Shown here: positions 1 through 64,000 of the stretch, piece after piece
Position numbering within the stretch: position 1 is the stretch's first letter
How the letters are laid out: every line of letters starts with the position of its first letter
Assembly: GCA_964394855.1 (NCBI GenBank)
Contig: CAYMZD010000004.1
Location: 8,316 to 72,315, forward strand
Source: an uncultured Gammaproteobacteria bacterium
GTDB taxonomy: Bacteria; Patescibacteriota; Microgenomatia; Daviesbacterales; UBA10151
Direction of reading: 5' to 3'
Length of the DNA stretch: 64,000 nucleotides
Translations under genes and position numbers: made by a program
Notes under the pieces: generated by a model
What the model saw: only the letters and a program-made list of their open reading frames with translations
Told to the model about the DNA's origin: nothing
The model's database searches: none

Positions 1-1
1 T

Positions 2-1174
2 TTGACTATTGCTTCAGCTCAAATAAGCGAGAGTCAAGATTATGTACCTGGTCAGGTATTGGTAAAATTTAAAGATAATACTCCGGGAAATGCCATAGCA
101 GCAGAACTAAAAAGGCACAATGCTAAAGTATTAGATAAAATTATTGACTTAAACGTTCTTGTTTTAGGCGTGCCAGAGTCCCAAGAAGGAAGGGTGATTG
201 CTGCGCTTTCTAAAAACCCCAATGTGGAATATGCAGAAGTCAATGGTTTAGCCTTTGCCCTGCTTATCCCCAATGATACCTATTTTGCTTCTAATCAATG
301 GGGACTGGAAAACACTGGTCAAGTAATCAAAGGTACAACCGGGGTAGTTGATGCCGATATTGATGGGCCAACCGCTTGGGATACAACTCAAGGTGGAGTG
401 CCAGTAGCAATTCTGGACACAGGAATTGACCAAGATCACGAAGATTTATCTTCCAAAATCGTTTTGCAGAAAAATTTTACTGACTCATTGACAATTGATG
501 ATTTATATGGACATGGCACTCATGTTGGAGGGATAGTGGCCGCTATCACTAACAACAATACAGGAGTGGCCGGGGGCTGTCCTAATTGCCAATTGATGAA
601 TGGTAAAGTGTTAAATGACAGCGGGTCAGGGGCTTATTCTTGGATTGCCAATGGTGTGACTTGGGCAGCTAACAACAATGCCAAGGTGATCAACCTTTCC
701 CTGGGCGGATCTTTTAAATCGCAAACACTGGAAAATGCCGTCAACTATGCCTGGAATAAAGGCTCTATAGTTGTTGCTGCTGCTGGAAATTGTGGCTGTC
801 AGGCAAAAATTTATCCGGCAGCTTACCAAAATGCCATTGCTGTGGCAGCCACTAATAATAAGGACCAAAAGGCTTCATTCTCAAGCTATGGTGCTAAATG
901 GGTTGATGTGGCAGCTCCTGGTCAGGATATCTTCTCAACCTTCCCCAACCACCCATACAAAATTAACAAAAGTCTTAATTATGATTTTGGTTCGGGAACT
1001 TCCATGGCCACGCCTTTTGCCTCAGCTGTAGCGGCCCTTATTTGGTCAACACCCTATGGAACTTCTGCCTCTTCGGTTCGGACCAGGCTGGAGTTAACAG
1101 CTGATAAAATTCCAGGCACAGGTAATTACTGGTCTTCCGGTCGTATTAATGCTGCCAATGCGGTTGCCCCATAA
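2..1174 (+). CDS. Subtilisin-like S8 serine peptidase (5' end truncated by window edge)
   Basis: Asp/His/Ser triad motifs DTGID, GHGTHVGG and GTSMATP. Confidence 0.85.
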   Translation: MTIASAQISESQDYVPGQVLVKFKDNTPGNAIAAELKRHNAKVLDKIIDLNVLVLGVPESQEGRVIAALSKNPNVEYAEVNGLAFALLIPNDTYFASNQWGLENTGQVIKGTTGVVDADIDGPTAWDTTQGGVPVAILDTGIDQDHEDLSSKIVLQKNFTDSLTIDDLYGHGTHVGGIVAAITNNNTGVAGGCPNCQLMNGKVLNDSGSGAYSWIANGVTWAANNNAKVINLSLGGSFKSQTLENAVNYAWNKGSIVVAAAGNCGCQAKIYPAAYQNAIAVAATNNKDQKASFSSYGAKWVDVAAPGQDIFSTFPNHPYKINKSLNYDFGSGTSMATPFASAVAALIWSTPYGTSASSVRTRLELTADKIPGTGNYWSSGRINAANAVAP

Positions 1175-1245
1175 AAAGTATTTCAATCCATTGATTAATT
1201 TAGCCCATTTTGTTATACTAGCAACTGTTCTGCTTGGCTGATATT

Positions 1246-1446
1246 ATGCAAAATCTGATTCCAAACCCCTGTATCAAATGTGGAAAAGAAAGAATTCTCT
1301 CTAAAACCTGGAAAGAATATGTGGGAGTTAGTAAAAATCTTTTAATTCACACTTTGACAGTTTGCCCGGATACTGCCTGTCAGAAATTAGTTGATGAAGA
1401 TAATCTAGCCAGGATCAATAGAAAATTTCTTTTAAAAAGACACTAG
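1246..1446 (+). CDS. Small zinc-ribbon-like protein (CxxC ... CPDTAC)
   Basis: ORF 1234-1446; the internal ATG at 1246 is the likely start; four Cys in two pairs. Confidence 0.4.
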   Translation: MQNLIPNPCIKCGKERILSKTWKEYVGVSKNLLIHTLTVCPDTACQKLVDEDNLARINRKFLLKRH

Positions 1447-1452
1447 TTAAAT

Positions 1453-2154
1453 ATGCCCCTCCACATCTTTCATGATCAAGAAAAACCCAGAATTGGTAAT
1501 TCTTTAAGAGATATCATCCTGGGAGGACAAGATGGGTTGGTTAATGTTTTGGGGGTGGTACTGGGGGTTTCTGCCGTCACTGCGGATAAATCAATTATTA
1601 TTGCCACAGGTTTAGCAGCCACTTTTGCTGAATCTATTTCCATGGGGGCTGTCGCTTATACCTCATTTTTAACAGAGAAAAACAGATACCAAAAAGAGCT
1701 TAAAAATGAGCAGGAGGAGATTAGAAACATTCCCGCAAAAGAAAAAGAGGAGATTCGCCAAATCTATGCCGCCAAAGGATTTTCCGGCCAACTTTTGGAC
1801 GAAATTGTTAATACCATCTGTTCCAATAAAAAAGTGTGGGTAAATGTCATGATGAATGAGGAACTGCATTTGGCAAAAGTTTCTACCAGCACTGTTTTAA
1901 AAACAGCAGTGGTGGTGGGGGTGGCAGCATTTTTGGGTTCCTTAATTCCTTTGTGGCCCTTTATTGTTTTTAGTCATCAGATCGCCTTTATTTTGGCTTT
2001 GGTGATCAGTGCCCTGGCTTTATTTGCGGTTGGTTCATATCAAGCAGTCACTTTGGTGGGGGATTGGAAAAAATCAGGTTTACAAATGGTCATCATTGGT
2101 CTGGGTGCCGCTTTAATAGGCTTTTCAGTAGCCAGATTATTTAATACAACTTAA
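1453..2154 (+). CDS. VIT1/CCC1-family iron/manganese transporter
   Basis: Motif GGQDGLVNVLGVVLGVSA, a central E/K-rich helix and C-terminal TM helices. Confidence 0.7.
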   Translation: MPLHIFHDQEKPRIGNSLRDIILGGQDGLVNVLGVVLGVSAVTADKSIIIATGLAATFAESISMGAVAYTSFLTEKNRYQKELKNEQEEIRNIPAKEKEEIRQIYAAKGFSGQLLDEIVNTICSNKKVWVNVMMNEELHLAKVSTSTVLKTAVVVGVAAFLGSLIPLWPFIVFSHQIAFILALVISALALFAVGSYQAVTLVGDWKKSGLQMVIIGLGAALIGFSVARLFNTT

Positions 2155-2177
2155 AAAGCAAGGGGGTGAAGTTAATG

Positions 2178-2366
2178 TATAAAAAAATTGAAAGCTATTT
2201 TGCCAAACACGTTTATTTTAATTCCACAGTGCATGTACTAGTGGGTATGGGAGCGGGGTTTTTGCTTTATAATGTACTGGCAGCTCCTCATCCAGTGCGT
2301 TGGGGAGTGTTATTTTTAAGCCTGGGGATATTAGGCCATTTATACCCGCTGATGATAAAAAAATAG
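2178..2366 (+). CDS. Small membrane protein
   Basis: Two predicted TM helices; SD AAGGGGGTGA lies 5 nt upstream of the ATG. Confidence 0.4.
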   Translation, partial: YKKIESYFAKHVYFNSTVHVLVGMGAGFLLYNVLAAPHPVRWGVLFLSLGILGHLYPLMIKK

Positions 2367-2378
2367 CTGTTTGTGTCT

Positions 2379-3983
2379 TTAAAATGAGCAATATTGAGGG
2401 ATGTTTTTTTGTAGCGATAAACACTTTTCCCTGGGGTTGGTGGAATAGGCCTTTAGCACCACCTCTCCTGTCAAATCTTTAATTTCAAACAGCAAAGTTA
2501 GTTTATGCTCCAATGCTTGTTTGCCAGAAACAGCAAGCTGGTCTCCCACTAAAATTAAGTCTTGGTAGATATCCTCCTCCCAGTTGATCGGTCTTGTTTC
2601 AATGTTGGCAAATTTATAATAACGGTCAAACTCCACCGCCTGGTAATATTGGTCAATAATTTTTGAGCCATATTCCTCTTGAAATTTAACTGGGTCATAC
2701 TTGGTATAAAAAACTAATAAGGCATGAGGAGGGCTACCTCTGCCTGTTTCAATAATAAACTGGCGTTGGGGAAACTGTTTGGTTTTTTCAGCCAGTTCTT
2801 TATAGGCAAAATCCCAATCTTTAGCCCGCTCGTATTTTAAAAGGACAAAATATGAGGAATAAAGCTGGTATACGGAAATGACAATTAAAAAAACTGCCAA
2901 CAGGATTTTGACTAATGGGAGGCGAAGCTTTTGTAAAATATCATCCAGTCCCAGCCCCACAATCACAGCAAGGCCCCACAAAGAGGGTAAGGTGCGGAAG
3001 CTGGAAAAGGGGTCTTTGGTTAGGGCTGCTAAAATTGGGCTGATGAATATTAAAAAAAGCAAGCTTTGGAACTTTTTATCTAATCGCTTTGGAACAAGAG
3101 TCAACAGCCCCCAAAAGAGGGGAATAATCATCCAAGGGTAAAATGTACTTAAATTGGGGATGGAACGTTGTCTGTCCGGATCTGGATCAAAAAATAAATT
3201 CCGGGGAGAAAAATAAGCTGTATATTGAGAAAAAAACTCCCGCACCAAATTTCCCTTTTCCAGATAGCTTTGGCCACTGAAGCGAATGGTGGCTGCTGGT
3301 GAGGTTAAAAGAATTAGCTGGGGAAGTAGCATTAAAGCAAAGATTAAAAAAGACAGAAAAAGGATTTTGGGCTGCTTTAAAAAGGTGTTTTTAAAAATAA
3401 TAAGGAAACCGATTAAAAAAAGAGTGGCCACCACTCTCTCGGCGCTGTAGCCATAAGTTGATAAGGCCAAGAAAAAGACAGCCAGAGTGATAAACCAAGT
3501 CTTTGTCAGTGATTTTAATAAAAAATAAAAGCCGATCAGTAAAAGTACCAGCCCTAAATTTGGTTCATCTACACCTCGGCTTAAAAATATGGCCCAAGGA
3601 GAAATTGCCACCACCAAAGAGGCTAAGGCGGCTTTGGCAAAGTTTTTAGGCCAAATTTCCAAAACAATTAAAAAAGTGAAAAAAGTCACTAAAACGCCGG
3701 CAAATGCCGATAAAAAGCGGATGGTAAAAATAGACAACCCCCAAAATTTAACCAGGGGTGCACTTAAATGGGCATAAAGTGGTGCTCCATAGGTGCCCAG
3801 TCCCCGTAAAAATACAGGAAAGCGCATGCCGTATTCGTCTTTGCCTGTTTGGGCAATAGAATAGGCATTGTACCCTTGGACTGCCTCATCCACATAAAAG
3901 CCCGGCGGTATTTCCTCAAGCTGATAAAAACGCCAAAAAATGGCCAGGATGATGATAAAAACCACTGTTAATGTTTTAACCAC
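2379..3983 (-). CDS. GT-C fold glycosyltransferase (GT39/ArnT/PMT-like membrane mannosyltransferase)
   Basis: N-terminal YVDEAVQGYNAYS loop with a DE motif, followed by many TM helices. Confidence 0.75.
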   Translation of the reverse strand: MVKTLTVVFIIILAIFWRFYQLEEIPPGFYVDEAVQGYNAYSIAQTGKDEYGMRFPVFLRGLGTYGAPLYAHLSAPLVKFWGLSIFTIRFLSAFAGVLVTFFTFLIVLEIWPKNFAKAALASLVVAISPWAIFLSRGVDEPNLGLVLLLIGFYFLLKSLTKTWFITLAVFFLALSTYGYSAERVVATLFLIGFLIIFKNTFLKQPKILFLSFLIFALMLLPQLILLTSPAATIRFSGQSYLEKGNLVREFFSQYTAYFSPRNLFFDPDPDRQRSIPNLSTFYPWMIIPLFWGLLTLVPKRLDKKFQSLLFLIFISPILAALTKDPFSSFRTLPSLWGLAVIVGLGLDDILQKLRLPLVKILLAVFLIVISVYQLYSSYFVLLKYERAKDWDFAYKELAEKTKQFPQRQFIIETGRGSPPHALLVFYTKYDPVKFQEEYGSKIIDQYYQAVEFDRYYKFANIETRPINWEEDIYQDLILVGDQLAVSGKQALEHKLTLLFEIKDLTGEVVLKAYSTNPREKCLSLQKNIPQYCSF

Positions 3984-4474
3984 TTGATTGCTCCTAACAT
4001 GCCCCAGACTATAGTTAACACCATAAATGGATAAAGTAGAATAGGTCCTTGGGTTCTACTCCCTAACAGGGAGCTTAATACCAGAACCAATCCATATATT
4101 AAAAGTAGTTTTGGTTTTTGTTTAAAAATGAAATAAAGACCCAACAAAAAAAATGGTAAAAATACGGCAGGGAATTTTTCAGATTCATTGAAATCTCTTC
4201 TCTCTCTGGGATGACTGGCAAAAAAATACAAATTTATATCAAGATTTTGGAAAAAATTTTGCTCTAATTTTTGCCAAGAAAATATTAATTTATTTTGAAA
4301 AACTTGCCCCCAACCATTTGGATAATAGCTTCTTCTTTGGTTAATAAGAAAAACTTCTTCTGCATCTTGTTGCCAGATAGCGTGGTCTCCTTCCAGCTTG
4401 GTGTTGGTGAGAACTTGATAGGTCCAAGGGCTTAACAAAATAACTAGTGATAAAATAATGGGTAAAAGAAACAC
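3968..4474 (-). CDS. Hypothetical polytopic membrane protein
   Basis: Hydrophobic ORF that overlaps the downstream glycosyltransferase start by 16 nt. Confidence 0.5.
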   Translation of the reverse strand: MFLLPIILSLVILLSPWTYQVLTNTKLEGDHAIWQQDAEEVFLINQRRSYYPNGWGQVFQNKLIFSWQKLEQNFFQNLDINLYFFASHPRERRDFNESEKFPAVFLPFFLLGLYFIFKQKPKLLLIYGLVLVLSSLLGSRTQGPILLYPFMVLTIVWGMLGAIKWLKH

Positions 4475-4487
4475 CTAACCATTTAAG

Positions 4488-4924
4488 TTATTGGACAACG
4501 ACTACTCCGGTTGAAGAAGGATTTAGGTGGTCATGGTATTTATAAGTGCCGGCTACTGGAAAGATGAGTAATTTTTGGTTTCCTGGCTGGATAGTACCTA
4601 AGTTAAGAGGTGGATAGATCAGATGGGTTGGGTGCACGGCTGAATTAACAGCATGAGCGCTACTATCCGAGTTCATCCAATTCACAGACTCACCCTTTTT
4701 AATAGTGATACTAGAGGGGTTAAAACCAGTAGAACTAATAGTGACCACATTTTGCGCAGCCGTAGCAGAGGTAGTGGCAGGAGACGGACTGGGGGAAGGA
4801 GAGCTGGTATAGGTTGATGAAGGTTGAGAAGGGTTATATCCACCCTGTGATTTAAAAAGCATATATCCACCCACGAGAAGTATTACCACCACCGCCAAAA
4901 TGATAATTAGGTTGTTGCGAGACA
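4488..4924 (-). CDS. Membrane-anchored cupredoxin-like domain protein
   Basis: Likely start is MSRNNL (ATG reverse complement at ~4924). It has a TM helix, an S/P/T-rich linker and a cupredoxin-like C-terminus (HAVNSAVHPTH...YKYHDH). Confidence 0.55.
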
Positions 4925-4979
4925 TAGATATTATGACTATACTTTTAAAGTAAGATCTTGTCAAGGGGGTGATCAAAAT

Positions 4980-5165
4980 ATGTGCTTTAACTGTGGGTGT
5001 GGAATGACGGATGATGATATGGGTAATCCGGATAACATTACCAATAAAACCATTGAAAAAGCTGCCAAAGCCTCCGGCCAAAGCAAAAAGCAAACCTTAA
5101 AAAATATTATTGAGTCTGCCCAAAAAGAGCTGCAAAAAGTGATTAAACAGGCAGGGAAAAGCTAA
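4980..5165 (+). CDS. Small Cys-rich protein (MCFNCGCG...), K-rich helical tail
   Basis: SD AAGGGGGTGA lies 8 nt upstream of the ATG, the same SD string as at 2178. It is convergent with the histidine kinase. Confidence 0.35.
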   Translation: MCFNCGCGMTDDDMGNPDNITNKTIEKAAKASGQSKKQTLKNIIESAQKELQKVIKQAGKS

Positions 5166-6312
5166 AAGTTGAACCTTTGCCAAGCTCGGACTCAACCCAA
5201 ATTTTGCCATGGTGCATCTCCACCAGGGATTTAGTGATATAAAGGCCTAAACCCGTACCTTTGGTGCCGCCTTCCAAAGATCCTGAAACTCGGAAAAATT
5301 TACTAAAAAGTTCAGGTACGGCTTCTGGGGGAATGCCATGGCCGGTGTCTTGAACATGAGTGATCACATCCATCCCTTTTACTTCCACCCCCACCTTAAT
5401 CTTTCCTCCGGGTTCAGTATATTTGATGGCATTAGACAGCAAGTTGGCCAAAACTTCATTGATCCTGACTTTATCAACTTTCAGCCTGGGAATGGTTTGT
5501 GAAGGGGTGTCAAATATGAGTTCCACCCCTTTTTGCTTAGCTTGATCTTCAAAAAGCTTGATAGCTTCATTTACCAGCATTGGCCAATCCACAGCTTCCA
5601 AAGTAACATTTAAAACTCCTCTTTCGATGCGGGAGACTGAAAGCAAATTTTCCACCAATGTATTAAGTTGTTCGGTAGCAGCATTAGCATTTTGCAAAAG
5701 TTGTGTCTGATCAGCCGTTAAGCGATCTTTATTTTCTTCCAAGAAAACTGATAAATAACCCTTCATGGAGGTGAGGGGAGTGCGAAGTTCGTGGGCAGCC
5801 ATGGAGACAAAGTCAAACTTCATCCGTTCCAGCTTGACCTCTTGACTAACATCATGTAAGGTGAGGATACAACTTAAACTTTCGCCTACTGGTAGTTGAC
5901 TGGATATTAAATCAACTTGGGCTTCTTTCTTACCCACAATTTTTAAATCTTCTTTGGTAAAAATTACTCCTGCAAAACCTGGTCTGATTGGGCAATAGTT
6001 TAAAAATGTCAATTCAGTTTCTTTATCATAGAGTTTGATTATTTGATCAAATGGTTTCCCCCAAGCCTCAAGGGAGCCGAAGCCAGTGATGTTTTCCGCA
6101 GCTTTATTAAAAAGTGTGATGGTACGGTCTGCCCGAACCACAATGATGCCATCGGTGGTACCAGATAGGGCAACTAATAAATTGCTTTGCTGTGTGAGTA
6201 TTTGTTGCTTTTCCTGTTCGCTTTTTTGCCAAGATAAGCGCAGACTATCCAGCTCGGTATCCAGATCACTGTTTCGGGAAGAAAATAAATTTTTTAACCA
6301 CTGGGGCAGCAT
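5143..6312 (-). CDS. PAS-domain sensor histidine kinase (cytoplasmic, orphan)
   Basis: H-box HELRTPLTSMKGY; HATPase_c N/G1/G2 boxes (NLLSNAIKYT, DTGHGIP, GTGLGL); no adjacent response regulator. Confidence 0.85.
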   Translation of the reverse strand: MLPQWLKNLFSSRNSDLDTELDSLRLSWQKSEQEKQQILTQQSNLLVALSGTTDGIIVVRADRTITLFNKAAENITGFGSLEAWGKPFDQIIKLYDKETELTFLNYCPIRPGFAGVIFTKEDLKIVGKKEAQVDLISSQLPVGESLSCILTLHDVSQEVKLERMKFDFVSMAAHELRTPLTSMKGYLSVFLEENKDRLTADQTQLLQNANAATEQLNTLVENLLSVSRIERGVLNVTLEAVDWPMLVNEAIKLFEDQAKQKGVELIFDTPSQTIPRLKVDKVRINEVLANLLSNAIKYTEPGGKIKVGVEVKGMDVITHVQDTGHGIPPEAVPELFSKFFRVSGSLEGGTKGTGLGLYITKSLVEMHHGKIWVESELGKGSTFSFSLPV

Positions 6313-6333
6313 AAGTTCATTCTAACATGAACT

Positions 6334-7038
6334 TTACTTCATGGGCCAATCATAGCCTGGGAAAAAGTCTCGTTTAAGGCGTTCATCCAAAACTTGCAGG
6401 TCTGACAGAATCTTTTCCAAGCTTTGCACCATTGGTTCAGGACCGGAAACATAGAAATAATAGTTAAGCGAGATGATTTTAGTATCAAGCATTTTTTGTA
6501 ATTTCTCTTGATCCAACTGGTTACTTTCTCCTATAAAATATTGGATTTTAAAATTGGGGTAGTTAGGAAGCAAACTCTCCAGTTCATCTTTGAATACAAT
6601 GTTTTCATCTCGGTTGGCATATAACAGAGTAATATTAATGGGTTGATTTTTATGAGCTAGATCCAAAAGAATAGACCTAAAAGGGGTAATACCAATTCCA
6701 CCAGAAATAAAAACATAAGTTTGGTTAGGATCATTTATAACAAAGCTGCCTTTGGGACCCTCGGCCTCTAAAGTTTGTCCTACCTCCAGAGCAAAAAGTG
6801 CTTTTTTAAAAGAACTGCCCGTATCTTTGGTAAAGCGGGTGGTTAACATCACCTTTTGCTCATATGGAGCGCTGGCAATGGTAAAATAACGTTTTACTCC
6901 CCGCTCATCAGGGTTAGGATGCTCTAGGGTATACTCTAAAAACTGCCCGGCTTGCCAAGAAATTGGTTGTGCCGGCTGAAAAACAAAAGAAATTACTCCA
7001 GGCACTTCTTCTTTTTTGCTTTGCAAAGTTAGTTGCAT
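6334..7038 (-). CDS. FNR-like FAD/NAD(P)-binding oxidoreductase
   Basis: Motifs RYFTIASAP (FAD binding) and GGIGITP (NAD binding). Confidence 0.7.
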   Translation of the reverse strand: MQLTLQSKKEEVPGVISFVFQPAQPISWQAGQFLEYTLEHPNPDERGVKRYFTIASAPYEQKVMLTTRFTKDTGSSFKKALFALEVGQTLEAEGPKGSFVINDPNQTYVFISGGIGITPFRSILLDLAHKNQPINITLLYANRDENIVFKDELESLLPNYPNFKIQYFIGESNQLDQEKLQKMLDTKIISLNYYFYVSGPEPMVQSLEKILSDLQVLDERLKRDFFPGYDWPMK

Positions 7039-7073
7039 GATTTTATTCCATTATAAATGTTACAATAAGTTTT

Positions 7074-7727
7074 GTGAAGATTCGGCTGTCCTTATTTTTT
7101 TTATCTTTTTTTGTCTTTTTTGTCTTTACTTTATTTTCCTATTCTGTGGCCAAAGAAGCTTGGCAACAAATTGATTTTGACTCAACAGTTAAAATTCAGG
7201 ATAAAATTCCAAGATATTGGGACGGCTACTTTTCTTATTTTTCTTTTATAGGCAGTGCAGAAGTAACCATAGGAATAGCTTTAATATTAGCTATATTAAG
7301 TATAATCAGATTAAAATTTTGGTCTTTTGTGGGCTGGCTTTTGATTTTTCCCGCTTCTTTTTTTGAAGTATTTGGCAAGTTGGTAGTTTTCCATCCGGGG
7401 CCGCCCGTGTTATTTCACAGAAACATCCTGGAAACAACGCTACCCAGTTTTTATATTCATACTAATTTTTCCTACCCTTCAGGCCATATGACCAGAACTG
7501 TTTTTTTAATCACCGTATTATTGATATTGGCCTTGACTTGGAGGAGCCTTTTCATCAAGTGGGTGGTAATTTTGGCCTTAGTCTTTTTAGGCCTGATGAT
7601 GACTTTAACCAGAGTTTATTTGGGAGAACACTGGTTATCTGATGTTTTGGGGGGAGGACTTTTGGGGTTGACGGCTGGTCTTTTTGCCTCGGGACTCATC
7701 CTTGCAAAGAAAAAAAGTTTGAGGTAA
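7074..7727 (+). CDS. PAP2-family membrane phosphatase
   Basis: Motifs YPSGH and RVYLGEHWLSDVLGG. Confidence 0.7.
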   Translation: MKIRLSLFFLSFFVFFVFTLFSYSVAKEAWQQIDFDSTVKIQDKIPRYWDGYFSYFSFIGSAEVTIGIALILAILSIIRLKFWSFVGWLLIFPASFFEVFGKLVVFHPGPPVLFHRNILETTLPSFYIHTNFSYPSGHMTRTVFLITVLLILALTWRSLFIKWVVILALVFLGLMMTLTRVYLGEHWLSDVLGGGLLGLTAGLFASGLILAKKKSLR

Positions 7728-7760
7728 CATAAAGGTGCTGCCTTAAGGGGGTGAGTATTC

Positions 7761-7994
7761 TTGTCAAGAAATGTGACCATTGTGGTGATTATTTTGATTT
7801 TGGTGGTGATTGCAGGATACCTGGTTTGGCTTCGTGGGCGTTATCAGCAGCAGATCAGCCCACAGGTGCAAACTGAAACAACATCTTCACCAACTCCGTA
7901 TTTGACTCCTTCCCCTTCTGCCACTGTGTCAGCGACCCCTTCTGCCATACCAAAAGGGACAAAAACTGGAACAGGTAGTTCTGGGGTAAGATAA
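7761..7994 (+). CDS. Small membrane protein with S/T/P-rich tail (TTG start)
   Basis: Single TM helix followed by a low-complexity region. Confidence 0.35.
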   Translation: MSRNVTIVVIILILVVIAGYLVWLRGRYQQQISPQVQTETTSSPTPYLTPSPSATVSATPSAIPKGTKTGTGSSGVR

Positions 7995-8011
7995 TTACTT
8001 AATTTGATTCT

Positions 8012-8941
8012 ATGAGAAAGTCTGGGGTTGAAAAATTAATTATTGTTGGTTCTGGGCCGGCTGGGCTAACAGCAGCTATTTATGCAGCCAGAGGGAATTT
8101 AAATCCAGTGGTTATTACTGGAAGGGAAGCTGGCGGGCAATTAATGTTAACTACAGATGTGGATGATTTTCCCGGATTTGAAAGTGGCATCCAGGGACCG
8201 GAATTGATGGCTAAAATGCGCAAACAAGCTAAAAGGTTTAGCGTCAGATTTATAGATGAAGATGTTGTATCTGTAAATTTAAAAACTCAGCCTTTTGTGA
8301 TTAAAACTGAAAGCATGATTCTTAATTCTAACAGCTTGATTCTCGCTACAGGGGCTTCAGCTATGTGGTTGGGACTTTCTTCAGAGAAGCGCCTAATCGG
8401 TCATGGAGTATCAGCCTGTGCTATCTGTGATGCTCCTTTTTTCCAAGATAAAAAGGTAATTGTGGTGGGAGGAGGGGATACCGCTATGAGGGAAGCCAAT
8501 CACTTATCCAAGTTTTGTCAGTCAGTGGCTGTTGTTCATCGCCGCGGGGAACTGCGGGCCCAAGCTGCGCTGCAGCAGTTAGTTAAATCCAAAAAGAATG
8601 TAAATTTTATCTGGAATACGGTTGTGGAAGAAGTGTTGGGACAGGAAAAAGTGACAGGAGTGAGGTTAAAAAATACTCAAGATGGGAGGATGGAAGAATT
8701 AGCAGTTGATGGAGTGTTTGTGGCCATTGGACATCGGCCCAACACCGACTTTTTAAAAGGGCAACTGCCATTGGATGAAAAAGGATATGTGGTGGTAGAA
8801 AACGAAACCCATACTAAAGTGCCTGGTGTCTTTGTGGCCGGGGATGTGGCAGATTATCATTACCGCCAAGCAGCCACAGCCGCTGGCATGGGTTGTAAAG
8901 CATCCTTTGACGTTGAAGAATATTTGGAAAATTTAAAATAG
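8012..8941 (+). CDS. trxB: Thioredoxin-disulfide reductase
   Basis: FAD site GSGPAGLTAA, redox centre CAIC, NADPH site GGGDTA. Confidence 0.9.
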   Translation: MRKSGVEKLIIVGSGPAGLTAAIYAARGNLNPVVITGREAGGQLMLTTDVDDFPGFESGIQGPELMAKMRKQAKRFSVRFIDEDVVSVNLKTQPFVIKTESMILNSNSLILATGASAMWLGLSSEKRLIGHGVSACAICDAPFFQDKKVIVVGGGDTAMREANHLSKFCQSVAVVHRRGELRAQAALQQLVKSKKNVNFIWNTVVEEVLGQEKVTGVRLKNTQDGRMEELAVDGVFVAIGHRPNTDFLKGQLPLDEKGYVVVENETHTKVPGVFVAGDVADYHYRQAATAAGMGCKASFDVEEYLENLK

Positions 8942-8958
8942 ATGATATAATTGGCTCT

Positions 8959-9405
8959 ATGAAGTCATTATTATCTCAATTCATCAAATTGCTTCCCTCA
9001 AAACCAGTTTTTGCCCATTGTGATATTCCCTGCGGGATTTATGATCCCAAGCCGGCCCAGCTGGCTGCTCAAACAGTTTTAAAAATGGTTAATTTGATGA
9101 GTGAACTGCAACCCACCACTAGTGAACCGCCGTTTGAGGAAAGAAAGAAGATCATTTCTCAAATTTCCAGATTAACCAGAGTCAAGGAAGATCATGCTGA
9201 AGCGTGCAAAAGAGAAGTGTTAATTTTGTGGACAGATTATTTTAAAAGTGAGCATTTGGAAAAATTCCCGGATTTACATGATTTGATTTGGAAAACCTGT
9301 AAACTTTGTTCTGATAATAAAAGAGCCGTGGATGAGGCTAAAGCCCAAGAATTAGTTGAGGCTGTAGATAAAATAGCAGAGGTTTTTAATCAAACTAAAA
9401 AGTGA
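8959..9405 (+). CDS. sodN: Nickel superoxide dismutase precursor
   Basis: An 18-aa propeptide is followed by the Ni-hook HCDIPCGIYDP; TGATATAAT box 7 nt upstream of the ATG. Confidence 0.85.
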   Translation: MKSLLSQFIKLLPSKPVFAHCDIPCGIYDPKPAQLAAQTVLKMVNLMSELQPTTSEPPFEERKKIISQISRLTRVKEDHAEACKREVLILWTDYFKSEHLEKFPDLHDLIWKTCKLCSDNKRAVDEAKAQELVEAVDKIAEVFNQTKK

Positions 9406-9698
9406 AATTTCCCATTTCCAAATATAAAGTTTATGGCAGCTCCATGAACCCTACTTTAAAAGAGGGTCAGGAGGTTATAACTTTTAACTGGGGTAAACCA
9501 AAAGTGGGTGATATGGTGGTGATAAAAAAGGATGGCATAGAAATGGTTAAGCGCATACAAATGTCCTCCGACCCGCTGCGCGAGGCGAGTCGTGGTACAT
9601 TTGTACAAGGAGATAACAAGAAAGAAAGCACAGATTCCAGGCATTTTGGGCCGGTGGATAAATCTCAAATTGTGGGTAAGGTAGTTAAGTGGTATTAA
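9402..9698 (+). CDS. sodX: S26 signal-peptidase-like NiSOD maturation protease
   Basis: Motifs SSMNPTL, VKRI and GDNKKESTDSRHFGPV; the gene overlaps the sodN stop. Confidence 0.75.
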   Translation: MKFPISKYKVYGSSMNPTLKEGQEVITFNWGKPKVGDMVVIKKDGIEMVKRIQMSSDPLREASRGTFVQGDNKKESTDSRHFGPVDKSQIVGKVVKWY

Positions 9699-9740
9699 AC
9701 TTAAGTTGTGGTGGAGAGTAATTTCTTCTATACTGATGTT

Positions 9741-10058
9741 ATGGAAACTGCTGCCCAACAGGATAGACAAACAGCCCAAGTAATTGCCAGAAACTTAAAT
9801 AAATTGGGTGTAGGAGTCAGCGCAGAAGATATCACTCCCCAGACCGCTGCCACAGCGATACCCAGAACTAAAGAACTGGAGGAGGCTGGAGCAGAGATTT
9901 CCGGAGAAGATATCACCCACTTGGTGGGTGAAACAGTGGGGGAGATGACTACAGGAGCCAGTAAAGTAAGGGTGGCCCGCTCAAGCAGTTTTTGGGCTAA
10001 ACTTAAAGAAAGAGTTTTAAGAAAGAAAAAACCGGACGAGGAAGTTCTCATTAAATAA
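9741..10058 (+). CDS. Hypothetical protein
   Basis: ORF 9708-10058 with an internal ATG at 9741; the opposite-strand ORF is low complexity. Confidence 0.4.
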   Translation: METAAQQDRQTAQVIARNLNKLGVGVSAEDITPQTAATAIPRTKELEEAGAEISGEDITHLVGETVGEMTTGASKVRVARSSSFWAKLKERVLRKKKPDEEVLIK

Positions 10059-10062
10059 ATTT

Positions 10063-12408
10063 ATGGAGGTTACACCATCAAACGGGCCAGACATTATTGG
10101 TTTTGCCATCACTGCAGCCATGATTTTGATTTCTGTTATGGTTATTTTGGGGCTGATGGTGTATTTTTGGCGTTTTTTTGTGGGATGGGTAAAATTTAGA
10201 GAAAGAGAGAAAACATCTTTACAATTTGTGCTTTTGCAGATTATTGTTCCCCATGACAATGAAGTCAAAATTGATGCAGCAGAGCAACTTTTTGCCACCT
10301 TCGCCTCTATTAGAAAATCAACTGGTAAGCTTTTTGGTCGTTTCAAAATACAACCCCATTTATCTTTTGAGATTGTTGCTTTACATGAGTCAATTCGTTT
10401 CTATATTTCTTGCCATAGACAATATCAAGATTTAATAGAAAAGCAGATTCATGGAGCCTATCCTGATGCTGAAGTTAAAGAGTTACCAGAATATAATATT
10501 TTTTCAGAAGAGGGTAAAACAGCTTATGCCTCTTTGAGGCTTCGTAGTCAGGATTTTTTCCCCATAAAAACTTTTAGGGATTTACCAACAGATCCACTTT
10601 CTAGCATTACTTCTGCCTTGGCTAAAATGCAGCCAGGAGAGGGTGCAGCCATACAGATGATTATTTTTCCCAGCGATAACAACTGGAAAGAGATTGGTAA
10701 AAAGTGGCTGAAAAAAGAAAAAGACCCAGGAAAACCAGATAACCCCAAACCTCCCCCTGATGCCAAGCAGATTGAAGCGGTAGAAGGGAAAATGACCAGA
10801 CCTGGTTTTTATACCACTATCAGGATTGTGGTTTCTTCCACTTCCAGCGAATCTGCCAAAGCCCATCTGGCCAATATTCGCTCAGGCTTTGAACAGTTTA
10901 ATGGTCCATATAACGGTTTTAGTGGTGAAAAAGTCAAAAGCGAAAAGAGCTTTATGACTGATTTTATCTACCGTTATCAGCCCAGATTTAGCCAAGCTGC
11001 GGTTTTAACGCCAGATGAGCTGGCTTCTGTTTTCCATTTCCCCAACAAGCAGATTGAAACGCCCTATATCTCCTGGTTAACTTCTAAACGAGCTCCTGCC
11101 CCAGAAAAAATTCCCACAGAAGGACTTTATCTTGGACGCTCTCTTTTTCGCAGCATTGTCCGCCAGGTATATGTGGCAGAGGATGATAGAAGACGTCACA
11201 TGTATATCATTGGTCGAACCGGTATTGGTAAGTCAGAGCTTTTAAAAAGCTTGATGTTGCAAGATATTTTGGCAGGTAAAGGACTATGTTTTATTGACCC
11301 ACACGGTGATGCAGCAGAGGAATTATTAGAACTGATTCCTCCACAGCGAGCAGAAGATGTGATCTATTTTGACCCAGGAGATTTAGAAAGACCCATGGGG
11401 TTAAATATGATTGAAGCCTATACTGAAGAGCAAAAGCATTTTGTGGTAGCTTCCATTATTGGTTTAATGTATAAACTTTTTGATCCCAATAAAACTGGTA
11501 TTATCGGTCCTCGTTTTGAGCATGGTGTTCGGAATGCCATGTTAACAGCCATGAGTAAACCCGGTGCCACCTTTGTGGAGGTGATGAGAATCATGACTGA
11601 TTCCAGCTTTGTGCAAGAGATATTGCCCTTGGTAGTTGATCCAGTGGTACGCCGCTATTGGACAGATCAGATTGCCCAAACTACTGACTTTCACAAGTCT
11701 GAAGTTTTGGATTATACTGTTTCCAAATTTGGTCGTTTTGTCACCAATAAAATGATGAGAAATATTATTGGACAATCGCAAAGTTCATTTGATCTTAGAA
11801 AAGTGATGGATGAAGGAAAAATCTTAATCATGAATTTATCTAAGGGAAAAATTGGTGAGGAAAATTCCAACTTTTTAGGGCTGATCCTGGTACCTAAAAT
11901 TTTGGCTGCTGCCATGTCCCGCTCTGATATACCCATGGAGCAGCGGAGAGATTTTTATCTTTATGTGGATGAGTTTCAAAACTTTGCCACGGAAACTTTT
12001 GGCGATATCCTTTCCGAAGCTCGAAAATATCGTTTAAATTTAATTGTGGCTAATCAGTTTATTGGTCAAATTGGAGAGGAATTAAAAAATGCTGTTTTTG
12101 GTAATGTGGGAACCTTAATTGCCTTTAGGGTGGGAGTCACTGATGCTAACTATTTGCAGCATGAGTTTTCACCTACTTTTTCGGAAAACGATTTGGTTAA
12201 TGTAGAAGCTTATCATGCCTATATCAAGACCATTGTTCATGGAGAGCCAGTTTCACCATTTTCTTTGGATACCACTAAAGATATGACCAAATGGAAAAGT
12301 TTGCTAAACCCCCAAATTGCTCAAGCTGTCAAGGAGCTATCTCGTCTTAAATATGGTCGGGATGCGCAAACTATTGAAGCTGACATTGCCCAGCGGGCCA
12401 GATTGTAA
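10063..12408 (+). CDS. Membrane-anchored P-loop NTPase of the type IV secretion / conjugal coupling type (TraG/VirD4/VirB4-like)
   Basis: N-terminal TM helix; Walker A IIGRTGIGKSELL; Walker B-like LYVDEFQNFAT; size 781 aa. Confidence 0.55.
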   Translation: MEVTPSNGPDIIGFAITAAMILISVMVILGLMVYFWRFFVGWVKFREREKTSLQFVLLQIIVPHDNEVKIDAAEQLFATFASIRKSTGKLFGRFKIQPHLSFEIVALHESIRFYISCHRQYQDLIEKQIHGAYPDAEVKELPEYNIFSEEGKTAYASLRLRSQDFFPIKTFRDLPTDPLSSITSALAKMQPGEGAAIQMIIFPSDNNWKEIGKKWLKKEKDPGKPDNPKPPPDAKQIEAVEGKMTRPGFYTTIRIVVSSTSSESAKAHLANIRSGFEQFNGPYNGFSGEKVKSEKSFMTDFIYRYQPRFSQAAVLTPDELASVFHFPNKQIETPYISWLTSKRAPAPEKIPTEGLYLGRSLFRSIVRQVYVAEDDRRRHMYIIGRTGIGKSELLKSLMLQDILAGKGLCFIDPHGDAAEELLELIPPQRAEDVIYFDPGDLERPMGLNMIEAYTEEQKHFVVASIIGLMYKLFDPNKTGIIGPRFEHGVRNAMLTAMSKPGATFVEVMRIMTDSSFVQEILPLVVDPVVRRYWTDQIAQTTDFHKSEVLDYTVSKFGRFVTNKMMRNIIGQSQSSFDLRKVMDEGKILIMNLSKGKIGEENSNFLGLILVPKILAAAMSRSDIPMEQRRDFYLYVDEFQNFATETFGDILSEARKYRLNLIVANQFIGQIGEELKNAVFGNVGTLIAFRVGVTDANYLQHEFSPTFSENDLVNVEAYHAYIKTIVHGEPVSPFSLDTTKDMTKWKSLLNPQIAQAVKELSRLKYGRDAQTIEADIAQRARL

Positions 12409-12422
12409 TATAATTCACTCGC

Positions 12423-12493
12423 AGGCCCGTAGCTTAGTGGTAAAGCGGGTGTCTTATACACACTTGATGAGGGTTCGATTCCTTCCGGGCCTA
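12423..12493 (+). tRNA. tRNA with anticodon UAU (Ile, AUA-reading)
   Basis: A manual cloverleaf gives acceptor AGGCCCG/CGGGCCT, D-stem GCTT/AAGC, anticodon stem GGTGT/ACACT, loop CTTATAC, T-arm GAGGG-TTCGATT-CCTTC and A73. CCA is not encoded. Confidence 0.55.
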
Positions 12494-12578
12494 CCCTTCA
12501 ACAAGCTCAGGGTAAACTGAAAGGGGGTGATGAGTTCTGAATAAGCAAATAGGAAAAGTAGTACACTATTATGATAAA

Positions 12579-12785
12579 TTGGGTGTGGCCATTGTGGATT
12601 TGGACAATGGGAGTTTAAAGGTGGGGGATAGTGTCAAGTTTAAACACGGAGAAGATGAATTTACCCAAAATGTAGAATCTCTGCAAATTGAACATGAAGC
12701 AGTGGATTCAGTTAAAAAGGGAGACTCTTTTGGTTTAAAAGTTTCACAACCCACCAAGCCGGGAACTTTAGTTTATATGTCTTAA
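12579..12785 (+). CDS. Small hypothetical beta-rich protein (TTG start; reading frame is open from ~12534)
   Basis: ORF directly downstream of the tRNA; sequence ...KVGDSVKFKHGEDEF... Confidence 0.35.
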   Translation: MGVAIVDLDNGSLKVGDSVKFKHGEDEFTQNVESLQIEHEAVDSVKKGDSFGLKVSQPTKPGTLVYMS

Positions 12786-13645
12786 AGTTCTTCCAGTTGG
12801 ACCTTGGGCCCATTGGTTTGGCCTTGAATAAATTGTAAGTATTTTTCCGTGGTGGTTAATCTTTTATGTCCAGCCAGCTTGGCCACAGTCACTAAAGACA
12901 TGCCACTTTCTAGCTGGGTTGTTACCCAAGTATGACGCAAGTCATTAACTTTAGCTTGCTTGATGCCAGCAACTTTAAAATATCTATCAATGGCAGTTCT
13001 AATATTTCTGATAAGTAAGGGTTTGCCTGTTTTAGTGATAAACAGAGTATGAGAGGGTGATTTGGGCCTTATTCCTAAATATTTTTGTACAGCCTCGGCG
13101 CCAGGTTTAGTCAGAGGAATAGTTCGCTCCACAGTGCCTTCCGCTGTTGGTACATGTAAGTTTAAATTTTGTAAATCGATATCCTCTACTCGTAAGGCTG
13201 CCAACTCGCCAATTCTCACTCCTGTTTGCAAAAGGAGCTCAATAACGGCAAAAATTCGAATATCTCCTCTGGCAGCATCTCGCAGGGCCCTATATTCTAG
13301 TTTAGATAAAATACGAGGGGGTTTGTTTTCAAACTTGGGATGCTCCAAGGCTGTGGCTGGATCTTCAGTGATAAAATTAGATATTTTTAAGAATTTAAAA
13401 AAAGTTTTGGTGGAGTTGGTTTTTCTGGAAATTGATTTGGCAGTGTAGTTTTCTTTGGTCAGACTTTCCATAAAGGCTTGTAAATCTTCCAAAAGCACAT
13501 CAAAGGTCTGTTCTCGTCCCAGCTTTTTTAAGAAGTTAACCAGTTGCTCAATATCCTTGCCATAAGCTAAAATAGTAGCATTGGCACGGTTTTTGCCTTT
13601 GAGGTGGCCAATAAATTGTTGATGGGCATCTGTTAAGTTAATCAT
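12782..13645 (-). CDS. Tyrosine recombinase, XerC/XerD-like
   Basis: Catalytic region RHTWVTTQLESGMSLVTVAKLAGHKRLTTTEKYLQF carries the R-H-R-Y residues. Confidence 0.85.
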   Translation of the reverse strand: MINLTDAHQQFIGHLKGKNRANATILAYGKDIEQLVNFLKKLGREQTFDVLLEDLQAFMESLTKENYTAKSISRKTNSTKTFFKFLKISNFITEDPATALEHPKFENKPPRILSKLEYRALRDAARGDIRIFAVIELLLQTGVRIGELAALRVEDIDLQNLNLHVPTAEGTVERTIPLTKPGAEAVQKYLGIRPKSPSHTLFITKTGKPLLIRNIRTAIDRYFKVAGIKQAKVNDLRHTWVTTQLESGMSLVTVAKLAGHKRLTTTEKYLQFIQGQTNGPKVQLEEL

Positions 13646-13700
13646 GATATCTAGCTGATATTGTAAACTTATAGGGTGCTTTTGTCAAGAGAGTTTTAAA

Positions 13701-14054
13701 ATGGGTAAGAAGATAGTGTTAATTTTAATTGGTGCTTTAACAATAATTATTGCCTACAATCTGATTGGGCAAATTTTATCTACTGTTCACTCTGGGGATA
13801 AACTGTCTCAAGCCATGGATAGGTTGCACAAACTGGAAATTAAAAATAAGGAGCTCAAAAAAAAGCTGGAGGGAGTTAAATCACCGCAGTTTTTAGAACA
13901 GCAGGCCAGAGATAAGCTGGGTTTGGTTAAAGAAGGGGAAGTGCTGGTGATTATTCCTCAGGAAAAAATTGATCAGGTGTTAGGTTTAAGTAAAAAGGTG
14001 GAAGAAGTGAAACTGCCCAATCCTCTGGGCTGGTGGAAGTTGTTTTTTAAATGA
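13701..14054 (+). CDS. FtsB/DivIC-like septum formation initiator
   Basis: N-terminal TM helix followed by a coiled coil. Confidence 0.55.
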   Translation: MGKKIVLILIGALTIIIAYNLIGQILSTVHSGDKLSQAMDRLHKLEIKNKELKKKLEGVKSPQFLEQQARDKLGLVKEGEVLVIIPQEKIDQVLGLSKKVEEVKLPNPLGWWKLFFK

Positions 14055-14055
14055 T

Positions 14056-14766
14056 TTAGGAGCTTGTTTTACAGGCCAGTATAAATACCGAATAATCGTC
14101 ACCAATTATTGAATCATCGTCAATAGGAGGCGGGAGTTGCCTGAATTGAAATCCTGCCTTATCCAGCATATCTTTTAGTTGAACACCAGTATAAAATTTA
14201 AGTGGCTGATGATGGTTTTCATAAATAAGTTCACCATCTTTTAACCACTGTTGTTCATGCAGGTAGCGGAGGTTTTCTGGTAGCTTTAACCATGTTCTAC
14301 TACGATAAATCAAAACCCCCCCATTTTTAGTAGGGTTCTGATATTCTGCCACTCTAGCTTGAAGCTTTCCATTGTGGGAGTGGCTTTGGATTAATTTATC
14401 CCCATCAGTCACATCAAATAGCAGCTTACCTCCTGGTTTTAGCACTCTTTTAATCTCGGATAGTAATCTATCTATAGATGGGGGGTCCATGGAACTGTCA
14501 AACATTGAATGGAGTAATAAAACAAAGTCAAAACTTTGTCCAAAAGGAAGTTTAAACCAACTCCCTCGCACAAATGAGATGTCTCTGGCCATGGTCAGAT
14601 CTGGTGGGGAAATATCCATACCAACTACGTTTTGAAAACCACGCCGGGTTAAATCTAAGCAGTGTAAACCAGGACCACAACCTAAATCTAAGACCCTATG
14701 ATTGGTTTGTAAGCCATTTGAGATGGCAAGATCTACTTCAGCAATGTCTTGTTCCTCTGGTAACAT
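14056..14766 (-). CDS. Class I SAM-dependent methyltransferase
   Basis: Motif I VLDLGCGPGLHCLDL. Confidence 0.75.
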   Translation of the reverse strand: MLPEEQDIAEVDLAISNGLQTNHRVLDLGCGPGLHCLDLTRRGFQNVVGMDISPPDLTMARDISFVRGSWFKLPFGQSFDFVLLLHSMFDSSMDPPSIDRLLSEIKRVLKPGGKLLFDVTDGDKLIQSHSHNGKLQARVAEYQNPTKNGGVLIYRSRTWLKLPENLRYLHEQQWLKDGELIYENHHQPLKFYTGVQLKDMLDKAGFQFRQLPPPIDDDSIIGDDYSVFILACKTSS

Positions 14767-14887
14767 TTGGCAGAAAGATTAACAGAAGTTTCCATAAAAA
14801 GCAAATAAAGGGAGTGGGATGATGCCTGCCCTGAGCTTGGTGAAGGGCCTGCCCTGAAACTATTTAGATGCTTATTCAGTTTGGCCA

Positions 14888-15136
14888 TCAGTCTACCTTC
14901 AACCTTAAAATTCTAATTTTCTTTTCTCTGCTCCATCCCTTTATCTGTTTTTCTCTTTTTAAAGCTTCTGATCGAGTTGGTAATTGTTCTTGATAAACTA
15001 ACTTAATTGGTTTATGTGATTTCGTATAATGCCCACCCTTTCCATTCTTGTGATCTAAAAAACGCTGGTCTACGTTATTGGAATATCCAGTATATAAACT
15101 TCCATCTTCACACAGTAGAATGTACACAAACCACAT
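14888..15136 (-). CDS. GIY-YIG nuclease domain protein
   Basis: Motif VYILLCEDGSLYTGYSNN...R...H. Confidence 0.8.
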   Translation of the reverse strand: MWFVYILLCEDGSLYTGYSNNVDQRFLDHKNGKGGHYTKSHKPIKLVYQEQLPTRSEALKREKQIKGWSREKKIRILRLKVD

Positions 15137-15289
15137 GATGATATTTTAGCAGAGAGTAAATATTCGAGTCCTTCGACTCTGGTTCGACTACGCTCACCAT
15201 CGCTCAGGGCACTTCGACTCTATTTGCCATCAAAAAACTCGCTCCATTCATTCAGTGCCTGCACTGAGCGAGCGAAGCGAGTCGAAGTG
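15137..15289. other. Structured or repetitive spacer with mutually exclusive inverted repeats
   Basis: cacttcgactc (~15211) pairs with gagtcgaagtg (~15279); cgctcagggcac (~15201) pairs with gtgcctgcactgagcg (~15254) in a crossing arrangement; a gagtc-cttc-gactc hairpin lies at ~15176. Confidence 0.3.
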
Positions 15290-15361
15290 TTGCGGGGGCG
15301 GGAATCGAACCCGCTGCCTCAAGATTATGAGCCTTGTGTGCAGCCATTACACTTCCCCGCG
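15290..15361 (-). tRNA. tRNA(CAU), initiator-like (C1xA72 mismatch)
   Basis: Read as the reverse complement: acceptor CGCGGGG/CCCCGCA, anticodon stem CAAGG/TCTTG, loop CTCATAA, T-arm GCGGG-TTCGATT-CCCGC. Confidence 0.6.
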
Positions 15362-15441
15362 ATATTTAAAAGAACACTTGTATTTTAAACTTTTACCCTT
15401 AATATGTCAATGTAAGTAGGATATGTTAAAATTGACCGTAA

Positions 15442-15512
15442 GGCAGTGTAGTTTAACGGTAAAACAGTGCCCTCATAAAGCACGAACGGAGGTCCGACTC
15501 CTCCCATTGCCA
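15442..15512 (+). tRNA. tRNA(CAU), elongator Met or lysidine-type Ile2
   Basis: Acceptor GGCAGTG/CATTGCC with G1-C72, loop CTCATAA, T-loop TCCGACT (C at position 55, unusual). Confidence 0.55.
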
Positions 15513-15543
15513 CACTTGTGTTATGGTTTAATATGAGGCTAAA

Positions 15544-16212
15544 ATGGAAGAAGAAATGCTTAATTCAAAATTTCAAATTCAACGCCTATCTGATATCCCC
15601 GAAGCTGATATCCCAAAGACCTTAGAAGAAGTGGTAAAAGTGGAAAAAGAGGCCTGGCCCGAAGAAATACAAGCTCCTTTAGAAAAATTTCAGGCCAGAG
15701 CGGAAGTTTTTCCTCAAGGGTTTTTATTAATTTCTCTACCTGATCTAGGTTTAGTTGGAGTTTCAACGGCTGAAATCATCAATTATGACCCACTTCATCC
15801 ACCGATTTCCTGGGAAGAGACTACGGATAACGGGTGGATTAGAAGTACTCATAATCCAGAGGGGAATGCACTCTATCTTATTTCTGTGGGGGCGAGTCCA
15901 CGCTCTGCTGGCAGAGGTGTTGGTACAAGACTGGTTCAAGAACAGCTTGATTTAGCCAGAAGATTAAACCTAGACTATCTTGTTTTAGGTTCACGCATCC
16001 CTAAATATCATGAATATCACCTTCGGCATCCTGAAATGACCATAGATCAATATTTATTGTTAACTAGATCTGGCGGGGAAGTTTTAGATCCAGAGATTCG
16101 TTTTTATACGCGTTGTGGCTTAAAAGTGATTAGGGTGGTGCCAGATTATATGGAAGATGATCCAGAAAGTGAGAATTATGGAGCGGTGATGGTTTGGGAA
16201 AATCGCACATAA
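15544..16212 (+). CDS. GNAT-like acetyltransferase
   Basis: Acetyl-CoA site RSAGRGVGTRLV matches the GNAT R/QxxGxG/A motif. Confidence 0.5.
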   Translation: MEEEMLNSKFQIQRLSDIPEADIPKTLEEVVKVEKEAWPEEIQAPLEKFQARAEVFPQGFLLISLPDLGLVGVSTAEIINYDPLHPPISWEETTDNGWIRSTHNPEGNALYLISVGASPRSAGRGVGTRLVQEQLDLARRLNLDYLVLGSRIPKYHEYHLRHPEMTIDQYLLLTRSGGEVLDPEIRFYTRCGLKVIRVVPDYMEDDPESENYGAVMVWENRT

Positions 16213-16258
16213 CTTGCAATTTTGTGGTATAATGATTTAATCCCTAAGGAAAGCTCCT

Positions 16259-16543
16259 GTGGGGGTATTTTTTTGGCCCGACAAAGGCAAGGAAAAATAT
16301 ATGAGAGATAGAGTAGAAATATACGAAGAGGCTATATTACAAGCTACCTTAATTGAAGGGGGGAAAGAAAAAGATAGATACCCTCTTAAGGTAGTTGGTA
16401 TTAATGGTCGAAAGGCCATTGTGGTTGAGGCGGATTCAGATGGGCAACAAATTCCAGGAAGAGCCCTTGAGCAAGCACCTTTAGACGAGCTTGAAAAGGG
16501 TAGATTCGGTGTGTTGCAGATTTCCAATCATAGACCGATTTGA
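16259..16543 (+). CDS. Hypothetical protein
   Basis: The plus-strand ORF is preferred over the low-complexity minus-strand ORF; an internal ATG at 16301 has an SD. Confidence 0.3.
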   Translation: MGVFFWPDKGKEKYMRDRVEIYEEAILQATLIEGGKEKDRYPLKVVGINGRKAIVVEADSDGQQIPGRALEQAPLDELEKGRFGVLQISNHRPI

Positions 16544-16624
16544 CAACAACCCATCTTTATGTTAGCCTATAAATACATGGATAAACTGAATTTAAACATT
16601 TGTAGATGGTATCGTAAACATCCA

Positions 16625-16730
16625 GCCTGAAACAGGCGGTTTTTACGTGCCTTAAGTCCATGATTTAAGAAAAATTAAATAAAATTTTAAATAAAAAAGC
16701 ACAAGGAACCGCCAAGGAGGCGGTTTTTTT
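16625..16730 (+). promoter_or_regulatory. Two tandem terminator-like hairpins; the second carries an AAGGAGG SD in its loop just before the GTG/ATG of the next gene
   Basis: First hairpin gcctg-aaa-caggc followed by ggttttta (~16625-16645); second hairpin aaccgcc-AAGGAG-gcggtt followed by ttttttt (~16707-16730). Confidence 0.4.
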
Positions 16731-16742
16731 GTGGGAAAAAAT

Positions 16743-18134
16743 ATGGAAACAATAGAAAACAAAATTACAATTAGTACAGAGAATTTAGATGATCAAGAAG
16801 CAGATAAGAGGATAACTGCTATTAGAGGAGTGGTGCATCAATCTGGCTTAGTAACAGACTCTAGACACGATTTTAGACTGACTCCGGATAGATTAGTTTT
16901 AAATTCAGAAGCAAGAAACCAATTTGAACAGATTGGAGAGTTAATATTGTCAAGTTTTTCTGCAACCAGAAGAGTGTTTCTGAGGGCTAAAAGAAGTGAA
17001 TTTCCTGAAGATTTAAACAGATTTGTGATCAGAGCTCTTGAAGCAGGAATGAGTAATGCTAATAAAAAGACCTTATCAGTAGAGATTGACCAATTGCCGC
17101 TTTTTTTCAGGGCTGATTGTATCCTGGCACAAGATGGTGGGGAATTAGCGATTAAGGCTACTGAAATAGAAGGCGAAAGATCCATTGCTTTTGGCTTTGC
17201 CAGCTTCATAGATCAAATCAATACGGCAGTAAATCAAGTGAGTATAGACCAACGATTGGGGGGTTTAGGAGTTGCAAGTGGAATAAAACAAGCGGTTGAA
17301 GAAAGTAACTTCCAAGGTAAGGGAATAGCTTTAATATTAGCGGAAGACCAGCTATTCTATTTACCTGAACAGGCGCTATTTGTTAATGAACTTAGAAGTC
17401 TAGGGATACCTGTAGAGTTAGTTAGAGAGAATGATTTTGAAATGAAACCTGGCAATCCTCCCATGGTGATTTTGCCTAGTGGAGAAGCAGCTAATGTGGC
17501 TGTAAGCCTCCCAAAGTTTAATCCTCAAAAATCAGGTCAACAATTTAGCCAAGAAAGATTAAGGATGGATTTTATTAGGGGGGCTTTTGATTTCCTTTTG
17601 CCTCCGTTCAAATTCTTTGGTACAAAATCTTCTATGGCTTTAATGCACCAGCCAATAATTCGAGACATTTTCTTTGAAGAGGGAATGAATGCAAAATTGG
17701 TAGATAAATTGATTCCGCCAACGAAAGCAATAGCCGGTCAGATTTCAGAAGTAGAACGATTACTTTTAGAAATGGGCATTCAAACAGACCCCCCAACCCT
17801 GCTTAAAGCCGTAGGTATGACTGCTGGAAGAGGCATGGCTATGCCAAATGATAGAGAAGGTATCCGAGAAATTTTGCGGATTGCCAAAGGATCGCCATTT
17901 GATTTTATAACACAACAATTTTTGGAAACAGTTGCACCGGAATTTAGAATTTTTGATTCGCAGAGTGGTGAGTTACGCAAAGAATTTCAGTTTATGAGGT
18001 TGGCAGCATTTTTTGCTAATATTAACGGGTGTTCAACTTTGCTTGGAGTGGAGGGGACTGGTTTACCCAATCCATTTGTCCACGGAAACCCTAATTGTAT
18101 TTTCTTTCCAGTAGTATTTAAGGAGGAAGTATGA
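16743..18134 (+). CDS. Hypothetical protein with an ATP-grasp-like signature in circularly permuted order
   Basis: The RADCILAQDGGELAIKATEIEGERS block resembles the ATP-grasp C-terminal R-D...G...E-N motif but sits N-terminally; there are no other recognisable motifs. Confidence 0.35.
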   Translation: METIENKITISTENLDDQEADKRITAIRGVVHQSGLVTDSRHDFRLTPDRLVLNSEARNQFEQIGELILSSFSATRRVFLRAKRSEFPEDLNRFVIRALEAGMSNANKKTLSVEIDQLPLFFRADCILAQDGGELAIKATEIEGERSIAFGFASFIDQINTAVNQVSIDQRLGGLGVASGIKQAVEESNFQGKGIALILAEDQLFYLPEQALFVNELRSLGIPVELVRENDFEMKPGNPPMVILPSGEAANVAVSLPKFNPQKSGQQFSQERLRMDFIRGAFDFLLPPFKFFGTKSSMALMHQPIIRDIFFEEGMNAKLVDKLIPPTKAIAGQISEVERLLLEMGIQTDPPTLLKAVGMTAGRGMAMPNDREGIREILRIAKGSPFDFITQQFLETVAPEFRIFDSQSGELRKEFQFMRLAAFFANINGCSTLLGVEGTGLPNPFVHGNPNCIFFPVVFKEEV

Positions 18135-18562
18135 AAGCTATAATATTTGATTTTAATAGAACCTTATTTGATCCTGAATCAGATAAACTGATTGATGGTT
18201 GTAAGGATGTATTGAGAGCATTATCTAAGGATAGGACATTAGTCCTTATAAGTAACGCTGCTGACTCAAGGGAAGATCTTATTCATAAACTTGGTATTGG
18301 GGATTTCTTTAAGAAGATAATACTTACCAAACAGAAGAATAAGAATGATTTTATTAGTATATGTCAATCACTATCTATTAGTCCAAGTGAGGTAATGGTA
18401 GTAGGAGATAGAGTAAAAGGGGAAATCTCTATAGGGAATAGTTTGGGTATGACTACGGTTCAGTTCCTAAATGGAATTTTTGCTAATGAACTGCCGAGTG
18501 ATGAGATGGAAAAGCCCAAAATCATTATTACAAATTTAAAGGAGTTATTAAAATATGGCTAA
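18131..18562 (+). CDS. HAD-superfamily hydrolase
   Basis: Motif I IIFDFNRTLFD and motif IV VVGDRVKGE. Confidence 0.7.
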   Translation: MKAIIFDFNRTLFDPESDKLIDGCKDVLRALSKDRTLVLISNAADSREDLIHKLGIGDFFKKIILTKQKNKNDFISICQSLSISPSEVMVVGDRVKGEISIGNSLGMTTVQFLNGIFANELPSDEMEKPKIIITNLKELLKYG

Positions 18563-18998
18563 GTTTGGTGAAATTAAGAAATTTTTAGAAGAAAATACTG
18601 TCCAGTTTACAGTAATAGAGCTGGCTAGTATTGCACGCTCCGTTGAAGATGTAATGAAGCTATCTAATGGCCAGGTTAAAAGTGAGGAAGTTATTAAGAC
18701 TTTAATTGTTAAAAAAGGTGGGGAGTTCCAAGGTTTAGTTCTAAGAGGCGATGACCGCTTAAAGAACAATTTTATAGATAGGTTTGCTACCAAGGATGAA
18801 GTATTGTCTATTGCTGGAGTGGAGTTTGGGGCAGTTTGCCCTGTACTTTTAGGAATACCTATTATAATTGATAAAAAAGTAATGAATTTAAAAAGAGTAA
18901 ACATGGGATCAGGGGATTTATTAAAAGGAATAGATTTAAATTTAGAAGATTTGCTAAAAGTATTACCAAACTCTACAATTGAGGTGATATCTTTATGA
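18555..18998 (+). CDS. YbaK/ProX-like aminoacyl-tRNA trans-editing domain protein
   Basis: Size and conserved K/G pattern (KTLIVKKGGEF...GAVCP); it overlaps the neighbouring genes. Confidence 0.5.
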   Translation: MAKFGEIKKFLEENTVQFTVIELASIARSVEDVMKLSNGQVKSEEVIKTLIVKKGGEFQGLVLRGDDRLKNNFIDRFATKDEVLSIAGVEFGAVCPVLLGIPIIIDKKVMNLKRVNMGSGDLLKGIDLNLEDLLKVLPNSTIEVISL

Positions 18999-19990
18999 AA
19001 AGAATTTTAACTGGGGATAGGCCCACCTCTGATAGTTTTCATTTGGGAAACTATGTGGGGTCCTTGAAAAATAGGGTCAAGCTGCAGGATGAGTACGAGA
19101 CCTTTATTGAGGTAGTAGATCTTCATGCCTTAACAACTCATTTTGATAAAACTGCTGATTTGGAAAAAAATATCCGTGGTTTGATGCTCGGGTATTTGTC
19201 TGTGGGGTTGGATCCTAAAAAGGTTACATTTATTCTGCAGTCCAAAGTACCTGAAGTTTTGGAACTGGCATATTTTCTGGGAACTTTGACCTCCAGAGCA
19301 GTCTTGGAGCGCCAGCCGGCTTTAAAAGAAAAACTTGATCAGGGAGAACAAGATACCTTTGCTTTGTTTCAATATCCGGTTTTAATGGCGGCTGATATTC
19401 TGCTTCCTAAAGCCAATCTAGTGCCTGTAGGTAAAGACCAAAAAGCTCATGTGGAATATGCCAGAGACATTGCCATGAAATTTAATAGCACATATGGTGA
19501 AGTTTTTCCTATACCAGAACCATTGATAGGGGAAGTACCCACTCTTCCAGGTACAGACGGCAGGGGGAAAATGAGCAAATCCTTAAATAATGCCATTTTT
19601 TTGACTGACTCTCCTGAAGAAGTAGAAAAAAAGGTCATGAATATGTATACCGATCCCAAAAGAATCCACCCTAACGATCCGGGAACAGTTGAAGGAAATC
19701 CGGTCTTTGTTTATCTGGATGCATTTGGCACAGAAGGTGATAAAGCTCAAATTGCCAAATTCAGAGAGCTTTACACAAAGGGCCAAGTGGGAGATATTGA
19801 GGTCAAAAAGTATCTGGTATCCGTTTTAAATAATTTTCTGGATCCCATCCGCCAGAGGAGAGAAAAGTACGAGAAAGACCCCGAGCTTGTCGAACGGATT
19901 TTGCGTGAAGGCACTGCCAAAGCCCGTCTTGAGGCCCAAAAAACTCTACAAGAAGTTAAATCTGCCATGAAACTCGATTACTTCCCATAA
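18995..19990 (+). CDS. trpS: Tryptophan--tRNA ligase
   Basis: Class I motifs FHLGNYVG (HIGH-like) and KMSKS. Confidence 0.9.
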   Translation: MKRILTGDRPTSDSFHLGNYVGSLKNRVKLQDEYETFIEVVDLHALTTHFDKTADLEKNIRGLMLGYLSVGLDPKKVTFILQSKVPEVLELAYFLGTLTSRAVLERQPALKEKLDQGEQDTFALFQYPVLMAADILLPKANLVPVGKDQKAHVEYARDIAMKFNSTYGEVFPIPEPLIGEVPTLPGTDGRGKMSKSLNNAIFLTDSPEEVEKKVMNMYTDPKRIHPNDPGTVEGNPVFVYLDAFGTEGDKAQIAKFRELYTKGQVGDIEVKKYLVSVLNNFLDPIRQRREKYEKDPELVERILREGTAKARLEAQKTLQEVKSAMKLDYFP

Positions 19991-20017
19991 TCCTTATTCT
20001 CTGGTATAATTTCCATC

Positions 20018-21859
20018 ATGGCCAATGGAAAAAAGAAATTAAATCACAAACGTTTGTGGTCTATTACCAAAGGGGTGGCTATTTATGTTTTAATAGCCCT
20101 GGCTTCTTTAATCTTCTTTTATTCATTTGCAGGTCCACCTCAACCCCAAAACCAAGTGCCAATCTCCCAAATAATTCAGGATATTAAAGATAAAAAGATA
20201 GACAAGATCATCCTGGAGGGGGATAAAATTCAGGCCAAATTAAAAGATGCTGATGAGAAGATAGTTTCCCGGAAAGAAGAAGGGGAATCAATTTATAAAA
20301 TTCTGGAAAGTTCTGGAGTTGATCCCAAGGAAGTGACCATTGAGGTCAAAGATATTTCCATGCAGCAAGCTTGGGTAAATATCTTAGGAGCTTTTTTACC
20401 AGTGATTTTAATGGTGGTACTTTTTTTCTTCATTTTCCGCCAAGCCAGAGAAGGAGCCCAGGGCATTTTTTCCTTTGCCCAGAGCCGTGCCAAGCTTTTT
20501 ACTAAAGATGCCCCTCAAATTAAATTTGGCGATGTGGCAGGAGCAGAGGAGGCCAAAAAAGAGCTTTCAGAAGTGGTAGATTTTCTAAAAAGTCCGCAAA
20601 AATATAAAGACATCGGGGCCAGAATTCCCAAGGGAGTACTTTTAGTTGGTCCTCCGGGTACAGGTAAAACCCTCTTGTCAAGAGCGGTGGCCGGCGAGGC
20701 CAATGTACCATTTTTCTCCATTGCCGGTTCAGAATTTATGGAAATGCTAGTGGGAGTGGGAGCAGCCAGAGTTCGCGATATGTTTTCCCAAGCCAAAAAA
20801 AGCGCTCCGGCCATTATTTTCATTGACGAGATTGAATCAATCGGCAGGATGCGTGGTTTTGGCATTTCCGGCGGGCATGATGAAAGAGAACAGACCTTAA
20901 ATCAAATCTTGGTGGAGATGGATGGTTTCGCTCCCAATGATCATGTGATTGTCGTCGGTGCCACTAATCGCCCTGATTTATTGGATCCGGCCCTAATTCG
21001 ACCAGGCAGATTTGATAGACGGGTGATTTTAAATATGCCTGATATAGAAGAGCGAAAGGCCATTATTGAATTGCACATGAAGGGTAAACCATTTACTAGG
21101 GAAGTTGATGTTGAAAGATTGGCCAGGCGAACTGTGGGTTTTTCCGGAGCGGATTTGGCCAATATGTTAAATGAGGCTGCCATTTTGGCTGCGCGCGAGG
21201 CTAAAAAAGCGATAGACCCCAGAGATCTGGAAGAGGCGGCCACCAAAGTTAAACTGGGGCCGCAGCGAAAAAGAATGCAAACGGAAAATGATAGGAAGCT
21301 TTCCGCCTATCATGAGGCTGGTCATGCCATAGTGGGACATCACTTACCTTTAGTTGATCCGGTCCATCGCATTTCCATAGTATCGCGCGGCATGACCGGG
21401 GGACACACCATGTTTCCCCCCACTGAAGATCGCTCTAATGAGACAAAATCGCGCCTCACACAGCAAATTACCACTGCCTTGGGAGGAAGAGCAGCAGAAG
21501 AGATGGTTTTTAGTGATATTTCAACCGGAGCGGCCAGTGATATTGAGATAGCCACCGGTATTGCCAGGGAAATGGTGGCGGAATATGGCATGTCCAGTTT
21601 AGGACCAATTAATATCAAACCTCGTTCTATGTTTGGTCTTTGGCCTACCATGGGGGAAGAAGGTGGCGGGGTTTCCCAGACCATGCAAACAAAAATTGAT
21701 ATGGAAGTTAAAAAAATTATTGACTCTTGTTACAAACAAGCTCAAGAGATTTTGCATAAAAATAAGGCCAAACTTGATAAAGTGGCCAAGGCCCTTTTGG
21801 GAAAAGAAACTTTAGATACGGATGAATTTGAAAAACTTATTGGGAAGAAGAAAACTTGA
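20018..21859 (+). CDS. ftsH: ATP-dependent zinc metalloprotease FtsH
   Basis: N-terminal TM region, Walker A GPPGTGKT, SRH region, zinc motif HEAGHA. TGGTATAAT box 7 nt upstream of the ATG. Confidence 0.95.
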   Translation: MANGKKKLNHKRLWSITKGVAIYVLIALASLIFFYSFAGPPQPQNQVPISQIIQDIKDKKIDKIILEGDKIQAKLKDADEKIVSRKEEGESIYKILESSGVDPKEVTIEVKDISMQQAWVNILGAFLPVILMVVLFFFIFRQAREGAQGIFSFAQSRAKLFTKDAPQIKFGDVAGAEEAKKELSEVVDFLKSPQKYKDIGARIPKGVLLVGPPGTGKTLLSRAVAGEANVPFFSIAGSEFMEMLVGVGAARVRDMFSQAKKSAPAIIFIDEIESIGRMRGFGISGGHDEREQTLNQILVEMDGFAPNDHVIVVGATNRPDLLDPALIRPGRFDRRVILNMPDIEERKAIIELHMKGKPFTREVDVERLARRTVGFSGADLANMLNEAAILAAREAKKAIDPRDLEEAATKVKLGPQRKRMQTENDRKLSAYHEAGHAIVGHHLPLVDPVHRISIVSRGMTGGHTMFPPTEDRSNETKSRLTQQITTALGGRAAEEMVFSDISTGAASDIEIATGIAREMVAEYGMSSLGPINIKPRSMFGLWPTMGEEGGGVSQTMQTKIDMEVKKIIDSCYKQAQEILHKNKAKLDKVAKALLGKETLDTDEFEKLIGKKKT

Positions 21860-21893
21860 CTTTTGAGAAGATCTAGCAGTAAGATAATCTTGC

Positions 21894-22664
21894 ATGCGCG
21901 TAACTTGGATTTTGGCAATTTTAGCTCTCTCTGCAATCTTTCTTTCAGGCTGTAATACTGTTTTTGCCGCGTCAAACGCCCAAGAAGATTTAACCTCTGG
22001 TTTAACCCTGGATGAAGCTGGGGCAGTGGAAATTGGTGAATCTTTAATTTATCCATCTTCACCTTTGTATTTTCTAAAAGGTATCAGAGAGCGGATTGAA
22101 CTAATGTTAAGTAGTAATAATAAAGCTAAGGCTCAAAGAGAGTTGGAGTTTGCTCAAAGGCGCCTTCGGGAAGTAAGAGCTTTAATCAAACACCAAAGGC
22201 AGGATTTAATTGACTCCACCCTAGAACGTTATAAAGCTTCATTAAACGAGGCCAGAAGTTTATCTGCCCCAGATTCTAGTCTGCAACTGCCAGTGGGGGA
22301 GGCTATTTCGCGGCATTTGGATGTGTTGCAAAGAGTCCATGACCAAGTGGGAAACCCCAGAGCTAAACAGGCCATCAGAGCAGCGCTAGAAAGGGGAATG
22401 GAGCATTTGCAAACCATGCAAAAGCGTTTGGATTTAGTGCAGCAACAAGAACTAATTCGCAAAACAGCTTTGCGCCAAGCTCTAGCTTGTAATTTGCTAG
22501 CTAGGGAAGCTTCCAATTCTGGATTAACTGATACAGACAGAGTTTATCTGACACAAAAAGTCAAAGATTGCCAGCAAAATATCAGAGAAAATCTAAAAGA
22601 TGAGCTGATGGAACTGCGGGATATGAAAAAACAACTCCGCCCTGCCACACAATCTGCCAAATAA
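21894..22664 (+). CDS. Secreted coiled-coil hypothetical protein
   Basis: Signal peptide with a lipobox-like LSGC; Q/R/L-rich helices. Confidence 0.45.
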   Translation: MRVTWILAILALSAIFLSGCNTVFAASNAQEDLTSGLTLDEAGAVEIGESLIYPSSPLYFLKGIRERIELMLSSNNKAKAQRELEFAQRRLREVRALIKHQRQDLIDSTLERYKASLNEARSLSAPDSSLQLPVGEAISRHLDVLQRVHDQVGNPRAKQAIRAALERGMEHLQTMQKRLDLVQQQELIRKTALRQALACNLLAREASNSGLTDTDRVYLTQKVKDCQQNIRENLKDELMELRDMKKQLRPATQSAK

Positions 22665-22688
22665 TCCCAAATCTGTTACAATTTGGGT

Positions 22689-24815
22689 GTGAAACTATTA
22701 GTTTTGATTGATGGTAATGCCCTGCTCTATCGTGCCTACCATGCCCTTCCTCCCATGACTACTAGAAAAGGCGAACTGGTTAATGGGGTTTATGGCTTTA
22801 CCTCGATGATTTTAAAAGCTTCCCAGGATTTGCGGCCGGATTATTGGGCCATTGCCTGGGATGAAAAAGGACCCACTTTCCGCCACCAAGCTTACAGTCA
22901 ATATAAAGCCACCAGAGCAGCAGTTGATCAGGCCTTAGATTTGCAATATAAAAGGGTTCACCAAGTTGTCCAGGCCTTTAATATTCCCGAGTTTTCTCTC
23001 AAAGGCTTCGAGGCAGATGATTTAATAGGAACTTTGGTAAAACAAGTCCCCCGATTAGATTCGTCCCGATTGAATCGGGATCGGGGTCTAGAAACAGTTG
23101 TAATAACAGGAGACAGGGATATCATGCAAATTATTGATAAAAATACCAAAGTGTTAATGCCGCGAAAAACCATTAATGATGTGGGGTTATACGGGGAAGA
23201 AGAATTTGTTGCGAGATTTGGCTTTAAACCTAAATATTTGATTGATTTTAAAGCTCTGGCAGGGGATGCATCTGATAATATTCCTGGAGTTGCTGGAGTG
23301 GGAGAGAAAACAGCCACGGACTTGATATTGAAATTTGGTCCTATCGAGAATATCTACAAACTAAAGAATTTAAAAACTTTGCCGGAGAGGATGCAAAAGC
23401 TTCTGGCAGAAGGAGCAGAAGATGCAGTGATGAGCAAAAAATTAGCCACCTTGGACCAAGATGCACCAACTAAGCTGGATTTGGCAAAATGTCAGGTTCA
23501 CGATTTTGATAAAAATGAGGTTGTTAAATTATTTGAGGAGCTGGAATTTAAGAGTTTATTTGCTAGGTTGTCTGGCCAGGCTTCAGTCAGTACCCCTGCT
23601 ACAGACTTAGACTTAGAAGTTGAACCCATTTTACAGAAAATGAGCAAAGCCGGAGTTTTAATTGACCTTAAATTTTTAAACAAGATGGGAAAAAAGTTAA
23701 AAGACAGACTTGTTAAACTTGAACAAGAAATTTACTCATATATAGGTCATCAGATTAATCTAAATAGCCCCAAACAACTACAAATTGTGCTTTTTGATGA
23801 ACTGAAACTGCCTGTTTTTAAAAAAACCAAAACCGGTCGATCAACTGATGAGGAAACCTTGCATGAACTTATCAGTGCTCATCCAGTGGTTCCCTTGCTT
23901 TTAGAATATCGACAACTTTTTAAACTGATTTCCACTTATATCGATGCTCTACCTAAATCCGTGGGTAGTGATGGCCGAGTGCATTCCACTTTTAATGTGG
24001 AAGGTGCAGCCACCGGCAGAATCAGCTCACAAGATCCTAATTTACAAAATATTCCTGTTCGGGGAGAATTAGGTGGTGAAGTGAGAAAAGCCTTTGTGGC
24101 TCCCAAAGGCAAAGTTTTACTGGCAGCAGATTATTCCCAAATTGAGCTGCGGATTATGGCCCATTTGGCTGATGATCCGGGTTTGAGAAAAGCTTTTGAA
24201 GAAGGTTTGGATATCCATGCTGCTACTGCAGCCAAGATTTTTAATGTAGCGGTTGAAAAGGTGACCAAAGAGCAAAGAGGGGTGGGTAAAACCATGAACT
24301 TTGCCACTTTGTACGGCCAGGGTCCGCATGCTTTGTCCCGCCAATTAAAAGTGCCTTTTGAAATAGCCAGATCATATATTGAGGAATATTTTGCCCAGTT
24401 TCCCAAAATTCAGGAATGGATGCAGAAAACTTTGGAGGCAGGGTTGCAACATGGATATGTTGAGACTTTAATGGGGAGAATTAGATATATTCCCGAGCTG
24501 AAAGCGGAAAATAGAATGATTCGCTCGGCTGGGGAACGGGCAGCTGTAAATATGCCTGTGCAGGGAAGTGCAGCTGATATGATTAAAAAAGCCATGGTGG
24601 AAATTGATAAGGAACTAGGTTCCTGCACCATGATTCTCCAGGTTCATGATGAGTTGTTATTTGAATGTGATGGTTCGGCAGGCTCACCACAAGTCCGAAA
24701 ACTGGCCTTGATGGTCAAGGACAAAATGGAAAAGGCTTTAAAGTTATCCGTACCAGTGGTGGTGGATCTGAAAGTCGGTCCCAACTGGGGAGAAATGGAA
24801 CAGCTTAAAGCATAA
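22689..24815 (+). CDS. polA: DNA polymerase I, compact form (5'-3' exonuclease domain plus polymerase domain, no proofreading domain evident)
   Basis: N-terminal LVLIDGNALLYRAYHA; motif A DYSQIELRIMAHL; motif C QVHDEL. Probable GTG start 6 nt after a TACAAT box. Confidence 0.9.
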   Translation: MKLLVLIDGNALLYRAYHALPPMTTRKGELVNGVYGFTSMILKASQDLRPDYWAIAWDEKGPTFRHQAYSQYKATRAAVDQALDLQYKRVHQVVQAFNIPEFSLKGFEADDLIGTLVKQVPRLDSSRLNRDRGLETVVITGDRDIMQIIDKNTKVLMPRKTINDVGLYGEEEFVARFGFKPKYLIDFKALAGDASDNIPGVAGVGEKTATDLILKFGPIENIYKLKNLKTLPERMQKLLAEGAEDAVMSKKLATLDQDAPTKLDLAKCQVHDFDKNEVVKLFEELEFKSLFARLSGQASVSTPATDLDLEVEPILQKMSKAGVLIDLKFLNKMGKKLKDRLVKLEQEIYSYIGHQINLNSPKQLQIVLFDELKLPVFKKTKTGRSTDEETLHELISAHPVVPLLLEYRQLFKLISTYIDALPKSVGSDGRVHSTFNVEGAATGRISSQDPNLQNIPVRGELGGEVRKAFVAPKGKVLLAADYSQIELRIMAHLADDPGLRKAFEEGLDIHAATAAKIFNVAVEKVTKEQRGVGKTMNFATLYGQGPHALSRQLKVPFEIARSYIEEYFAQFPKIQEWMQKTLEAGLQHGYVETLMGRIRYIPELKAENRMIRSAGERAAVNMPVQGSAADMIKKAMVEIDKELGSCTMILQVHDELLFECDGSAGSPQVRKLALMVKDKMEKALKLSVPVVVDLKVGPNWGEMEQLKA

Positions 24816-24923
24816 ATTTTTTATGAAAAGTTTTATGGGAAGAAAAATTTAATGGTAAGATAGCAGTGGTTGGTATTTTTTATATGAGGTTATTCGCCAA
24901 AAAGAGGGGTATATAATTAAATT

Positions 24924-25577
24924 ATGATAATTAAAAAATATCCTCAATCACATTTGATTATTACAGGAAATTCCACCAAACTTATTATTGACCCTGGTTC
25001 AATTACTTTTAGTGGTGGTTTTAAACCGGAGGAGTTCCAGGGAGCAGATGCTTATTTATTTACCCACACCCACCAGGACCATTTGGATACTAACACTGTT
25101 AAACAGGTGGTGGGAGAAAAGCCATGTTTTGGAAATGCTGATGTGGTTAGAGTATTTCGTGAGTTGGGATTAAATGCTACCCAGATCCATGATAGGGATA
25201 AATTTTCAGTAGGTGGGTTTGAGATAACTCCTGTTGATTTACCCCATTGCAAGATGCAGGATGGCACGGATGGTCCACCCAATACCGGTTTTTTAATTAA
25301 CCCCGATTTAATCGGGGTAAACGGAGTTTTGTTCCATCCGGGAGATGGAGACGAAGCTCCGGCCGGTTTGACTTCACAAAATGTGGCTTTGCCTATTGCC
25401 GGACCCACCATTACTATGGAGGGAGCATTGCAGTTTGCCAAGGATTTACAGGCCAAAGTGGTTGTGCCCATTCATTATGACTTTTTTAAGGCTGATCCTA
25501 ATGAATTTAAAAATATGGCAGCGCCTTTTGGCATTGAAGTTCGCCCCCTGGCTCCTGGTGAAGAAACAGAAATTTAG
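24924..25577 (+). CDS. MBL-fold metallo-hydrolase
   Basis: Motif HTHQDHLD. Confidence 0.8.
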   Translation: MIIKKYPQSHLIITGNSTKLIIDPGSITFSGGFKPEEFQGADAYLFTHTHQDHLDTNTVKQVVGEKPCFGNADVVRVFRELGLNATQIHDRDKFSVGGFEITPVDLPHCKMQDGTDGPPNTGFLINPDLIGVNGVLFHPGDGDEAPAGLTSQNVALPIAGPTITMEGALQFAKDLQAKVVVPIHYDFFKADPNEFKNMAAPFGIEVRPLAPGEETEI

Positions 25578-26044
25578 GCCTCTCTTTCTTTGGAAGAATA
25601 AGATGTGCCACTCTCTACCAGTTTAAATATTTCCCCTGGATCTTCTGTTTCTATTGCATGGATACCATAACGAAAAGCCTCAATGGGATTCAATTGGGCA
25701 ATTAATTCGGTGACCTCCCTGGCTAATTCTTGGGCAGGAATTGTGCCACTCTCCCTAGATATGATTCCTCGTACCCCTTGCATTATCCGATGAATTTCCC
25801 ACAAGGTTAATCTTGGACAAAATTGCTCAATACTTGCCTGGTATTGCTGCGGGTCAAATCGTCTTTTCTGGCCATCTGTTCCCACCAGTAAATCAATAGG
25901 TTCAGGTTTTTCGATAGTTGGGGAATTTAAACCACATTCATGGCATTTACGATAGCGGCGAAGGGTTCCATTGGGCAGATGAACTGTTTGCTGAACTCTG
26001 TTTGTTGTAATTGTAAAGCCCGTGTGCCCACAGAGTAATTGTAT
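25574..26044 (-). CDS. nrdR: NrdR-like transcriptional repressor (zinc ribbon plus ATP-cone) with a non-canonical start
   Basis: The reverse-complement frame is open from ~26047. The zinc ribbon LLCGHTGFTITTNR...RRYRKCHECG has only three Cys. The ATP-cone reads LLVGTDGQKRRFDPQQYQASIEQ. No ATG, GTG or TTG occurs before codon ~54, and the first codon is ATA. Total length ~158 codons matches NrdR. Confidence 0.55.
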   Translation of the reverse strand: MQLLCGHTGFTITTNRVQQTVHLPNGTLRRYRKCHECGLNSPTIEKPEPIDLLVGTDGQKRRFDPQQYQASIEQFCPRLTLWEIHRIMQGVRGIISRESGTIPAQELAREVTELIAQLNPIEAFRYGIHAIETEDPGEIFKLVESGTSYSSKEREA

Positions 26045-26051
26045 GCCTTAA

Positions 26052-26079
26052 ATTATACTTAAAATTCTGTTAAAATCAA
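26052..26079 (-). promoter_or_regulatory. Sigma70-like promoter for the nrdR-like gene (TTGATT-N16-TATAAT, minus strand)
   Basis: Consensus-like -35 and -10 boxes; the predicted TSS coincides with the first codon of the NrdR frame, implying a leaderless transcript. Confidence 0.45.
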
Positions 26080-26082
26080 GTC

Positions 26083-27201
26083 ATGAAGGTGGCATTAGTT
26101 CACGACTATTTAAGGGAATATGGGGGAGCAGAGCGGGTATTGGAGGCTTTGCATGAGATTTGGCCTAAAGCTCCAGTTTATGTGGCTTACTACAACCCGG
26201 CCGCTTTAGGTTCACAAGGTCGGGCCTTGCGAGGCTGGGATATCAGAACTTCTTGGTTACAAAAAATTCCTTTTGCCAATAAATTAATTTCCCCTCTTCG
26301 AATTCTGGCCCCAATGATTTTTGAAAGTTTTGACCTGTCACAATATGATCTGGTAATTTCTTCCTGCAATGTTTATTTTTCCAAAGCCGTGATAGTCAAG
26401 CCCGAAGCCTTGCACATCAGTTATATTCATACCCCCCCGCGTTATCTTTATGGCTATACCACCTCTTTTAATTATAAAAAACACTGGTGGACCAGGATAG
26501 GAGGGGAGATAATTAATCATTTTTTAAGAATTTATGATTTTGAAACTTCCCAGCGGCCGGATATTTTGGTGGCCAATTCCAAAAATGTTCAAGCTAGAAT
26601 AAAAAAGTTTTATAGAAGGGATGCAGAAGTGATTTATCCGCCAGTGGAAATTAAGAAATTCGAAATTCCCGCCAAAGGCGAGGCTCGCCAGAGGCAAGGA
26701 TATTTTCTGACGGTTGGGAGGTTGGTTAGGGGAAAGGGAATAGATATCGTTATTGAAGCTTGTGGCAGATTAGGATTATCTTTGAAAGTAGTTGGCACAG
26801 GACCTGAAAAAGAGAATTTAGAATCAAGCATTAAGAATAAAGCTTTAAAAAATATAGAGTTTTTGGGACAAGTTAGTGATGAAGAATTGGCTAAACTTTA
26901 TGCCGGGGCCAAGGCTACTATTGTGGCCTCGGAAGATGAAGATTTTGGCATTGTACCAGTGGAGTCAATGGCGGCCGGAACTCCGGTGATTGCCCCTAAA
27001 TACGGAGGCTATCTGGAAACTGTCATTGATGGGAAAACAGGGATATTATATGAAGCAGGTGAACTGATAGAGGCTATTAAAAAGTTTGAAAAGATAGTTT
27101 TTAAACCAGCAGATTGCCAAAACCAAGCTGAAAAATTTTCTAAAGAAAGATTTAAAAAAGAAATCTTAGATTTGGTTAAGGAGAATGTAAAAGATGCCTG
27201 A
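26083..27201 (+). CDS. GT4-family glycosyltransferase
   Basis: Motif EDFGIVPVESMAAGTPVIA (GT-B, EX7E-like). Confidence 0.85.
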   Translation: MKVALVHDYLREYGGAERVLEALHEIWPKAPVYVAYYNPAALGSQGRALRGWDIRTSWLQKIPFANKLISPLRILAPMIFESFDLSQYDLVISSCNVYFSKAVIVKPEALHISYIHTPPRYLYGYTTSFNYKKHWWTRIGGEIINHFLRIYDFETSQRPDILVANSKNVQARIKKFYRRDAEVIYPPVEIKKFEIPAKGEARQRQGYFLTVGRLVRGKGIDIVIEACGRLGLSLKVVGTGPEKENLESSIKNKALKNIEFLGQVSDEELAKLYAGAKATIVASEDEDFGIVPVESMAAGTPVIAPKYGGYLETVIDGKTGILYEAGELIEAIKKFEKIVFKPADCQNQAEKFSKERFKKEILDLVKENVKDA

Positions 27202-28075
27202 ATTACCTGAAGTAGAGACAATTAAATTAGTTCTCCAAAGGAGAATAGTTGGGAAAACTATTAAAGATATTCAAGTTCTATCTTCGAAATCTTTCATAGG
27301 TCAACCACAAGATATAAAAGATAAAAAAATACTTAAAATTTGGAGAAGAGCTAAGTTATTGGGAATTGATTTGAGTTCAGATAAAACCCTTCTTTTTCAT
27401 TTAAAAATGACTGGACAGTTGATCCATGAGGATGGGAAAAGGCCCGCCTTGCCCGACGCAAGTCGAGGCAGGTTTATTGGTGGGCATCCCACAGAAGATA
27501 TGAAGGGTCCCATGCCCAATTCTCATACACGAGTGATTTTTACTTTTTCGAGTGGATCAAAGCTTTATTTTAATGACCAGCGCCGCTTTGGCTGGATAAA
27601 AGTAAGTGACAAGGGAAAAATGGTAAGTGATAAATCATTAATAAATTTGGGACCAGAACCCTTGGAGAAAAATTTTACTTGGGAAGTTCTAAAGATAAAT
27701 TTGTTAAAGCATAAATCCATGCCAATTAAAGCGGCCATTATGGATCAGTCCGTGATTTCCGGGGTAGGCAATATTTATGCATCAGAGGCCTGTTTTGCCG
27801 CCAAAATCGACCCTCGCAGAAAAGTAAGTAATTTATCTGATAAAAAGTTCCGAAGTCTATTTTGGGGCATCAGAAAGGCTTTAAAGAAGGGAATTAAGTA
27901 TGGGGGATCTACCCGGGCGCATTTTGTGGACCCAGAGGGTCACAAAGGTTATTTTCTAGACTATGCCTTTGTTTACGGCCGCGATAAACACTCCTGTAAA
28001 GTTTGCCAAAGCGAAATTAAAAAAATCTCTCTAGGGGGCCGGGGAACATATTATTGCCCCAAATGCCAAAAATAA
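27194..28075 (+). CDS. mutM: Formamidopyrimidine-DNA glycosylase
   Basis: N-terminal MPELPEVET; C-terminal zinc finger CKVCQSEIKKISLGGRGTYYCPKCQK. Confidence 0.9.
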   Translation: MPELPEVETIKLVLQRRIVGKTIKDIQVLSSKSFIGQPQDIKDKKILKIWRRAKLLGIDLSSDKTLLFHLKMTGQLIHEDGKRPALPDASRGRFIGGHPTEDMKGPMPNSHTRVIFTFSSGSKLYFNDQRRFGWIKVSDKGKMVSDKSLINLGPEPLEKNFTWEVLKINLLKHKSMPIKAAIMDQSVISGVGNIYASEACFAAKIDPRRKVSNLSDKKFRSLFWGIRKALKKGIKYGGSTRAHFVDPEGHKGYFLDYAFVYGRDKHSCKVCQSEIKKISLGGRGTYYCPKCQK

Positions 28076-28085
28076 TTGATATAAT
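28037..28085 (+). repeat. Direct repeat copy 1 (fpg 3' end, ending in TTGATATAAT)
   Basis: A 32-bp core is identical to 29198-29229, and the similarity extends to ~49 bp. Confidence 0.8.
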
Positions 28086-28093
28086 AAGCTTGT

Positions 28094-28552
28094 ATGGTTA
28101 GTGAAGAAGATTCGCAAACAATAGAGATAAAAGAAAGATCTAGGCGGCAAGATGCGGCAGGAGCGGCATTTAGAGGATGTATGGATCAGATTTCAACAAC
28201 AGAGAGGTTTACCCCAGAGGAGGCAAGGCGATTGGGTGGTTTATTTCTTGCTCGTTTACTTGAATTTGAGCTGTTTGTGCAAGATGTAATTCAATTCGAG
28301 AATACAATTGGTGGTCTTCCTAGGTGGCATAATCCCCATGAAAGGGGTAAATTAGAAAAAGCTTTGTTTGATGCTCAAAAAGGAGATTATAGAAAATTTA
28401 GAGAGGCCTTATCCTTATCCAGTCAAGGAGCATGGGTGCAAAAAGGTTTAAGAGAAAAGTTGTCAGAAATAGCTCGTCTGATTCCCGACCAAGGTGAACC
28501 TTTTAGACCGCCGCCTCCAGCTTGGCAAGATCCGGAATTCACGCAATTATAA
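28094..28552 (+). CDS. Hypothetical Arg-rich protein (cassette cargo)
   Basis: GC- and Arg-rich composition that differs from the neighbouring genes. Confidence 0.45.
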   Translation: MVSEEDSQTIEIKERSRRQDAAGAAFRGCMDQISTTERFTPEEARRLGGLFLARLLEFELFVQDVIQFENTIGGLPRWHNPHERGKLEKALFDAQKGDYRKFREALSLSSQGAWVQKGLREKLSEIARLIPDQGEPFRPPPPAWQDPEFTQL

Positions 28553-28617
28553 TAACATTACGCGGGACTTGACAAAGTCTAAGAAAAATAGTAGGATAAT
28601 CTTAGGAAAATCTAATT

Positions 28618-28893
28618 ATGATAATACCGACAGCTAAAAATACCAAAACCATTACAGATTTAAGGGAAAAAGCCCTGGAAATGCTAGAACAAACAAAAAA
28701 GGCGGGCCCCACCTTTATCTTGCATCGCAGTAAACCCACAGCCGTGATGTTGTCGATTGAGGAATATGCCAACATGATGGAGATGCTGGAAGATTATTTT
28801 GATGCTTTAAAGGCCGAAGAGCTAGAAGAAGATGGTGAGAAAGGCGGAATCGGTTTAGATACTTTAATAAAAAAATATAATCTTAGGGTCTAA
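28618..28893 (+). CDS. Phd/YefM-family antitoxin
   Basis: N-terminal sequence TITDLREKALEMLEQ...PTFILHRSKPTAVMLSIEEY. Confidence 0.75.
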   Translation: MIIPTAKNTKTITDLREKALEMLEQTKKAGPTFILHRSKPTAVMLSIEEYANMMEMLEDYFDALKAEELEEDGEKGGIGLDTLIKKYNLRV

Positions 28894-29153
28894 TGTACCA
28901 AATTACTATCTCATCAAAAGCAGAAAAGCATTTTGCCAGACTACCTAAAAACTTACAAGAAAAAATCGCCAAAAAATTAAAGCAACTTGAGGAAAACCCA
29001 CTTCAGCAAGGCTTGGATATTAAAAAGTTAGCAGGTACAGAAAAAAGTTATAGATTAAGAGCAGGGGAACTGCGGATACTTTACCAAATGAAGACCGGAT
29101 TAAAAACAATTTTAGTGGTAGACATTGATTTTAGAAGGACCTCCACCTATTAA
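28893..29153 (+). CDS. RelE/ParE-family toxin
   Basis: 86 aa; overlaps the antitoxin stop; C-terminal KSYRLRAGELRILYQM... Confidence 0.75.
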   Translation: MYQITISSKAEKHFARLPKNLQEKIAKKLKQLEENPLQQGLDIKKLAGTEKSYRLRAGELRILYQMKTGLKTILVVDIDFRRTSTY

Positions 29154-29180
29154 AGGTAAATTAAAAAGATTTCCCTGGTT

Positions 29181-29229
29181 GGCCGTGGAACTTACTTTTG
29201 CCCCAAATGCCAAAAATAATTGATATAAT
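29181..29229 (+). repeat. Direct repeat copy 2 (decayed duplicate of the fpg 3' end plus -10 box)
   Basis: ggccgtggaacttacttttgccccaaatgccaaaaataattgatataat matches 28037-28085 with mismatches only in the distal part. Confidence 0.8.
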
Positions 29230-29236
29230 TTAGAAA

Positions 29237-29884
29237 ATGGCTAAAAATTTAATATTATTGCCAGGTTGGACCAGAAGTGAAAGATCTTATCGTGGTTTAA
29301 TTAATTCTTGCCCCAAAGATTATAGATTAACCATTGCCTTACATGAAAAAGTTTGTCCAAAAGGACATATTGAAGATTTTTTAATAAATTTCCCAAAATT
29401 CTTAAAAGAAAAGGGATTGAATAAAATTATTTTAGCAGGCCATTCGCTGGGTGGGGCATTGGCCATAGAGTTTGTGCTTAAATATCCCAAAAAAGTTGAT
29501 CAATTAATTTTAATTGATTCAGCCGGGGTTTATGAAGGGGAAAATATTTTTGAACTGTCCAGAAACTTTTTAAAAAACATTTTTTTAACAGGTCGCGGCA
29601 AGCTTAAGCTATGGCTGGCTTTTAGAAACTCTGCCGGTTTAGTTAGAAAATTCCCCATGCATTTAAAACTGGGACAGTATGCTTTCAAAGTTGACCTGCA
29701 AGCTCATGGATCTAAAATTCAAGTCCCGACTGTTATATTGTGGGGAGAGAAAGATCATTTAACTCCTCTTTGGCAAGGAGAAAAACTACATCAGGCCATA
29801 CCCAATTCTAAGTTTATTATCTTAAAAGATATGTACCATGATTGGATTTTATCCAACCCGGAACTTTTCTGGCAAAATATCTAG
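29237..29884 (+). CDS. Alpha/beta hydrolase
   Basis: Nucleophile elbow GHSLGG. Confidence 0.75.
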   Translation: MAKNLILLPGWTRSERSYRGLINSCPKDYRLTIALHEKVCPKGHIEDFLINFPKFLKEKGLNKIILAGHSLGGALAIEFVLKYPKKVDQLILIDSAGVYEGENIFELSRNFLKNIFLTGRGKLKLWLAFRNSAGLVRKFPMHLKLGQYAFKVDLQAHGSKIQVPTVILWGEKDHLTPLWQGEKLHQAIPNSKFIILKDMYHDWILSNPELFWQNI

Positions 29885-29933
29885 TTGTCATCTGCTGCTA
29901 TAATGATTCTTGGGCTTTATAACTTTATAACCT

Positions 29934-31292
29934 ATGATTAAGAAACCAAGTTTTTCCTCGGTTATTCAAACAAAAGGATTTCAGGTTTTGTGGGCTAATC
30001 AAATTTTGGTCCAACTTGCCTATAATATTTTAAATTTTTCTTTAATTATTTGGGTATTTAAATTAACAGATTCCAATTTAGCCGTTTCATTATTGATTTT
30101 ATCTATTTACCTGCCGGCTTTAATTTTTGGCCTTTTTGCCGGGGTATTTGTGGATTTGGTTGATAAAAGAAAAATTATCACCCTGATTGATCTATTATTT
30201 GTGGTAGCTTTTTTAATCTTTCCTTTTATCAGGAAATCATATCCTTTAATTCTGGTAAACACTTTTTTTATCAACTCCCTGGCCCAATTTTTTATGCCTG
30301 CTGAAAGTTCATCCATCCCGCAGCTTGTTTCCCAAAAACAGCTTTTTTTAGCCAACTCTCTTTTTACGGTTACTTTATACGCCGCTTTTATGGTTGGTTT
30401 TACCGCTGCTGGGCCCATCTTAGATTCATTTAGCATCAGCCCTATTTTTTATCTGGGAGCTATACTTTTATTGATGGCTGCACTTATTTCACAAAATTTA
30501 CCAGTTTTAAAAGTGGTCAGGAAAGATAACTTTTCCGGAGCTGATATCTGGTCGTTGATAGCTTCAGAGACGAAACAAACAATAACTTTTATCCGGGGAA
30601 GATTAGCCATTGTGGTATCAATAGGTCTTTTGGCAGCTTTGCAGGGAGTGATTGGGGTTTTAGCAGTTTTAACCCCATCTTACATGGAGCGAGTGCTTGG
30701 GGTTCATGCCACTGATGCTTCTTTGTATGTGATGTTACCTTTGGGCTTGGGACTTATCAGTGGAGCACTTTTTATTGGCCACTTTTTCCACCGTCTACCC
30801 AGGCGCAGGCTGGTGATTCCGGGTATCATTTTAGCTGGATTTTTACTGGCTGGGGTGGGGATTGCTCCCAAAATAGCCGTTTTACTTGATGCCACCACCT
30901 TGCCGCAAAAAATTATTCATCTGCGCTATTTTCTGAATGCGCCCTCTTTAGCTTCCACTTTTGTGATTGGGGCATTTTTGCTAGGGGTGGCGGCTATTGC
31001 CATTATTATTCCTTCTCAAACTGTCTTGCAAGAGAATACCAAAGATGAAAACAGAGGCAAAATCTTTGCGGTTTTGTTTGTTTTAATGAATGCTTTTGCT
31101 ATTTTACCTGTTCTTTTAGCAGGAATTTTGGCAGATTTATTTGGAGAGACAAAGGTATTTTTTGCCATGGGGGTAGTTATTTTTATGACTGGTCTTTTGG
31201 CCATGAAACCGGCTATGTTTTTTGCCGAGAGTCATTTACCATATAAGGTGAGACAGTTTTTGGGTTTGGGACATTGGGAAAATGGGAAATAG
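29934..31292 (+). CDS. MFS transporter
   Basis: About 12 TM helices; 452 aa. Confidence 0.75.
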   Translation: MIKKPSFSSVIQTKGFQVLWANQILVQLAYNILNFSLIIWVFKLTDSNLAVSLLILSIYLPALIFGLFAGVFVDLVDKRKIITLIDLLFVVAFLIFPFIRKSYPLILVNTFFINSLAQFFMPAESSSIPQLVSQKQLFLANSLFTVTLYAAFMVGFTAAGPILDSFSISPIFYLGAILLLMAALISQNLPVLKVVRKDNFSGADIWSLIASETKQTITFIRGRLAIVVSIGLLAALQGVIGVLAVLTPSYMERVLGVHATDASLYVMLPLGLGLISGALFIGHFFHRLPRRRLVIPGIILAGFLLAGVGIAPKIAVLLDATTLPQKIIHLRYFLNAPSLASTFVIGAFLLGVAAIAIIIPSQTVLQENTKDENRGKIFAVLFVLMNAFAILPVLLAGILADLFGETKVFFAMGVVIFMTGLLAMKPAMFFAESHLPYKVRQFLGLGHWENGK

Positions 31293-32336
31293 ATGTTTCT
31301 AAAGCAACTTAAACTTACTAACTTCAGAAATTATTCTGCCCTTAATTTAGAACTTGATAAGCGCCCGACTATTTTAGTGGGTAATAATGCTGCTGGTAAA
31401 TCCAACCTTTTGGAGGCGGTTTATTTTTTATCCACCACCAAATCAGGCAGGGTAGATGAGGAGAGTGAGCTGATTAAAAAAGGGCAAAGTGTGGCCAGGG
31501 TGGAGGGAGAGATTCTTGAAATGAAGTTGGAGGTGGCAATGCAAGTACAAGATAATGGACAATTCTCAAAAAGAATTAAGGTCAATGGTATTCCCAAGAA
31601 AGTAATAGATTATATTGGTAAGCTGCCAGTGGTGTTATTTTCTCCTGCGGATATCAATATGATGACAGGGGCACCTAGTCTTCGCAGATGGCATCTGGAT
31701 TTAAGTTTGGCTCAAGTAGATTTCCAATATAAAAAAGCCCTCACTCTTTACGAGCAGGTTTTAAGCTCCAGGAACAAAGTTTTAAAAAGAATAAAAGAAG
31801 GACAAGGTAGAGTAGATGAACTGTCCTTTTGGACTGATGAGCTGGTAAAGCACGGAGAAGTGGTTGCTGGTGGCAGAAAAGCCTTCCTGGAGTCCATGAA
31901 TAACTTTAAAAGTCCTTTGGGAGAGTTTCTTTTTGAATACAAGCAGAGTAAGTTAAGCCATGAAAGATTACAAGAATATAATGGTAGGGAAATTGCAGCC
32001 AGTGTCACTTTAATAGGTCCACACAGGGATGATTTTGTAGTCAAATTAGCTGGTAGAAACCTAGCCATTTATGGTTCAAGAGGGGAGCAGCGAACTGCCA
32101 CTCTGGCATTTAAACTGGCCCAGCTTGAATATATGGCCCTTTCTTTAGGGAAACGGCCAATTCTGCTTTTAGATGATGTTTTTTCTGAACTGGATGCAAA
32201 TCATCGAGCTGCGGTGGTGGCAGTGGTGGGACGCCAGCAAGCCATCATTGCTACAGTAGAACTGGAAAACATCCCCAAAACTTTTTTAAATCAAGCCAGG
32301 ATTTTAAGGGTAGAAGATGGGAAAGTTACGTTTTGA
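31293..32336 (+). CDS. recF: DNA replication/repair protein RecF
   Basis: N-terminal LKLTNFRNY...GNNAAGKSNLLEA (Walker A); C-terminal LLLDDVFSELD. Confidence 0.85.
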   Translation: MFLKQLKLTNFRNYSALNLELDKRPTILVGNNAAGKSNLLEAVYFLSTTKSGRVDEESELIKKGQSVARVEGEILEMKLEVAMQVQDNGQFSKRIKVNGIPKKVIDYIGKLPVVLFSPADINMMTGAPSLRRWHLDLSLAQVDFQYKKALTLYEQVLSSRNKVLKRIKEGQGRVDELSFWTDELVKHGEVVAGGRKAFLESMNNFKSPLGEFLFEYKQSKLSHERLQEYNGREIAASVTLIGPHRDDFVVKLAGRNLAIYGSRGEQRTATLAFKLAQLEYMALSLGKRPILLLDDVFSELDANHRAAVVAVVGRQQAIIATVELENIPKTFLNQARILRVEDGKVTF

Positions 32337-32373
32337 CAAAGTCAAAAGGCAAGGTTCTCGCGAAGCGAGGTTC

Positions 32374-32643
32374 TTATTTTTTAGCTCCCCATCTGGAGGC
32401 TAGTCTGGAAAGCTGGTAAGTGATAAAAACAGCAAAGCCAGTAATAATCACTGCGTAAATCAATTTGGAAATGGCTCCTGACTGGTTAGGGTAAAGTTTC
32501 TGGATGTAATCTTTGACAAAAGTTTGAATGGCCTCATTCCAAGCCAAGGCAGCTACCAACCCAAAGCCGGAAGTAGAAAGGGTAATCAGTTGATGCAGCA
32601 GTTCCCGACGAAATGATTTATCTTTTTCTGCTTTACTAGCCAT
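32374..32643 (-). CDS. Small membrane protein
   Basis: Internal start MASKAEK preferred; two TM helices. Confidence 0.4.
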   Translation of the reverse strand: MASKAEKDKSFRRELLHQLITLSTSGFGLVAALAWNEAIQTFVKDYIQKLYPNQSGAISKLIYAVIITGFAVFITYQLSRLASRWGAKK

Positions 32644-32684
32644 ATTGACATTGTAGCATATCATCAATATACTTTGTCTTTGCT

Positions 32685-33659
32685 GTGGCTGAAAAATTAA
32701 GGCATATTTTAAGTCCCATTGATTTCCCCAAAGCTTGGCTAGAAGAAGAATTCTTAAAAGAGGCGGCCAGTATGGCAAGATTGGGTAGGCAGGGTAGTAA
32801 TGCCCTGCGGGGGAAAAATATATTGGGTTGGTTTTTTGACCCCTCTGTTATTACTGTGATTTCATTTCGGACAGCAGTAGAGCGGTTAGGTGGAAGATTT
32901 ATAGAAGAAGGTAGTGCGCTCACCACCACCGGCGTGACCAGTGAACAAGCTCTCCAAGATGCCGTTAAAAACTTGGAGGATAACAGTGACATTGATTGCT
33001 TGGTGCTGCGCTATCATCAAACAGGAGGGGTAATCGTGGCAGCAGCGGTTGCCAATAGAATAAGAATGATTAATGCCGGTGAGGGTAGACAGGATTTATC
33101 TCACCAAGCTGTACCCCACCATCCTACTCAATTTTTAGCAGATTTTCTAACCATCCAGCATCATTTTCCTGATTTGAATGATTGGAAAAATTTAAGAATA
33201 CTGGTGGCAGGAGATTTACAATGGGATCGGGTTAACTCATTGGTGATGGGGCTAGCCCAATTTAGGGTACGTTTTGATTTTATCTCGTCAGCAGTACTTC
33301 CTCTAGATAATAGAGTGGTGAGTTATTTGAGAGATTTGGGGGTCAGATTTACTACTGATAGAACATTAAAGGGATTGTTGCCGCAAGTTGATATAGTTTA
33401 TTTAACCAAGCAACGTACATTTAGAGGTGGCAATCACAATCTGACCTACGGAGTTAATGTTGAAGTGGGTCCCCAGGAAATTGATCGGATGAAAGAAGGA
33501 GCTATTGTGATGCATCCTATGCCAAGAGGAGAAGAGCTATCTCCGGAAACGGATGATTATCCCAGGATAGTCTGGCGAGAACAGGCTAAAAATGGCACTA
33601 TCGCCAGGATGGCCCTTTTAAGAATGCTCTTGACAAGTTCAACTGACAGGTGTTATTAA
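32685..33659 (+). CDS. Aspartate/ornithine carbamoyltransferase family protein (divergent)
   Basis: SFRT (compare STRTR), HPTQ and HPMPRG (compare HPLPR) motifs. Confidence 0.5.
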   Translation: MAEKLRHILSPIDFPKAWLEEEFLKEAASMARLGRQGSNALRGKNILGWFFDPSVITVISFRTAVERLGGRFIEEGSALTTTGVTSEQALQDAVKNLEDNSDIDCLVLRYHQTGGVIVAAAVANRIRMINAGEGRQDLSHQAVPHHPTQFLADFLTIQHHFPDLNDWKNLRILVAGDLQWDRVNSLVMGLAQFRVRFDFISSAVLPLDNRVVSYLRDLGVRFTTDRTLKGLLPQVDIVYLTKQRTFRGGNHNLTYGVNVEVGPQEIDRMKEGAIVMHPMPRGEELSPETDDYPRIVWREQAKNGTIARMALLRMLLTSSTDRCY

Positions 33660-33669
33660 ATTACTAATT

Positions 33670-33966
33670 ATGGATCGAGAACCGAGTAGGTATTTATGCG
33701 AGTGGTTAACTGTTCAAGATAGATGGTATATCAGAAGTATTGGTAATCCAGAAGGGGAGGGTGTGACTTCCGAACAATGGTCAGAAGTAGTGAAAGAAGT
33801 TCAAAGATTAAATACAGACCCAAGAAATTGGGAAATAATTGAAGGTGAAATGCCGGTTGGATTTTTAAGTTTTAGGGAAAATTTACGCCGGCAAGATCCA
33901 TCCATTACTACTCCGGAAGCAGTTCATAGATATCTAGATAGACTTTTTGCGGGAATTGTGCAATAA
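33670..33966 (+). CDS. Hypothetical protein
   Basis: ORF only. Confidence 0.35.
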   Translation: MDREPSRYLCEWLTVQDRWYIRSIGNPEGEGVTSEQWSEVVKEVQRLNTDPRNWEIIEGEMPVGFLSFRENLRRQDPSITTPEAVHRYLDRLFAGIVQ

Positions 33967-33974
33967 TCACCCCA

Positions 33975-34673
33975 ATGAGGGCTGCTCTAAAGTTTTTTAG
34001 ACTCATTTTTTCAGCTTCAATGCTGATTCCTTTAATCTTAATCAGCCTTTATGTGGCTATTTTTGTCTTTTTAAGAGGAGCTCTGCCCACATCACAGGAG
34101 CTACTGGAACATTTGACTGCTCTTTATTCCAGATTTGGCTATGAGGTGGTCTTCTTGGGAGCTTTTTTGGAAGCTTTGATCTTAATCAATCTTTTTGTGC
34201 CAGGTACTCTGGCTGCAGGTTTGGGAGCAGTTTTTGCCAGAGTGGGCGAGCTGGATTTAACTTTGGTGGTGTTAGTGGCAACTTTGGGAGCCACCCTTGG
34301 CTATAGTCTGGATTTTTTGCTGGGTTATTTTGGCTTTGCCGAGATTTTTAAAAGATTTGGTTTTGGCAGAATTTTAACTCAAGCCAGAACTCAAATTGAA
34401 AAATCCAAAGTAAAGACTTTTGCCATAGGCTTTATCCATACCAGCACAGGTTCGTTGCTATCTGTGGCAACTGGTACTTTGAAGGTGGGCTTCTTCAGTT
34501 TTTTACCATTAGCTCTTCTTTCCACCTTAGCCTGGGTGTCTTTTTGGGGACTGTTGATTTTTGCCATAGGAGAGGTACTTTTGATCATTTTGGCCAAATA
34601 TGCCTGGGTGCTGGTTTTACTAGCAGTTTCTGTTTGGATTTTGACAGTAATTTATGGAAAATCACAAAAATAA
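33975..34673 (+). CDS. DedA/TVP38-family membrane protein
   Basis: Motif GAFLEALILINLFVPGT. Confidence 0.75.
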   Translation: MRAALKFFRLIFSASMLIPLILISLYVAIFVFLRGALPTSQELLEHLTALYSRFGYEVVFLGAFLEALILINLFVPGTLAAGLGAVFARVGELDLTLVVLVATLGATLGYSLDFLLGYFGFAEIFKRFGFGRILTQARTQIEKSKVKTFAIGFIHTSTGSLLSVATGTLKVGFFSFLPLALLSTLAWVSFWGLLIFAIGEVLLIILAKYAWVLVLLAVSVWILTVIYGKSQK

Positions 34674-34676
34674 TCC

Positions 34677-35753
34677 ATGTTCATACCAAAGTACTCAATA
34701 ACTAATAAGATATTAAAGTCTATCGGAGTGATTGATGCCTCCAAAGAGGTGATTATGAATGCTCCGCTGGTGCCTGCATGGGAAGCAAAATTTAGAAAAG
34801 AGGCCACAGAGCGAGCAGTTCATCATGGTACTCATCTTGAAGGAAACCCGCTGTCTGAAGAAGAAGTTAAGGATGTTTTAGAAGGACAAGAGGTGATAGC
34901 CAGAGATAGAGATATTCAAGAGATTTTAAATTATCGGGATGTCTTGAAGTTTATAGATGGAGTAGCTGCTCAAATTGGTACTGGTGCACCCTATACATTA
35001 ACTATGGAGACCATACTGGAAATCCACCGCATCACTACGGAGCGGATTTTACCTCCCGAGACAGGTGGACATTTTAGAGTGCGTCAGGTGGTAGTAAAAA
35101 ACTCTCGCACAGGACAAATTTCATATACTCCACCTGTGGCGGCCGAGGTACCTTATTTGGTAGAAGATTTGGTGCATTGGGTCAATTCTGATGAAGCCAA
35201 AGAGACGCATCCTGTCATCAAAGCTGGAATTATCCATTATGAACTTTCTCGAATCCATCCTTTTACTGATGGCAATGGACGGGTGGCCAGAGCTGTTGCC
35301 ACCCTGATTATGTTTTTGGACGGCTATGATATCAGAAAATTTTTCTCTTTGGAGGAATATTTTGATGAAAACCCCATGAACTATTACTTAACATTACAAG
35401 CCGTATCAAACCAGCTCGTAATAGATACTCACGAGAGGGATCTTACTCCCTGGCTGGACTATTTTGTGGAAGGTTTGGCTATTGAACTAAATAGAGTCAA
35501 AGAAAGGGTGCAGCGGATTTCGGTTGATGCCAGAGTGAAAGATAAACTGGGAGAACAGTTGGTATTAAATGAGCGACAGATGATGATTATGGAATATTTG
35601 CACCGACATAAAGCTATGAGCAATAGAGATTTTCGCAAAATTTTTCCTGATTTCTCCGATGATACGGTTTTGCGGGAGCTAATGTTCCTCCGGAAAAAGG
35701 GCCTGGTAAAAAAATCAGGCGGTACCAAAAAAGCAGAATATGTATTGAAATAA
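34677..35753 (+). CDS. Fic-family protein (AMPylase-type) with C-terminal wHTH
   Basis: Fic motif HPFTDGNGRVARA. Confidence 0.85.
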   Translation: MFIPKYSITNKILKSIGVIDASKEVIMNAPLVPAWEAKFRKEATERAVHHGTHLEGNPLSEEEVKDVLEGQEVIARDRDIQEILNYRDVLKFIDGVAAQIGTGAPYTLTMETILEIHRITTERILPPETGGHFRVRQVVVKNSRTGQISYTPPVAAEVPYLVEDLVHWVNSDEAKETHPVIKAGIIHYELSRIHPFTDGNGRVARAVATLIMFLDGYDIRKFFSLEEYFDENPMNYYLTLQAVSNQLVIDTHERDLTPWLDYFVEGLAIELNRVKERVQRISVDARVKDKLGEQLVLNERQMMIMEYLHRHKAMSNRDFRKIFPDFSDDTVLRELMFLRKKGLVKKSGGTKKAEYVLK

Positions 35754-36371
35754 TTATTTCAATACTATTTTATTTCTTTCTTTTTTGGCTTCAGATAAAG
35801 CTTTATCTGCCCGTTCACGCAAGCTTTCTGCGCCATCACCATCTTTCATCTGGGTAATACCAATGGAGATTGTTTGTTGCCAGGGAAATTTGGGAAAATT
35901 TTTGGCAATCTGCGCAGTAATAGAGGTTCTAATTCGCTCTGCAACGTCTTTAGCATCATCAATGTTGGCTCCCACCAAAAATAAAGCAAATTCATCTCCA
36001 CCTAAACGGCCTTTTAAATCCGAAGTTCTGGATGCTGAATCTATCACTAGCGCATAAGCTTTAATCAGCTTATCTCCGGCCACATGACCTAGATGATCGT
36101 TAAACCTTTTTAGTTGATCGATATCCAAGGCTAAAAGTGTACCAGGTTGAGCCAATCTTTTTAAGTGAGCCATTTCTCTTTCCAGCTCTTGACTAAAACC
36201 TTGATTATTTAAAAAATCTTTTACCAGCCCATCATGGTCAGCTCTTTTTTCAAGGTCTAAATGGGTTTTAGTTAATTTCCCAGCAAACTCTTCTCTGGTA
36301 ATGGTTTGATGCAGTAGCTTGGTGGCTAATGTTTGATAATGCTTAAGTAAATATTTTTTGTGTTGGTCCAT
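35754..36371 (-). CDS. GGDEF-domain diguanylate cyclase
   Basis: Active site RLGGDEFAL; start likely at MDQHKKY. Confidence 0.8.
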   Translation of the reverse strand: MDQHKKYLLKHYQTLATKLLHQTITREEFAGKLTKTHLDLEKRADHDGLVKDFLNNQGFSQELEREMAHLKRLAQPGTLLALDIDQLKRFNDHLGHVAGDKLIKAYALVIDSASRTSDLKGRLGGDEFALFLVGANIDDAKDVAERIRTSITAQIAKNFPKFPWQQTISIGITQMKDGDGAESLRERADKALSEAKKERNKIVLK

Positions 36372-36383
36372 CTTTGGTAGTAT

Positions 36384-38106
36384 AATCCAAATAATGATAT
36401 TTGCCAACTTAAGCTTATACTTTGAAAAATTAGAAAAAACCTCCTCCAGACTCTCCTTAATAGATATTTTGGTAAATCTTTTTTCTCGGGTTAAAAAAGA
36501 TGAAGTGGCTCGAGTTTGTTATCTACTACAAGGTAGAGTAGCCCCTTTTTGGCAACCCTTAGAAATTGGCATGAGTGAAAAATTGGTGGCAAAAGCTATA
36601 GCGCGTGCCTATGAGGTGAAATCGGAAGAGGTATTAAAGCTCTATGGGAAGTTGGGGGATATGGGTTTGGTGGCGAAGCAGCTGAATGATGAATTAAGAA
36701 TTAAGAATTATGAATTAAGAATAGAAGAAGTTTTTGATACTTTAACTGAAATTGCCAAAACTTCTGGTGAAGGGACAGTGGAGAAGAAAATCTTGTTACT
36801 TTCTGGATTGCTGCAAAAAACAGATGGAGTTTCTGCCAAACATTTAGTTAGAGTGCCTTTGGGAGTATCCCGTTTAGGAGTAGGTGATCCAACAATTCTT
36901 GATGCCTTTGCTAAATTAAAATTGGGTGATAAATCCAAAAGAAAACTTTTGGAAGGAGCATATAACAGAGTGTCTGATTTAGGATTAATCGGGGAAACTT
37001 TATGGCAGGGGGGACTGCAGGCAGTGAACAAGTTACGGGTGACAGTGGGTAGGCCCATCAGGTCACAACTGGCAGAAAGATTGCCCACACCCGAAAAAGT
37101 CATAGAAAAAATGTCCAAAGTCAATGCCCAGCGTAAACTGGATGGATTCAGGGTACAGATTCATAAGGATGGAGAGAATATCAGGTTATTTTCAAGAAAT
37201 TTAGAGGAAACTACTCCTATGTTTCCGGAAATTGCTAGAGCTGCCACAAAACAAATTAAGGCTAAATCTGCTATTTTAGATTGCGAGGCCATTGGTTTTA
37301 ATCCTGTATCCGGCGAATTTTTGCCCTTTCAGGAAACCACTACTAGGCGGCGAAAATATGGCATTGCAGAGCTGGCCCAAAAAATCCCCTTAAAAGCTTT
37401 TTGTTTTGATATTTTGTATAAGAATGGGACATCCTTGATTGACCAGCCCTTGGCTACTCGATTAAAAACATTAAATGATACGATCAAGGACAAAGAGGTG
37501 TTGGTAGTGGAAAAAGGAGAGACGGTTGATAGGGTGGATAGGCTGCAAGTCATGCTGGATGAGGCCATATCCAAAGGTTTGGAAGGCTTGGTGGTCAAGC
37601 GCTTGGATTCCAAATACGAGGCAGGAGCCAGAAATTTTAACTGGGTCAAGCTAAAAAGGCACTCTTCGGGAGAGCTGCAAGATACCATAGACTGCGTTAT
37701 TTTAGGTTATATTTTTGGCAAGGGAAAAAGAGCTTCTTTTGGGGCAGGAGCGCTGTTGGTGGGAGTTTATGACGGCGAAAAAGATGAATTTGTGACTGTT
37801 TCCAAGATTGGGACAGGGTTAACAGATGAAGAATGGAGAGAGATTTACAAGAGAGCAGATAAAATAAAAGTGGATAAAAGACCTGCCCGGGTAAATTCCA
37901 AAATTACTCCCAGCGTGTGGGTGGAGCCCAAAATCGTGATTGAGGTGTTGGCAGATGAGATAACCAAATCACCACTTCATACAGCAGGTTTAGCCCTTCG
38001 TTTTCCCCGTTTGGTTAAATTCCGGGAAGCAGACAAAAAAGCCGAAGATGCTACAACAGTTAAAGAACTTGAGGAAATGTATCAGGGGCAATTTAAAAAA
38101 TTATAA
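36384..38106 (+). CDS. lig: ATP-dependent DNA ligase
   Basis: Adenylation motif KLDGFRVQIHKDG (KxDGxR); conserved N-terminal LYFEKLEKTSSRL. ATG lies ~10 nt after a TATAAT box. Confidence 0.85.
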
Positions 38107-38123
38107 CAGTTATTATAATTATA

Positions 38124-38617
38124 ATGGTTATACTAAAAACAGAATCCGGCGGTTACAAATCTCTTCCTTTTTTCAAACAATCAGAGATTATTTATGATTT
38201 TACGGTGAAGTTTGTCAAAAAATATATTGACTACAAATCCAGAACCAAAGACCAGATGGAACAGGCTGCCCGCTCTGGCAAACAGAACATTCCTGAAGGA
38301 TATTTACAGAAAAGTATAGAGGGAAGAATGATTATTTGGATTTTCTCCGTCAGCATGGTTACAAGCTTTGGGATAAGGATGACCCTCGAGCAAAAGCTGT
38401 AAGACAGCTTGCGTATAACAATTATAAAAGTTATAACGATTATAAAAATTATATGAATGATCCAGAAACTGCGGCTAATGCCATGGTTTGTCTAATTAAC
38501 CAAACTAATGCTCTTTTGGATCAAAAACTGCGTTGGTTAGAGGAAAAATTTGTGAATGAGGGAGGGTTTAGAGAAAATTTGTTTAAAAAGAGGATGGAAA
38601 AAAGAAAGGGGACATAG
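38124..38617 (+). pseudogene. Four-helix-bundle protein (TIGR02436-like) split by a -1 frameshift near 38360
   Basis: ORFs 38124-38402 and 38336-38617 lie in adjacent frames. Joined, they read ...NIPEGYLQKSIEGR/KNDYLDFLRQHGY..., which matches the family order. Confidence 0.45.
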
Positions 38618-38629
38618 TAAAATCCAACT

Positions 38630-39913
38630 ATGCCATATGTAGCTGATTTACATATTCATTCCAGGTTTTCCCGGGCTTGTTCTCCTGCCTTAAATGTTCC
38701 CAATCTGGTGGAATGGGCCAAGTTAAAAGGGATTGACCTTTTAGCAACAGGGGATTTTCTACATCCTTTGTGGCTGACAGAGCTTAAAGCTAACTTAAAA
38801 GAAGATGGATCTGGGTTCATGACTCACAATTCCTCTGAAATAAAGTTTGTTTTATCTGTAGAGATTGCCTCAATTTATTCCCACCAAGGAAGAGTCAGAA
38901 GAGTTCATAACCTGATACTTTTGCCTAGTTTTGAGACAGCAGAAAAATTCCAAAAGGCACTTTTAACAAGGCATGCTACCTTAGCTTCAGACGGACGCCC
39001 AATAGTGGGTATATCTTCTAAGGAAATTCTATCCATGGCACTAGAGGTTTCAGAAAAAGCTTTGGTTATTCCAGCTCATGTCTGGACCCCTTGGTTTGGT
39101 ATTTTGGGATCTGAAAGTGGTTATGACTCTCTGTCTGATTGTTTTGAAGACTTGGTAGATAAAATTTATGCCATAGAGACGGGTTTATCTTCTGATCCAG
39201 CCATGAACTGGAGAATCTCCGAGCTTGATGGCCGCTCGATTGTGTCATCTTCTGATGCCCATTCTTTGCCCAATTTAGGCAGGGAGGCTACTGTGATAGA
39301 TGAAGATACAAATAAAGGTTTTGGGGGCCTTTGGGAGGCTCTAGCGCAACAAAAAATTACTACCACTATAGAATTTTATCCAGAGGAGGGAAAGTATCAT
39401 TTTACCGGGCATCGAAACTGTGGAGTAAGGTACAATCCAGAGGAGGAGAAACAAAACGGTGTAGTTTGTCCAAAATGTGGTAGGGGTTTAACTGTGGGGG
39501 TCATGAGCAGGGTGGAAGAGTTGGCTAATCGCCAACAACAAGAATTAAGAATTAAGAATCAAGGAGGAATAATAACAACAGAAATGTTTTCCAAAAGGCC
39601 GGGATACCAGATGCTGGTACCGCTTTTACAAATTATTGCAGAGGCCATGCACTCAACCCCTACAAGCCAAAAAGTTCTAAATGAGTACAAAAAGTTAACA
39701 CAAAATCTGGGAGGAGAAATAAAAGTTTTAACTAAAGTAGATTTGGCAGAAATTGCCAGATTAGTTGGACCTAAAATAGCAGAAGGTGTGGGCAGGATGA
39801 GGCAGGGGAAACTAGTAATTGACCCGGGATATGATGGAGTTTATGGCATAGTGAAAATTTGGCCGGATGGGGAGGAAATAATGGAAGCTCCCCAGTTGGG
39901 GCTGTTTGAATGA
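38630..39913 (+). CDS. PHP-domain protein, endonuclease Q-like
   Basis: N-terminal DLHIHSRFSRACS; C-terminal zinc finger CPKCGRGLTVGV. Confidence 0.5.
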   Translation: MPYVADLHIHSRFSRACSPALNVPNLVEWAKLKGIDLLATGDFLHPLWLTELKANLKEDGSGFMTHNSSEIKFVLSVEIASIYSHQGRVRRVHNLILLPSFETAEKFQKALLTRHATLASDGRPIVGISSKEILSMALEVSEKALVIPAHVWTPWFGILGSESGYDSLSDCFEDLVDKIYAIETGLSSDPAMNWRISELDGRSIVSSSDAHSLPNLGREATVIDEDTNKGFGGLWEALAQQKITTTIEFYPEEGKYHFTGHRNCGVRYNPEEEKQNGVVCPKCGRGLTVGVMSRVEELANRQQQELRIKNQGGIITTEMFSKRPGYQMLVPLLQIIAEAMHSTPTSQKVLNEYKKLTQNLGGEIKVLTKVDLAEIARLVGPKIAEGVGRMRQGKLVIDPGYDGVYGIVKIWPDGEEIMEAPQLGLFE

Positions 39914-40542
39914 AAATTTTTAAAGACCGATATGCTGCAGGACAAGTTTTAGCTAACAGATTAAAAGATATCAAAGCTGATTTAGTGCTAGGGATTCCCA
40001 GAGGTGGGGTGGTAGTGGCCTCTGCAGTGGCAGAATCTTTAAGGTTGCCTCTCGACATCGTAATTACCCGTAAAATTGGAGCTCCCACCCAGCCTGAACT
40101 AGCTTTGGGAGCAGTTGATCCGGACGGAGAAGTGGTGTGGGATAGTAAGCTGCTTTCGCAGCTCAAATTGACAATGTACAATGTACAATTAACAATTGAA
40201 GTTGAAAGACAAAAACAAGAAATAAAAAGAAGAGAGAATCTTTATAGGCACGAAAGGTCGGGCCTTGCGAAGCTGGTAAATGGGAAAACAGTCATATTGA
40301 TAGATGATGGTATGGCCACAGGATCCACAGTGGGAGCAGCTGTTAACTACTTAAAAAGGCATGGAGTGAAAAAGATTATTTTAGGCTTACCTGTTGCTTC
40401 CAAAGAGGCTTTAAAGAGGGTGGTTGAGGAATGTGAAGAGGTAGTTGTTTTGGATACTCCAGAATATTTCCAAGCTGTGGGACAGTTTTATCAGGAATTT
40501 CAACCCGTATCTGATTCAGAGGTGGTAAAATTACTGCAATGA
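39910..40542 (+). CDS. Phosphoribosyltransferase
   Basis: PRPP loop VILIDDGMATGSTV. Confidence 0.75.
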   Translation: MKIFKDRYAAGQVLANRLKDIKADLVLGIPRGGVVVASAVAESLRLPLDIVITRKIGAPTQPELALGAVDPDGEVVWDSKLLSQLKLTMYNVQLTIEVERQKQEIKRRENLYRHERSGLAKLVNGKTVILIDDGMATGSTVGAAVNYLKRHGVKKIILGLPVASKEALKRVVEECEEVVVLDTPEYFQAVGQFYQEFQPVSDSEVVKLLQ

Positions 40543-41114
40543 AATTAATAGTTGGTTTGGGTAATCCTGGGGAGAAGTATCAAAGTTCCAGGCATAATCT
40601 GGGATTTAGGGTAGTGGATGAGTTAGCAAAAAGAATTAAGCAGCAAGAATCAAGCTGGGAATATAAAGATAAATTAAAATCAGAAATTTTACAACTAAGC
40701 TTAATTCTTAATTCTTATAGCTTATCGCTGATTTTTGCCAAACCATTAACTTTTATGAATAATTCCGGTTTGGCTGTGAAATTGCTTACTACATACTACA
40801 AACTACCAGCTACTGATTTAATAATTATTTATGATGATTTGGATTTAAGGCTGGGGCAGATTAAAGTTAGAACAGGAGGGGCTGCTGCAGGACACCATGG
40901 GGTGGAATCAATTATCCAAGCTTTGGGAACTGACCAGTTTACCAGGGTTCGTTTGGGAATTGGTAATCAAAAATCCCATTCTGGGGAACACCAAAGAGTT
41001 CATTTTGATGCAGACAAATTTGTGATGGAGCCATTTGAGCCAGATGAAAAATCTCAAGTTAAACACATGATTAAACAGGTAGTTGACATATTGATGTCGG
41101 AACAGTTATTGTAA
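40539..41114 (+). CDS. pth: Peptidyl-tRNA hydrolase
   Basis: N-terminal MKLIVGLGNPGEKYQSSRHNLGF; motifs NNSG and GHHG. Confidence 0.9.
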   Translation: MKLIVGLGNPGEKYQSSRHNLGFRVVDELAKRIKQQESSWEYKDKLKSEILQLSLILNSYSLSLIFAKPLTFMNNSGLAVKLLTTYYKLPATDLIIIYDDLDLRLGQIKVRTGGAAAGHHGVESIIQALGTDQFTRVRLGIGNQKSHSGEHQRVHFDADKFVMEPFEPDEKSQVKHMIKQVVDILMSEQLL

Positions 41115-41120
41115 AAAGAC

Positions 41121-41864
41121 ATGAAATCACTTAATCCTTTATATTCCACTCCAGCGGCTATTTTAGTAGGATCTTTGATTGTGGCTGTGGCCATTTTAAC
41201 CAGTGGAGGTATTATTAAATTTGGTAAAGTAGCTAAGACTACCACACCAACAGCCCAGGCTCCCTCGCAACCTAGTCCGCCCACTGGCGGACAGGCCAAA
41301 ACCGAAGCTGATATTGTGGCAAATCTTAAAACTTATGCAAGTAAAGTAGGGCTTGACCAAAACAAATTCAATTCTTGTTTGGATTCGGGAGAGAAGGCAT
41401 CTTTGGTGAAGAAAGACTTGGATGAAGGAACAACTGCCGGAGTCAACGGTACCCCGGCTTTCTTTATCAATGGTAGGCTTTTGCCTGGAGCCCAGCCATT
41501 TACTTCATTTAAACAGGTGATTGATGAGGAACTCTCTGGCAGCGTGGCAGGAACAGTAACCAGACAAACTGTGGGAGTGGGAGATTTACCGGTTTTAGGT
41601 AGCGCCGCAGCCAAAGTAACTTTGATTGAATTTTCCGACTATCAGTGCCCGTTTTGCGAAAGGTACTTTACTCAAACAGAGGGTCAAATTAAAAAAGAAT
41701 ATATAGATACAGGTAAGGTCAAATTCTACTACAGAGATTATCCCCTGTCCCAAATTCATCCGGGAGCACAGAAAGCAGCCGAGGCAGCCAGATGTGCGGG
41801 GGACCAAGGCAAATATTGGGAATATCATGACCTCATTTTCCAAAACCAGCAAAACATTTTCTAA
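41121..41864 (+). CDS. DsbA-like thiol:disulfide oxidoreductase (membrane anchored)
   Basis: Active site CPFC; N-terminal TM helix. Confidence 0.8.
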   Translation: MKSLNPLYSTPAAILVGSLIVAVAILTSGGIIKFGKVAKTTTPTAQAPSQPSPPTGGQAKTEADIVANLKTYASKVGLDQNKFNSCLDSGEKASLVKKDLDEGTTAGVNGTPAFFINGRLLPGAQPFTSFKQVIDEELSGSVAGTVTRQTVGVGDLPVLGSAAAKVTLIEFSDYQCPFCERYFTQTEGQIKKEYIDTGKVKFYYRDYPLSQIHPGAQKAAEAARCAGDQGKYWEYHDLIFQNQQNIF

Positions 41865-41867
41865 TTT

Positions 41868-42410
41868 ATGAATAAATGGGTGATTGGTGGAATAGTTACT
41901 GCCTTGTTAGTAGCTTTTTTAGTGTGGCTTTTTAATGCTTCATCCAAGCCTTTGACGGGCACAAAACAAGCTGATTTGGGCAGAAAGCATGTGACATCTT
42001 TAGCCAGTCCCAGCGCTGATTTGGCAACATCAGGAGATCATTACGAGAACTGGATTCGGGCCGGAGTCTATGAAACCCCCCAAGATGATGGAAATTTAAT
42101 TCATTCTTTGGAACATGGGTATGTAGTGATGAGTTACAGATGTTCGGAACAACTCGGAAAAACTCAACAAGCCAGTGAATCAGCTTCTGAGTTTTCTGAA
42201 GAGTGTCGCCAAATAAAAGATCAACTAAAAGGAGTTTATGAGAAAAAAGGGAAAGATAAGCTAATAATAGTTCCCAGACCGCAAATGGATACAAAAATTA
42301 CTCTTTCTGCCTGGAATTATATGGATAAACTTGATTTATTCGATGAACAAAGAATAGAAAATTTTATTGATTCTCACCGTGATCAGGGTCCAGAAAAAAC
42401 CAAGGAATAA
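41868..42410 (+). CDS. DUF3105-like membrane-anchored protein
   Basis: HSLEHGYVV motif; N-terminal TM helix. Confidence 0.45.
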   Translation: MNKWVIGGIVTALLVAFLVWLFNASSKPLTGTKQADLGRKHVTSLASPSADLATSGDHYENWIRAGVYETPQDDGNLIHSLEHGYVVMSYRCSEQLGKTQQASESASEFSEECRQIKDQLKGVYEKKGKDKLIIVPRPQMDTKITLSAWNYMDKLDLFDEQRIENFIDSHRDQGPEKTKE

Positions 42411-42412
42411 AA

Positions 42413-43123
42413 TCACTTACCAAAGTTTCTTTTTTGGATTTGATACCAGGTAATGGCTTTCTTTAAATCTTCAGCTGCAAAATCAGGCCAAAGTTTATTA
42501 GTAAAATATAGTTCACTGTAAGCTGTCTGCCAAAGCAGAAAATTAGATAATCTAATTCTTCCTCCAGTCCGAATAACCAGTTCAGGATCAGGTTGACCAT
42601 TGGTATAAAGGTGCCTTTCCACTATTCTTTCATTGACTTTATCCAGTTCAACTCCTTCTTTAATGATGTCCTTAATGGTTTCCAGCAGCTCTTTTTTACC
42701 ACCATAATTTAAGGCAATATTAAGTTTAATAGATTCGTTTTTGATATAAGTTTTACGGATACGTTCAATAATACGTTTGATTGATTGTGGCAAGCCCTGC
42801 AGTTCTCCCAAGACATTCACCTTGACACCATTTTGCATCATTTTTTTCAACCTGGTTTGATAACCCTCTCGCATTAGGTTAAAAAGTCCCCAAACTTCTC
42901 TTTTGGCCCGTTCTTTAATATTTTCCGTGGAAAGAGCATAAACAGTCACATTTTTTACACCAAGTTTGGTTGCAGCCTCGACTATTTTTTCCAGAGTATC
43001 AGCTCCAGCCTCATGACCCTTGATATCAGCCTGATGGTGCTTGCGGGCCCAACGCCTATTCCCATCCATAATAATGGCGATATGTTGGGGTATATTTTTG
43101 TGATCCAGACCATTGGTTGACAT
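42413..43123 (-). CDS. uppS: Undecaprenyl-diphosphate synthase
   Basis: Motif HIAIIMDGNRRWA. Confidence 0.9.
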   Translation of the reverse strand: MSTNGLDHKNIPQHIAIIMDGNRRWARKHHQADIKGHEAGADTLEKIVEAATKLGVKNVTVYALSTENIKERAKREVWGLFNLMREGYQTRLKKMMQNGVKVNVLGELQGLPQSIKRIIERIRKTYIKNESIKLNIALNYGGKKELLETIKDIIKEGVELDKVNERIVERHLYTNGQPDPELVIRTGGRIRLSNFLLWQTAYSELYFTNKLWPDFAAEDLKKAITWYQIQKRNFGK

Positions 43124-43147
43124 AGCTTAAGTAGAAATTATAACAGA

Positions 43148-43951
43148 TTACTGAATTTCTGACCACTTTTGCAATGCATCGGCAAAGACGTTCCTTAAAA
43201 TGACCAGATATTTGGGTTCGTAATGAATTTTTTCCGCCGGTTGGGTATTGTCTGTTAGCTGGCGGCGGAATTTAATTGGTTTGGTAGAATCAAGGCTAAT
43301 TAAACTGCCATTGATTAGAAGTTGAGGGGCATTAATATTAGCAGCCGGGCAGCCTCCGGCTTCATAGGCAGTGCAAATTGTACCCTGGGAAATCAAAACT
43401 GCATCAATTCGATCAGCATCCTTACTGATATTAATATCACCCCCAACCACGAAAACTACTCCCGAATTTGGACCACCATAGGTGATATTTTGGTTAATAG
43501 ACAAATTTTCTTTAACAAATACTACTCCGGATTCTCCAGTTCCACTCAAATTAGCGTCAATGTTGAGGTTATTTGGGATAAAATATAGACGGTTTAAGCC
43601 TCCGGTCATGGGAATATTCGACTGGGTACAGGGATTACAGGTTAAAGCGGTTTTATTAAGTGGGGGATCGGAGGGATTGGCCTGGTCATAATAAATGGAT
43701 TTTAAATCATCATAAGTGGGCAGTTTATAAGAAACAAAGGCGGCCTGATCTGTTTCTTTAATACACACAGCCTGGCCATTCACAGTATTGCCAAATTTGG
43801 TAATAGTATCCTTAGCACTAACCAGCCCGGTGGCTCTATCACCAATTTGACAACTACTAGGTTGGGCAAGTATTTGAGAAACGGTTAAAAGAATAAAGAC
43901 TAATCCCCCCATCACAAATAATACATAATGCTTAATGCTAGTTTTTTTCAT
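43148..43951 (-). CDS. Secreted hypothetical protein (N-rich, beta-helix-like)
   Basis: Signal peptide; overlaps the upstream giant protein gene. Confidence 0.4.
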   Translation of the reverse strand: MKKTSIKHYVLFVMGGLVFILLTVSQILAQPSSCQIGDRATGLVSAKDTITKFGNTVNGQAVCIKETDQAAFVSYKLPTYDDLKSIYYDQANPSDPPLNKTALTCNPCTQSNIPMTGGLNRLYFIPNNLNIDANLSGTGESGVVFVKENLSINQNITYGGPNSGVVFVVGGDINISKDADRIDAVLISQGTICTAYEAGGCPAANINAPQLLINGSLISLDSTKPIKFRRQLTDNTQPAEKIHYEPKYLVILRNVFADALQKWSEIQ

Positions 43952-46281
43952 GGTCCTCCCGGAGTATTTATTCTGGTATTAGAATGAACATCACCACCAA
44001 TAGTTTGAATCCATGATTGGACAGGTAGGGTATAACTCCAGCGCAAAGAGGCCCTGGCATCACCCCCGTTTTCATAATAATCAATCTCCACTAAATGGAC
44101 TCCTGCTGTGGCAAAGCTGCGACTGAAAGATCTCTCAAAATAGCCCGTGTCTCTCCAATCATCTAACACAGTTACTCCATCAATTCTCACTCTCACTCCA
44201 TCATCTGCCCCGGCATAAAAGGTATAAGTACCTGCTTTAAAGGTGAAGTTTCCTCTCCATCTGGCAGAAAAGGTATCAGCTCCCACAAAGGAATTAGGCT
44301 GACCTGTTCCCCAATCTTGATTTAAGGCATAAATTGTATCAGGAACAGGGGAGGGTAAAGATACACCATCAGGTGCATTGCCATCAGGGGTATTAAAGTT
44401 CACCCCGTCCCATAAACAGCCTGTCAGCTGATTGGTACCAGGACTGGTGTTGGTACAAGGGGGAGGAGGAATTAAACCAAACCAGCGGTGTTCAGAAACG
44501 CCCGCTGTTAAATTAACAGTGATAGCAGCAGGTTTTATCCAGCCAGCTGGGGCAATAGGATCAACAGTATAACTGCCGGGAGGAATAGCTCCAGTATCAT
44601 AGTAAGGGTCAGGATTACAAAGATTGGGTAGTTTAGTGCCTGACCAAGGCCCGGCAAAGTTAACCCAAGCATTGTCGCTGGTATATCCTCCGCAGGCAGC
44701 AGCTGAATTTCTGATTAATTGTTCTCCTCCATCCCATACTCCATTGCCGTTATCATCCTTCCACAACCTACCCAAAATGTTACCTGGACAAAAAGGCGCG
44801 ATAAAACTGGGACCTACTGTATGCACAGAACCATTCCACAGCCTCCATTGGTAGGTAGTATTGGGATTTAAAGTTAGGCCAGGGTTAAATCCCGCAGGTG
44901 CAGCAGTGGAGGTTTGATTACTAACATTTTTATTGGAGTAGCTGGCAAAACCATTAGTGGAGATGTCAGCCCACAAGGTGGAGTTGGTATTGGTCCAGCT
45001 CAAGGTCACATTAAACGGACCGCTGGCACAGGCGGGAACTCCTGATACCTGTAAGTTAGAAGGAGTGATGTTTTGGGTGGTAAAGTTTTGGGTGGGCGTA
45101 CAAGAGTATCTTGATCGGCCACTTGGTTGAACAGTAAAAGCTAGATTATGTGTACCACTGGTACCGCTTGGGACACAGTTATAGATAAAAGTGGGCCAGG
45201 GATTGGTAATACCTCCCCAGCAATAGTCTGCAGTTGCGCCATCACGATATAGCGCTACATTTGGCCAACCGTTGGGATCAGAGATACCTGTCACACGAGC
45301 TTGAATGGTGGAACTGGGTGGGGGATTGGAATTGGATAAGTTCCAGGAAACACTGCAAGAGCCTGGAGGAGGGGGAGGAGCACTACAGGCCCCGCCACAG
45401 CTGGGATCAGTGGTGGTACCGGCAGCATCATCTCTAATACAAGAACCACTGCTACATCTGTATCTGGCCAGAGGAGCACTACAGGCCCCGCCACAGCTGG
45501 GATCAGTGGTGGTACCGGCAGCATCATCATGAATACAAAGAGAAACGTCACATCGATACCTGTGGGTATGGGAGTAACAGCTAGAAGATGGATCTGAAAT
45601 GGTACTGCAGCTGGTGGAGCATTGAGGATACTGATTAACTGTTGACCAGCCACTCCAGCCGCTCCATCCACCACAATCCGCATTACAGGTTCTGGTTCTT
45701 TGCTGTTGGGTAACTGTTTCAGAACAATAATTTTCTATGCCGGGACAACTCCCACCATTGATAGAAGAATTACAAGAAGTTAAATATTGTGTTTCAGTTT
45801 GAGTTTCTCCACGGGTACAAATACCACAAGCCGGTACTGTTGTGCAGTCATGACTAACGGTATTGACCTCACTTCGTCTAACACACTCACAACTTGAATT
45901 CCAGTAATAGAAATATTGGAAATTACAAACATTATTACCTTTAGGGTTGGGTGTCCATTGCTGGTAAACATTGTTGCAACACCAGTTGCCGCTAAAATTT
46001 GATTCCCGGCATTCAGTAAATGGTGTACATGAAGGAGGTGGTGGAGGTGGATCACAGGCGCTGTCGCGGATGTTACATGAATCCTCCCAACAATAACCAC
46101 TACCATCATCCCATTCATAAACCATTTTACTGTAATAGTCAGCGCAACATTCGGTATAGCTGGGAACACATGATTGAGCATCAACTGACTTAACACTGAA
46201 AAAGAAAAAAACAGTTAACCCCAAAAAGATAAAAATAGCAATTAAAGCTTTAGAAAGGTAGGGCATATACTCATCGTACAA
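43948..46281 (-). CDS. Large secreted Cys-rich surface protein with C-terminal PA14 domain
   Basis: PA14 motif FSARWRGNFTF...GADDGVRVRIDG; many Cys; internal duplicated block ...DDAAGTTTDPSCGGACSAP. Confidence 0.6.
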   Translation of the reverse strand: MYDEYMPYLSKALIAIFIFLGLTVFFFFSVKSVDAQSCVPSYTECCADYYSKMVYEWDDGSGYCWEDSCNIRDSACDPPPPPPSCTPFTECRESNFSGNWCCNNVYQQWTPNPKGNNVCNFQYFYYWNSSCECVRRSEVNTVSHDCTTVPACGICTRGETQTETQYLTSCNSSINGGSCPGIENYCSETVTQQQRTRTCNADCGGWSGWSGWSTVNQYPQCSTSCSTISDPSSSCYSHTHRYRCDVSLCIHDDAAGTTTDPSCGGACSAPLARYRCSSGSCIRDDAAGTTTDPSCGGACSAPPPPPGSCSVSWNLSNSNPPPSSTIQARVTGISDPNGWPNVALYRDGATADYCWGGITNPWPTFIYNCVPSGTSGTHNLAFTVQPSGRSRYSCTPTQNFTTQNITPSNLQVSGVPACASGPFNVTLSWTNTNSTLWADISTNGFASYSNKNVSNQTSTAAPAGFNPGLTLNPNTTYQWRLWNGSVHTVGPSFIAPFCPGNILGRLWKDDNGNGVWDGGEQLIRNSAAACGGYTSDNAWVNFAGPWSGTKLPNLCNPDPYYDTGAIPPGSYTVDPIAPAGWIKPAAITVNLTAGVSEHRWFGLIPPPPCTNTSPGTNQLTGCLWDGVNFNTPDGNAPDGVSLPSPVPDTIYALNQDWGTGQPNSFVGADTFSARWRGNFTFKAGTYTFYAGADDGVRVRIDGVTVLDDWRDTGYFERSFSRSFATAGVHLVEIDYYENGGDARASLRWSYTLPVQSWIQTIGGDVHSNTRINTPGGP
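45378..45569. repeat. In-frame tandem duplication (2 x 96 bp) inside the PA14 surface protein gene
   Basis: gagcactacaggccccgccacagctgggatcagtggtggtaccggcagcatcatc occurs at ~45378 and again at ~45474. Confidence 0.8.
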
Positions 46282-46314
46282 AGCCCTGCTTTCATTGTCA
46301 AATAAAATGATAGT

Positions 46315-47166
46315 TTATCTTGAAGCTTGAGGAGGTAGTTCACCTACATACTTTGCAAGGCGCTCTTTGACCATGGTTTCTCTAGTTGCATCTGTGTATA
46401 ATCCAGCCTTTTCATATGATCTAATAACGGCTTTCGTAAAAGTATCCGGGCCATTGCCCACAAATTTTAGTTTAAAAGGGATATTTTGGGCATCGCATAC
46501 AGAATCAGGAGGAATTATTAGTCTGCCTGAAATAGATCGTTGTTGTGGATCGTAGGTGGGATCAATAGAATCTCTAAATTGCCCTCGTTTAAAACCAGGC
46601 TTCAGGAAAGTTTCTAGGTTAAGACTAATCAGACCAGATCCATAATTCATCTTACCTGCTGAACACTTTAGCAGACCATTTAAATATGTAAATATGGCAC
46701 CCATCTTTTCATCCAAAGGGGTAGTCATAACCATATAACTTGTTTGTGTTCCGTCAGAAAATTCTCCTTCCCAGACACCATATTTGGGAAATGGGGATTC
46801 TATTTCAGGAGGTTTAGGTATAGCAGTTGGTTCTTTTGTAGCAGTGGCTGTGGGCTCCTGTTTTGGTTCAGGAGTGTCGGTAGGTTGTGGGGTATTGGTT
46901 GGTTCTAGCTTTGGAGTAGATGATTCAACTAATGGTTCAATAGGTTGTTCATTTGTTTGAGGGGCAATAGGAGGAGCACTATGTGAAGTGGCTTCTTTAG
47001 GAGGTTGTGGTGCACAGGCAGCCAAGATAGCAGCACCTACTGGAATTAAAAATCTTGGTAATCTTTTACCTAATGATTTAAACCACCCCGGTGAGACTGT
47101 TTTGTCCACCCCTTTTTTATATTCAGTTTCTGTCCCAGTATCAGTTGACATATGTTCTACTAACAT
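46315..47166 (-). CDS. Putative lipoprotein with P/T-rich linker
   Basis: Signal peptide with LAAC lipobox. Confidence 0.5.
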   Translation of the reverse strand: MLVEHMSTDTGTETEYKKGVDKTVSPGWFKSLGKRLPRFLIPVGAAILAACAPQPPKEATSHSAPPIAPQTNEQPIEPLVESSTPKLEPTNTPQPTDTPEPKQEPTATATKEPTAIPKPPEIESPFPKYGVWEGEFSDGTQTSYMVMTTPLDEKMGAIFTYLNGLLKCSAGKMNYGSGLISLNLETFLKPGFKRGQFRDSIDPTYDPQQRSISGRLIIPPDSVCDAQNIPFKLKFVGNGPDTFTKAVIRSYEKAGLYTDATRETMVKERLAKYVGELPPQASR

Positions 47167-47209
47167 ATACCTTATAGGATATCATAAAATTCAACTTGTG
47201 TCAAATTTA

Positions 47210-47767
47210 TTACTCAACAATATTAAAAGAACTACCAACAAGCTCATTTTTTCTATGGGGAAACACAAAAAAGTCACCATGTAATTTAGTGCTTAAGGGG
47301 ATTTTATCAACAGTAACCTCTGTAAACCGTTTGCCATCTTTATCTGGTATGGCTTCTGGCTTATAAAATTTTGTGCCGTAAATTTCTTTCGAGCTGCCTT
47401 GTACGAAAATAACTATCTTATTTCCTTTATCATCCGAGATAGTGATAGACCCTTCATCCTTGGCCACTAGAGTTCCTACAACTGATCCTCTCCATTCATA
47501 AACCAGGGGGTTTTTAAGGATATCAAAAGCTATGGGGGACTCACTTTCATCAAGAGTTTTTCCTGATAGGCTGGCTGATGGGGTGGAGGTGGGAGTAGCT
47601 GGCTGGAAGGGGTTAGCCAATAAGTTTAGCTTAATACCAAAGTAGTTTAATAAAAAAAGTTCCACTAAAGTTAAAATTACCACCATTACTAAAAGATAAA
47701 ATATTTTTTTACTATAAAAAGGGGAAGGGGACATTAAAATTTGAGGCTTGGGGATATTACCATTCAT
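47210..47767 (-). CDS. Membrane-anchored hypothetical protein
   Basis: Its N-terminus and promoter lie inside direct repeat A; TTGACA-N17-TGATAAT box 6 nt before the ATG. Confidence 0.5.
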   Translation of the reverse strand: MNGNIPKPQILMSPSPFYSKKIFYLLVMVVILTLVELFLLNYFGIKLNLLANPFQPATPTSTPSASLSGKTLDESESPIAFDILKNPLVYEWRGSVVGTLVAKDEGSITISDDKGNKIVIFVQGSSKEIYGTKFYKPEAIPDKDGKRFTEVTVDKIPLSTKLHGDFFVFPHRKNELVGSSFNIVE

Positions 47768-47809
47768 AATTTAATTATCAAATTTTTACGGTTTATTTGT
47801 CAAGTCAAG
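47695..47809. repeat. Direct repeat A (115 bp) bounding the AsnB-like/PqqD-like cassette
   Basis: Near-identical to 49963-50084 (3 mismatches and one 9-bp indel). Confidence 0.85.
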
Positions 47810-47869
47810 TTTGACTATTAAAGGATAAAGTGCTATAAAATATTCTTATCATAAGAGGAGGTGAGGTAT

Positions 47870-48019
47870 TTTGAACACAGCAATTAAAGAAATTACTACT
47901 AATGAAGTAATACGAACTGAACCGGACCAGCTTCCTAAGGCAGAGATAATAAAAAGAAAAAGAGGAGCTAGCATGAGAAAGTATAGCTATTATCCAGATG
48001 GGGCAATAACACTTTACTA
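47870..48019 (+). CDS. Candidate 49-aa precursor-like peptide (MNTAIKEITTNEVIRTEPDQLPKAEIIKRKRGASMRKYSYYPDGAITLY)
   Basis: TTG start 6 nt after the strong SD AAGAGGAGGTGAGG. A nested ATG (MRKYSYYPDGAITLY) also has the SD AAGAGGAG. Located immediately upstream of the PqqD-like gene. Coordinates may be off by 1. Confidence 0.3.
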
Positions 48020-48058
48020 GGTTTAAAGTCTAAAACTCTGTGATTTTATCGAAAGTTT

Positions 48059-48346
48059 ATGAACCAAAAATATTGGCTTAATCAGTATTGTGTCTTTTTT
48101 CATCCCAAGTTAGATCAACAAAATAATTTTAATACTATTGTTAGAAATCCCGGTGGCGATTTTATTAAAGTAAATAAAAGCGGTTATTTTATCTTAAAAG
48201 CCATTAATGATAATCCTGGAATAAGTTTAGAAGGTGTCGCTAAGCAGATAAGAGCTACTTTAGATACTTCACAAATGTCCCTTAAAAATATTGAGCAGTT
48301 TGTAAGTTCAATGATGATTGGCGGTGTGATTGAAATCAATGAATAA
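48059..48346 (+). CDS. PqqD-like RiPP recognition element protein
   Basis: Size 95 aa; GDFIKVNKSGYFILKAINDNPGISLEGVAKQI is typical of PqqD/RRE; overlaps the next gene. Confidence 0.6.
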   Translation: MNQKYWLNQYCVFFHPKLDQQNNFNTIVRNPGGDFIKVNKSGYFILKAINDNPGISLEGVAKQIRATLDTSQMSLKNIEQFVSSMMIGGVIEINE

Positions 48347-49928
48347 ACATTTATTAATCCAAATAGACAAAAATAGCTGGAAATTAGATATAAATTTGCC
48401 CGATAGAAAGATACCGAGGAGTTTTAGGTTAGACCGAAATGGTTATATTTGTTTGGGATATTTTATTAGTTGGGAAGAGGATCTAACAGATCAGCAGATT
48501 TTTCAGTATTGTAAAGACAGAGACTTTGAAACGTTAGCCAATTTAACCGCCGATTTTTTAATAATATTTATCGATCAAAGTAATAAAAAAGTAACTGTAC
48601 TTAACAGCCAAACAGGAACCTTTCCATGTTATTTTGCTTTCATAGAGGACAATTTAATTATCTCAACCTCGTTTTACGAGATTAAAAAAAGGTTAAAATA
48701 TCTAACTTTAAATTTAAATCAAGCCTTTGATTATTTTATATTTGAATTTTTCAATTTTCCACAAGATGAAACGATATTAGAGGAGATAAACCAGGTTCCG
48801 CCAGCGGCGCTATTAGAAGTTAAACCGACTTTCGAATATAGAATTAGTTCTTTACTAAAGTACAGAGAATTTTATGGAGAAGGGGTTACACCTCTGGAAT
48901 CAACTGAAGATTTTACTAATCAAGTTGCTACTTTAATAGAAATAATCACTCGGGAACGCTTGACAAGACTTAAACAATTTTCTAAGGCTGGTGAATTAAG
49001 CTCTGGCTATGATAGTGGATTAGTAGCCTCCGCGATTGCTAATATAGATCCCCAAAGTGCTCAATTTTATACTTGGAATTCAGAGTTGGATCAACTTGAT
49101 AGCGATCCCGCTGTTGTAAAAAAGTTCGCTTTAAAACATGAATTAAAAGTTAATTTTTGGGAGAAAGATGCCTACTTTCCTTTTGCGGCAGAAGAAGACT
49201 TGAAGCTATCGGAAGATAATTTTTATCCAGCGACATTTGCTCAAAATTTAATTTTAGAATTCTACAAGTATCTTTCAGCGGAGGACAAAGAGGTTGTTTT
49301 TAACGGAACTGGAGGAGATGAAATTTATATGGTACATGAAATGGATGATTTATATCCATATTTTGTTCATCTTGATTATTTTGATACTGTTAGAGCTCTA
49401 GATTGGGATATAGATAGGATATTAACTTCAAAAGGTATAGATATTTTGATGGATAGAGATCGTTTTTCGAAAAGAAATCTCTATCCTGTGATTTTATCTA
49501 CGTCATCATTGGAAAAAAATTATTTCCCAATTTATTGGGAATATAATCTTTGGCCAGTATCTCCTTTAACAGATCCTAGATTAATTAAATTAGCTCGTAG
49601 AATGCCTAAAAAAGATCCAGAGCAATTGCGGAAAGAGCATATCTGGAAACACAGAACAGATATTTTCCTGCCCGAGCAACTAAAGCCCAAGCATAGATTT
49701 GGAACTTTAAATTTTGTTAAACAATATGTTAAAAAGAGAAAAGATTTTATTATTGAGGTACTTAGAAATTCAGTCTTGGCTAAAAAAGGTTTAATTAAGG
49801 CAGATGAAATTATAAAAAATCTACAAGAGGACAAATTTGATTTATATTCTGACAAAAATAATTTGTTTTTCCATAATGTAATTAGGCTTGAATATTTTAT
49901 CCAAAAAAATTTAGTTAAAGTTTTGTGA
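48330..49928 (+). CDS. Asparagine-synthetase-B-like amidotransferase without the N-terminal Cys nucleophile (lasso-cyclase-like)
   Basis: PP-loop SSGYDSGLVASAI (compare SGGLDSS); N-terminus MKSMNK lacks Cys2; TTG start; 532 aa. Confidence 0.7.
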   Translation: MKSMNKHLLIQIDKNSWKLDINLPDRKIPRSFRLDRNGYICLGYFISWEEDLTDQQIFQYCKDRDFETLANLTADFLIIFIDQSNKKVTVLNSQTGTFPCYFAFIEDNLIISTSFYEIKKRLKYLTLNLNQAFDYFIFEFFNFPQDETILEEINQVPPAALLEVKPTFEYRISSLLKYREFYGEGVTPLESTEDFTNQVATLIEIITRERLTRLKQFSKAGELSSGYDSGLVASAIANIDPQSAQFYTWNSELDQLDSDPAVVKKFALKHELKVNFWEKDAYFPFAAEEDLKLSEDNFYPATFAQNLILEFYKYLSAEDKEVVFNGTGGDEIYMVHEMDDLYPYFVHLDYFDTVRALDWDIDRILTSKGIDILMDRDRFSKRNLYPVILSTSSLEKNYFPIYWEYNLWPVSPLTDPRLIKLARRMPKKDPEQLRKEHIWKHRTDIFLPEQLKPKHRFGTLNFVKQYVKKRKDFIIEVLRNSVLAKKGLIKADEIIKNLQEDKFDLYSDKNNLFFHNVIRLEYFIQKNLVKVL

Positions 49929-49962
49929 TGTTGGTATGTGATTATTTTGCTAAAATAATCAG

Positions 49963-50084
49963 ATAAAATATTTTTTTACTATAAAAATATAAAAAGGGGA
50001 AGGGGACATTAAAATTTGAGGCTTGGGGATATTACCATCCATAATTTAATTATCAAATTTTTACGCTTTATTTGTCAAGTCAAG
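49963..50084. repeat. Direct repeat B, with a truncated 27-codon copy of the 47767 gene N-terminus on the minus strand
   Basis: Minus strand reads MDGNIPKPQILMSPSPFYIFIVKKYFI-stop. Confidence 0.85.
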
Positions 50085-50190
50085 GAAATTGACAAGCATG
50101 ATAGTTTTTGTTATATTCTTATTCATTCTGTCATTTTGTACAAATACAGTTTAGCCTTCTTTGTCTGGTCAATCAGACCATGGCGGAGGA

Positions 50191-50880
50191 TTAGCTCCGA
50201 TAACTAATATATTCACGAGCATTAATATCTAATCCTGAATCTAATATATATTTTTCTTGAGCGAAATCCTTAATTAAAACGGCTATTTTTTCAGGTAGAA
50301 TTCCTTGAAAATTTTTCATTTGGGTAGCAACTCCTCCAGATATGAAATTATATATTTTTAAAGTGGGAGTTTCCTTTGCCAAAGCTTGAGTAAAACCTCG
50401 CACACCCCATTTTGAAGCTCCATAAACTGATTGTTTTTCATATCCTCCTATACTGGCAGCACTTCCCATATTTATAATCATGTCTTGAATATATGGTAAG
50501 CAAGCAATAGTCATTTTAATCAATCCCTCCAAGTTAACTCTTAATTGATTTTCAACTTCATTATTAGTATGTTCTCTCGCCATTTTCCAAAAAATTACTC
50601 CGGAGTTATTAATTAAGATAGATATTTTTCCTAATTGTTTTATTATTTTAGCAACCGTCCTTTTTATAGAATCATTATTTGTGAGATCTAAATATAATAA
50701 CAAAACTTTAGGAGACCCCAATTCTAGGCACCTTCTTTTTACTAACTCTCCTTCTTTATATCCCTTATAATAAGTTAAAATCAGTATACTTTTTTGTTTG
50801 GCAAATTCATAAGCACATTCTTTCCCGATACCACGACTTGCTCCAGTTATAAACACAACTCTATTTTCTAAAGAATACAT
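50191..50880 (-). CDS. Short-chain dehydrogenase/reductase
   Basis: TGASRGIG cofactor site; YxxxK. Confidence 0.85.
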   Translation of the reverse strand: MYSLENRVVFITGASRGIGKECAYEFAKQKSILILTYYKGYKEGELVKRRCLELGSPKVLLLYLDLTNNDSIKRTVAKIIKQLGKISILINNSGVIFWKMAREHTNNEVENQLRVNLEGLIKMTIACLPYIQDMIINMGSAASIGGYEKQSVYGASKWGVRGFTQALAKETPTLKIYNFISGGVATQMKNFQGILPEKIAVLIKDFAQEKYILDSGLDINAREYISYRS

Positions 50881-50910
50881 ATCACTTCTTTCATATCAAC
50901 TTTATTAATA

Positions 50911-52155
50911 TTATCTTCTTGTTACAAAATCTAAAAATTGAGCATTAATTTTGGCTGGTGAAAATTTATCTAAGGTAATTGTTTGGGCTAATTCAGATAA
51001 GTACTGTCGGTATCGAGAAGGTGCAGAAATAAGATCTTTAATTTTTTGGGCTAACTGATAATAACCAATTTCATTTGGCTCTTGGGCTAGAAAACCAGCT
51101 TCACCAAATTGAGATATAGCCTCTCCTGATCCCCGTGAATTAAAGCCCATTAAAGGTAGCCCATGACTAGCAGCTTCGGTAAATACTAAACTTAGACCTT
51201 CTATGGTTGATGGCTGAAAGAAGAGATCAGCGTTTGTATATGCCTTACATAAAAAATCACCATCTGGAATACATCCTCTTAAATCAAACTGGCAATGAGA
51301 GAAACTTTTATTTAATTCTTCAGTTTGTTGAGAAAACCATTGACCATATGGATTATTAAGATCGCCCACAACAACGAACTTTGCTAGACTATCACTACCT
51401 TTCAATATACGGTCTAGCATAACCGCAAGTTCCAATAATCTACCAGTACCTTTTTTAGCAGTAATACGACCTACACTTAAAATTGTATATTCGTTAGTAT
51501 CAGTTTTTCTTTGCTGGGGACATTTATGGCAAAATTCTCCAACTGGTGGAATAACTATCCATTCAGCGGGAGTATCTTTAGGAAAAACATTATCGAATGA
51601 GGATTTGATCGAATATGAATTAAATATAGCTGATGTATTTGTTATTCCTCTTTGAGATAACATCATATTTCTAAGGTGATATAAGGGGTGCGAAAGTAGA
51701 TAGATATAATAGTCCACCAAAGATGCGGAATCGACATCAGAAAGTCCTATGTCTAATGGACAATTCCATACGACAGTAGTTTTTCGTTTTTGCTTAGGTA
51801 TTAATCGATCGTAGACACTCATACCTATCATATCAGGGCTATATATTACTATATTACCCATGCTTTGCTGAACTAAAGAAGATAACTTTCGTTTAGAAGC
51901 TGGGGTAGGCAGTTTTTCAAGAATTGGTATGCTCGCTATGGTATGGAGAGGCTCATAAGCTAAAGAAGGATAAGGTGATGGAGGGTGAACTAAAGATTTT
52001 CGTCTTTTGATTGGATAAGCCCATATTACTTCTTGATTGCCTTGACTTGCGGCAAATTCCGCGAATGAAGCAACTGTTCGTTGTATACCTCCTGTAGTAT
52101 TTGGGGCATATTCAGATGTAAGTAGCAGGCTATTTTTCGCTTCTTCCTTTAGCAT
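50911..52155 (-). CDS. GT4-like glycosyltransferase
   Basis: C-terminal GT-B region with FTEAASHGLPLMGF. Confidence 0.7.
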   Translation of the reverse strand: MLKEEAKNSLLLTSEYAPNTTGGIQRTVASFAEFAASQGNQEVIWAYPIKRRKSLVHPPSPYPSLAYEPLHTIASIPILEKLPTPASKRKLSSLVQQSMGNIVIYSPDMIGMSVYDRLIPKQKRKTTVVWNCPLDIGLSDVDSASLVDYYIYLLSHPLYHLRNMMLSQRGITNTSAIFNSYSIKSSFDNVFPKDTPAEWIVIPPVGEFCHKCPQQRKTDTNEYTILSVGRITAKKGTGRLLELAVMLDRILKGSDSLAKFVVVGDLNNPYGQWFSQQTEELNKSFSHCQFDLRGCIPDGDFLCKAYTNADLFFQPSTIEGLSLVFTEAASHGLPLMGFNSRGSGEAISQFGEAGFLAQEPNEIGYYQLAQKIKDLISAPSRYRQYLSELAQTITLDKFSPAKINAQFLDFVTRR

Positions 52156-52682
52156 TATATTTTAAATGTTTTTGTTGTTAATTGGTTTTTTATAAGAAAA
52201 AATAATAGCCACGCTAAAGTTAAAGGATTTTTTAGTTGATTAAGTAATTCAGACCATTTATTGATGAAGTCAAGTCGAATGATTATTTTATTATTAAATG
52301 CAAGAAAATCGTTTATTTTTTTTGTATCATATAATGAAATAGGAGTAGGTAAATTATAAAAATTAGCCCATTTAATATTCCTCACTTCTGAAGATTCCTT
52401 TAGTGTAGTGGGGTTAATTAGTTGCCCAGAGAATAAATATTTCTTTATATTACCATTTTTAGCATAATACTTGGCAATTAAATTAACTTTTTTTATCTTT
52501 ATTCCAGTTTCTTCATAAAGTTCTCTTAAAGCTGCAACTTTAGGAGATTCTTTTTTATTAATATGCCCTCCAGGGATAACCCAGAAAGGAACGTCTTGTC
52601 TCTGGGTTAAAAGAATTCTTCCTTCTCTATTGATAATAATTGTATGAACACTTTGATCCTTATAAGTATTTTGCTGTCTCAT
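52155..52682 (-). CDS. NUDIX hydrolase
   Basis: Nudix box GGHINKKESPKVAALRELYEETGI. Confidence 0.8.
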   Translation of the reverse strand: MRQQNTYKDQSVHTIIINREGRILLTQRQDVPFWVIPGGHINKKESPKVAALRELYEETGIKIKKVNLIAKYYAKNGNIKKYLFSGQLINPTTLKESSEVRNIKWANFYNLPTPISLYDTKKINDFLAFNNKIIIRLDFINKWSELLNQLKNPLTLAWLLFFLIKNQLTTKTFKI

Positions 52683-53841
52683 TTATTGTCTTGCTAAAAT
52701 AGTAAAAGTATTTTAACAGATCTTTGTTAGTTATTTCTAAAAAAAGGGTTTCATAATCAAGCTCTCTTTTTAATATTTTTAATTTAAAGTTGAACTCTTG
52801 GTTACGGCACAAGCGGTCTTTAGAAATAGTTATTTTTCTAGACTTATTTTTTGGATGAGTAAAAATCAGATCAGGTAATCTTGAGCAGTAGTAGTCTGAA
52901 CAATATAAGCTTAACAGGAGAGCCTTCAACTTTCTTTCCATCTTGGAAAAGTTGTACTTATTAATTGTACTCTGTAATGCACTATTGCTCCATTTATAAT
53001 CTTCTTCATGCCCCACATGGACTTTGGTTAAATTTAGTACAGGAATGTTTGATTCACCTTGAAAGTAATCGTCCAGAAAGCAATCATTTATTCCTTCTTT
53101 TATTAAGGAGTCTTGCAATAACTTCCACCTCGTGATTGATGAAACATCATTCTTGTTATTTTTTGTATAAGCATTTAAGACAAGTGCTTCTAAGTCAATT
53201 CGAGCTAATAAAGCTTTACCTTCTGCAAATTTTGAATAATTTTCTTTAATTGCAGAGATCACAGTGTCTATAGTGGTATCTTCCCTTAAATATTGATGGA
53301 AACAATCGCGGTATTCAAACTTACGTCGAGATAAATATGCTTTGATACTATGTTGCTGATTAGTAATATTAAAAATTGGTGGATACTTTTCCCATGATAA
53401 GTTATCAATCTTAATACGTGTTTCACCTAGTATAATTCCATCCCAGACTTTAGTTATTTCTGTGAGTATTTTTTTAGGAAACAGATCTGCTTCAGATGAA
53501 TAGCCGATATTGGTTAGCTTGTCTTTACTAATTAAATCATTAATAATCTGCTTACCTAGCTTTGCTTCAAGTAAGAACTTAGAGGGGAAACATTGAGGAA
53601 TAGTATGAGTATGAAATGGTAAAAGAAACTTTATTTTGGGATGATTAATTAGTTGGTAAAAACATTCAGGATTCCAAGCTTTCAAAAGTAATAAATCTTC
53701 AGTGCAAATTGAAACTGTTGAATTAATAACTAAGGAATTTAAAATTAATGGAAGATACTTTTCTATATAAAGAGTCCGCTGGGAAAATGATAATGAAAGA
53801 TGGTTAAAATTAATATGGTAAAGAACGGATAGATTAATCAT
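52660..53841 (-). CDS. Hypothetical protein (393 aa), possibly a carbohydrate-active fold
   Basis: Operon member with an overlapping start/stop; HTHTIP motif. Confidence 0.4.
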   Translation of the reverse strand: MINLSVLYHINFNHLSLSFSQRTLYIEKYLPLILNSLVINSTVSICTEDLLLLKAWNPECFYQLINHPKIKFLLPFHTHTIPQCFPSKFLLEAKLGKQIINDLISKDKLTNIGYSSEADLFPKKILTEITKVWDGIILGETRIKIDNLSWEKYPPIFNITNQQHSIKAYLSRRKFEYRDCFHQYLREDTTIDTVISAIKENYSKFAEGKALLARIDLEALVLNAYTKNNKNDVSSITRWKLLQDSLIKEGINDCFLDDYFQGESNIPVLNLTKVHVGHEEDYKWSNSALQSTINKYNFSKMERKLKALLLSLYCSDYYCSRLPDLIFTHPKNKSRKITISKDRLCRNQEFNFKLKILKRELDYETLFLEITNKDLLKYFYYFSKTINETAKYL

Positions 53842-54865
53842 GAGTTAATAATTGTTGCACTAAGTTTTTTTGTTTATATTCTGCCCATTTTTGAAACCAT
53901 GAAAGATCTTGTGGAGAAACTACTTCTGCTAGTTGAGCAATTGAGTCTCGGTAACAGTCAGCAATTCTTGCTAATGTGTTTCGTAGAACATTACTTTTTG
54001 TAACTAATTCATTAATTACCATTGAATCGGTCGGTGTAATTGTTCCTTTTCCAAAGAATGCTAATAGGGTACTTCTATCAGTAGGAGATAGCAAATTATA
54101 TAGATAGGATAAAGGTATGGTTGGTACACCTCGTCGAATGTCACTAAATGAACGACCATAAAGGTCCCCATCTGTAAAGTCTTTCAGGTCATTGATTAAT
54201 TGTCCTCCTTGATTAAATAATCTTAGACCAGAGATTGCTAATTTAAATTTTTGATCTTCTTGTGATTCTGTCCACATCGCACTTAGCTGAAATGTTCCGT
54301 GAAAATCACATCTATTTTCGTAGTTACGCGTAATTATTCCTACTGGTGTTTCTAAATCCATAAGTCGATGTTCCCTAAGTGATCTAAGTCCGATCTGAAT
54401 ATATCTTGTACATGAGCTTGCAACAGTAGAGTTACCAACTTTTTCTGTTAAGTATTCTAATAATTTTTTAGTTCCATTTAAGGCTGCTGCAAGGGTTTGC
54501 TGTTTACCAAATTTTACCCAGCAGGTTTGAAGGTTACCTCGCATTGTGTCCTCATCTTCAATATCATCAAACATTAAAGAAATTGCCCAAAGCATATCTG
54601 CGGAGACTGCTAATGGTTTTCGGATATCACTATTTATTCCTAAATTTTTGCCCAGTACTTCAACAAATAGTCCTTTTTCTTTATGTACATGGGTAACAAA
54701 ACTGTGGTGTATGGGAATTGCTGTTTCGGGTTCAAGTCGACCTAGAAACTCTTGAGTTAGGAATAAAAGTCCTCGGTTTTTCCATTCCTCAAAAACTGAT
54801 AAAACAGTTGGGGCATTAATTCTTGCGTAAATTGCAGTGTCTAATTCAGGGATCATAAAAGTCAT
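53834..54865 (-). CDS. Isoprenoid synthase-like protein (class I terpenoid synthase/prenyltransferase fold)
   Basis: First Asp-rich motif LMFDDIEDEDTMRGN; second acidic cluster NDLKDFTDGD. Confidence 0.45.
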   Translation of the reverse strand: MTFMIPELDTAIYARINAPTVLSVFEEWKNRGLLFLTQEFLGRLEPETAIPIHHSFVTHVHKEKGLFVEVLGKNLGINSDIRKPLAVSADMLWAISLMFDDIEDEDTMRGNLQTCWVKFGKQQTLAAALNGTKKLLEYLTEKVGNSTVASSCTRYIQIGLRSLREHRLMDLETPVGIITRNYENRCDFHGTFQLSAMWTESQEDQKFKLAISGLRLFNQGGQLINDLKDFTDGDLYGRSFSDIRRGVPTIPLSYLYNLLSPTDRSTLLAFFGKGTITPTDSMVINELVTKSNVLRNTLARIADCYRDSIAQLAEVVSPQDLSWFQKWAEYKQKNLVQQLLTHD

Positions 54866-54954
54866 TATATCAATCTATATCAGTACTTACCAACTTTATA
54901 AGAATTTTAACGAATATGAATAGGTAAATTACAAAGTTTTTTTAAGTAAATGAT

Positions 54955-55383
54955 TTATTCAAAAGCTTTATCTATGACTTCTTGTGATAAATACTTCCAA
55001 GATAATCTGGGATCAGTATAGTGTCTGGCTCTTTGAATTTTATCGTTCTTTATTTCAAATACTCCAACTATCGGAGTTCTAAATTTTTGGCCGGTTAATT
55101 CATCAATATAGCTTTCTACCCACTCAACTATTACTATACCTTTTTCCTCATCAGCTAAGATATTTTTAAACTGATACTCTCTGCCTTTAATTTGATAAAC
55201 TTTTTTGATGTTTTCTTCAACTGCCTTACCAGAAATAGTAGGAAAGGGCTGATCATTTTTATCTAAATACATTTCAATAACCTGATAGTTAGGGCTAATT
55301 AAGTTTAGCCCCTTTTTAGTATTACCCTCTTGTTCAGCTCTAAAAGAGTCCAGTACTAATTGAATCAATTGTTGTTTGTTCAT
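54955..55383 (-). CDS. SnoaL/NTF2-like protein
   Basis: Size 142 aa and a fold-typical pattern (limonene-epoxide-hydrolase/SnoaL-like). Confidence 0.5.
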   Translation of the reverse strand: MNKQQLIQLVLDSFRAEQEGNTKKGLNLISPNYQVIEMYLDKNDQPFPTISGKAVEENIKKVYQIKGREYQFKNILADEEKGIVIVEWVESYIDELTGQKFRTPIVGVFEIKNDKIQRARHYTDPRLSWKYLSQEVIDKAFE

Positions 55384-55461
55384 TAAATTAAGTTTATTGT
55401 TTAATTTTGCTTAAAGCAAATGAAGTTAAATTATTTCTTGAATTTAAGTCAAGATCTAATA

Positions 55462-56082
55462 TCAGCCAAATAACTGATCTAAACTTTTCTTTAGCAGTTT
55501 AATATTCTCTTTGTTCTTGGCTCTAGTAAAAAGAGTATTAAAATTTTTATAATAAGACTTAGCTTTTTCTAGTTTATTCTCTTCAAAATAAAAGTAGGTT
55601 AAATTAAAATAAATACTAATTTTTTCATCTAAATTTTTAGCTAATTTTTTAGCCTCCAGATAATAATTTTCTGCCTGTTTTGTTTCACCAATTCTTCTAT
55701 AAGCATTACCCAAATTTAAGCTAGATTGGTATCTATCTAGTCCTAGATTGCGAGCTTTTTGGTAAGATTTTATAGCTTTAAGGCCAGATTTAAGGTTTTG
55801 AAGATCTGTTTGGTGGTGATAAACATGCCCTAAATATGAATGGGTGATAGGATCTTTACTGCTCAACTTCAAAGATCTACTTAGATAATTAATCGCTTTA
55901 TTTTGCAAAAGCAACCTTTTCTTACCAGGAGACATAGCTGCTTTTTGATCATATAAAAGCCCCAATAAATTTAAAATTTGAGGTAGATTTTTTGAATATT
56001 CATTAAGTAACTTTTCTGCCTCATCATATTTTTGATTTGATATTAAATCTTTTATTTTTTCAAGATTTTTATCATCATTCAT
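55462..56082 (-). CDS. TPR-repeat protein
   Basis: Repeated A/Y/L TPR pattern. Confidence 0.7.
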   Translation of the reverse strand: MNDDKNLEKIKDLISNQKYDEAEKLLNEYSKNLPQILNLLGLLYDQKAAMSPGKKRLLLQNKAINYLSRSLKLSSKDPITHSYLGHVYHHQTDLQNLKSGLKAIKSYQKARNLGLDRYQSSLNLGNAYRRIGETKQAENYYLEAKKLAKNLDEKISIYFNLTYFYFEENKLEKAKSYYKNFNTLFTRAKNKENIKLLKKSLDQLFG

Positions 56083-56164
56083 ACATCTGGATTATACTAC
56101 TTAGGAGGGCCTTTGAAGATATTAATATAAATAAGGATTCAATCATAACGTAATTTTACCATTT

Positions 56165-56764
56165 TTGTATGGTAGAATCATGACTATGATTAAATTAAAT
56201 GCTAAACAGCTGCGAGGGGGTCCCACTTCGCTAAAGCTTCGCGGACTAAAGTCAAAAGTCAAACATAATGAGATATATATTGTTTTGGATAATGTCTTGG
56301 ATACATATAATATTGGCTCTATTTTCAGATTGGCAGATGCCGTTTCTGCCAAAAAGATCTATCTTTGTGGGGAAACTGCCACCCCTCCTAATCATCGGAT
56401 TAAAAAAGCCTCCATTAATACCACCGAATGGGTAGAGTGGGAATATTGCGAATCTGCGGTAGAGGCAATATCTAAGATCACCTCCGAGGTGAAAAAAATG
56501 CGATTACACCTCGGAGGTGGAGGATCAATACAAATTATAGCAATAGAACAGAGCCCTAAATCAATCCATTATAACAAATTTGAGTACAAATTGCCTATAT
56601 GTTTGGTAGTAGGACATGAAACAAATGGAGTATCCAAAGAAGTGCTGGAAAAAGTGGATGGGATAGTGGAACTGCCCATGTTTGGGATAAATAAATCCTT
56701 AAATGTTATGGTTTCTTTGGGAATAGTGCTTTACAAGGTACTGGAAAAAAAGTTAGATTTGTGA
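56165..56764 (+). CDS. SpoU/TrmH-class RNA 2'-O-methyltransferase
   Basis: Motifs NIGSIFRLADA and LVVGHETNGVS...SLNVMVSLGIVLY. Confidence 0.8.
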   Translation: MYGRIMTMIKLNAKQLRGGPTSLKLRGLKSKVKHNEIYIVLDNVLDTYNIGSIFRLADAVSAKKIYLCGETATPPNHRIKKASINTTEWVEWEYCESAVEAISKITSEVKKMRLHLGGGGSIQIIAIEQSPKSIHYNKFEYKLPICLVVGHETNGVSKEVLEKVDGIVELPMFGINKSLNVMVSLGIVLYKVLEKKLDL

Positions 56765-56770
56765 TATGTT

Positions 56771-58162
56771 GTGCCCAAGATGTTCGGAGAAAAAGATTCC
56801 GAAGAAGTGCTCTTTCCTTATAGAAAAATTTATTATCAACTTAAAGAAGGTATTTATTTCGTTCCCGGAGTCAAAGGAACTGCAATCTGTGATACTACCA
56901 CCGGTAATGTTTATAGCATCAACGAAGCTGGTAAAAGAGCTCTCTTGGGGCAACAAGAAGAACCTGATTACCTACAACAACTAAAAGAGCTTGGCCTTGT
57001 CGATGGCCAACCACAGCCGATTGAACTACAAAAACCTAAATTCGCTCTTGATTTTGTCTGGTTTGAACTAACTGAAGATTGTAATGAACGTTGTGCCCAC
57101 TGTTATGCCAACAGCATGCCGCCAAGATTGCGTAGACTTCTACCTATGGCTCAAACTACAGGATACGAAACAAATGGTCGGGTTAAACTGACTGCAGAAA
57201 GGTGGCGCGAGTTAATCCGCGAATCATACGATCTGGGTTGCCGTGAGTGTCAGTTTATTGGCGGCGAACCATTTTTCTGGCATGGTGAAAATAAAGAAAC
57301 TATGCTTGATTTGGCAACTTATGCTAAGGGGATGGGTTATCTTTCAATAGAGATTTTTACCAATGCCACACTGATTCATCCAGAAGACATTCAAAGGATT
57401 AAGGAGTTAGATTTGCATATTGCGGTTTCTCTCTACTCTGACGATGAAGAGGTTCACGACACTATTACCAAAACACCCGGCAGTTTTGCCAGAACCACGC
57501 AGGCTCTTGAACGGCTCAAAGAAGCTGGCGTCCAAACCCGTGTTGAGACTGTACTCATGCGTCCCAATCAACACACTGTTGAAAGCACCAACCAATTTAT
57601 CCAACAAATGGGTTTTAACCATCGCTCACCGGATGTTTTGCGACCCAAAGGACGCGGTGACAATCTTGAACTTATACCAGATCCGGAATCACTTGTTAAA
57701 TATGGTTTAATTCTGGGACCGGATTTTTCTGCTTCGCCTGATTTTTTCCAGAGAAGCGTAGATGGACATAACTGTTTGGCTGGAAAAATTACCATAACTG
57801 ATAATGGAAACGTATTACCCTGTATTTTCTCAAGAGAGCAAATTGTAGGAAATGTTAGACAGAAATCACTTGAGGAAGTACTTGAAGATAAAATCCAACA
57901 AATTTGGGGTTTAACCAAAGATGATGTTTTGGTTTGTCAGGATTGCCAGTATCGTTACGTTTGTTTTGATTGTCGCCCGCTTTCTGAAGGCGCTACCAGT
58001 GGTAACGGGAAATACGCAAGCGCTCCTTATCCCCGCTGTACCCACAACCCCTATGAGGATCGTTGGGGTAACGGAACTTGGAAGCTGGATGGAAACGGCC
58101 AACCATATTACGATGAAACATTAAAACCAATTATAGAAAAAGTAAGAAGTGAGGGGAGGTGA
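56771..58162 (+). CDS. Radical SAM / SPASM-domain peptide maturase with N-terminal RRE-like domain
   Basis: Motif CNERCAHC (CxxxCxxC); a C-terminal Cys cluster (CLAGK...LPC...CQDCQYRYVCFDCRP); about 100 aa of PqqD-like N-terminal extension. Confidence 0.85.
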   Translation: MPKMFGEKDSEEVLFPYRKIYYQLKEGIYFVPGVKGTAICDTTTGNVYSINEAGKRALLGQQEEPDYLQQLKELGLVDGQPQPIELQKPKFALDFVWFELTEDCNERCAHCYANSMPPRLRRLLPMAQTTGYETNGRVKLTAERWRELIRESYDLGCRECQFIGGEPFFWHGENKETMLDLATYAKGMGYLSIEIFTNATLIHPEDIQRIKELDLHIAVSLYSDDEEVHDTITKTPGSFARTTQALERLKEAGVQTRVETVLMRPNQHTVESTNQFIQQMGFNHRSPDVLRPKGRGDNLELIPDPESLVKYGLILGPDFSASPDFFQRSVDGHNCLAGKITITDNGNVLPCIFSREQIVGNVRQKSLEEVLEDKIQQIWGLTKDDVLVCQDCQYRYVCFDCRPLSEGATSGNGKYASAPYPRCTHNPYEDRWGNGTWKLDGNGQPYYDETLKPIIEKVRSEGR

Positions 58163-58389
58163 GAAAAATAACAGAAAATAGTGAAGTCTTAGCACAACAA
58201 GCGAGATCGGCCGTGACACAGGATGGTTCTGGACCCACGATAGAATTGGTTACGTCTGGGGCTAGAAAAATGGAGGCAAGCAAGATTATCTGTCCTCCAA
58301 ATTGTATTGTGATTTGTAATCCATCGTGTGAACCGACAATCTTTAAACCACCACCGCCCAAACCGCCACCACCAAAGCCACCAAACTAG
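58159..58389 (+). CDS. Candidate RiPP precursor peptide (76 aa; core IICPPNCIVICNPSCEPTIF plus tail KPPPPKPPPPKPPN)
   Basis: GTG start overlaps the rSAM TGA stop (GTGA) with GAGGGGAGG directly upstream, suggesting translational coupling; Cx3Cx3Cx3C core. Confidence 0.5.
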   Translation: MRKITENSEVLAQQARSAVTQDGSGPTIELVTSGARKMEASKIICPPNCIVICNPSCEPTIFKPPPPKPPPPKPPN

Positions 58390-59282
58390 GATGGAATATG
58401 TAATATATTGGGAGTGGGAGCAATCAGAACTTGCGGCCAAGTTTTAGGGTACAAAGTCAGAATGATTTTGCTAAAAACAAAGGCGAAATCATGAGGGTAT
58501 TTGCTTGGCTCTAATACAGAATCTTCCTGATCAAGATTTTTAACTTCCTCGAGCTTTAGCAGATATTCTATTCTGTTGGCAGTAAATATATCAAGGTTTC
58601 GTTTATGGGTTGGCCAAAAAATCAGACTTGCCTGGTATTCGGCACAAAAAGCAAAAAGCTCGCTCATGCCTTCCATGCCTTCGAAAATAGGAAACCGGAT
58701 CAACACTTTTGGCAGTTTTCCACCCTTGGTATAAAGCCGTTTGGATATTCTAAGCAGCAGCAGGTTTTCCTTCTTATTGGAGTAATACCAAAGTTTGTGT
58801 TGATGCCAGTAAACATGTCCGAATTCATGGACAATAGTAGCCAGGTAACTTTCGCGGGTGATGTAGGGATTGTCTTTACGTCTTTTCTTTTGCAGTTCAA
58901 TAAAAGGTGTAAGTAATCCACCGCTTATTCGTGGAACTTCAAAGATAGTTTTTTGTTTTATTGACTTGGGAAGGTATTTTTCTATTTTTCTATCCAACAA
59001 TCCCGCACACCATCCAGATTGCCATTCATCTTTAATTTTTGATTTATGAGGAATTTTGTAAAGGTGGTATTGTTCCAAACCACATTCTAATGTATCTAAA
59101 CCATTTATTCCTTTTGGACTCCAAATGTAAATAAATTGACTATCATAGGAAATTACTACTACAGTTTTCTCGATTTTAGATTTATCCGCAAATATGAACT
59201 TTAGCTTTGGGTTCCAAACAAAGTTTATTCCCTCCTCTATTACCAGAAGATCTTGTTTTGTTGCTTTGTAGTCTTCAAACAT
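58386..59282 (-). CDS. HExxH zinc metallopeptidase-like protein
   Basis: Motif ATIVHEFGHVYWH; convergent with, and overlapping, the precursor peptide's 3' end. Confidence 0.55.
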   Translation of the reverse strand: MFEDYKATKQDLLVIEEGINFVWNPKLKFIFADKSKIEKTVVVISYDSQFIYIWSPKGINGLDTLECGLEQYHLYKIPHKSKIKDEWQSGWCAGLLDRKIEKYLPKSIKQKTIFEVPRISGGLLTPFIELQKKRRKDNPYITRESYLATIVHEFGHVYWHQHKLWYYSNKKENLLLLRISKRLYTKGGKLPKVLIRFPIFEGMEGMSELFAFCAEYQASLIFWPTHKRNLDIFTANRIEYLLKLEEVKNLDQEDSVLEPSKYPHDFAFVFSKIILTLYPKTWPQVLIAPTPNILHIPS

Positions 59283-59355
59283 ATGGCTAAATGATAGCAG
59301 ATTTATAAAAAAGGTGCTTTACAAAGTAATAGGGCATGTTACATGATTAAGCTAT

Positions 59356-60144
59356 ATGACAGGTCTTTTGAATTTAGTTTCCTTAAGACTTTGGCAAATT
59401 GATTTTACCAAACCTTTGGTTTATTTCGATCTTTTTTTAGCCTCATTTTTGATCATAGCTTTTCTGGTTTATATTCGTCGCTTCCCAGTTTTTAGAGTAT
59501 TTTTAGGACTACTGTTTTTGCTGGTGGCTGCCTCTTTATTTTTTCTAACTGGTTTTATTTTTACTGCTTTGGTTTTTGGTGTGGTCAGTAATTTAATCTT
59601 AATTGCCATGCCCCTTATTTTTGCCCCGGAAATTCGTCATTACCTAGAAAAATTGGGGCGTTTCCCTTTTTTACATATTCCAGCAGTGGGTGAGAAACGG
59701 ACGAAAGATCAATTAATTCGTAACCTGGTAGGAGCGATATTTGATCTGGCAGCACACAGCAAAGGAGCAATCGTGGTATTGCAGCGGCAAACAGGCTTGG
59801 GTGAAATTGTGGAGACAGGAGCAATCATTGATGCCAGATTGGGAACAAAGCTACTGCAGAATATCTTTTTCCCCAAAAGTCCTTTGCATGATGGGGCAGT
59901 GGTCATCAAAGATGGTCGGATTTTGGCTGCAGGTTGTATCATACCTCTTCATCCTGAAGTCAAGCTTGATCCACCTTTTGGCTTAAGACATCGGGCTGGG
60001 CTTTCCATCACCAAAGACACAGATGCCATCAGCATTATGGTGTCAGAACAAAGAGGAGAGGTCTCTCTGGCTGAAAATGGGAAACTCAATATAAATTTAA
60101 ATAGAGCTGAATTAACTTCAAACTTGCAAAAATTATGGCAATAA
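59356..60144 (+). CDS. cdaA: Diadenylate cyclase CdaA
   Basis: Three N-terminal TM helices plus a DAC domain (HDGAVVI, GLRHRAG). Confidence 0.85.
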   Translation: MTGLLNLVSLRLWQIDFTKPLVYFDLFLASFLIIAFLVYIRRFPVFRVFLGLLFLLVAASLFFLTGFIFTALVFGVVSNLILIAMPLIFAPEIRHYLEKLGRFPFLHIPAVGEKRTKDQLIRNLVGAIFDLAAHSKGAIVVLQRQTGLGEIVETGAIIDARLGTKLLQNIFFPKSPLHDGAVVIKDGRILAAGCIIPLHPEVKLDPPFGLRHRAGLSITKDTDAISIMVSEQRGEVSLAENGKLNINLNRAELTSNLQKLWQ

Positions 60145-60160
60145 GTTAAAATCCGCCCAT

Positions 60161-60697
60161 ATGGTTAAGGAAATTAGTTCTTCTGCCGTGGCAGTGCGAC
60201 GTGTGGAGATGACAGTGGTGACAGGAATTCCCCAATCAAGCATACCAAGCAGTAATTATCAGGTTTCCAAACAAGCGGCAGAACTGGTGGCGGGAACAAG
60301 CATACCCCAAACTGCTGTGGCCAAGGCTTTACATGAAGGGCATGGTTATCCCTTAGCTAAAATTTCCACCAATCAGCCATTTAAAGTGAGGGAAGACTCT
60401 CCTGTTAGCGCCGTAGGAGTGCACCAGGGGACAGGGGCGGTGGTGTTATATGAGGTCCAAAGGGCAGAGGCTCCTTTATTGAGTACTCCCCAGGAAGAGT
60501 TAGCTTTGGTTCAAAGGCCACAAACCTTGGTAGCTAAAGGTGGAGAAGGTGAAGAAAAAATGGTAAGTCTGGTGGTGGTGATGCCAGATCAGCCAGAAAA
60601 ATTAGCGGCAGCCAATGAAGTTAGTGCAGTAACAGAAGAAGCAGATAGAGATAGAGAAAGATCAGCATGGGCAGAGGCTATCTTAAGAAAATATTAG
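60161..60697 (+). CDS. Hypothetical protein; compositionally atypical (GC-rich)
   Basis: Long ORF with A/V/G-rich product immediately downstream of cdaA (where a CdaR-like partner would be expected); no YbbR motif recognised. Confidence 0.35.
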   Translation: MVKEISSSAVAVRRVEMTVVTGIPQSSIPSSNYQVSKQAAELVAGTSIPQTAVAKALHEGHGYPLAKISTNQPFKVREDSPVSAVGVHQGTGAVVLYEVQRAEAPLLSTPQEELALVQRPQTLVAKGGEGEEKMVSLVVVMPDQPEKLAAANEVSAVTEEADRDRERSAWAEAILRKY

Positions 60698-60698
60698 G

Positions 60699-60727
60699 TT
60701 GACAATTTGAACTTTTTAGGTTAAAAT
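60699..60727 (+). promoter_or_regulatory. Putative 16S rRNA promoter (TTGACA-N17-TAAAAT)
   Basis: Consensus -35 box ~275 nt upstream of the mature 16S 5' end. Confidence 0.4.
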
Positions 60728-60837
60728 AATTGTGTCTTAAAAAAAGACAGACAGGAGAAAGTCACGTACCAGAGGTGTACATGATACTACTTTCAGAAAT
60801 ATGTAAAGCATATTTTTAAATTTAATAGCTCTTTAAC

Positions 60838-60880
60838 AACCGAAGAAGTGAAATAAAAAACCATTCTTCGGTTTTTTAGT
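60838..60880 (+). terminator. Hairpin plus U-run in the 16S leader (terminator or antiterminator-like)
   Basis: accgaagaa pairs with ttcttcggt across a 17-nt loop, followed by tttttta. Confidence 0.35.
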
Positions 60881-60974
60881 GGTGAGCGAAGTCGTACATT
60901 CGATAAACTCAGTACGACACTGAGTACAATCGAAGTGTCGAACCATTGACTCCGAAGAAGTGGTGGGAGATTCT

Positions 60975-62461
<1,487 letters not shown>

Positions 62462-62675
62462 TGGAGTATTTGATTAAACTTTATGATTTCTTAAATCCCG
62501 AGCGATCCCGAGTTTATCGAGGGAGAGTAGAAGGAAAGATAGCAGGAGTTTAATCCATGTTCAATCTCACGATTGGACGAGCCCCGTAGATGGCGGGGCG
62601 AAAAGCGCTGATAATACGCTGTTCCAATAAGTCAATTTGGAATAATTACTATCCCCACCACTTCTTTGGAGTTAA

Positions 62676-62708
62676 GAAAAAACCCCCATTTATCTGGGGG
62701 TTTTTTTG
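62676..62708 (+). terminator. Rho-independent terminator after the 16S trailer
   Basis: aaaaaa-ccccc-atttatct-ggggg-ttttttt. Confidence 0.65.
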
Positions 62709-62728
62709 TGCTAAAATTTACCTTGTCT

Positions 62729-62801
62729 GGCCACGTACCCAAGTAGCTAAGGGAACGGTCTGCAAAACCGTGATTCGTCGGTGCAAGTCCGATCGTGGCC
62801 T
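62729..62801 (+). tRNA. Putative tRNA-Cys(GCA), atypical
   Basis: Acceptor GGCCACG/CGTGGCC, anticodon stem ACGGT/ACCGT, loop CTGCAAA, U73. The D-arm has 3 bp and lacks GG, and the T-loop reads TGCAAGT. Confidence 0.45.
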
Positions 62802-62817
62802 CCCAAGCAAATAACAT

Positions 62818-62892
62818 GGGCATTTAGTTCAGCGGTAGAACGCTTCTCTGATAAAGAAGAGGTGGATGGTTCAACTCCATCAGTGCCCACCA
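62818..62892 (+). tRNA. tRNA-Ile(GAU)
   Basis: Acceptor GGGCATT/AGTGCCC, loop CTGATAA, T-arm GATGG-TTCAACT-CCATC, A73, CCA encoded. Confidence 0.85.
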
Positions 62893-63890
62893 TGAACGTT
62901 GTTTCTGCCCAATTTGTTAAGGATAAAAAAGTTTTGCTTCGTTTGGATCTTGATGTCTCTATTGAAGATGGCAAAGTAACAGAAGATTTTAGGTTAAAAG
63001 CTGCACTATCCAACCTTAATTTATGTCTTCAAAATGCGCCGGAGGTTATCATAATGGGTCATATTGGCAGGCCCACCTTTGCCGAGGCTACGGTGGGCAA
63101 GCCTTCGGTTGCTCCCATTTGGGATTGGCTGGTGGAGCAAGGATATGGTGCGGTGCTGAAAAGTGGCAAATTAAAGTTACTGGAAAATTTAAGATTTGAA
63201 CCTGGTGAAGATTCTAGGGACTTAGATTATGCCAAAGAGCTAGCTTCGTATGGAGAATTTTATGTCAATGAGGCTTTTGCCGCTTATCACCCCAGTGCCT
63301 CCACCACTATTTTACCCACCCTTTTGCCTCACGCAGCAGGACTTCACTTTGCCAAGGAGGTGGAGAAATTAACTAAAGTCCATGCCAACCCCAAAAGACC
63401 ACTGGTAGTGATAATTGGCGGAGTTAAGGCAGAAGACAAATTGCCAGCAATTTCGGCCATGGCTAAAATTGCTGATACGGTTTTGGTAGGGGGAAAAATA
63501 ATTTCTGAAACTCATCTAATTGGTCAAATTAGCCCCAATATATTAGTAGGGAAATTAAATGTGGGGGGGGATGATATATCGGTAGAAACAATAAGTTTAT
63601 GGAAGTCAGTGATTAAAAGTGCAGGTATGGTGGTGTGGAATGGACCCTTGGGTAAAATTGACAATGGACAATTGACAATGGACACTTTGGGAAGTGCTAA
63701 AGGTACATCTGAAATAGCTAGGGCTGTTATAGAATCAGGAGCAGAAAGTATTGTTGGCGGCGGGGATACAATTAGCCTATTAGACCAATTAGACTTATTG
63801 GACAAATTTGATTTTGTTTCTGTGGGCGGTGGAGCCATGCTGAAGTTTTTAGCAGAAGGAACTTTACCCACTATTGAAGCCTTGACTTAA
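62892..63890 (+). CDS. pgk: Phosphoglycerate kinase (compact form, 332 aa)
   Basis: Motifs GHIGRP, LLENLRFEPGE, YVNEAFAAYH and FVSVGGGAML; the ATG overlaps the last A of the tRNA-Ile CCA. Confidence 0.85.
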   Translation: MNVVSAQFVKDKKVLLRLDLDVSIEDGKVTEDFRLKAALSNLNLCLQNAPEVIIMGHIGRPTFAEATVGKPSVAPIWDWLVEQGYGAVLKSGKLKLLENLRFEPGEDSRDLDYAKELASYGEFYVNEAFAAYHPSASTTILPTLLPHAAGLHFAKEVEKLTKVHANPKRPLVVIIGGVKAEDKLPAISAMAKIADTVLVGGKIISETHLIGQISPNILVGKLNVGGDDISVETISLWKSVIKSAGMVVWNGPLGKIDNGQLTMDTLGSAKGTSEIARAVIESGAESIVGGGDTISLLDQLDLLDKFDFVSVGGGAMLKFLAEGTLPTIEALT

Positions 63891-63909
63891 AGGTCTCACA
63901 AGTGTTTTA

Positions 63910-64000
63910 CTTAAATTAGATGCCCAAAAACCAAAAGGGATTTGCCCATATTTTGTTGCTTATTTTACTGCTGGCAGGTATTGCCCTGGGAGTTTATCTG
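63910..64000 (+). CDS. Start of a membrane or secreted protein (3' end truncated by window edge)
   Basis: Begins MPKNQKGFAHILLLILLLAGIALGVYL... Confidence 0.35.

Follow-up and report, generated by a model that had tools for sequence, protein, structure and literature searches.

Leaderless initiation is known from Actinobacteria, Deinococcus and archaea. Among the genome classes distinguished by GeneMarkS-2, group C has a Pribnow box 6–8 nt before first genes, a pattern covering about 25–50% of transcription units (PMC6028130). The leaderless architecture itself is thus already known, as "group C" and as a textbook mechanism, and the observations reported here extend a known pattern and introduce no new principle.

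To our knowledge, next to nothing has been published on gene transcription and translation in the mostly uncultured CPR bacteria. A literature search found no paper that connects CPR, Microgenomates or Saccharibacteria to leaderless mRNAs, with incidental mentions only, and a perspective from 2024 on unexplored aspects of Patescibacteria biology nowhere uses the terms promoter, UTR, Shine, transcription start, translation initiation or ribosome binding. The window analysed here, a stretch of 64,000 nt with a GC content of ~0.40, belongs to a MAG of Candidatus Daviesbacteria (CPR/Patescibacteria, Microgenomates), an ultra-small groundwater bacterium. Sequence evidence makes it likely that, across Microgenomates, about one third of the genes have a sigma70-type –10 box abutting the start codon and give rise to predicted leaderless mRNAs; the window itself holds ~24 good cases, roughly one third of its genes.

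Boxes upstream of start codons in the window

The initial annotation had described a recurrent –10 box shortly 5′ of start codons, and its recurrence was borne out. The motif TAnnnT ends 6–8 nt before the first start codon in 24 of 70 window genes, against 7.3 ± 2.6 in 1000 dinucleotide shuffles (maximum 16), 7.6 genes for other distances within the same upstream regions, and 7.5% of shadow ORFs (Fisher 5e-7 versus genes). For TAnAAT at 6–8 nt the count is 13/70, with 1.05 expected. The gene list stems from a simple codon-score caller which takes the first ATG, GTG or TTG of each ORF, so percentages given here are approximate; a relaxed box (nAnnnT, at least 4/6 matches) labelled too many genes and was left out of the counts. 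Small control samples of about 40 genes run through the same pipeline gave 2/42 genes for E. coli (background 2.1) and 4/41 for a Deinococcus megaplasmid (background 0.9).

One could suppose that the boxes arise by chance in an AT-rich genome (GC is only ~0.40), or by an artefact in which the stop codon TAA within TATAAT tends to fall just upstream of the first start, and at 8 nt the TAA of the hexamer is indeed in frame with the start. However, all three controls, including shadow ORFs with the same stop-codon bias, lie below the observed count, so that the motif frequency is above expectation for AT-rich DNA, and the peak is highest at two distances, 6 and 7 nt, that put TAA outside the frame of the start. 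This explanation is hardly credible. The sites taken to reflect promoters abutting start codons are the following, with the –35 element and spacer length where noted, the –10 box, and the distance from the end of the hexamer to the start codon.

6310–6327, minus strand: histidine-kinase gene, TGtTAGAAT (6319–6324), 6 nt, ATG 6312
7058–7076, plus strand: PAP2 gene, TGtTACAAT (7061–7066), 7 nt, GTG 7074
8924–8961, plus strand: sodN, –35 TTGGAA (8924–8929), 16-nt spacer, TGaTATAAT (8943–8951, hexamer 8946–8951), tggctct (8952–8958), ATG 8959–8961, 7 nt
9729–9743, plus strand: small gene, TATACT, 6 nt, ATG 9741, start as in public annotation
19982–20020, plus strand: ftsH, TTCCCA-17-TGgTATAAT (20005–20010), 7 nt, ATG 20018
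21856–21896, plus strand: DUF5667 gene, TTGACT-18-TAAGAT (21880–21885), 8 nt, ATG 21894
22654–22691, plus strand: polA, CTGCCA-17-TGtTACAAT (22677–22682), 6 nt, GTG 22689
24912–24926, plus strand: MBL-fold hydrolase, TATAAT, 6 nt, ATG 24924, in-frame stop one codon upstream
26068–26085, plus strand: GT4 glycosyltransferase, TGtTAAAAT (26071–26076), 6 nt, ATG 26083
28077–28096, plus strand: 152-aa gene, box held by repeat copy 1, TGaTATAAT (28080–28085), 8 nt, ATG 28094
29221–29239, plus strand: alpha/beta hydrolase, box held by repeat copy 2, TGaTATAAT (29224–29229), 7 nt, ATG 29237
33959–33977, plus strand: 232-aa gene, TGcAATAAT (33962–33967), 7 nt, ATG 33975
36369–36384, minus strand: GGDEF gene, divergent from the ligase gene, TATACT (36379–36384), 7 nt, ATG 36371
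36381–36396, plus strand: ATP-dependent DNA ligase, TATAAT (36381–36386), 7 nt, ATG 36394, same 570-aa product in public annotation
38618–38632, plus strand: 427-aa gene, TAAAAT, 6 nt, ATG 38630
41083–41123, plus strand: DsbA/thioredoxin-like gene, TTGACA-18-TATTGT (41107–41112), 8 nt, ATG 41121
46264–46301, minus strand: PA14-domain gene, TTGACA-17-TACGAT (46273–46278), 6 nt, ATG 46266, start proposed in this analysis
47765–47803, minus strand: 185-aa gene, TTGACA-18-GATAAT (47774–47779), 6 nt, ATG 47767, in-frame stop one codon upstream
54854–54872, minus strand: polyprenyl synthase, TGaTATAAT (54864–54869), 7 nt, ATG 54856, with a spurious in-frame ATG 54865 from TATAATG
56080–56096, minus strand: TPR gene, TATAAT (56091–56096), 8 nt, ATG 56082
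56170–56188, plus strand: SpoU methylase, TGgTAGAAT (56173–56178), 7 nt, ATG 56186, start as in public annotation
59280–59299, minus strand: 298-aa gene, TGcTATCAT (59291–59296), 8 nt, ATG 59282
60124–60163, plus strand: 178-aa gene, TTGCAA-17-TAAAAT (60147–60152), 8 nt, ATG 60161

The sodN gene (Pfam Sod_Ni) has its box inside the 17-nt gap that follows the stop codon (8939–8941) of an upstream Pyr_redox_2 gene. Box and start were found as first described for sodN, ftsH, polA, the MBL hydrolase, the GT4 gene and the 47767 gene, and likewise for both TA-repeat copies, whose boxes end at 28085 and 29229, 8 and 7 nt from their respective ATGs at 28094 and 29237. For the ligase the TATAAT box stood, but the start had been placed at an ATG at 36384, about 10 nt away, and is in fact ATG 36394, at 7 nt.

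The case of an "nrdR-like" gene held in part only: TTGATT-N16-TATAAT is present, but the codon 7 nt downstream, proposed as the leaderless start, is ATA, and ATG, GTG and TTG are absent for 54 codons downstream of the box. The 5′ stretch has a codon score of 0.029, as against 0.189 ± 0.06, which is a non-coding value. From the box to GTG 25885 the sequence probably does not encode protein, and a leaderless AUA start was dropped for this reason. NrdR is recognisable by profile from an N-terminal zinc ribbon and an ATP-cone domain. The protein encoded here (ORF 25574–26047, minus strand) matched no Pfam family at E ≤ 0.01, had no orthologue by tblastn against 80 related loci, and in a large protein search found itself as sole match, with 103 aa from GTG 25885. 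Lacking both the profile and a homologue, the ORF no longer carries the NrdR label.

Promoter features and choice of start codons

Judged by their sequence context, the boxes are sigma70 –10 elements and not a translation signal. An aggregate matrix aligned on the hexamer has T at 54% and G at 45% in the TGn positions, and TTG 17 nt upstream. The extended TG accompanies 36% of start-proximal boxes versus 7% of boxes inside CDS (p = 2e-56), and a –35 match of at least 5/6 at 16–18 nt spacing is seen in 14% versus 1.8%, respectively (p = 5e-30). The features by which sigma70 promoters are defined are all found: a –10 TATAAT with conserved A2 and T6, the extended TGn, and a –35 TTGACA at 17 ± 1 nt. 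Single sites with full consensus are those at 13645, 46266, 47767, 41121 and tRNA-Met 15361, and the sodN and ftsH sites are among the best-ranked in a promoter scan. Boxes of the same type also precede RNA genes (16S, tRNA-Ile, tRNA-Met and tRNA-Cys), as in these two cases:

12386–12423, plus strand: promoter-like TTGCCC-17-TATAAT (12409–12414), 8 nt before the 5′ end of tRNA-Ile(TAT)
60699–60727, plus strand: promoter-like TTGACA-17-TAAAAT, ~245 nt upstream of 16S rRNA, a non-translated gene

A distance of 6–8 nt is also the usual one for a ribosome binding site, and overall SD use is low (strong SD in ~13.5% of genes versus a 5% baseline). The motif might therefore be a non-SD translation signal, an A/U-rich leader site bound by the ribosome or S1, of the kind seen in GeneMarkS-2 group B genomes (e.g. 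Bacteroidota). However, TGn and a –35 TTGACA at 16–18 nt spacing would be meaningless to a ribosome, the box also precedes tRNA and rRNA genes, and group B motifs precede all genes, operon-internal ones included (PMC6028130), whereas the box is at background before internal genes here. A translation signal is thus very unlikely.

The transcription start lies 7 bp past a –10 element (PMC12641261), and in leaderless genes of M. tuberculosis the distance from Pribnow box to start is 6–8 nt (PMC6028130); the box geometry here agrees with both. From it we infer the positions of transcription starts and leaderless translation, in the following manner. At sigma70-type (housekeeping) promoters with the end of the –10 hexamer 6–8 nt before the start codon, an RNA polymerase starting ~7 bp past the –10 element would begin transcription at the first base (A or G) of this codon or 1–2 nt from it. 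The resulting mRNA would have neither a 5′ UTR nor a Shine-Dalgarno sequence, and the ribosome would initiate on the 5′-terminal AUG or GUG by the leaderless pathway. Boxes 7–9 nt away may instead yield a transcript leader of 1–3 nt. Start codons of the box class are 89% ATG, 9% GTG and 2% TTG, with 13–19% TTG in the other classes, and the –1 base is a pyrimidine in 74% of the 6-nt cases.

These arguments depend on correct start codons. The caller picks the first ATG, GTG or TTG per ORF, TATAATG yields spurious in-frame ATGs, and five first-start calls proved wrong (36358, 36407, 54865, 56165 and 46281), so that true starts might generally be located further downstream (or upstream), leaving the boxes as ordinary promoters with ordinary leaders. 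The corrections, however, moved starts onto the box at 6–7 nt and not away from it, and 4 of the 5 tested match the public annotation. Pfam profiles begin 1–12 residues from the proposed N-termini, the sodN propeptide and the FtsH N-terminus MANGK are conserved from the proposed ATG, and shadow ORFs under the same treatment have no peak. In addition, in-frame stops lie 1–3 codons upstream of several proposed starts, and public annotation of the same contig has identical starts for sodN, 9741, the ligase, GGDEF, polyprenyl synthase and SpoU genes. Look-ups found no record for a pgk protein from ATG 62892, and no matching product in the public collection for the PA14 protein from start 46266. 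General miscalling is very improbable, slightly more so than a translation signal.

Operon position and Shine-Dalgarno use

Very strong SDs had been reported at small ORFs, and a correlation of leaderless and SD initiation with gene class had been suggested. The former agrees with what was found: AAGGGGGTGA occurs 4 times, against 0.19 expected, and 3 of these copies sit 5–7 nt before ORFs of 61–77 aa. The relevant sites are as follows.

4963–4982, plus strand: very strong SD AAGGGGGTGA, 7 nt, ATG 4980 (61-aa ORF); other copies at 2160 (ATG 2175) and 7745 (TTG 7761)
18120–18133, plus strand: SD-led, operon-internal HAD hydrolase, AAGGAGG (18120–18126), ATG 18131, 4-nt overlap with the upstream gene
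62453–62457, plus strand: canonical anti-SD CCTCC at the 16S 3′ end (GGATCACCTCCTTTCT)

The proposed split by gene class did not hold and was rejected in favour of operon position, since housekeeping genes fall on both sides: ftsH, polA and the ligase look leaderless, while a TrpRS/TyrRS-class synthetase, Pth and Fpg are SD-led. What matters is whether a gene overlaps its predecessor, or is internal, or has a gap of its own. The box precedes 12% of overlapping genes, which is background, but 49% of genes at co-directional gaps of 16–80 nt and 75% at divergent gaps of 16–40 nt. SD use follows the inverse pattern, with 30% of overlapping genes versus ~10% at 16–80 nt gaps; the two genes after the HAD hydrolase, 18555 (tRNA_edit) and 18995 (tRNA-synt_1b), are SD-led too. 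Genes overlapping or abutting their predecessor do without a box and have a GGAGG-type SD, or no detectable signal and presumed coupling.

Leaderless-type genes include some lying only 15–35 nt from a co-directional neighbour, in which case the –35 element falls inside the upstream gene, as well as back-to-back divergent pairs with overlapping –10 boxes. The GGDEF –10 overlaps that of the ligase (36379–36386), and the start codons 36371(–) and 36394(+) are 22 nt apart. Among related divergent pairs with 16–25 nt gaps, boxes are found on both sides in 7/9. Terminator-like hairpins are not enriched (21 versus 20.6 expected). With gaps too short for terminators and hairpins at expectation, the same genes are probably also carried on read-through polycistronic RNAs.

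Conservation in relatives and comparison with known systems

Over 1231 genes in related Microgenomates loci, TAnAAT peaks with 7.8% at 6 nt, followed by 4.0, 3.1 and 3.4% at 7, 8 and 9 nt, compared with ~0.4% farther upstream and 0.2% at shadow ORFs. The 6-nt value is 14.9% in Davies-like and 12.6% in Levy/Gottesman-like loci, with a weak peak in Curtiss-like loci. For polA, the box lies at 5–9 nt in 46/70 orthologues (36–77% protein identity), with SD in only 2, and exactly 6 nt from the start in 35/70, down to 36% identity. For ftsH, most Daviesbacteria have TGnTAnAAT at 6–8 nt, while in Levybacteria-like loci the box is 10–12 nt away, implying short leaders. CPR-type sodN orthologues have TTGACA-17-TAnnnT at 6–9 nt; distant ones have a GGAGG leader and TATACT ~20 nt upstream. 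Two window genes with predicted short leaders offer a contrast, and in orthologues of the first the box is mostly at 10–15 nt.

13643–13688, minus strand: integrase/XerC-like gene, TTGACA-17-TACAAT (13660–13665), 14 nt, ATG 13645
43121–43145, minus strand: TGtTATAAT (43137–43142), 13 nt, ATG 43123

By these comparisons the architecture belongs to the Microgenomates lineage (Davies-, Levy- and Gottesman-like genomes, with a weaker signal in Curtissbacteria-like ones) and not to the window alone. All sequence-level tests run (position, TG and –35 elements, RNA genes, start codons, absence within operons, conservation) support the reading of the initial annotation that leaderless translation is widespread.

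Real promoters could still be secondary or internal, or produce leaders of 1–6 nt, with most protein made from longer polycistronic RNAs by SD-independent internal initiation or coupling and the leaderless route a minor one. The 15–35 nt gaps that leave terminators no room and the lack of hairpin enrichment fit this, as does the spread of box distances to 7–9 nt, and to 10–14 nt in some relatives. Many abutting genes have neither SD nor box, so that this organism must have some form of coupling or of internal initiation without SD. Yet the exact 6-nt peak kept in half of the deeply diverged polA orthologues would be unneeded without a constraint on the RNA 5′ end, and near-absence of TTG and the –1 pyrimidine are both predicted only for transcription that starts at the start codon itself. 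We consider a minor leaderless route unlikely, though less so than the other alternatives, and retain promoters that would produce leaderless mRNAs as the preferred reading.

A broader proposal has, in our estimation, an even chance of being right. Microgenomates, and perhaps much of CPR/Patescibacteria, may join Actinobacteria and Deinococcus-Thermus as a third large lineage of bacteria with leaderless initiation as the main promoter-proximal route. Nearly every non-overlapping gene would have its own ATG-abutting promoter in gaps of 15–35 nt, divergent genes would share one symmetric –10 box giving two leaderless mRNAs with start codons 17–25 nt apart, and SD would serve a small minority (~13%) despite an intact anti-SD. 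If true, the reduced CPR ribosome would be tied to a simplified, possibly ancestral, mode of initiation, and the relation between small ribosomes and leaderless initiation would become a testable evolutionary question. If at least 1/3 of genes are leaderless, start codons in thousands of CPR MAGs ought to be called with promoter-aware models, spurious in-frame starts from TATAATG being an annotation hazard. In the few CPR that can be cultivated, expression constructs could simply join a TGnTATAAT box to the ATG at a distance of 6 nt.

The closest known systems are the Actinobacteria of group C (Mycobacterium, Streptomyces, Corynebacterium), which share the box at 6–8 nt, SD at internal or leadered genes and a 5′ ATG or GTG; correspondingly, a localised –10 above background, SD at remaining genes and AUG/GUG starts were found here. 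The window differs in its low GC (0.40) and great compactness, with promoters in 15–35 nt gaps and –35 elements inside the upstream gene, in its frequent extended TGn (36%), and in very low SD use despite a canonical anti-SD. Deinococcus-Thermus (e.g. D. deserti), an unrelated lineage, also has a –10 motif directly upstream of starts genome-wide, and the megaplasmid sample peaks at 6–9 nt, but in that small sample 10–15% of genes are concerned, versus 34% in the window. Actinobacterial cases are backed by dRNA-seq and those of Deinococcus supported experimentally, whereas those of the window are predicted from sequence. Archaeal leaderless genes (GeneMarkS-2 group D) resemble those predicted here in having mRNAs without a leader and SD at internal operon genes, but have TATA/BRE ~26 nt upstream instead of a sigma70 –10 at 6–8 nt (PMC6028130). 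Finally, bidirectional promoters, described by Warman et al. 2021 (summarised in PMC10268837), have overlapping –10 elements on opposite strands and start sites 7–25 bp apart. In sequence geometry, the overlapping opposite-strand boxes at 36371(–)/36394(+) and the boxes on both sides in 7/9 related pairs would fit such an arrangement; they differ in that both putative products here would be leaderless coding mRNAs, with start codons 17–25 nt apart.

The sodN site and the other examples

The recurrent box is a -10 hexamer of TAnnnT type, often TGnTATAAT, ending a few nucleotides before the start codon. The site upstream of sodN has the following elements:

16 nt upstream: -35-like TTGGAA, within the 3' end of the preceding Pyr_redox_2 gene (stop 8939-8941)
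8943-8945: TGa preceding the hexamer
8946-8951: TATAAT, the -10 hexamer, followed by the 7-nt spacer tggctct
8959: ATG of sodN (Pfam Sod_Ni)

The sodN and ftsH sites were among the best matches of a two-hexamer promoter scan. Inspection of the sequence found the box just as the initial annotation described it before ftsH, polA, the MBL hydrolase gene, the GT4 gene and the 47767 gene, and in both copies of a direct repeat. For the ligase gene the TATAAT was correctly noted, but it lies 7 nt upstream of an ATG at 36394, not 36384. For the gene called nrdR-like, the TTGATT-16-TATAAT box was likewise recovered but the leaderless start was not: the codon 7 nt downstream is ATA, ATG, GTG and TTG are absent from that frame for 54 codons past it, and by its codon score the stretch downstream of the box is non-coding. 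No Pfam domain was recognised in the protein, which has no homologue but itself. This orphan gene (25574-26057, minus strand) is annotated with 103 aa from GTG 25885, about 160 nt downstream of the hexamer at 26052-26057, so that a long leader without a Shine-Dalgarno (SD) sequence would result. The open frame between this hexamer and GTG 25885 encodes CxH…CxxC, yet scores non-coding.

Start-abutting boxes in the window and its lineage

A simple codon-score caller, set to the first start codon of every ORF, gave 70 usable genes; in 24 of them TAnnnT ended 6-8 nt upstream of the start. This frequency is above that expected for AT-rich DNA: 1000 dinucleotide-preserving shuffles of the same upstream regions yielded 7.3 ± 2.6 such genes (maximum 16), other distances in these regions 7.6 genes, and shadow ORFs 7.5% (Fisher 5e-7). 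The count for TAnAAT was 13, versus 1.05 expected. Shadow ORFs share the potential artefact of the TAA stop in TATAAT but show no peak, and at real genes the maximum falls at 6-7 nt, distances that do not place TAA in frame with the start. The same counting gave 2/42 versus a background of 2.1 in an E. coli sample, and a modest peak in a Deinococcus megaplasmid, from a known leaderless lineage.

In a species-representative genome collection, FtsH relatives are almost all from Candidatus Daviesbacteria, followed by Curtiss-, Levy- and Gottesmanbacteria, lineages of the Microgenomates group of CPR/Patescibacteria. Over 1231 genes called in related Microgenomates loci, the frequency of TAnAAT has a sharp maximum of 7.8% at 6 nt; it is 4.0, 3.1 and 3.4% at 7, 8 and 9 nt, about 0.4% farther upstream and 0.2% for shadow ORFs. 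Davies-like and Levy/Gottesman-like loci both show this peak, which is weak in a small Curtiss-like sample. Metagenome contigs with CPR-type sodN have the box at 28% of genes versus 7.6% at other distances, and no strong SD.

The placement is conserved in many orthologues. The polA gene is syntenic with ftsH in 70 related loci, with a box at 5-9 nt in 46 and at exactly 6 nt in 35; these boxes are usually TGnTAnAAT, the spacer sequence is not conserved, protein identity drops to 36-45%, and only 2/70 loci have an SD. At ftsH, TGnTAnAAT stands 6-8 nt from the start in most Daviesbacteria whose protein has the conserved MANGK N-terminus; the distance is 10-12 nt in Levybacteria-like loci, and a few loci have an SD or long leader. 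CPR-type sodN orthologues, which have a propeptide of about 18-20 residues, carry TTGACA-17-TAnnnT 6-9 nt before the start, whereas in distant orthologues (MKLSFIKPVFAHCD) the leader contains GGAGG and a TATACT lies about 20 nt farther upstream: one gene thus has two architectures in different lineages. The start-abutting box is a property of the lineage.

Window GC content is about 0.40. The sodN product (8959-9405) exactly matches contig JACQIZ010000003.1 of GCA_016198205.1; window coordinates equal positions on that contig minus 221457, and the contig as indexed (283046 nt) would stop at window position ~61589, inside the 16S rRNA gene, leaving the last 2.4 kb of the window (to 64000) beyond it. 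The 16S gene is complete (60973-62460), and its 3' end reads GGATCACCTCCTTTCT, so that the canonical anti-SD is intact. It is followed by a hairpin with T-run (~62678-62707), tRNA-Cys, tRNA-Ile and pgk (region 60973-63890). No 23S gene lies within the window, and the rRNA genes therefore appear unlinked.

Promoter identity and start codons

In an alignment of 457 start-proximal hexamers, the TG of the extended -10 (TGn) is represented by 54% T and 45% G, and TTG begins 23 nt upstream of the hexamer, i.e. a -35 element with a 17-nt spacer. TG accompanies 36% of start-proximal hexamers versus 7% of TAnnnT inside genes (p = 2e-56), and a -35 match of at least 5/6 accompanies 14% versus 1.8% (p = 5e-30). 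The same consensus occurs at untranslated genes, with TTGACA-17-TAAAAT before 16S and boxes before four tRNA genes. These features argue that the box is a promoter element and not a ribosome signal. At tRNA-Ile(TAT), tRNA-Met and tRNA-Cys (12409-12423, 15424-15442, 62712-62729), the distance from box to mature 5' end is only 8, 9 and 11 nt, and the precursors would have leaders of a few nucleotides. ARAGORN places the tRNA-Ile gene with anticodon TAT at 12423-12495; in most bacteria, AUA is read by a lysidine-modified CAT tRNA.

Start codons of the box class are 89% ATG, 9% GTG and 2% TTG, versus 13-19% TTG in other classes; leaderless mRNAs require a 5'-terminal AUG or GUG. A pyrimidine occupies -1 in 74% of 6-nt cases; RNA polymerase favours a purine at +1 that follows a pyrimidine at -1. 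In a comparison of 49 bacteria, transcription starts were centred 7 bp past the -10 element (PMC12641261), and with a 6-nt gap +1 therefore coincides with the A of the start codon. Leaderless genes of M. tuberculosis have their Pribnow box 6-8 nt before the start (PMC6028130). The geometry fits transcription initiation on the start codon. Pfam domains start within a few residues of the proposed N-termini, and in several cases an in-frame stop lies 1-3 codons before the start.

Re-evaluation of first-start calls shifted five genes to an ATG preceded by a box at 6-7 nt (36394, 36371, 54856, 56186, 46266); four of these starts agree with the public annotation of the contig, as do those of sodN and 9741. 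TATAAT followed by G at a 7-nt gap creates a spurious in-frame ATG 9 nt upstream (54865 versus 54856, in 54856-54869; also at locus L096), a systematic trap for longest-ORF start calling in these genomes.

Operon position, divergent genes and known systems

Among genes overlapping their upstream neighbour the box is at background (12%); 49% of genes with a co-directional gap of 16-80 nt have it, and 75% of those with a divergent gap of 16-40 nt. The pattern of SD-like sequences is the inverse. In about 24 window genes a good box, scored as 5/6 or more matches or as 4/6 with TG or a complete -35, lies 5-9 nt from ATG or GTG, including sodN, ftsH, polA, the ligase, GGDEF protein, GT4, hydrolase, SpoU and polyprenyl synthase genes; at a few (7038, 13645, 43123) the box is 11-14 nt away. 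An SD whose duplex energy reaches at least -8 kcal/mol precedes about 12 genes, mostly operon-internal ones (among these a HAD hydrolase, a tRNA-editing-domain protein, a class I W/Y aminoacyl-tRNA synthetase, Fpg and Pth), and the remainder, mostly abutting, have neither. The split between box and SD genes thus tracks operon position, and not gene class as the initial annotation supposed. Its very strong SDs before small ORFs were confirmed: AAGGGGGTGA occurs four times (2160, 4963, 7745, 12521; all + strand) versus 0.19 expected, three times 5-7 nt before unrelated ORFs of 61-77 aa. After the fourth copy, which follows tRNA-Ile(TAT), no ORF of >25 aa starts within ~30 nt. A low-GC block (48000-56000; 0.31-0.32 versus ~0.40) carries glycosyltransferase and polyprenyl-synthase genes, several of which overlap and have neither SD nor -10 box before the start.

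One divergent pair has overlapping boxes:

36394, + strand: ATG of the ligase gene
36371, minus strand: ATG of the GGDEF gene, 22 nt apart from the former
36379-36386: overlapping -10 boxes AGTATAAT

Among divergent pairs with 16-25 nt gaps in related loci, 7/9 have a box on both sides, often with a palindromic core (AGTATACT, for example). The sequence geometry matches that of the bidirectional promoters described for E. coli and Salmonella, whose two start sites are separated by 7-25 bp (PMC10268837). Here each of the two transcripts would be a leaderless mRNA.

A 78-nt direct repeat (28008-28085 and 29152-29229, 85% identity) duplicates both the 3' end of fpg (…GRGTYYCPKCQK-stop) and the TGATATAAT box; the second copy, immediately preceded by stops, is a non-coding remnant. 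The intervening genes (28094-29153) are a 152-aa gene and a Phd/YefM-ParE toxin-antitoxin pair. The segment looks like a ~1.1-kb insertion with flank duplication, each copy giving a start-abutting promoter. The ATG of pgk (62892) begins on the final A of the encoded CCA of tRNA-Ile(GAT) (62818-62894), with neither SD nor -10 box upstream, and its product has no record in the public collection. The pgk mRNA 5' end might derive from tRNA 3' processing, in a near-leaderless, tRNA-punctuation-like manner, or initiation may be internal and SD-less.

Position, promoter features, operon pattern and conservation in the sequence support the widespread leaderless architecture that had been proposed. In the literature searched, no paper was found tying leaderless mRNAs to CPR, Patescibacteria, Microgenomates or Saccharibacteria. 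A paper on CPR ribosomes covers the loss of the anti-SD in some Parcubacteria without taking up leaderless genes. The start-abutting boxes form a solid, quantifiable pattern, extending to this lineage a known architecture with predicted leaderless status. In the GeneMarkS-2 classification, absence of the box before internal genes defines bacterial leaderless group C, whereas the non-SD motif of group B precedes internal genes too (PMC6028130). With the box at background before overlapping genes, the window and its relatives display the sequence-level features of group C genomes, the opposite of group B.

Follow-up and report, generated by a model that had tools for sequence, protein, structure and literature searches.

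Genes at the locus

The window, meaning the whole 64,000-nucleotide stretch of DNA analysed here, comes from a member of the Daviesbacteria, a lineage of Microgenomates within the Candidate Phyla Radiation (CPR, or Patescibacteria). It contains a tRNA-Ile gene with a UAU anticodon (12423 to 12493, forward strand, tRNA positions 1 to 73), a call that draws on ARAGORN, Rfam RF00005, the cloverleaf fold and covariation among orthologues. Read 5' to 3', the genes leading up to it are those for TrxB, a Ni-SOD together with its S26 peptidase, a small hypothetical protein and a DUF8128/TraD-like ATPase. Beyond it come a 68-aa ORF, an Xer recombinase on the minus strand, FtsB, a methyltransferase, a GIY-YIG protein, tRNA-fMet and tRNA-Met, followed further downstream by the genes for TrpRS, FtsH and PolA.

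The ATPase gene (10063 to 12408, forward strand) encodes a TraD/VirD4-like P-loop protein of 781 aa, recognized by PF26449 along with weak TraG, TrwB and TraD matches in Pfam and NCBIfam. The tRNA gene starts 15 nt past its stop codon. A consensus scan predicts a sigma-70-like promoter (TTGCCC, a 17-nt spacer and TATAAT, with 10 of 12 matches; 12386 to 12414, forward strand) that overlaps the ATPase stop codon and lies 9 nt before the tRNA, which is probably transcribed from this promoter of its own. On the other side of the tRNA, the 68-aa ORF (12579 to 12785, forward strand) bears a weak resemblance to EF-Tu domain 2 (Pfam PF03144, E=3.7e-5, below the cut-off) and is not conserved, being found by tblastn in 4 of 80 related loci. 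The Xer-family tyrosine recombinase gene (12782 to 13645, minus strand) matches PF00589 and PF02899 in Pfam and XerA, XerC and XerD in NCBIfam at E=1e-44 to 1e-48, and the FtsB/DivIC septum-formation gene (13701 to 14054, forward strand) matches PF04977. A preliminary description of this DNA had placed the tRNA between a T4SS-type ATPase gene and an Xer-like gene, and these Pfam and NCBIfam matches bear that order out.

Structure and identity elements of the tRNA

ARAGORN calls a tRNA-Ile with anticodon tat at 12423 to 12495 on the forward strand, its end lying 2 nt beyond that given by Rfam. In Rfam, RF00005 matches 12423 to 12493 over its full length (1 to 71) with 70.7 bits (E=2e-13) against a gathering score of 29, the top score of any tRNA in the window, where ARAGORN finds five tRNAs including this one. 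The cloverleaf is also the minimum-energy fold of the gene. Its acceptor stem (AGGCCCG/CGGGCCU) begins with an A1-U72 pair and is followed by U8, the D arm reads GCUU-AGUGGUA-AAGC, and the anticodon arm reads GGUGU-CUUAUAC-ACACU, with C32-U33-U34-A35-U36-A37-C38 in the loop. After a variable region of 4 nt comes the T arm, GAGGG-UUCGAUU-CCUUC, and the bases needed for tertiary interactions are all present. The discriminator base A73 is followed in the genome by CCC; CCA is not encoded and would thus be added after transcription. The preliminary description had claimed a clean tRNA with the anticodon UAU in a CUUAUAC loop, and the ARAGORN call, the Rfam score and the fold all agree with it. A shifted loop or another anticodon can be ruled out, as ARAGORN, Rfam and the minimum-energy structures are concordant and no alternative register puts a different anticodon in the loop.

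Identity elements offer a further means of assigning the tRNA. The set recognized by the IleRS of E. coli includes A73, C4-G69, U12-A23, A35, U36, A37 and C29-G41. The window tRNA carries the Ile-type bases A73, A35, U36, A37, C4-G69, U12-A23 and G3-C70, and its acceptor stem also has C5-G68; C29-G41 is missing, its place being taken by U29-A41. By the acceptor-stem criteria that Silva et al. 2006 (PMC1635315) set out, the UAU tRNA is of the Ile type, and the CAU tRNAs of the window are classed as Met and fMet.

Conservation across Microgenomates

Related loci can be collected by using the DUF8128 ATPase as a synteny anchor. A scan of species-representative genomes gave 80 such loci, in which the ATPase is 75-79% identical to that of the window in Daviesbacteria and 60-65% identical in Levybacteria, Curtissbacteria, Beckwithbacteria, Gottesmanbacteria and other Microgenomates. 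In 72 of the 80 species-level genomes, drawn from five or more candidate phyla, ARAGORN places a tRNA-Ile(tat) just past the ATPase gene. Of the eight loci that lack it, five break off no more than 300 nt from that gene, and the other three (L044, L062 and L076) have adequate flank, yet no tRNA-Ile(tat) there; the gene is therefore kept in 72 of the 75 loci with enough flank. It is inverted in 7 loci. Some relatives have 0.5-3 kb of additional DNA between the ATPase, tRNA and xer genes.

The orthologues were aligned as 64 distinct tRNA sequences, each cut at the discriminator base. CTTATA and A73 are invariant among them, while G3 or A3 is found in 61, C4-G69 in 51 and U12-A23 in 53 of the 64. 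Stem positions are paired in 99.5% of cases, and compensatory changes on both sides have occurred in 19 of the 21 stem pairs, covering all four helices. The covariation score of 0.829 compares with 0.200 when partners are shuffled and with no more than 0.152 when they are slid. Such covariation around an invariant loop marks, as far as sequence can tell, a functional tRNA that is inherited vertically and maintained by purifying selection. It also bears on whether the gene might be a pseudogene or a chance cloverleaf, an explanation that could point to the unencoded CCA and to a modest single-sequence folding z-score of -1.4. The Rfam match at 70.7 bits (E=2e-13) and the complete tertiary-interaction bases speak against this, and the clade-wide covariation refutes it, leaving it a negligible probability. 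By these measures, 12423 to 12493 is a genuine, functional and vertically inherited tRNA-Ile(UAU) gene, and one that is best described as a clade-wide core gene of the class Microgenomates, not an oddity of a single organism.

The neighbouring recombinase and the question of an integration site

tRNA genes beside tyrosine recombinases are classic integration sites, and the preliminary description had seen in this arrangement a classical integration hotspot. The tRNA might then mark, or have arrived with, an integrated element served by the adjoining recombinase. The TraD/VirD4-like ATPase upstream would suit such an element, as would the extra DNA in some relatives and the inversion of the tRNA in 7 loci, and phage-like tRNA arrays in metagenomes also contain TAT tRNAs. 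However, the order ATPase-tRNA-xer-ftsB is kept although the ATPases are only 60-79% identical. An Xer orthologue (43-79% identity) occupies the same place in 63 of the 80 loci and is followed by FtsB in 47, which is not the presence/absence pattern of a mobile element's integrase. The best family matches of the recombinase are XerA, XerC and XerD, and the flanking genes (TrxB, Ni-SOD, FtsB, TrpRS, FtsH and PolA) are housekeeping genes. No direct repeat of the 3' end of the tRNA could be found between positions 9000 and 22000 of the window, and the composition shows no break around the tRNA, the GC fraction staying at 0.395-0.41 in a window of about 40% GC. Given the conserved Xer and the unrepeated tRNA 3' end, the reading as an integration hotspot is unsupported; mobile-element cargo or an attachment site is a very improbable explanation of the gene. 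The Xer gene itself is, on the strength of its synteny, a conserved core gene and not the integrase of a mobile element.

Use and meaning of the AUA codon

A tRNA with a UAU anticodon is expected to read AUA, and the use of this codon can be assessed in the window itself. Across 60 non-overlapping ORFs, AUA makes up 309 of 18,259 codons (16.9 per 1000), or 23% of isoleucine codons, a frequency that the preliminary description had proposed to check. The meaning of the codon can be judged from aligned homologues. Among 79 ATPase orthologues, in columns where ATT or ATC is found in at least 60% of the sequences, ATA is the third commonest codon (6.5%) and ATG is scarce (0.6%); in columns where Met is conserved, ATA accounts for 0.5%. 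At the ATA sites of FtsH, 96% of the aligned residues in homologues are I, V or L and 1.3% are M; the 120 listed matches of a protein search with FtsH are all of the Daviesbacteria type. On this comparative evidence, AUA is used and read as isoleucine.

A non-standard meaning must nevertheless be weighed, in which AUA does not stand for Ile here, the tRNA is charged with something else, or AUG is read by it as well. Some CPR lineages are known to have altered genetic codes. An unmodified U34 is able to wobble-pair with G, and the tRNA-Ile(UAU) of Mycoplasma mobile binds AUG on E. coli ribosomes (PMC3575796). On the other hand, ATA swaps with ATT and ATC and occupies I, V or L positions, not Met positions. 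The tRNA's A73, C4-G69, U12-A23, A35, U36 and A37 also match the E. coli IleRS identity set, and there is only a slim chance that the codon or the tRNA departs from isoleucine. The use of AUA as isoleucine, along with the Ile-type identity bases, lends support to the earlier view of the UAU tRNA as an AUA decoder.

The CAU tRNAs of the window

AUA decoding also involves the question of the tRNAs that carry a CAU anticodon, since one of them could be a tRNA-Ile2 awaiting lysidine. The first (15289 to 15361, minus strand) is an initiator tRNA-fMet, found by ARAGORN and Rfam, with C1xA72 and A29-G30-G31/U39-C40-U41; it fits the relaxed initiator consensus (PMC1635315). The second (15442 to 15513, forward strand), also found by both programs, has G1-C72, C3-G70, A4-U69 and G5.U68. 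The two other tRNAs, again called by ARAGORN and Rfam, are a tRNA-Ile(GAU) that decodes AUU and AUC (62818 to 62892, forward strand), downstream of the 16S rRNA gene, and a tRNA-Cys(GCA) at 62729 to 62803. The preliminary description had listed the tRNA-Ile(GAU) and both CAU tRNAs, one with C1xA72 and one with G1-C72, and all three are confirmed by these calls.

Bioinformatic criteria for telling tRNA-Ile(CAU) from the methionine tRNAs have been published. G3 or A3 with C70 or T70 never occurs in tRNA-Met or tRNA-fMet, both of which usually have C3-G70, and so marks tRNA-Ile(CAU), in which C4-G69 and C5-G68 are also frequent (Silva et al. 2006, PMC1635315). When the second CAU tRNA was checked for Ile2 identity elements, it turned out to carry C3-G70 and not the Ile-type G3/A3-C70/T70. 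All 43 non-initiator CAU tRNAs of the related loci form one family whose members start with GGCAG or GCCAG, and the window tRNA belongs to it. Because of this membership and its C3-G70 pair, the tRNA at 15442 to 15513 is read as probably an elongator tRNA-Met, with C3-G70 still compatible with a rare tRNA-Ile2. More broadly, the two CAU tRNAs of the window and all 63 in related loci fall into either the initiator family or the C3-G70 elongator family. Neither the window nor the related loci, 1.37 Mb in total, yielded a third CAU family or a tRNA-Ile2(CAU). The AUA-decoding strategy, which had been called unclear owing to the two CAU tRNAs, is thereby clarified to the extent that one of them is an initiator and the other, with its C3-G70, probably an elongator Met.

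Searches for TilS and IleRS

An encoded UAU anticodon would make TilS dispensable, and tilS was looked for along the source contig and in related loci. A six-frame scan and Pfam found no protein with the PP-loop motif SGGxDS or PF01171 in the window, and the Pfam tables for the window plus the 8.5 kb of deposited contig upstream contain neither PF01171 nor IleRS. The deposited contig, JACQIZ010000003.1 (283 kb, GCA_016198205.1), holds exact copies of proteins encoded near the tRNA; it is a near-identical record of another assembly, which stops within the 16S gene at window position 61589 and has 12 differing bases there. This amounts to about 72.5 kb of a genome assumed to be about 0.8-1 Mb by analogy with the complete relatives CP066688.1 (Daviesbacteria, 820 kb) and CP011210.1 (Beckwithbacteria, 1.05 Mb). 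The six-frame SGGxDS scan likewise found no tilS in the 1.37 Mb of related genome loci or in metagenome loci, and the sole real PP-loop match of these scans is an AsnB-like gene in the related locus L068. A search for class-I motifs found no ileS in the window or the related loci. Bacteria usually have the arrangement tilS-hpt-ftsH. In the window, ftsH is instead preceded by TrpRS and this arrangement is absent. A gene of 427 aa at 38630 to 39913 sits in a tilS-like place, overlapping a downstream PRTase gene that is followed by pth; it proved to be a PHP/TIGR00375 (EndoQ-like) gene and no PP-loop enzyme.

A published survey of protein families provides an independent view. The sole PF01171/K04075 family among 921 widespread families occurs in 123 of 2321 CPR genomes, compared with 866 of 1198 genomes from the rest of the bacteria; Supplementary Data 1 marks it as 'depleted' (Meheust et al. 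2019, PMC6744442). This figure was taken over all CPR and does not describe Daviesbacteria alone, and since the family is detected in only 72% of non-CPR genomes, the method must miss some TilS genes. By comparison, 2302 CPR genomes have the class-Ia synthetase family to which IleRS belongs (Meheust et al. 2019, PMC6744442). The main text of that paper is silent on TilS.

These searches bear on the most serious competing explanation, namely that tilS and a tRNA-Ile2(CAU) lie elsewhere in the genome and the UAU tRNA is auxiliary, as has been proposed for Lactobacillus casei and L. plantarum. Redundant systems of this kind are documented (PMC3575796), the TilS family does occur in 123 CPR genomes, and of the genome itself no more than some 72.5 kb was read here. 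Frequent loss is what one would expect of a redundant gene, yet 72 of the 75 loci with enough flank have kept the UAU tRNA in place and under strong structural constraint. TilS occurs in only 5% of CPR genomes, a third CAU family is absent from the 1.37 Mb of related loci, and in place of tilS-hpt-ftsH the window has TrpRS before ftsH and the PHP/TIGR00375 gene upstream of the PRTase gene. We consider redundancy unlikely, though it deserves more weight than the other rivals.

Proposed decoding of AUA

The best explanation, to which we assign a probability of about 0.8, is that the locus encodes a functional minor tRNA-Ile(UAU) that reads AUA directly without TilS and that is a vertically inherited core gene of Microgenomates. 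AUA, a common codon here, would be read through a direct U34-A pair, so that conversion of C34 to lysidine by TilS would not be needed. The gene is carried in a conserved block of DUF8128 ATPase, tRNA, xer and ftsB. Several further steps can be proposed. The IleRS of the organism would have to accept U34, A37 presumably carries t6A, and misreading of AUG may be prevented by a modification of U34, by a property of the ribosome or by competition from tRNA-Met. With tilS and tRNA-Ile2(CAU) presumably absent, the UAU tRNA would be the only AUA decoder.

These statements differ in how firmly they can be made. In this Daviesbacterium, and in Microgenomates at large, the UAU tRNA very probably serves as the dedicated reader of AUA, and probably as the sole one. 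Somewhat more tentatively, we favour the view that lysidine-independent decoding, with the UAU tRNA as sole reader and TilS absent, is the rule in Microgenomates and perhaps in most CPR. If this is true, IleRS and the decoding centre, or else a modification of U34, must have adapted to tell AUA from AUG. Both a secondary loss of lysidine and a retained pre-lysidine state (the LUCA scenario of Taniguchi et al.) are then possible.

Comparison with known systems

Encoded UAU tRNAs for isoleucine are described as rare in bacteria in the literature searched, from 2013 to 2026, as the preliminary description had also said. They were reported from 9 species in 2013 (PMC3575796) and 17 genomes in 2021 (PMC8450103), and for both a 2021 review and a 2026 preprint ('rare cases') UAU is something that bacteria have lost or seldom carry. 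Lysidine is still presented, in reviews and recent papers alike, as the means by which nearly every bacterium reads AUA, and TilS was reported in 98% of bacteria surveyed (PMC6063277). An encoded tRNA-Ile(UAU) with loss of tilS is known from Mycoplasma mobile, a few other Mycoplasma, Bifidobacterium and Neorickettsia (PMC3575796; PMC8450103), and a TAT tRNA together with tilS from Lactobacillus casei and L. plantarum (PMC3575796). The 2013 paper also remarks on 371 distinct TAT tRNA genes in metagenomes (PMC3575796), which shows that such genes had been seen but not assigned to lineages. No published link of CPR with tilS, lysidine or UAU tRNAs was found in the literature searched. Decoding of this type was therefore described before; what is new with respect to that literature is the lineage and the extent across a whole clade.

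The closest parallel is the tRNA-Ile2(UAU) of M. mobile (Taniguchi et al. 2013, PMC3575796), which is likewise encoded with TAT in a small genome. There, AUA is read without lysidine, and the tRNA is proposed to have arisen from tRNA-Ile2(CAU) by a C34-to-T change (PMC3575796). M. mobile is, however, one species among tilS-bearing relatives, whereas here the gene is fixed across a class-level clade. In M. mobile, experiments have established the Arg865 adaptation of IleRS, the unmodified state of U34 and the rejection of AUG by the ribosome. In Bifidobacterium and Neorickettsia, tilS was lost at the level of the lineage and replaced by a TAT tRNA, but they have a horizontally acquired IleRS of eukaryote/archaea type and are clades unrelated to Microgenomates (PMC3575796; PMC8450103). 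The Lactobacillus species share the TAT tRNA but have kept tilS, so that their AUA decoding is redundant; in the present case, indirect evidence points to no tilS.

Outside the bacteria, Nanoarchaeum equitans and Korarchaeum cryptofilum (PMC8450103) have small genomes and are partly symbiotic, and in them too an encoded UAU replaces modification of C34. They differ in being archaea, and the system that was lost is agmatidine and TiaS. The cytoplasmic tRNA-Ile(UAU) of eukaryotes also reads AUA with an encoded UAU, but its U34 and U36 are pseudouridylated (PMC11912914) and its genes contain introns.

Implications for annotation and for the study of decoding

The UAU tRNA emerges from this comparison as a conserved and constrained core gene in dozens of species-level genomes from several candidate phyla, and the scarcity of TilS across CPR is a published but overlooked table entry (PMC6744442). 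If lysidine-independent decoding is confirmed, a large share of bacterial diversity would decode AUA in a way that departs from the textbook. GTDB uses TIGR02432 (TilS) as a marker. Marker-gene sets would accordingly be affected, rules for tRNA annotation would need adjusting, and TilS could no longer be assumed to be a universal antibacterial target. Confirmation would also supply many natural pairs of IleRS and tRNA in which the acceptance of U34 and the avoidance of AUG misreading can be studied. As for the window, its tRNA no longer suggests a mobile-element hotspot.

Relation to tRNA-Ile2(CAU)

The canonical tRNA-Ile2(CAU), which depends on TilS, has the same task of reading AUA and the same acceptor signature of G3-C70, C4-G69, C5-G68 and A73. 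It differs in the base at position 34, as T34 is encoded in the gene described here, the TilS step is unneeded and no TilS was found in the sequence searched. Because the acceptor stem is typical of tRNA-Ile2(CAU), the UAU tRNA is most likely a member of that lineage whose base 34 is U and not C. The metagenome scan described next also fits a common origin of the UAU tRNA and tRNA-Ile2, whichever way the change went.

Metagenomes can be used to follow both forms of the gene. A scan was made with a pattern that required the Daviesbacteria-type acceptor and T arm and allowed Y at position 34. It returned at least 120 matching stretches, and the 80 that were read as loci divide into 39 with T and 41 with C at that position. 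Among the loci read, the contigs with Microgenomates gene order (about 20) all have T34, and the C34 versions lie in unrelated contigs with a GC content of 27-33% or above 60%. Some metagenomic tRNA-Ile2(CAU) genes have an AGGCCCG acceptor stem identical to that of the window tRNA, and the C34 versions look like ordinary tRNA-Ile2(CAU) genes that happen to have this stem.

Local rearrangement of the locus and wider occurrence of tRNA-Ile(UAU) genes

The tRNA-Ile(UAU) locus shows local rearrangement despite its conserved gene content, as is seen among the 80 related loci found in species-representative genomes via the ATPase gene. In seven of these genomes, the tRNA lies opposite in orientation to the ATPase gene (L019, L023, L029, L034, L035, L045, and L070), and in other relatives the spacing between the ATPase, tRNA, and xer genes is widened by 0.7 to 3 kb of additional DNA (L021, L037, L048, L063, L069, and L077). 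Genes for tRNA-Ile(UAU) with the same acceptor stem were also seen, among the matches listed, in metagenome contigs from outside the Microgenomates. There the gene repeatedly adjoins tRNA-Val(GAC), mostly on GC-rich contigs; metagenome loci carrying it at a GC content of 0.47 to 0.65 are L097, L138, L152, L165, L167, and L168. Other non-Microgenomates copies sit within dense, phage-like tRNA arrays, and further metagenome loci of non-Microgenomates origin include L099, L119, L132, and L159. Encoded UAU tRNAs look more widely distributed in metagenomes than the ‘rare cases’ of the literature imply.

Initiator and elongator tRNA-Met

The initiator tRNA(CAU) of the window (15289-15361, minus strand) is atypical. 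It carries A8 in place of U8 and U11-A24 in place of A11-U24, a pair reported as present in 100% of tRNA-fMet genes, divergent exceptions aside (PMC1635315), and within its anticodon stem it has no more than A29-G30-G31/U39-C40-U41. The same sequence type was found again in most Daviesbacteria loci when the related loci were compared. In the elongator tRNA-Met (15442-15513, plus strand), C31.A39 is a mismatch, and the T-loop sequence UCCGA places C at position 55, normally a universal U/pseudouridine. This GGTCCGA variant, or even GGGCGCG, occurs in several Microgenomates tRNA-Ile(UAU) and tRNA-Met genes (tRNAs in the related loci L036, L049, L051, L054, L058, L071, and L074). A GNAT-family acetyltransferase gene (15544-16212, plus strand) starts 31 nt past the elongator gene and was positive by tblastn in 1 of the 80 related loci; a link to acetylation of tRNA-Met C34 is pure speculation.

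A tilS-like gene arrangement and other gene clusters

At 38630-41114, a gene overlaps by 4 nt a generic phosphoribosyltransferase gene that has pth behind it, an arrangement that mimics tilS-hpt. TilS was rejected as the product of the first gene, the protein being a PHP-domain member of the TIGR00375/MJ0043 family that is possibly EndoQ-like.

A small oxidative-stress cluster for thioredoxin reductase, nickel superoxide dismutase, and the peptidase that matures the dismutase (8012-9698) immediately precedes the ATPase gene and is kept in about 30 to 36 of the 80 related loci. A PhdYeFM antitoxin/ParE toxin pair (28618-29219) lies directly downstream of an Fpg/MutM-type DNA glycosylase gene and is followed by a 19-aa fragment matching the zf-FPG_IleRS zinc finger. 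The stretch from 48000 to 56000 is an island of low GC content (31 to 34%, vs about 40% elsewhere) encoding a GT4 glycosyltransferase, a NUDIX protein, a short-chain dehydrogenase, and a polyprenyl synthase, together with several ORFs for which the family search gave no match. This island may be a surface-polysaccharide cluster gained horizontally.

The FtsH of the window has 613 aa and is free of inteins. In some Daviesbacteria-type FtsH proteins found with it as query (P0023, P0050, and P0117; 1039 to 1065 aa), intein/LAGLIDADG domains (PF14528, PF14890) interrupt the AAA region.

rRNA region and end of the window

Downstream of the 16S rRNA gene (60973-62460) lie, in this order up to 63890, tRNA-Cys(GCA), tRNA-Ile(GAU), and a phosphoglycerate kinase gene; tRNA-Cys thus stands in the spacer where tRNA-Ala is usual. 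The rRNA operon looks unlinked, with 16S apart from 23S, because no 23S rRNA gene is found in the last 1.1 kb of the window. The deposited Candidatus Daviesbacteria contig JACQIZ010000003.1 stops inside the 16S gene, at window position 61589, and 12 positions differ from the window over its last 320 nt (61267-61589). The window runs 2.4 kb past the end of this contig and therefore comes from a separate, near-identical assembly record.

Follow-up and report, generated by a model that had tools for sequence, protein, structure and literature searches.

In the window analysed here (the whole stretch of DNA, 64,000 nucleotides in length), the 3' end of fpg occurs twice, once as the tail of the intact gene and once as an orphan fragment beyond a cargo of hyp, phd and relE, and the orphan is allelic, preserving the tail of another fpg. 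Comparison with related loci indicates that the fpg 3' end is a recurrent hotspot for cassettes in the Daviesbacteria, and the arrangement in the window is probably the product of homology-dependent recombination anchored on the gene end, likely preceded by DNA uptake.

The cargo and the two copies of the fpg tail

A repeat search identified the fpg tail at 28008-28085 and again at 29152-29229, over 78 nt with 85% identity and a spacing of 1144. The initial annotation had placed this repeat at 28037-28085 and 29181-29229, correctly recognizing its presence but underestimating its length at about 49 bp, and the 32-bp identical core that it described is an exact match between 28054-28085 and 29198-29229. 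The core, TTGCCCCAAATGCCAAAAATAATTGATATAAT, has only two copies in the 64-kb window even when three mismatches are permitted (expected 0). Both copies end in TGATATAAT, and the extended -10 box previously noted 7-8 nt ahead of ATG 28094 and ATG 29237 is found as TGnTATAAT in each (8 and 7 nt before the respective start codon). The features of the locus are as follows.

27194..28075, + strand: fpg, formamidopyrimidine-DNA glycosylase, intact, 293 aa (Fapy_DNA_glyco, H2TH, zf-FPG_IleRS)
28008..28085, + strand: repeat copy 1, the resident fpg tail, with codons ~272-293, the stop and 10 nt of 3' flank (repeat search)
28054..28085, + strand: 32-nt block of perfect identity, exact match to 29198-29229; putative crossover or conversion tract
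28077-28085, + strand: predicted extended -10 box TGATATAAT closing the copy 1 block
28094..28552, + strand: hyp, 152-aa helical protein, cargo unit 1, directly 3' of fpg
28569..29153, + strand: Phd/YefM-RelE/ParE toxin-antitoxin (TA) unit, cargo unit 2 (Pfam, NCBIfam, promoter scan)
28618-28893, + strand: phd antitoxin (PF02604, 42.7 bits, cutoff 29.8, E 4.8e-11)
28893-29153, + strand: relE toxin (PF05016 ParE_toxin, 32.1 bits, cutoff 23, 1.8e-7)
29152..29197, + strand: orphan fpg tail, left part, from a different fpg allele (IKKISLVGRGTYF), abutting the RelE stop
29198..29229, + strand: orphan fpg tail, right part, copy 2 of the identity block (CPKCQK and stop, then TTGATATAAT); putative promoter of the hydrolase gene
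29237..29884, + strand: alpha/beta hydrolase, former direct downstream neighbour of fpg (Pfam)

The identities previously given for Fpg, Phd/YefM, RelE/ParE and the hydrolase agree with Pfam. Fpg scores above cutoff for PF01149, PF06831 and PF06827 (the glycosylase domain, the H2TH domain and the C-terminal zinc finger), shows an N-terminal MPELPEVE and a CKVC...CPKC tail, and is 100% identical to an NCBI protein of Ca. Daviesbacteria GCA_016198205.1. The hyp product has no match in Pfam, NCBIfam or PADLOC; its one close homologue (63%) is likewise the first gene after fpg and shares the 18-nt junction, its 43 remote homologues occur in unrelated contexts, and its AlphaFold model has a pLDDT of 54.8. 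This gene had been described as GC-richer than its neighbours, a contrast that is not significant (GC 0.420, the ORFs of the window averaging 0.389, sd 0.044; GC3 0.281, below that of the neighbours), and as Arg-rich, which is true only to a mild degree (9.9% Arg); base composition shows no sign of a foreign origin for the cargo.

The antitoxin and toxin reported between the two copies both match the expected families, PF02604 and PF05016, and Phd also matches TIGR01552 phd_fam in NCBIfam (28 bits, cutoff 20.8), while the toxin is assigned to the RelE/ParE superfamily with no subfamily call, scoring 18 bits against NCBIfam RelE_StbE, under the cutoff of 27.9. The antitoxin gene comes first and the two genes overlap at TAATG. 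A promoter scan locates TTGACA-17-TAGGAT at 28569-28597, and the inverted repeat CTAAGA/TCTTAG (28579-84 and 28600-05), kept in six copies of the unit, surrounds the -10 box; the unit is presumably autoregulated. No Rfam match was obtained over 27000-30500, the ends of the insert carry no terminal inverted repeats and, in line with the earlier remark that no transposase or integrase is recognizable, the Pfam list contains no such domain within 6 kb on either side of the insert.

Copy 2 had been interpreted as a decayed sequence that no longer encodes the zinc finger. Its frame is still open, however, and reads IKKISLVGRGTYFCPKCQK up to the stop codon, with no internal stop or frameshift; in the source assembly, gene calling yielded a 19-aa ORF here, weakly matching zf-FPG. 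The 10 differences between copy 2 and fpg are distributed 0/2/8 over codon positions 1/2/3 (P=0.0034) and comprise 7 synonymous codons and no indel, and 10 substitutions placed at random would leave the tail free of stops, with at most two amino-acid changes, with a probability of 3.4e-4. Over its left 39 nt, copy 2 shares 74% identity with the resident tail, compared with a mean of 69% (maximum 82%) with the tails of 52 other lineages. Because of this codon-position bias, and because the divergence from the resident tail is at the level seen between lineages, the two copies are different fpg alleles, copy 2 being a tail shaped by selection on Fpg.

These results bear directly on the initial model of a transposition-like insertion, in which a target-site duplication of about 49 bp would have been followed by neutral decay of copy 2. 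Direct repeats around the cargo and a perfect 32-nt core are what such an event would leave, but the codon bias, the synonymous codons and the lack of any stop or indel (P=0.003 and P=3.4e-4) oppose duplication followed by decay, as does a left part diverged to the between-lineage level, and neither terminal inverted repeats nor a transposase accompany the insert. No transposase is known to generate target duplications as long as 78-97 nt. A transposition-type insertion with random later differences is contradicted by the 0/2/8 bias and the divergence of the left part, and we consider the initial model very improbable.

Cassettes at the fpg 3' end in the Daviesbacteria

Among some 58 Daviesbacteria loci (designated here by L numbers), the fpg 3' end is unoccupied in about 35 and occupied in about 20. 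Orphan fpg tails are present in L017 (three), L012 (two), L035 (one) and L091-94 (one), with a remnant in L083, and each of these orphans encodes its own zinc-finger end, still open in frame (CGRCQK, CPHCQK, CERCQA, CPACQK). The cassettes between orphan tails are mostly toxin-antitoxin, and the first-slot proteins of L012, L017 and L035 are unrelated to hyp. In L091, the 300-nt spacer between fpg and the TA unit was considered as a decayed hyp and found not to be one. Four to five independent arrays were examined, and no recombinase is encoded in the gaps of L012, L017, L035, L004, L008, L018, L026, L027, L051 or L001. A literature search returned no paper on fpg as an integration site.

Gene order in relatives indicates what the locus looked like before occupation. 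An empty site, with fpg directly before the hydrolase, is found in L025, L029, L037, L039 and L044, where the order is fpg-hydrolase-MFS-recF; the neighbours at the array entry are GT, fpg, MFS and recF. Orphan tails remain joined to the former downstream gene, whose -10 box they carry: the L035 orphan and its spacer to VapB match the tail-to-VapB junction of the unoccupied L052, and the L091 and L083 orphans read CQKGVD and stop, followed by an MFS spacer, like unoccupied fpg-to-MFS junctions. Both comparisons show in which direction insertion occurred. The box is conserved 3' of fpg, a TAnA[AC]T sequence occurring in 27/33 unoccupied fpg junctions, against 7% by chance. On the hydrolase side, the box would represent the old promoter of the downstream gene, kept on the orphan tail. 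The boxes described in the initial annotation are therefore real, but its proposal that the duplication gave the cargo and the hydrolase a leaderless promoter does not stand insofar as it has the event create them.

The cargo, earlier regarded as one clean insertion, comprises at least two independent units, since hyp follows fpg alone in L083/L013 and Phd-RelE occurs at two sites. Among six copies of Phd-RelE at two chromosomal sites, homology has sharp limits, the -35 box on one side and the stop on the other. At its right end, the RelE stop joins the orphan tail with a 4-nt AAAG overlap, and this junction is common to the window and L091-L094; its presence in L091 implies that it is older than the window lineage or that it moved with the TA unit. 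The flank TAATTGATATAAT is found elsewhere solely in L083/L013 among the compared loci. The second site of Phd-RelE is bounded by heads of a tRNA-synthetase gene, and in L087 and L090 orphan 5' heads of such a gene lie between cassettes, in a mirror image of the fpg case. Within the window, a 97-nt duplication of a promoter plus gene head flanks a 2.2-kb insert at 47713/49988. The pattern of gene-end duplication is thus not specific to fpg.

The fpg locus is also a mosaic. In L014, hydrolase codon ~172 comes immediately after the fpg stop, the 5' two-thirds of the hydrolase being missing, and identity between the window and L014 is 80-90% in GT and 55-75% across fpg. No relative stays closest along the window fpg, all lying around 70%, and a metagenome scan with the hydrolase protein returned nothing above 37% identity. 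The drop across fpg indicates that an fpg allele replacement did happen here, in the window or in L014, as would be required if the tail had been duplicated in situ at insertion and fpg had later been replaced up to the 32-nt block, or if the block had been homogenized by gene conversion. The sharp breakpoint at 28053/28054 would then be the end of the replacement tract. Such a history demands two events where one suffices, however, and arrays with two or three orphans, all of different alleles, would demand a replacement after every insertion. Moreover, L091 shares the RelE/orphan junction, yet the right end of its orphan is different and matches the native fpg-to-MFS junction, and gene conversion cannot copy TTGATATAAT past the homology edge unless both copies already had it. 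We therefore regard in-situ duplication as unlikely.

Between resident and orphan tail, the newest pairs have uninterrupted identity over 43 nt in L017 (offset -88), 32 nt in the window (offset -19) and 22 nt in L091 (offset -30), whereas runs of identity between random Daviesbacteria tail pairs have a median of 9 (P(>=22)=0.013, P(>=32)=0.0007). A minimal perfect block of about 20-30 nt is needed for efficient recombination in E. coli. The L012 block is 15 nt (its orphan is itself truncated), L035 has none, and older orphan pairs lack identity blocks, with runs of 9 and 6 nt.

These tails could instead serve as att sites for a recombinase encoded elsewhere in the genome, which would insert integrase-less cassettes with a matching att, in the manner of an integron or of cis-mobilizable elements. 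The cassettes are small and mostly TA, they are bounded by the same type of repeat, direct repeats flank each of them, and the newest lies next to fpg; in addition, three orphans with different cargo start at one A-run (ATTAAAAAAATC) and three start near codon 264. The exchange points are nevertheless scattered, with blocks in four loci at offsets of -88, -39, -30 and -19 and hence no fixed exchange core. The sequence past the stop differs in every copy and holds no conserved non-coding motif, synonymous sites of the fpg tail show no added constraint (0.467 vs 0.477 for the gene), and none of six tail copies and strands folds as DNA into an attC-like hairpin (z -1.07 to +1.22). Lastly, elsewhere on the chromosome this TA unit lies between tRNA-synthetase heads, and no recombinase is encoded within 6 kb or in the examined gaps, so that a dedicated site-specific enzyme acting on the fpg tail is an improbable explanation.

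A proposed model of recombination on gene ends

In the model that we favor, recombination depends on homology and is anchored on the gene end: DNA arriving from a related genome would bring its own fpg tail beside the cargo. Within a short run of perfectly matching sequence, here the 32-nt block, this tail would recombine with that of the resident fpg, so that hyp and Phd-RelE would land directly behind an intact fpg and a second, allelic tail fragment (29152-29229) would be left before the hydrolase together with the hydrolase's -10 box. The exchange could be a single crossover if the fragment was circularized or, with an equivalent outcome, a double crossover if it was linear and carried two tails, and the donor would be a relative already holding an fpg-hyp-TA-orphan array. 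No element-encoded recombinase would be required: host recombination of the RecA type would suffice, probably after natural DNA uptake, and Patescibacteria in general retain recombination genes and the comEC/pilus uptake machinery (PMC12455944). The model specifies that an empty-site junction would read GGAACATATTATTGCCCCAAATGCCAAAAATAATTGATATAATTTAGAAAATGGC (resident left arm, core and hydrolase flank) and that a circle or tandem junction would read GGAACTTACTTTTGCCCCAAATGCCAAAAATAATTGATATAATAAGCTTGTATGG (orphan left arm, core and hyp flank). Single crossover of recircularized fragments is known to duplicate the homologous anchor, and homology-facilitated illegitimate recombination (HFIR) forms joins at 3-10-bp microhomology (PMC3240628); the RelE stop-tail, L035 and L014 junctions look like illegitimate joins of this kind.

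Some observations count against the model. The native fpg flank of the recipient must share the donor's TAATTGATATAAT, a string limited to L083/L013, and the shared A-run start of three orphans could mean a preferred site. No donor, empty-site allele or circular junction was found in a close relative, the closest Fpg being 73% identical, and both the older pairs and L035 are blockless.

The genomes of Candidate Phyla Radiation (CPR) bacteria are tiny and contain few recognizable mobile elements, and these organisms have no cultured genetics, so gene gain in them is largely inferred. Orphan gene ends are legible scars: they record which way and in what order cassettes were gained and reveal donors from other lineages, and the identity blocks hint at the places of exchange. 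Such scars favor host recombination between very short homologous stretches, over dedicated recombinases, as a route by which TA and other accessory cassettes build up beside housekeeping genes. For annotation, short 'zf-FPG' mini-ORFs 3' of fpg are to be taken as recombination scars, not as genes, and codon-position statistics offer a quick test for repeats that resemble target-site duplications. It is possible, although we put it forward tentatively, that the Daviesbacteria, and perhaps other CPR bacteria, possess an integrase-free analogue of the integron, in which the ends of conserved housekeeping genes, such as the fpg tail and a tRNA-synthetase head, would serve as portable recombination sites and leaderless promoters. 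Small TA and other cassettes with an orphan end could then leave one genome, enter another by uptake and be inserted again through the homologous recombination of the host, forming ordered arrays exchanged across lineages.

Comparison with known systems

By its sequence, the TA unit resembles other type II Phd/YefM-RelE/ParE systems, with the antitoxin first, a 4-nt overlap and a putative sigma-70-type promoter of its own with an inverted repeat. The insertion as a whole resembles HFIR and single-crossover integration in placing about 1 kb of foreign DNA beside a homologous anchor with no mobile-element enzyme. HFIR and the integration of recircularized fragments are documented in S. pneumoniae, in A. 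baylyi and in conjugation of E. coli, with single crossovers duplicating 109-950 bp of the anchor (PMC3240628). A possible further parallel lies in the other junction, where a few bases of microhomology, AAAG, are shared between the RelE stop and the orphan, and in the deletion seen in one relative, L014, which lacks the 5' two-thirds of the hydrolase, although such junctions are too scarce to be treated statistically. In contrast to HFIR reports, the anchor would here be some 20-80 nt of diverged tail with perfect blocks of 22-43 nt, and the events pile up into arrays in which orphan anchors appear to be reused as homology.

The minimal mobile elements of Neisseria consist of varied cassettes between conserved core genes, for which recombination in the flanks after transformation has been proposed. 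The Daviesbacteria loci share with them the presence of different cassettes in one interval of related genomes and the lack of mobility genes. In models for the Neisseria elements, the interval is replaced through a double crossover, one exchange in each flank, and gene ends are not duplicated, whereas here orphan tails and heads persist as scars and cassettes stack.

Islands and cis-mobilizable elements are known to integrate in gene 3' ends, such as that of fda in Streptococcus thermophilus and those of tRNA genes. Entry within the gene 3' end, restoration of the gene, the displaced end as a far-side direct repeat and tandem accretion are shared with these islands, some units of which also lack an integrase. 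The fpg arrays differ from them in having no integrase nearby, no fixed core, units of 0.6-1.1 kb and, at the second site, bounds derived from a different gene.

Chromosomal integrons, with IntI, attI and attC, hold cassette arrays that are often TA-rich. The similarity lies in TA-rich arrays of small cassettes with a repeated separator, the newest lying by a fixed, promoter-supplying entry point. Unlike in integrons, that entry point is here the fpg 3' end; IntI and attC-type imperfect palindromes are absent, part of a housekeeping gene serves as the repeated element, and promoters are supplied by most of the cassettes themselves.

The duplicated fpg tail

A repeat search of the window places the last part of fpg a second time 1144 nt downstream (28008-28085 and 29152-29229, 85% identity), and the tail duplication described in the initial annotation is hence real, although at 78 nt it exceeds the 49 nt reported there. 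Copy 1 is the resident tail that closes fpg, and copy 2 an orphan tail. A 32-nt core (28054-28085 and 29198-29229) is identical in both and occurs only twice in the 64 kb, even when three mismatches are allowed, with no occurrences in shuffled sequences. Both copies terminate in TGATATAAT, 8 nt (copy 1) and 7 nt (copy 2) ahead of the next ATG, bearing out the proposed -10 box. Pfam likewise confirms the antitoxin, toxin and hydrolase assignments, the toxin-antitoxin (TA) pair being an ordinary Phd/YefM-RelE/ParE module, while the intervening 152-aa protein (hyp) has no match in Pfam, NCBIfam or PADLOC. This Arg-rich hypothetical had been described as GC-richer than its neighbours; its GC content (0.420) lies less than one standard deviation from that of the window genes (0.389 ± 0.044), and its GC3 is below that of its neighbours.

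Features of the window locus
27194-28075: fpg, three Pfam domains
28008-28085: resident fpg tail (copy 1)
28094-28552: hyp, 152 aa
28618-28893: Phd/YefM antitoxin (Pfam)
28893-29153: ParE/RelE toxin (Pfam)
29152-29229: orphan fpg tail (copy 2)
29237-29884: alpha/beta hydrolase (Pfam)

Copy 2 had been read as a decayed duplicate that no longer encodes the zinc finger, but in the fpg frame it still yields IKKISLVGRGTYFCPKCQK followed by a stop codon. Over 20 codons it shows 10 base differences from fpg, none at first, two at second and eight at third codon positions (P=0.0034 for at least 8 of 10 at one position), which produce seven synonymous codon changes and only two amino-acid changes, G>V and Y>F. 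The chance that ten random substitutions introduce no stop and alter two amino acids or fewer is P=3.4e-4, and both variants occur in real Fpg proteins of the clade, F being the majority residue. Over its left 39 nt, copy 2 shares 74% identity with the resident tail, as against a mean of 69% and a maximum of 82% for the tails of 52 other lineages. Decay is ruled out by the third-position bias, the intact reading frame and this between-lineage level of divergence; copy 2 is another fpg allele, and the two copies diverged while each belonged to a working fpg gene. At 28053/28054 the divergence usual between lineages gives way to 32 perfect bases, which marks a recombination breakpoint.

The fpg 3' end in related genomes

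Eighty fpg loci were taken from species-representative genomes and the window proteins mapped onto them (L001-L094 denote relatives' loci or contigs). The usual gene order is fpg-MFS-recF, with fpg-hydrolase-MFS-recF in some lineages (L025, L029, L037, L039, L044), which provide the empty site, fpg directly followed by the hydrolase, that the initial annotation had proposed to look for. The next conserved gene lies at most 100 nt after fpg in about 35 of some 58 Daviesbacteria-type loci, and 0.4-5 kb away in about 20. Several of the occupied loci, which carry extra genes in this gap, contain extra fpg tails. Every orphan tail is still readable as a distinct zinc-finger tail (CGRCQK, CPHCQK, CERCQA, CPACQK), what follows the stop codon varies from copy to copy, and no recombinase was found in any gap.

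Gene order at occupied loci
L017: fpg, 348-aa unknown, tail, HicB/HicA, tail, HTH_3/Gp49 (reverse strand), tail, RHH/PIN, MFS
L012: fpg, 192-aa unknown, tail, Fic+HTH, tail, RHH/PIN, MFS
L035: fpg, 184-aa unknown, short tail, RHH/PIN, MFS
L091-L094: fpg, about 300 nt, Phd-RelE, orphan tail, MFS

The junctions bear on the direction of insertion. In L038, L040 and L052, fpg is directly followed by RHH/PIN, and the orphan tail of L035, together with the spacer that leads to VapB (tgtcccacttgccaaaagtaa...atgatgtataatagtgatgtATG), corresponds to the stretch from tail to VapB in the unoccupied L052. The nearest relatives of the window TA pair (Phd 90%, RelE 83%) lie in L091-L094, which share with the window the RelE stop/orphan junction TATTAAAGGTAAATTAAAAA. 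The orphan in these contigs ends in ...TGCCAAAAAGGTGTAGACTAA followed by the MFS spacer, like native fpg-to-MFS junctions, and L083 retains a remnant of the same orphan (...TGCCAAAAAGGTGTAGACTAA plus MFS spacer) between hyp and MFS. These matches show that orphan tails are old fpg tails still joined to their former downstream gene, so that the tail now completing fpg, together with the cargo, would have been supplied by incoming DNA.

Of 33 unoccupied junctions, 27 carry a TAnA[AC]T box at or just past the stop of fpg, versus 7% of random windows, and 17 of the 27 boxes are 6-12 nt from the next ATG. In these junctions, from L004-L059 (e.g., L007 5849-5864, L020 5897-5912), Daviesbacteria conserve a TATAAT or TAGAAT box at or overlapping the fpg stop, without a Shine-Dalgarno sequence. 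The prevalence of the box indicates that the extended -10 box of the initial annotation is a conserved feature that probably drives the post-fpg gene with little or no leader, and suggests that MFS is expressed leaderless or near-leaderless from within the fpg 3' end; leaderless initiation itself we infer. Carriage of the old neighbour's promoter would also explain why orphan tails persist.

Probable homology-dependent exchange and the mosaic locus

The newest resident/orphan pairs share a perfect block of 43 nt (L017), 32 nt (window) or 22 nt (L091), whereas the longest run in 1378 random resident-tail pairs has a median of 9 (P=0.013 for at least 22, P=0.0007 for at least 32). The position of the block within the tail varies (offsets -88 in L017, -19 in the window, -30 in L091). 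At synonymous sites the tail (0.467 identity) is on a par with the gene as a whole (0.477), hence shows no DNA-level constraint of the kind that would mark an attachment site, and neither a fold nor an Rfam match was found at the repeats. Gene ends other than that of fpg are also duplicated. Upstream of a class-Ib tRNA-synthetase gene, copies of the first ~30 nt of that gene stand between the cassettes of L087 and L090. In the window, a 97-nt duplication (47713-47809 and 49988-50084, 98% identity) comprises a promoter (TTGACA-17-TGATAAT, 6 nt ahead of the ATG) and the opening 18 codons of the minus-strand gene 47210-47767, the orphan reading MDGNIPKPQILMSPSPFY and the resident MNGN...; the 2178-bp insert between the copies (47810-49987, GC 0.31) carries a 532-aa ORF (48330-49928) with an SGYDSG motif and no Pfam match. 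Scattered blocks, lack of constraint and structure, and the non-fpg cases together fit homology-dependent recombination, and not a dedicated enzyme and site.

Orphan synthetase heads (ATGAAAAGAATTTTAACCC...) lie between Phd-RelE and BrnT/CopG cassettes (L087 3600-4900, L090 3638-4876), mirroring the fpg case, and in L089 (1640-1700) a TA pair immediately precedes the real synthetase start. About 3 kb upstream of its TA cassettes, L087 (1-1100) has a reverse transcriptase (RVT_1) adjoining a bAvd-family gene, the signature of a diversity-generating retroelement. The window contains a 96-nt tandem repeat (45375-45562, two copies, 85% identity) within a large minus-strand ORF (43948-46281), and ARAGORN calls tRNA-Ile at 12423-12495 (anticodon TAT, uncommon among bacteria) and at 62818-62892 (GAT).

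Experimentally, single-crossover integration of a recircularised fragment duplicates part of the homologous anchor, and in homology-facilitated illegitimate recombination microhomology of a few bases serves to join the other end, frequently accompanied by a deletion (PMC3240628). Patescibacteria are reported to retain recombination genes and comEC/pilus DNA uptake (PMC12455944). In the model proposed for the window, DNA from a relative carrying fpg-hyp-TA-orphan would have exchanged with the resident fpg tail within the 32-nt block, through single crossover of a circle or double crossover of a linear fragment. The block on both partners would be a precondition of exchange, and not an after-the-fact coincidence; its sequence circulates in the clade, as seen in L083.

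Predicted product of the exchange
Up to 28085: native fpg as far as the block, continued by donor sequence
28086-29197: hyp, Phd-RelE and left arm of the donor's orphan
29198 onward: block, followed by the native flank with the hydrolase

In a less probable alternative history, the tail would have been duplicated in situ and later altered by allele replacement or gene conversion. No donor closely related to the window strain was found, nor any such empty-site allele or circle junction.

The cargo that the exchange would have delivered is composite. The one close homologue of hyp (63%, L083/L013) also follows fpg, through the same 18-nt junction TAATTGATATAATAAGYTTRTATGGTT, without the TA pair. 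The Phd-RelE unit has sharp limits: in six copies at two chromosomal sites, the alignable stretch starts exactly at the -35 box (28569) and ends exactly at the stop codon (29153). Relatives of the toxin reach 84% identity, above any housekeeping protein at the fpg locus, and one is located elsewhere on a contig with an empty fpg site (L087/L059). The 300-nt spacer of L091 does not represent a decayed hyp. The locus is mosaic on a larger scale as well: between the window and L014, DNA identity is 80-90% for the GT gene and 55-75% for fpg, and protein identity about 80% for GT and a hydrolase fragment and 68% for Fpg. In L014 (4300-4460) hydrolase codon ~172 comes immediately after the fpg stop, the first two-thirds of the hydrolase gene being deleted; this looks like replacement of the fpg allele, with the right-hand junction formed illegitimately. 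The closest fpg relative (L001, 1-2250) has an FtsH gene with an intein and LAGLIDADG endonuclease (Pfam Intein_splicing, LAGLIDADG_3); the window FtsH (20018-21859, 613 aa) is intein-free, judged by length.

Comparison with known systems

The target duplication initially proposed would be transposon-like, and it does not hold, given that there is no transposase in the insert or within 6 kb on either side, no inverted repeat at the insert ends, and that the copy differences are non-random. An integrase-borne island fails for lack of a fixed core and of an integrase in the insert, within 6 kb of it or in the relatives' gaps, and an integron for lack of IntI and an attC hairpin. That gene ends serve as portable sites in an integrase-free, integron-like cassette system is an idea we regard as rather unlikely. 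The insertion works like the homology-anchored integration of transformable bacteria and resembles core-gene-flanked hotspots, but unlike in either of these, the duplicated gene ends are kept and the cassettes stack into arrays.
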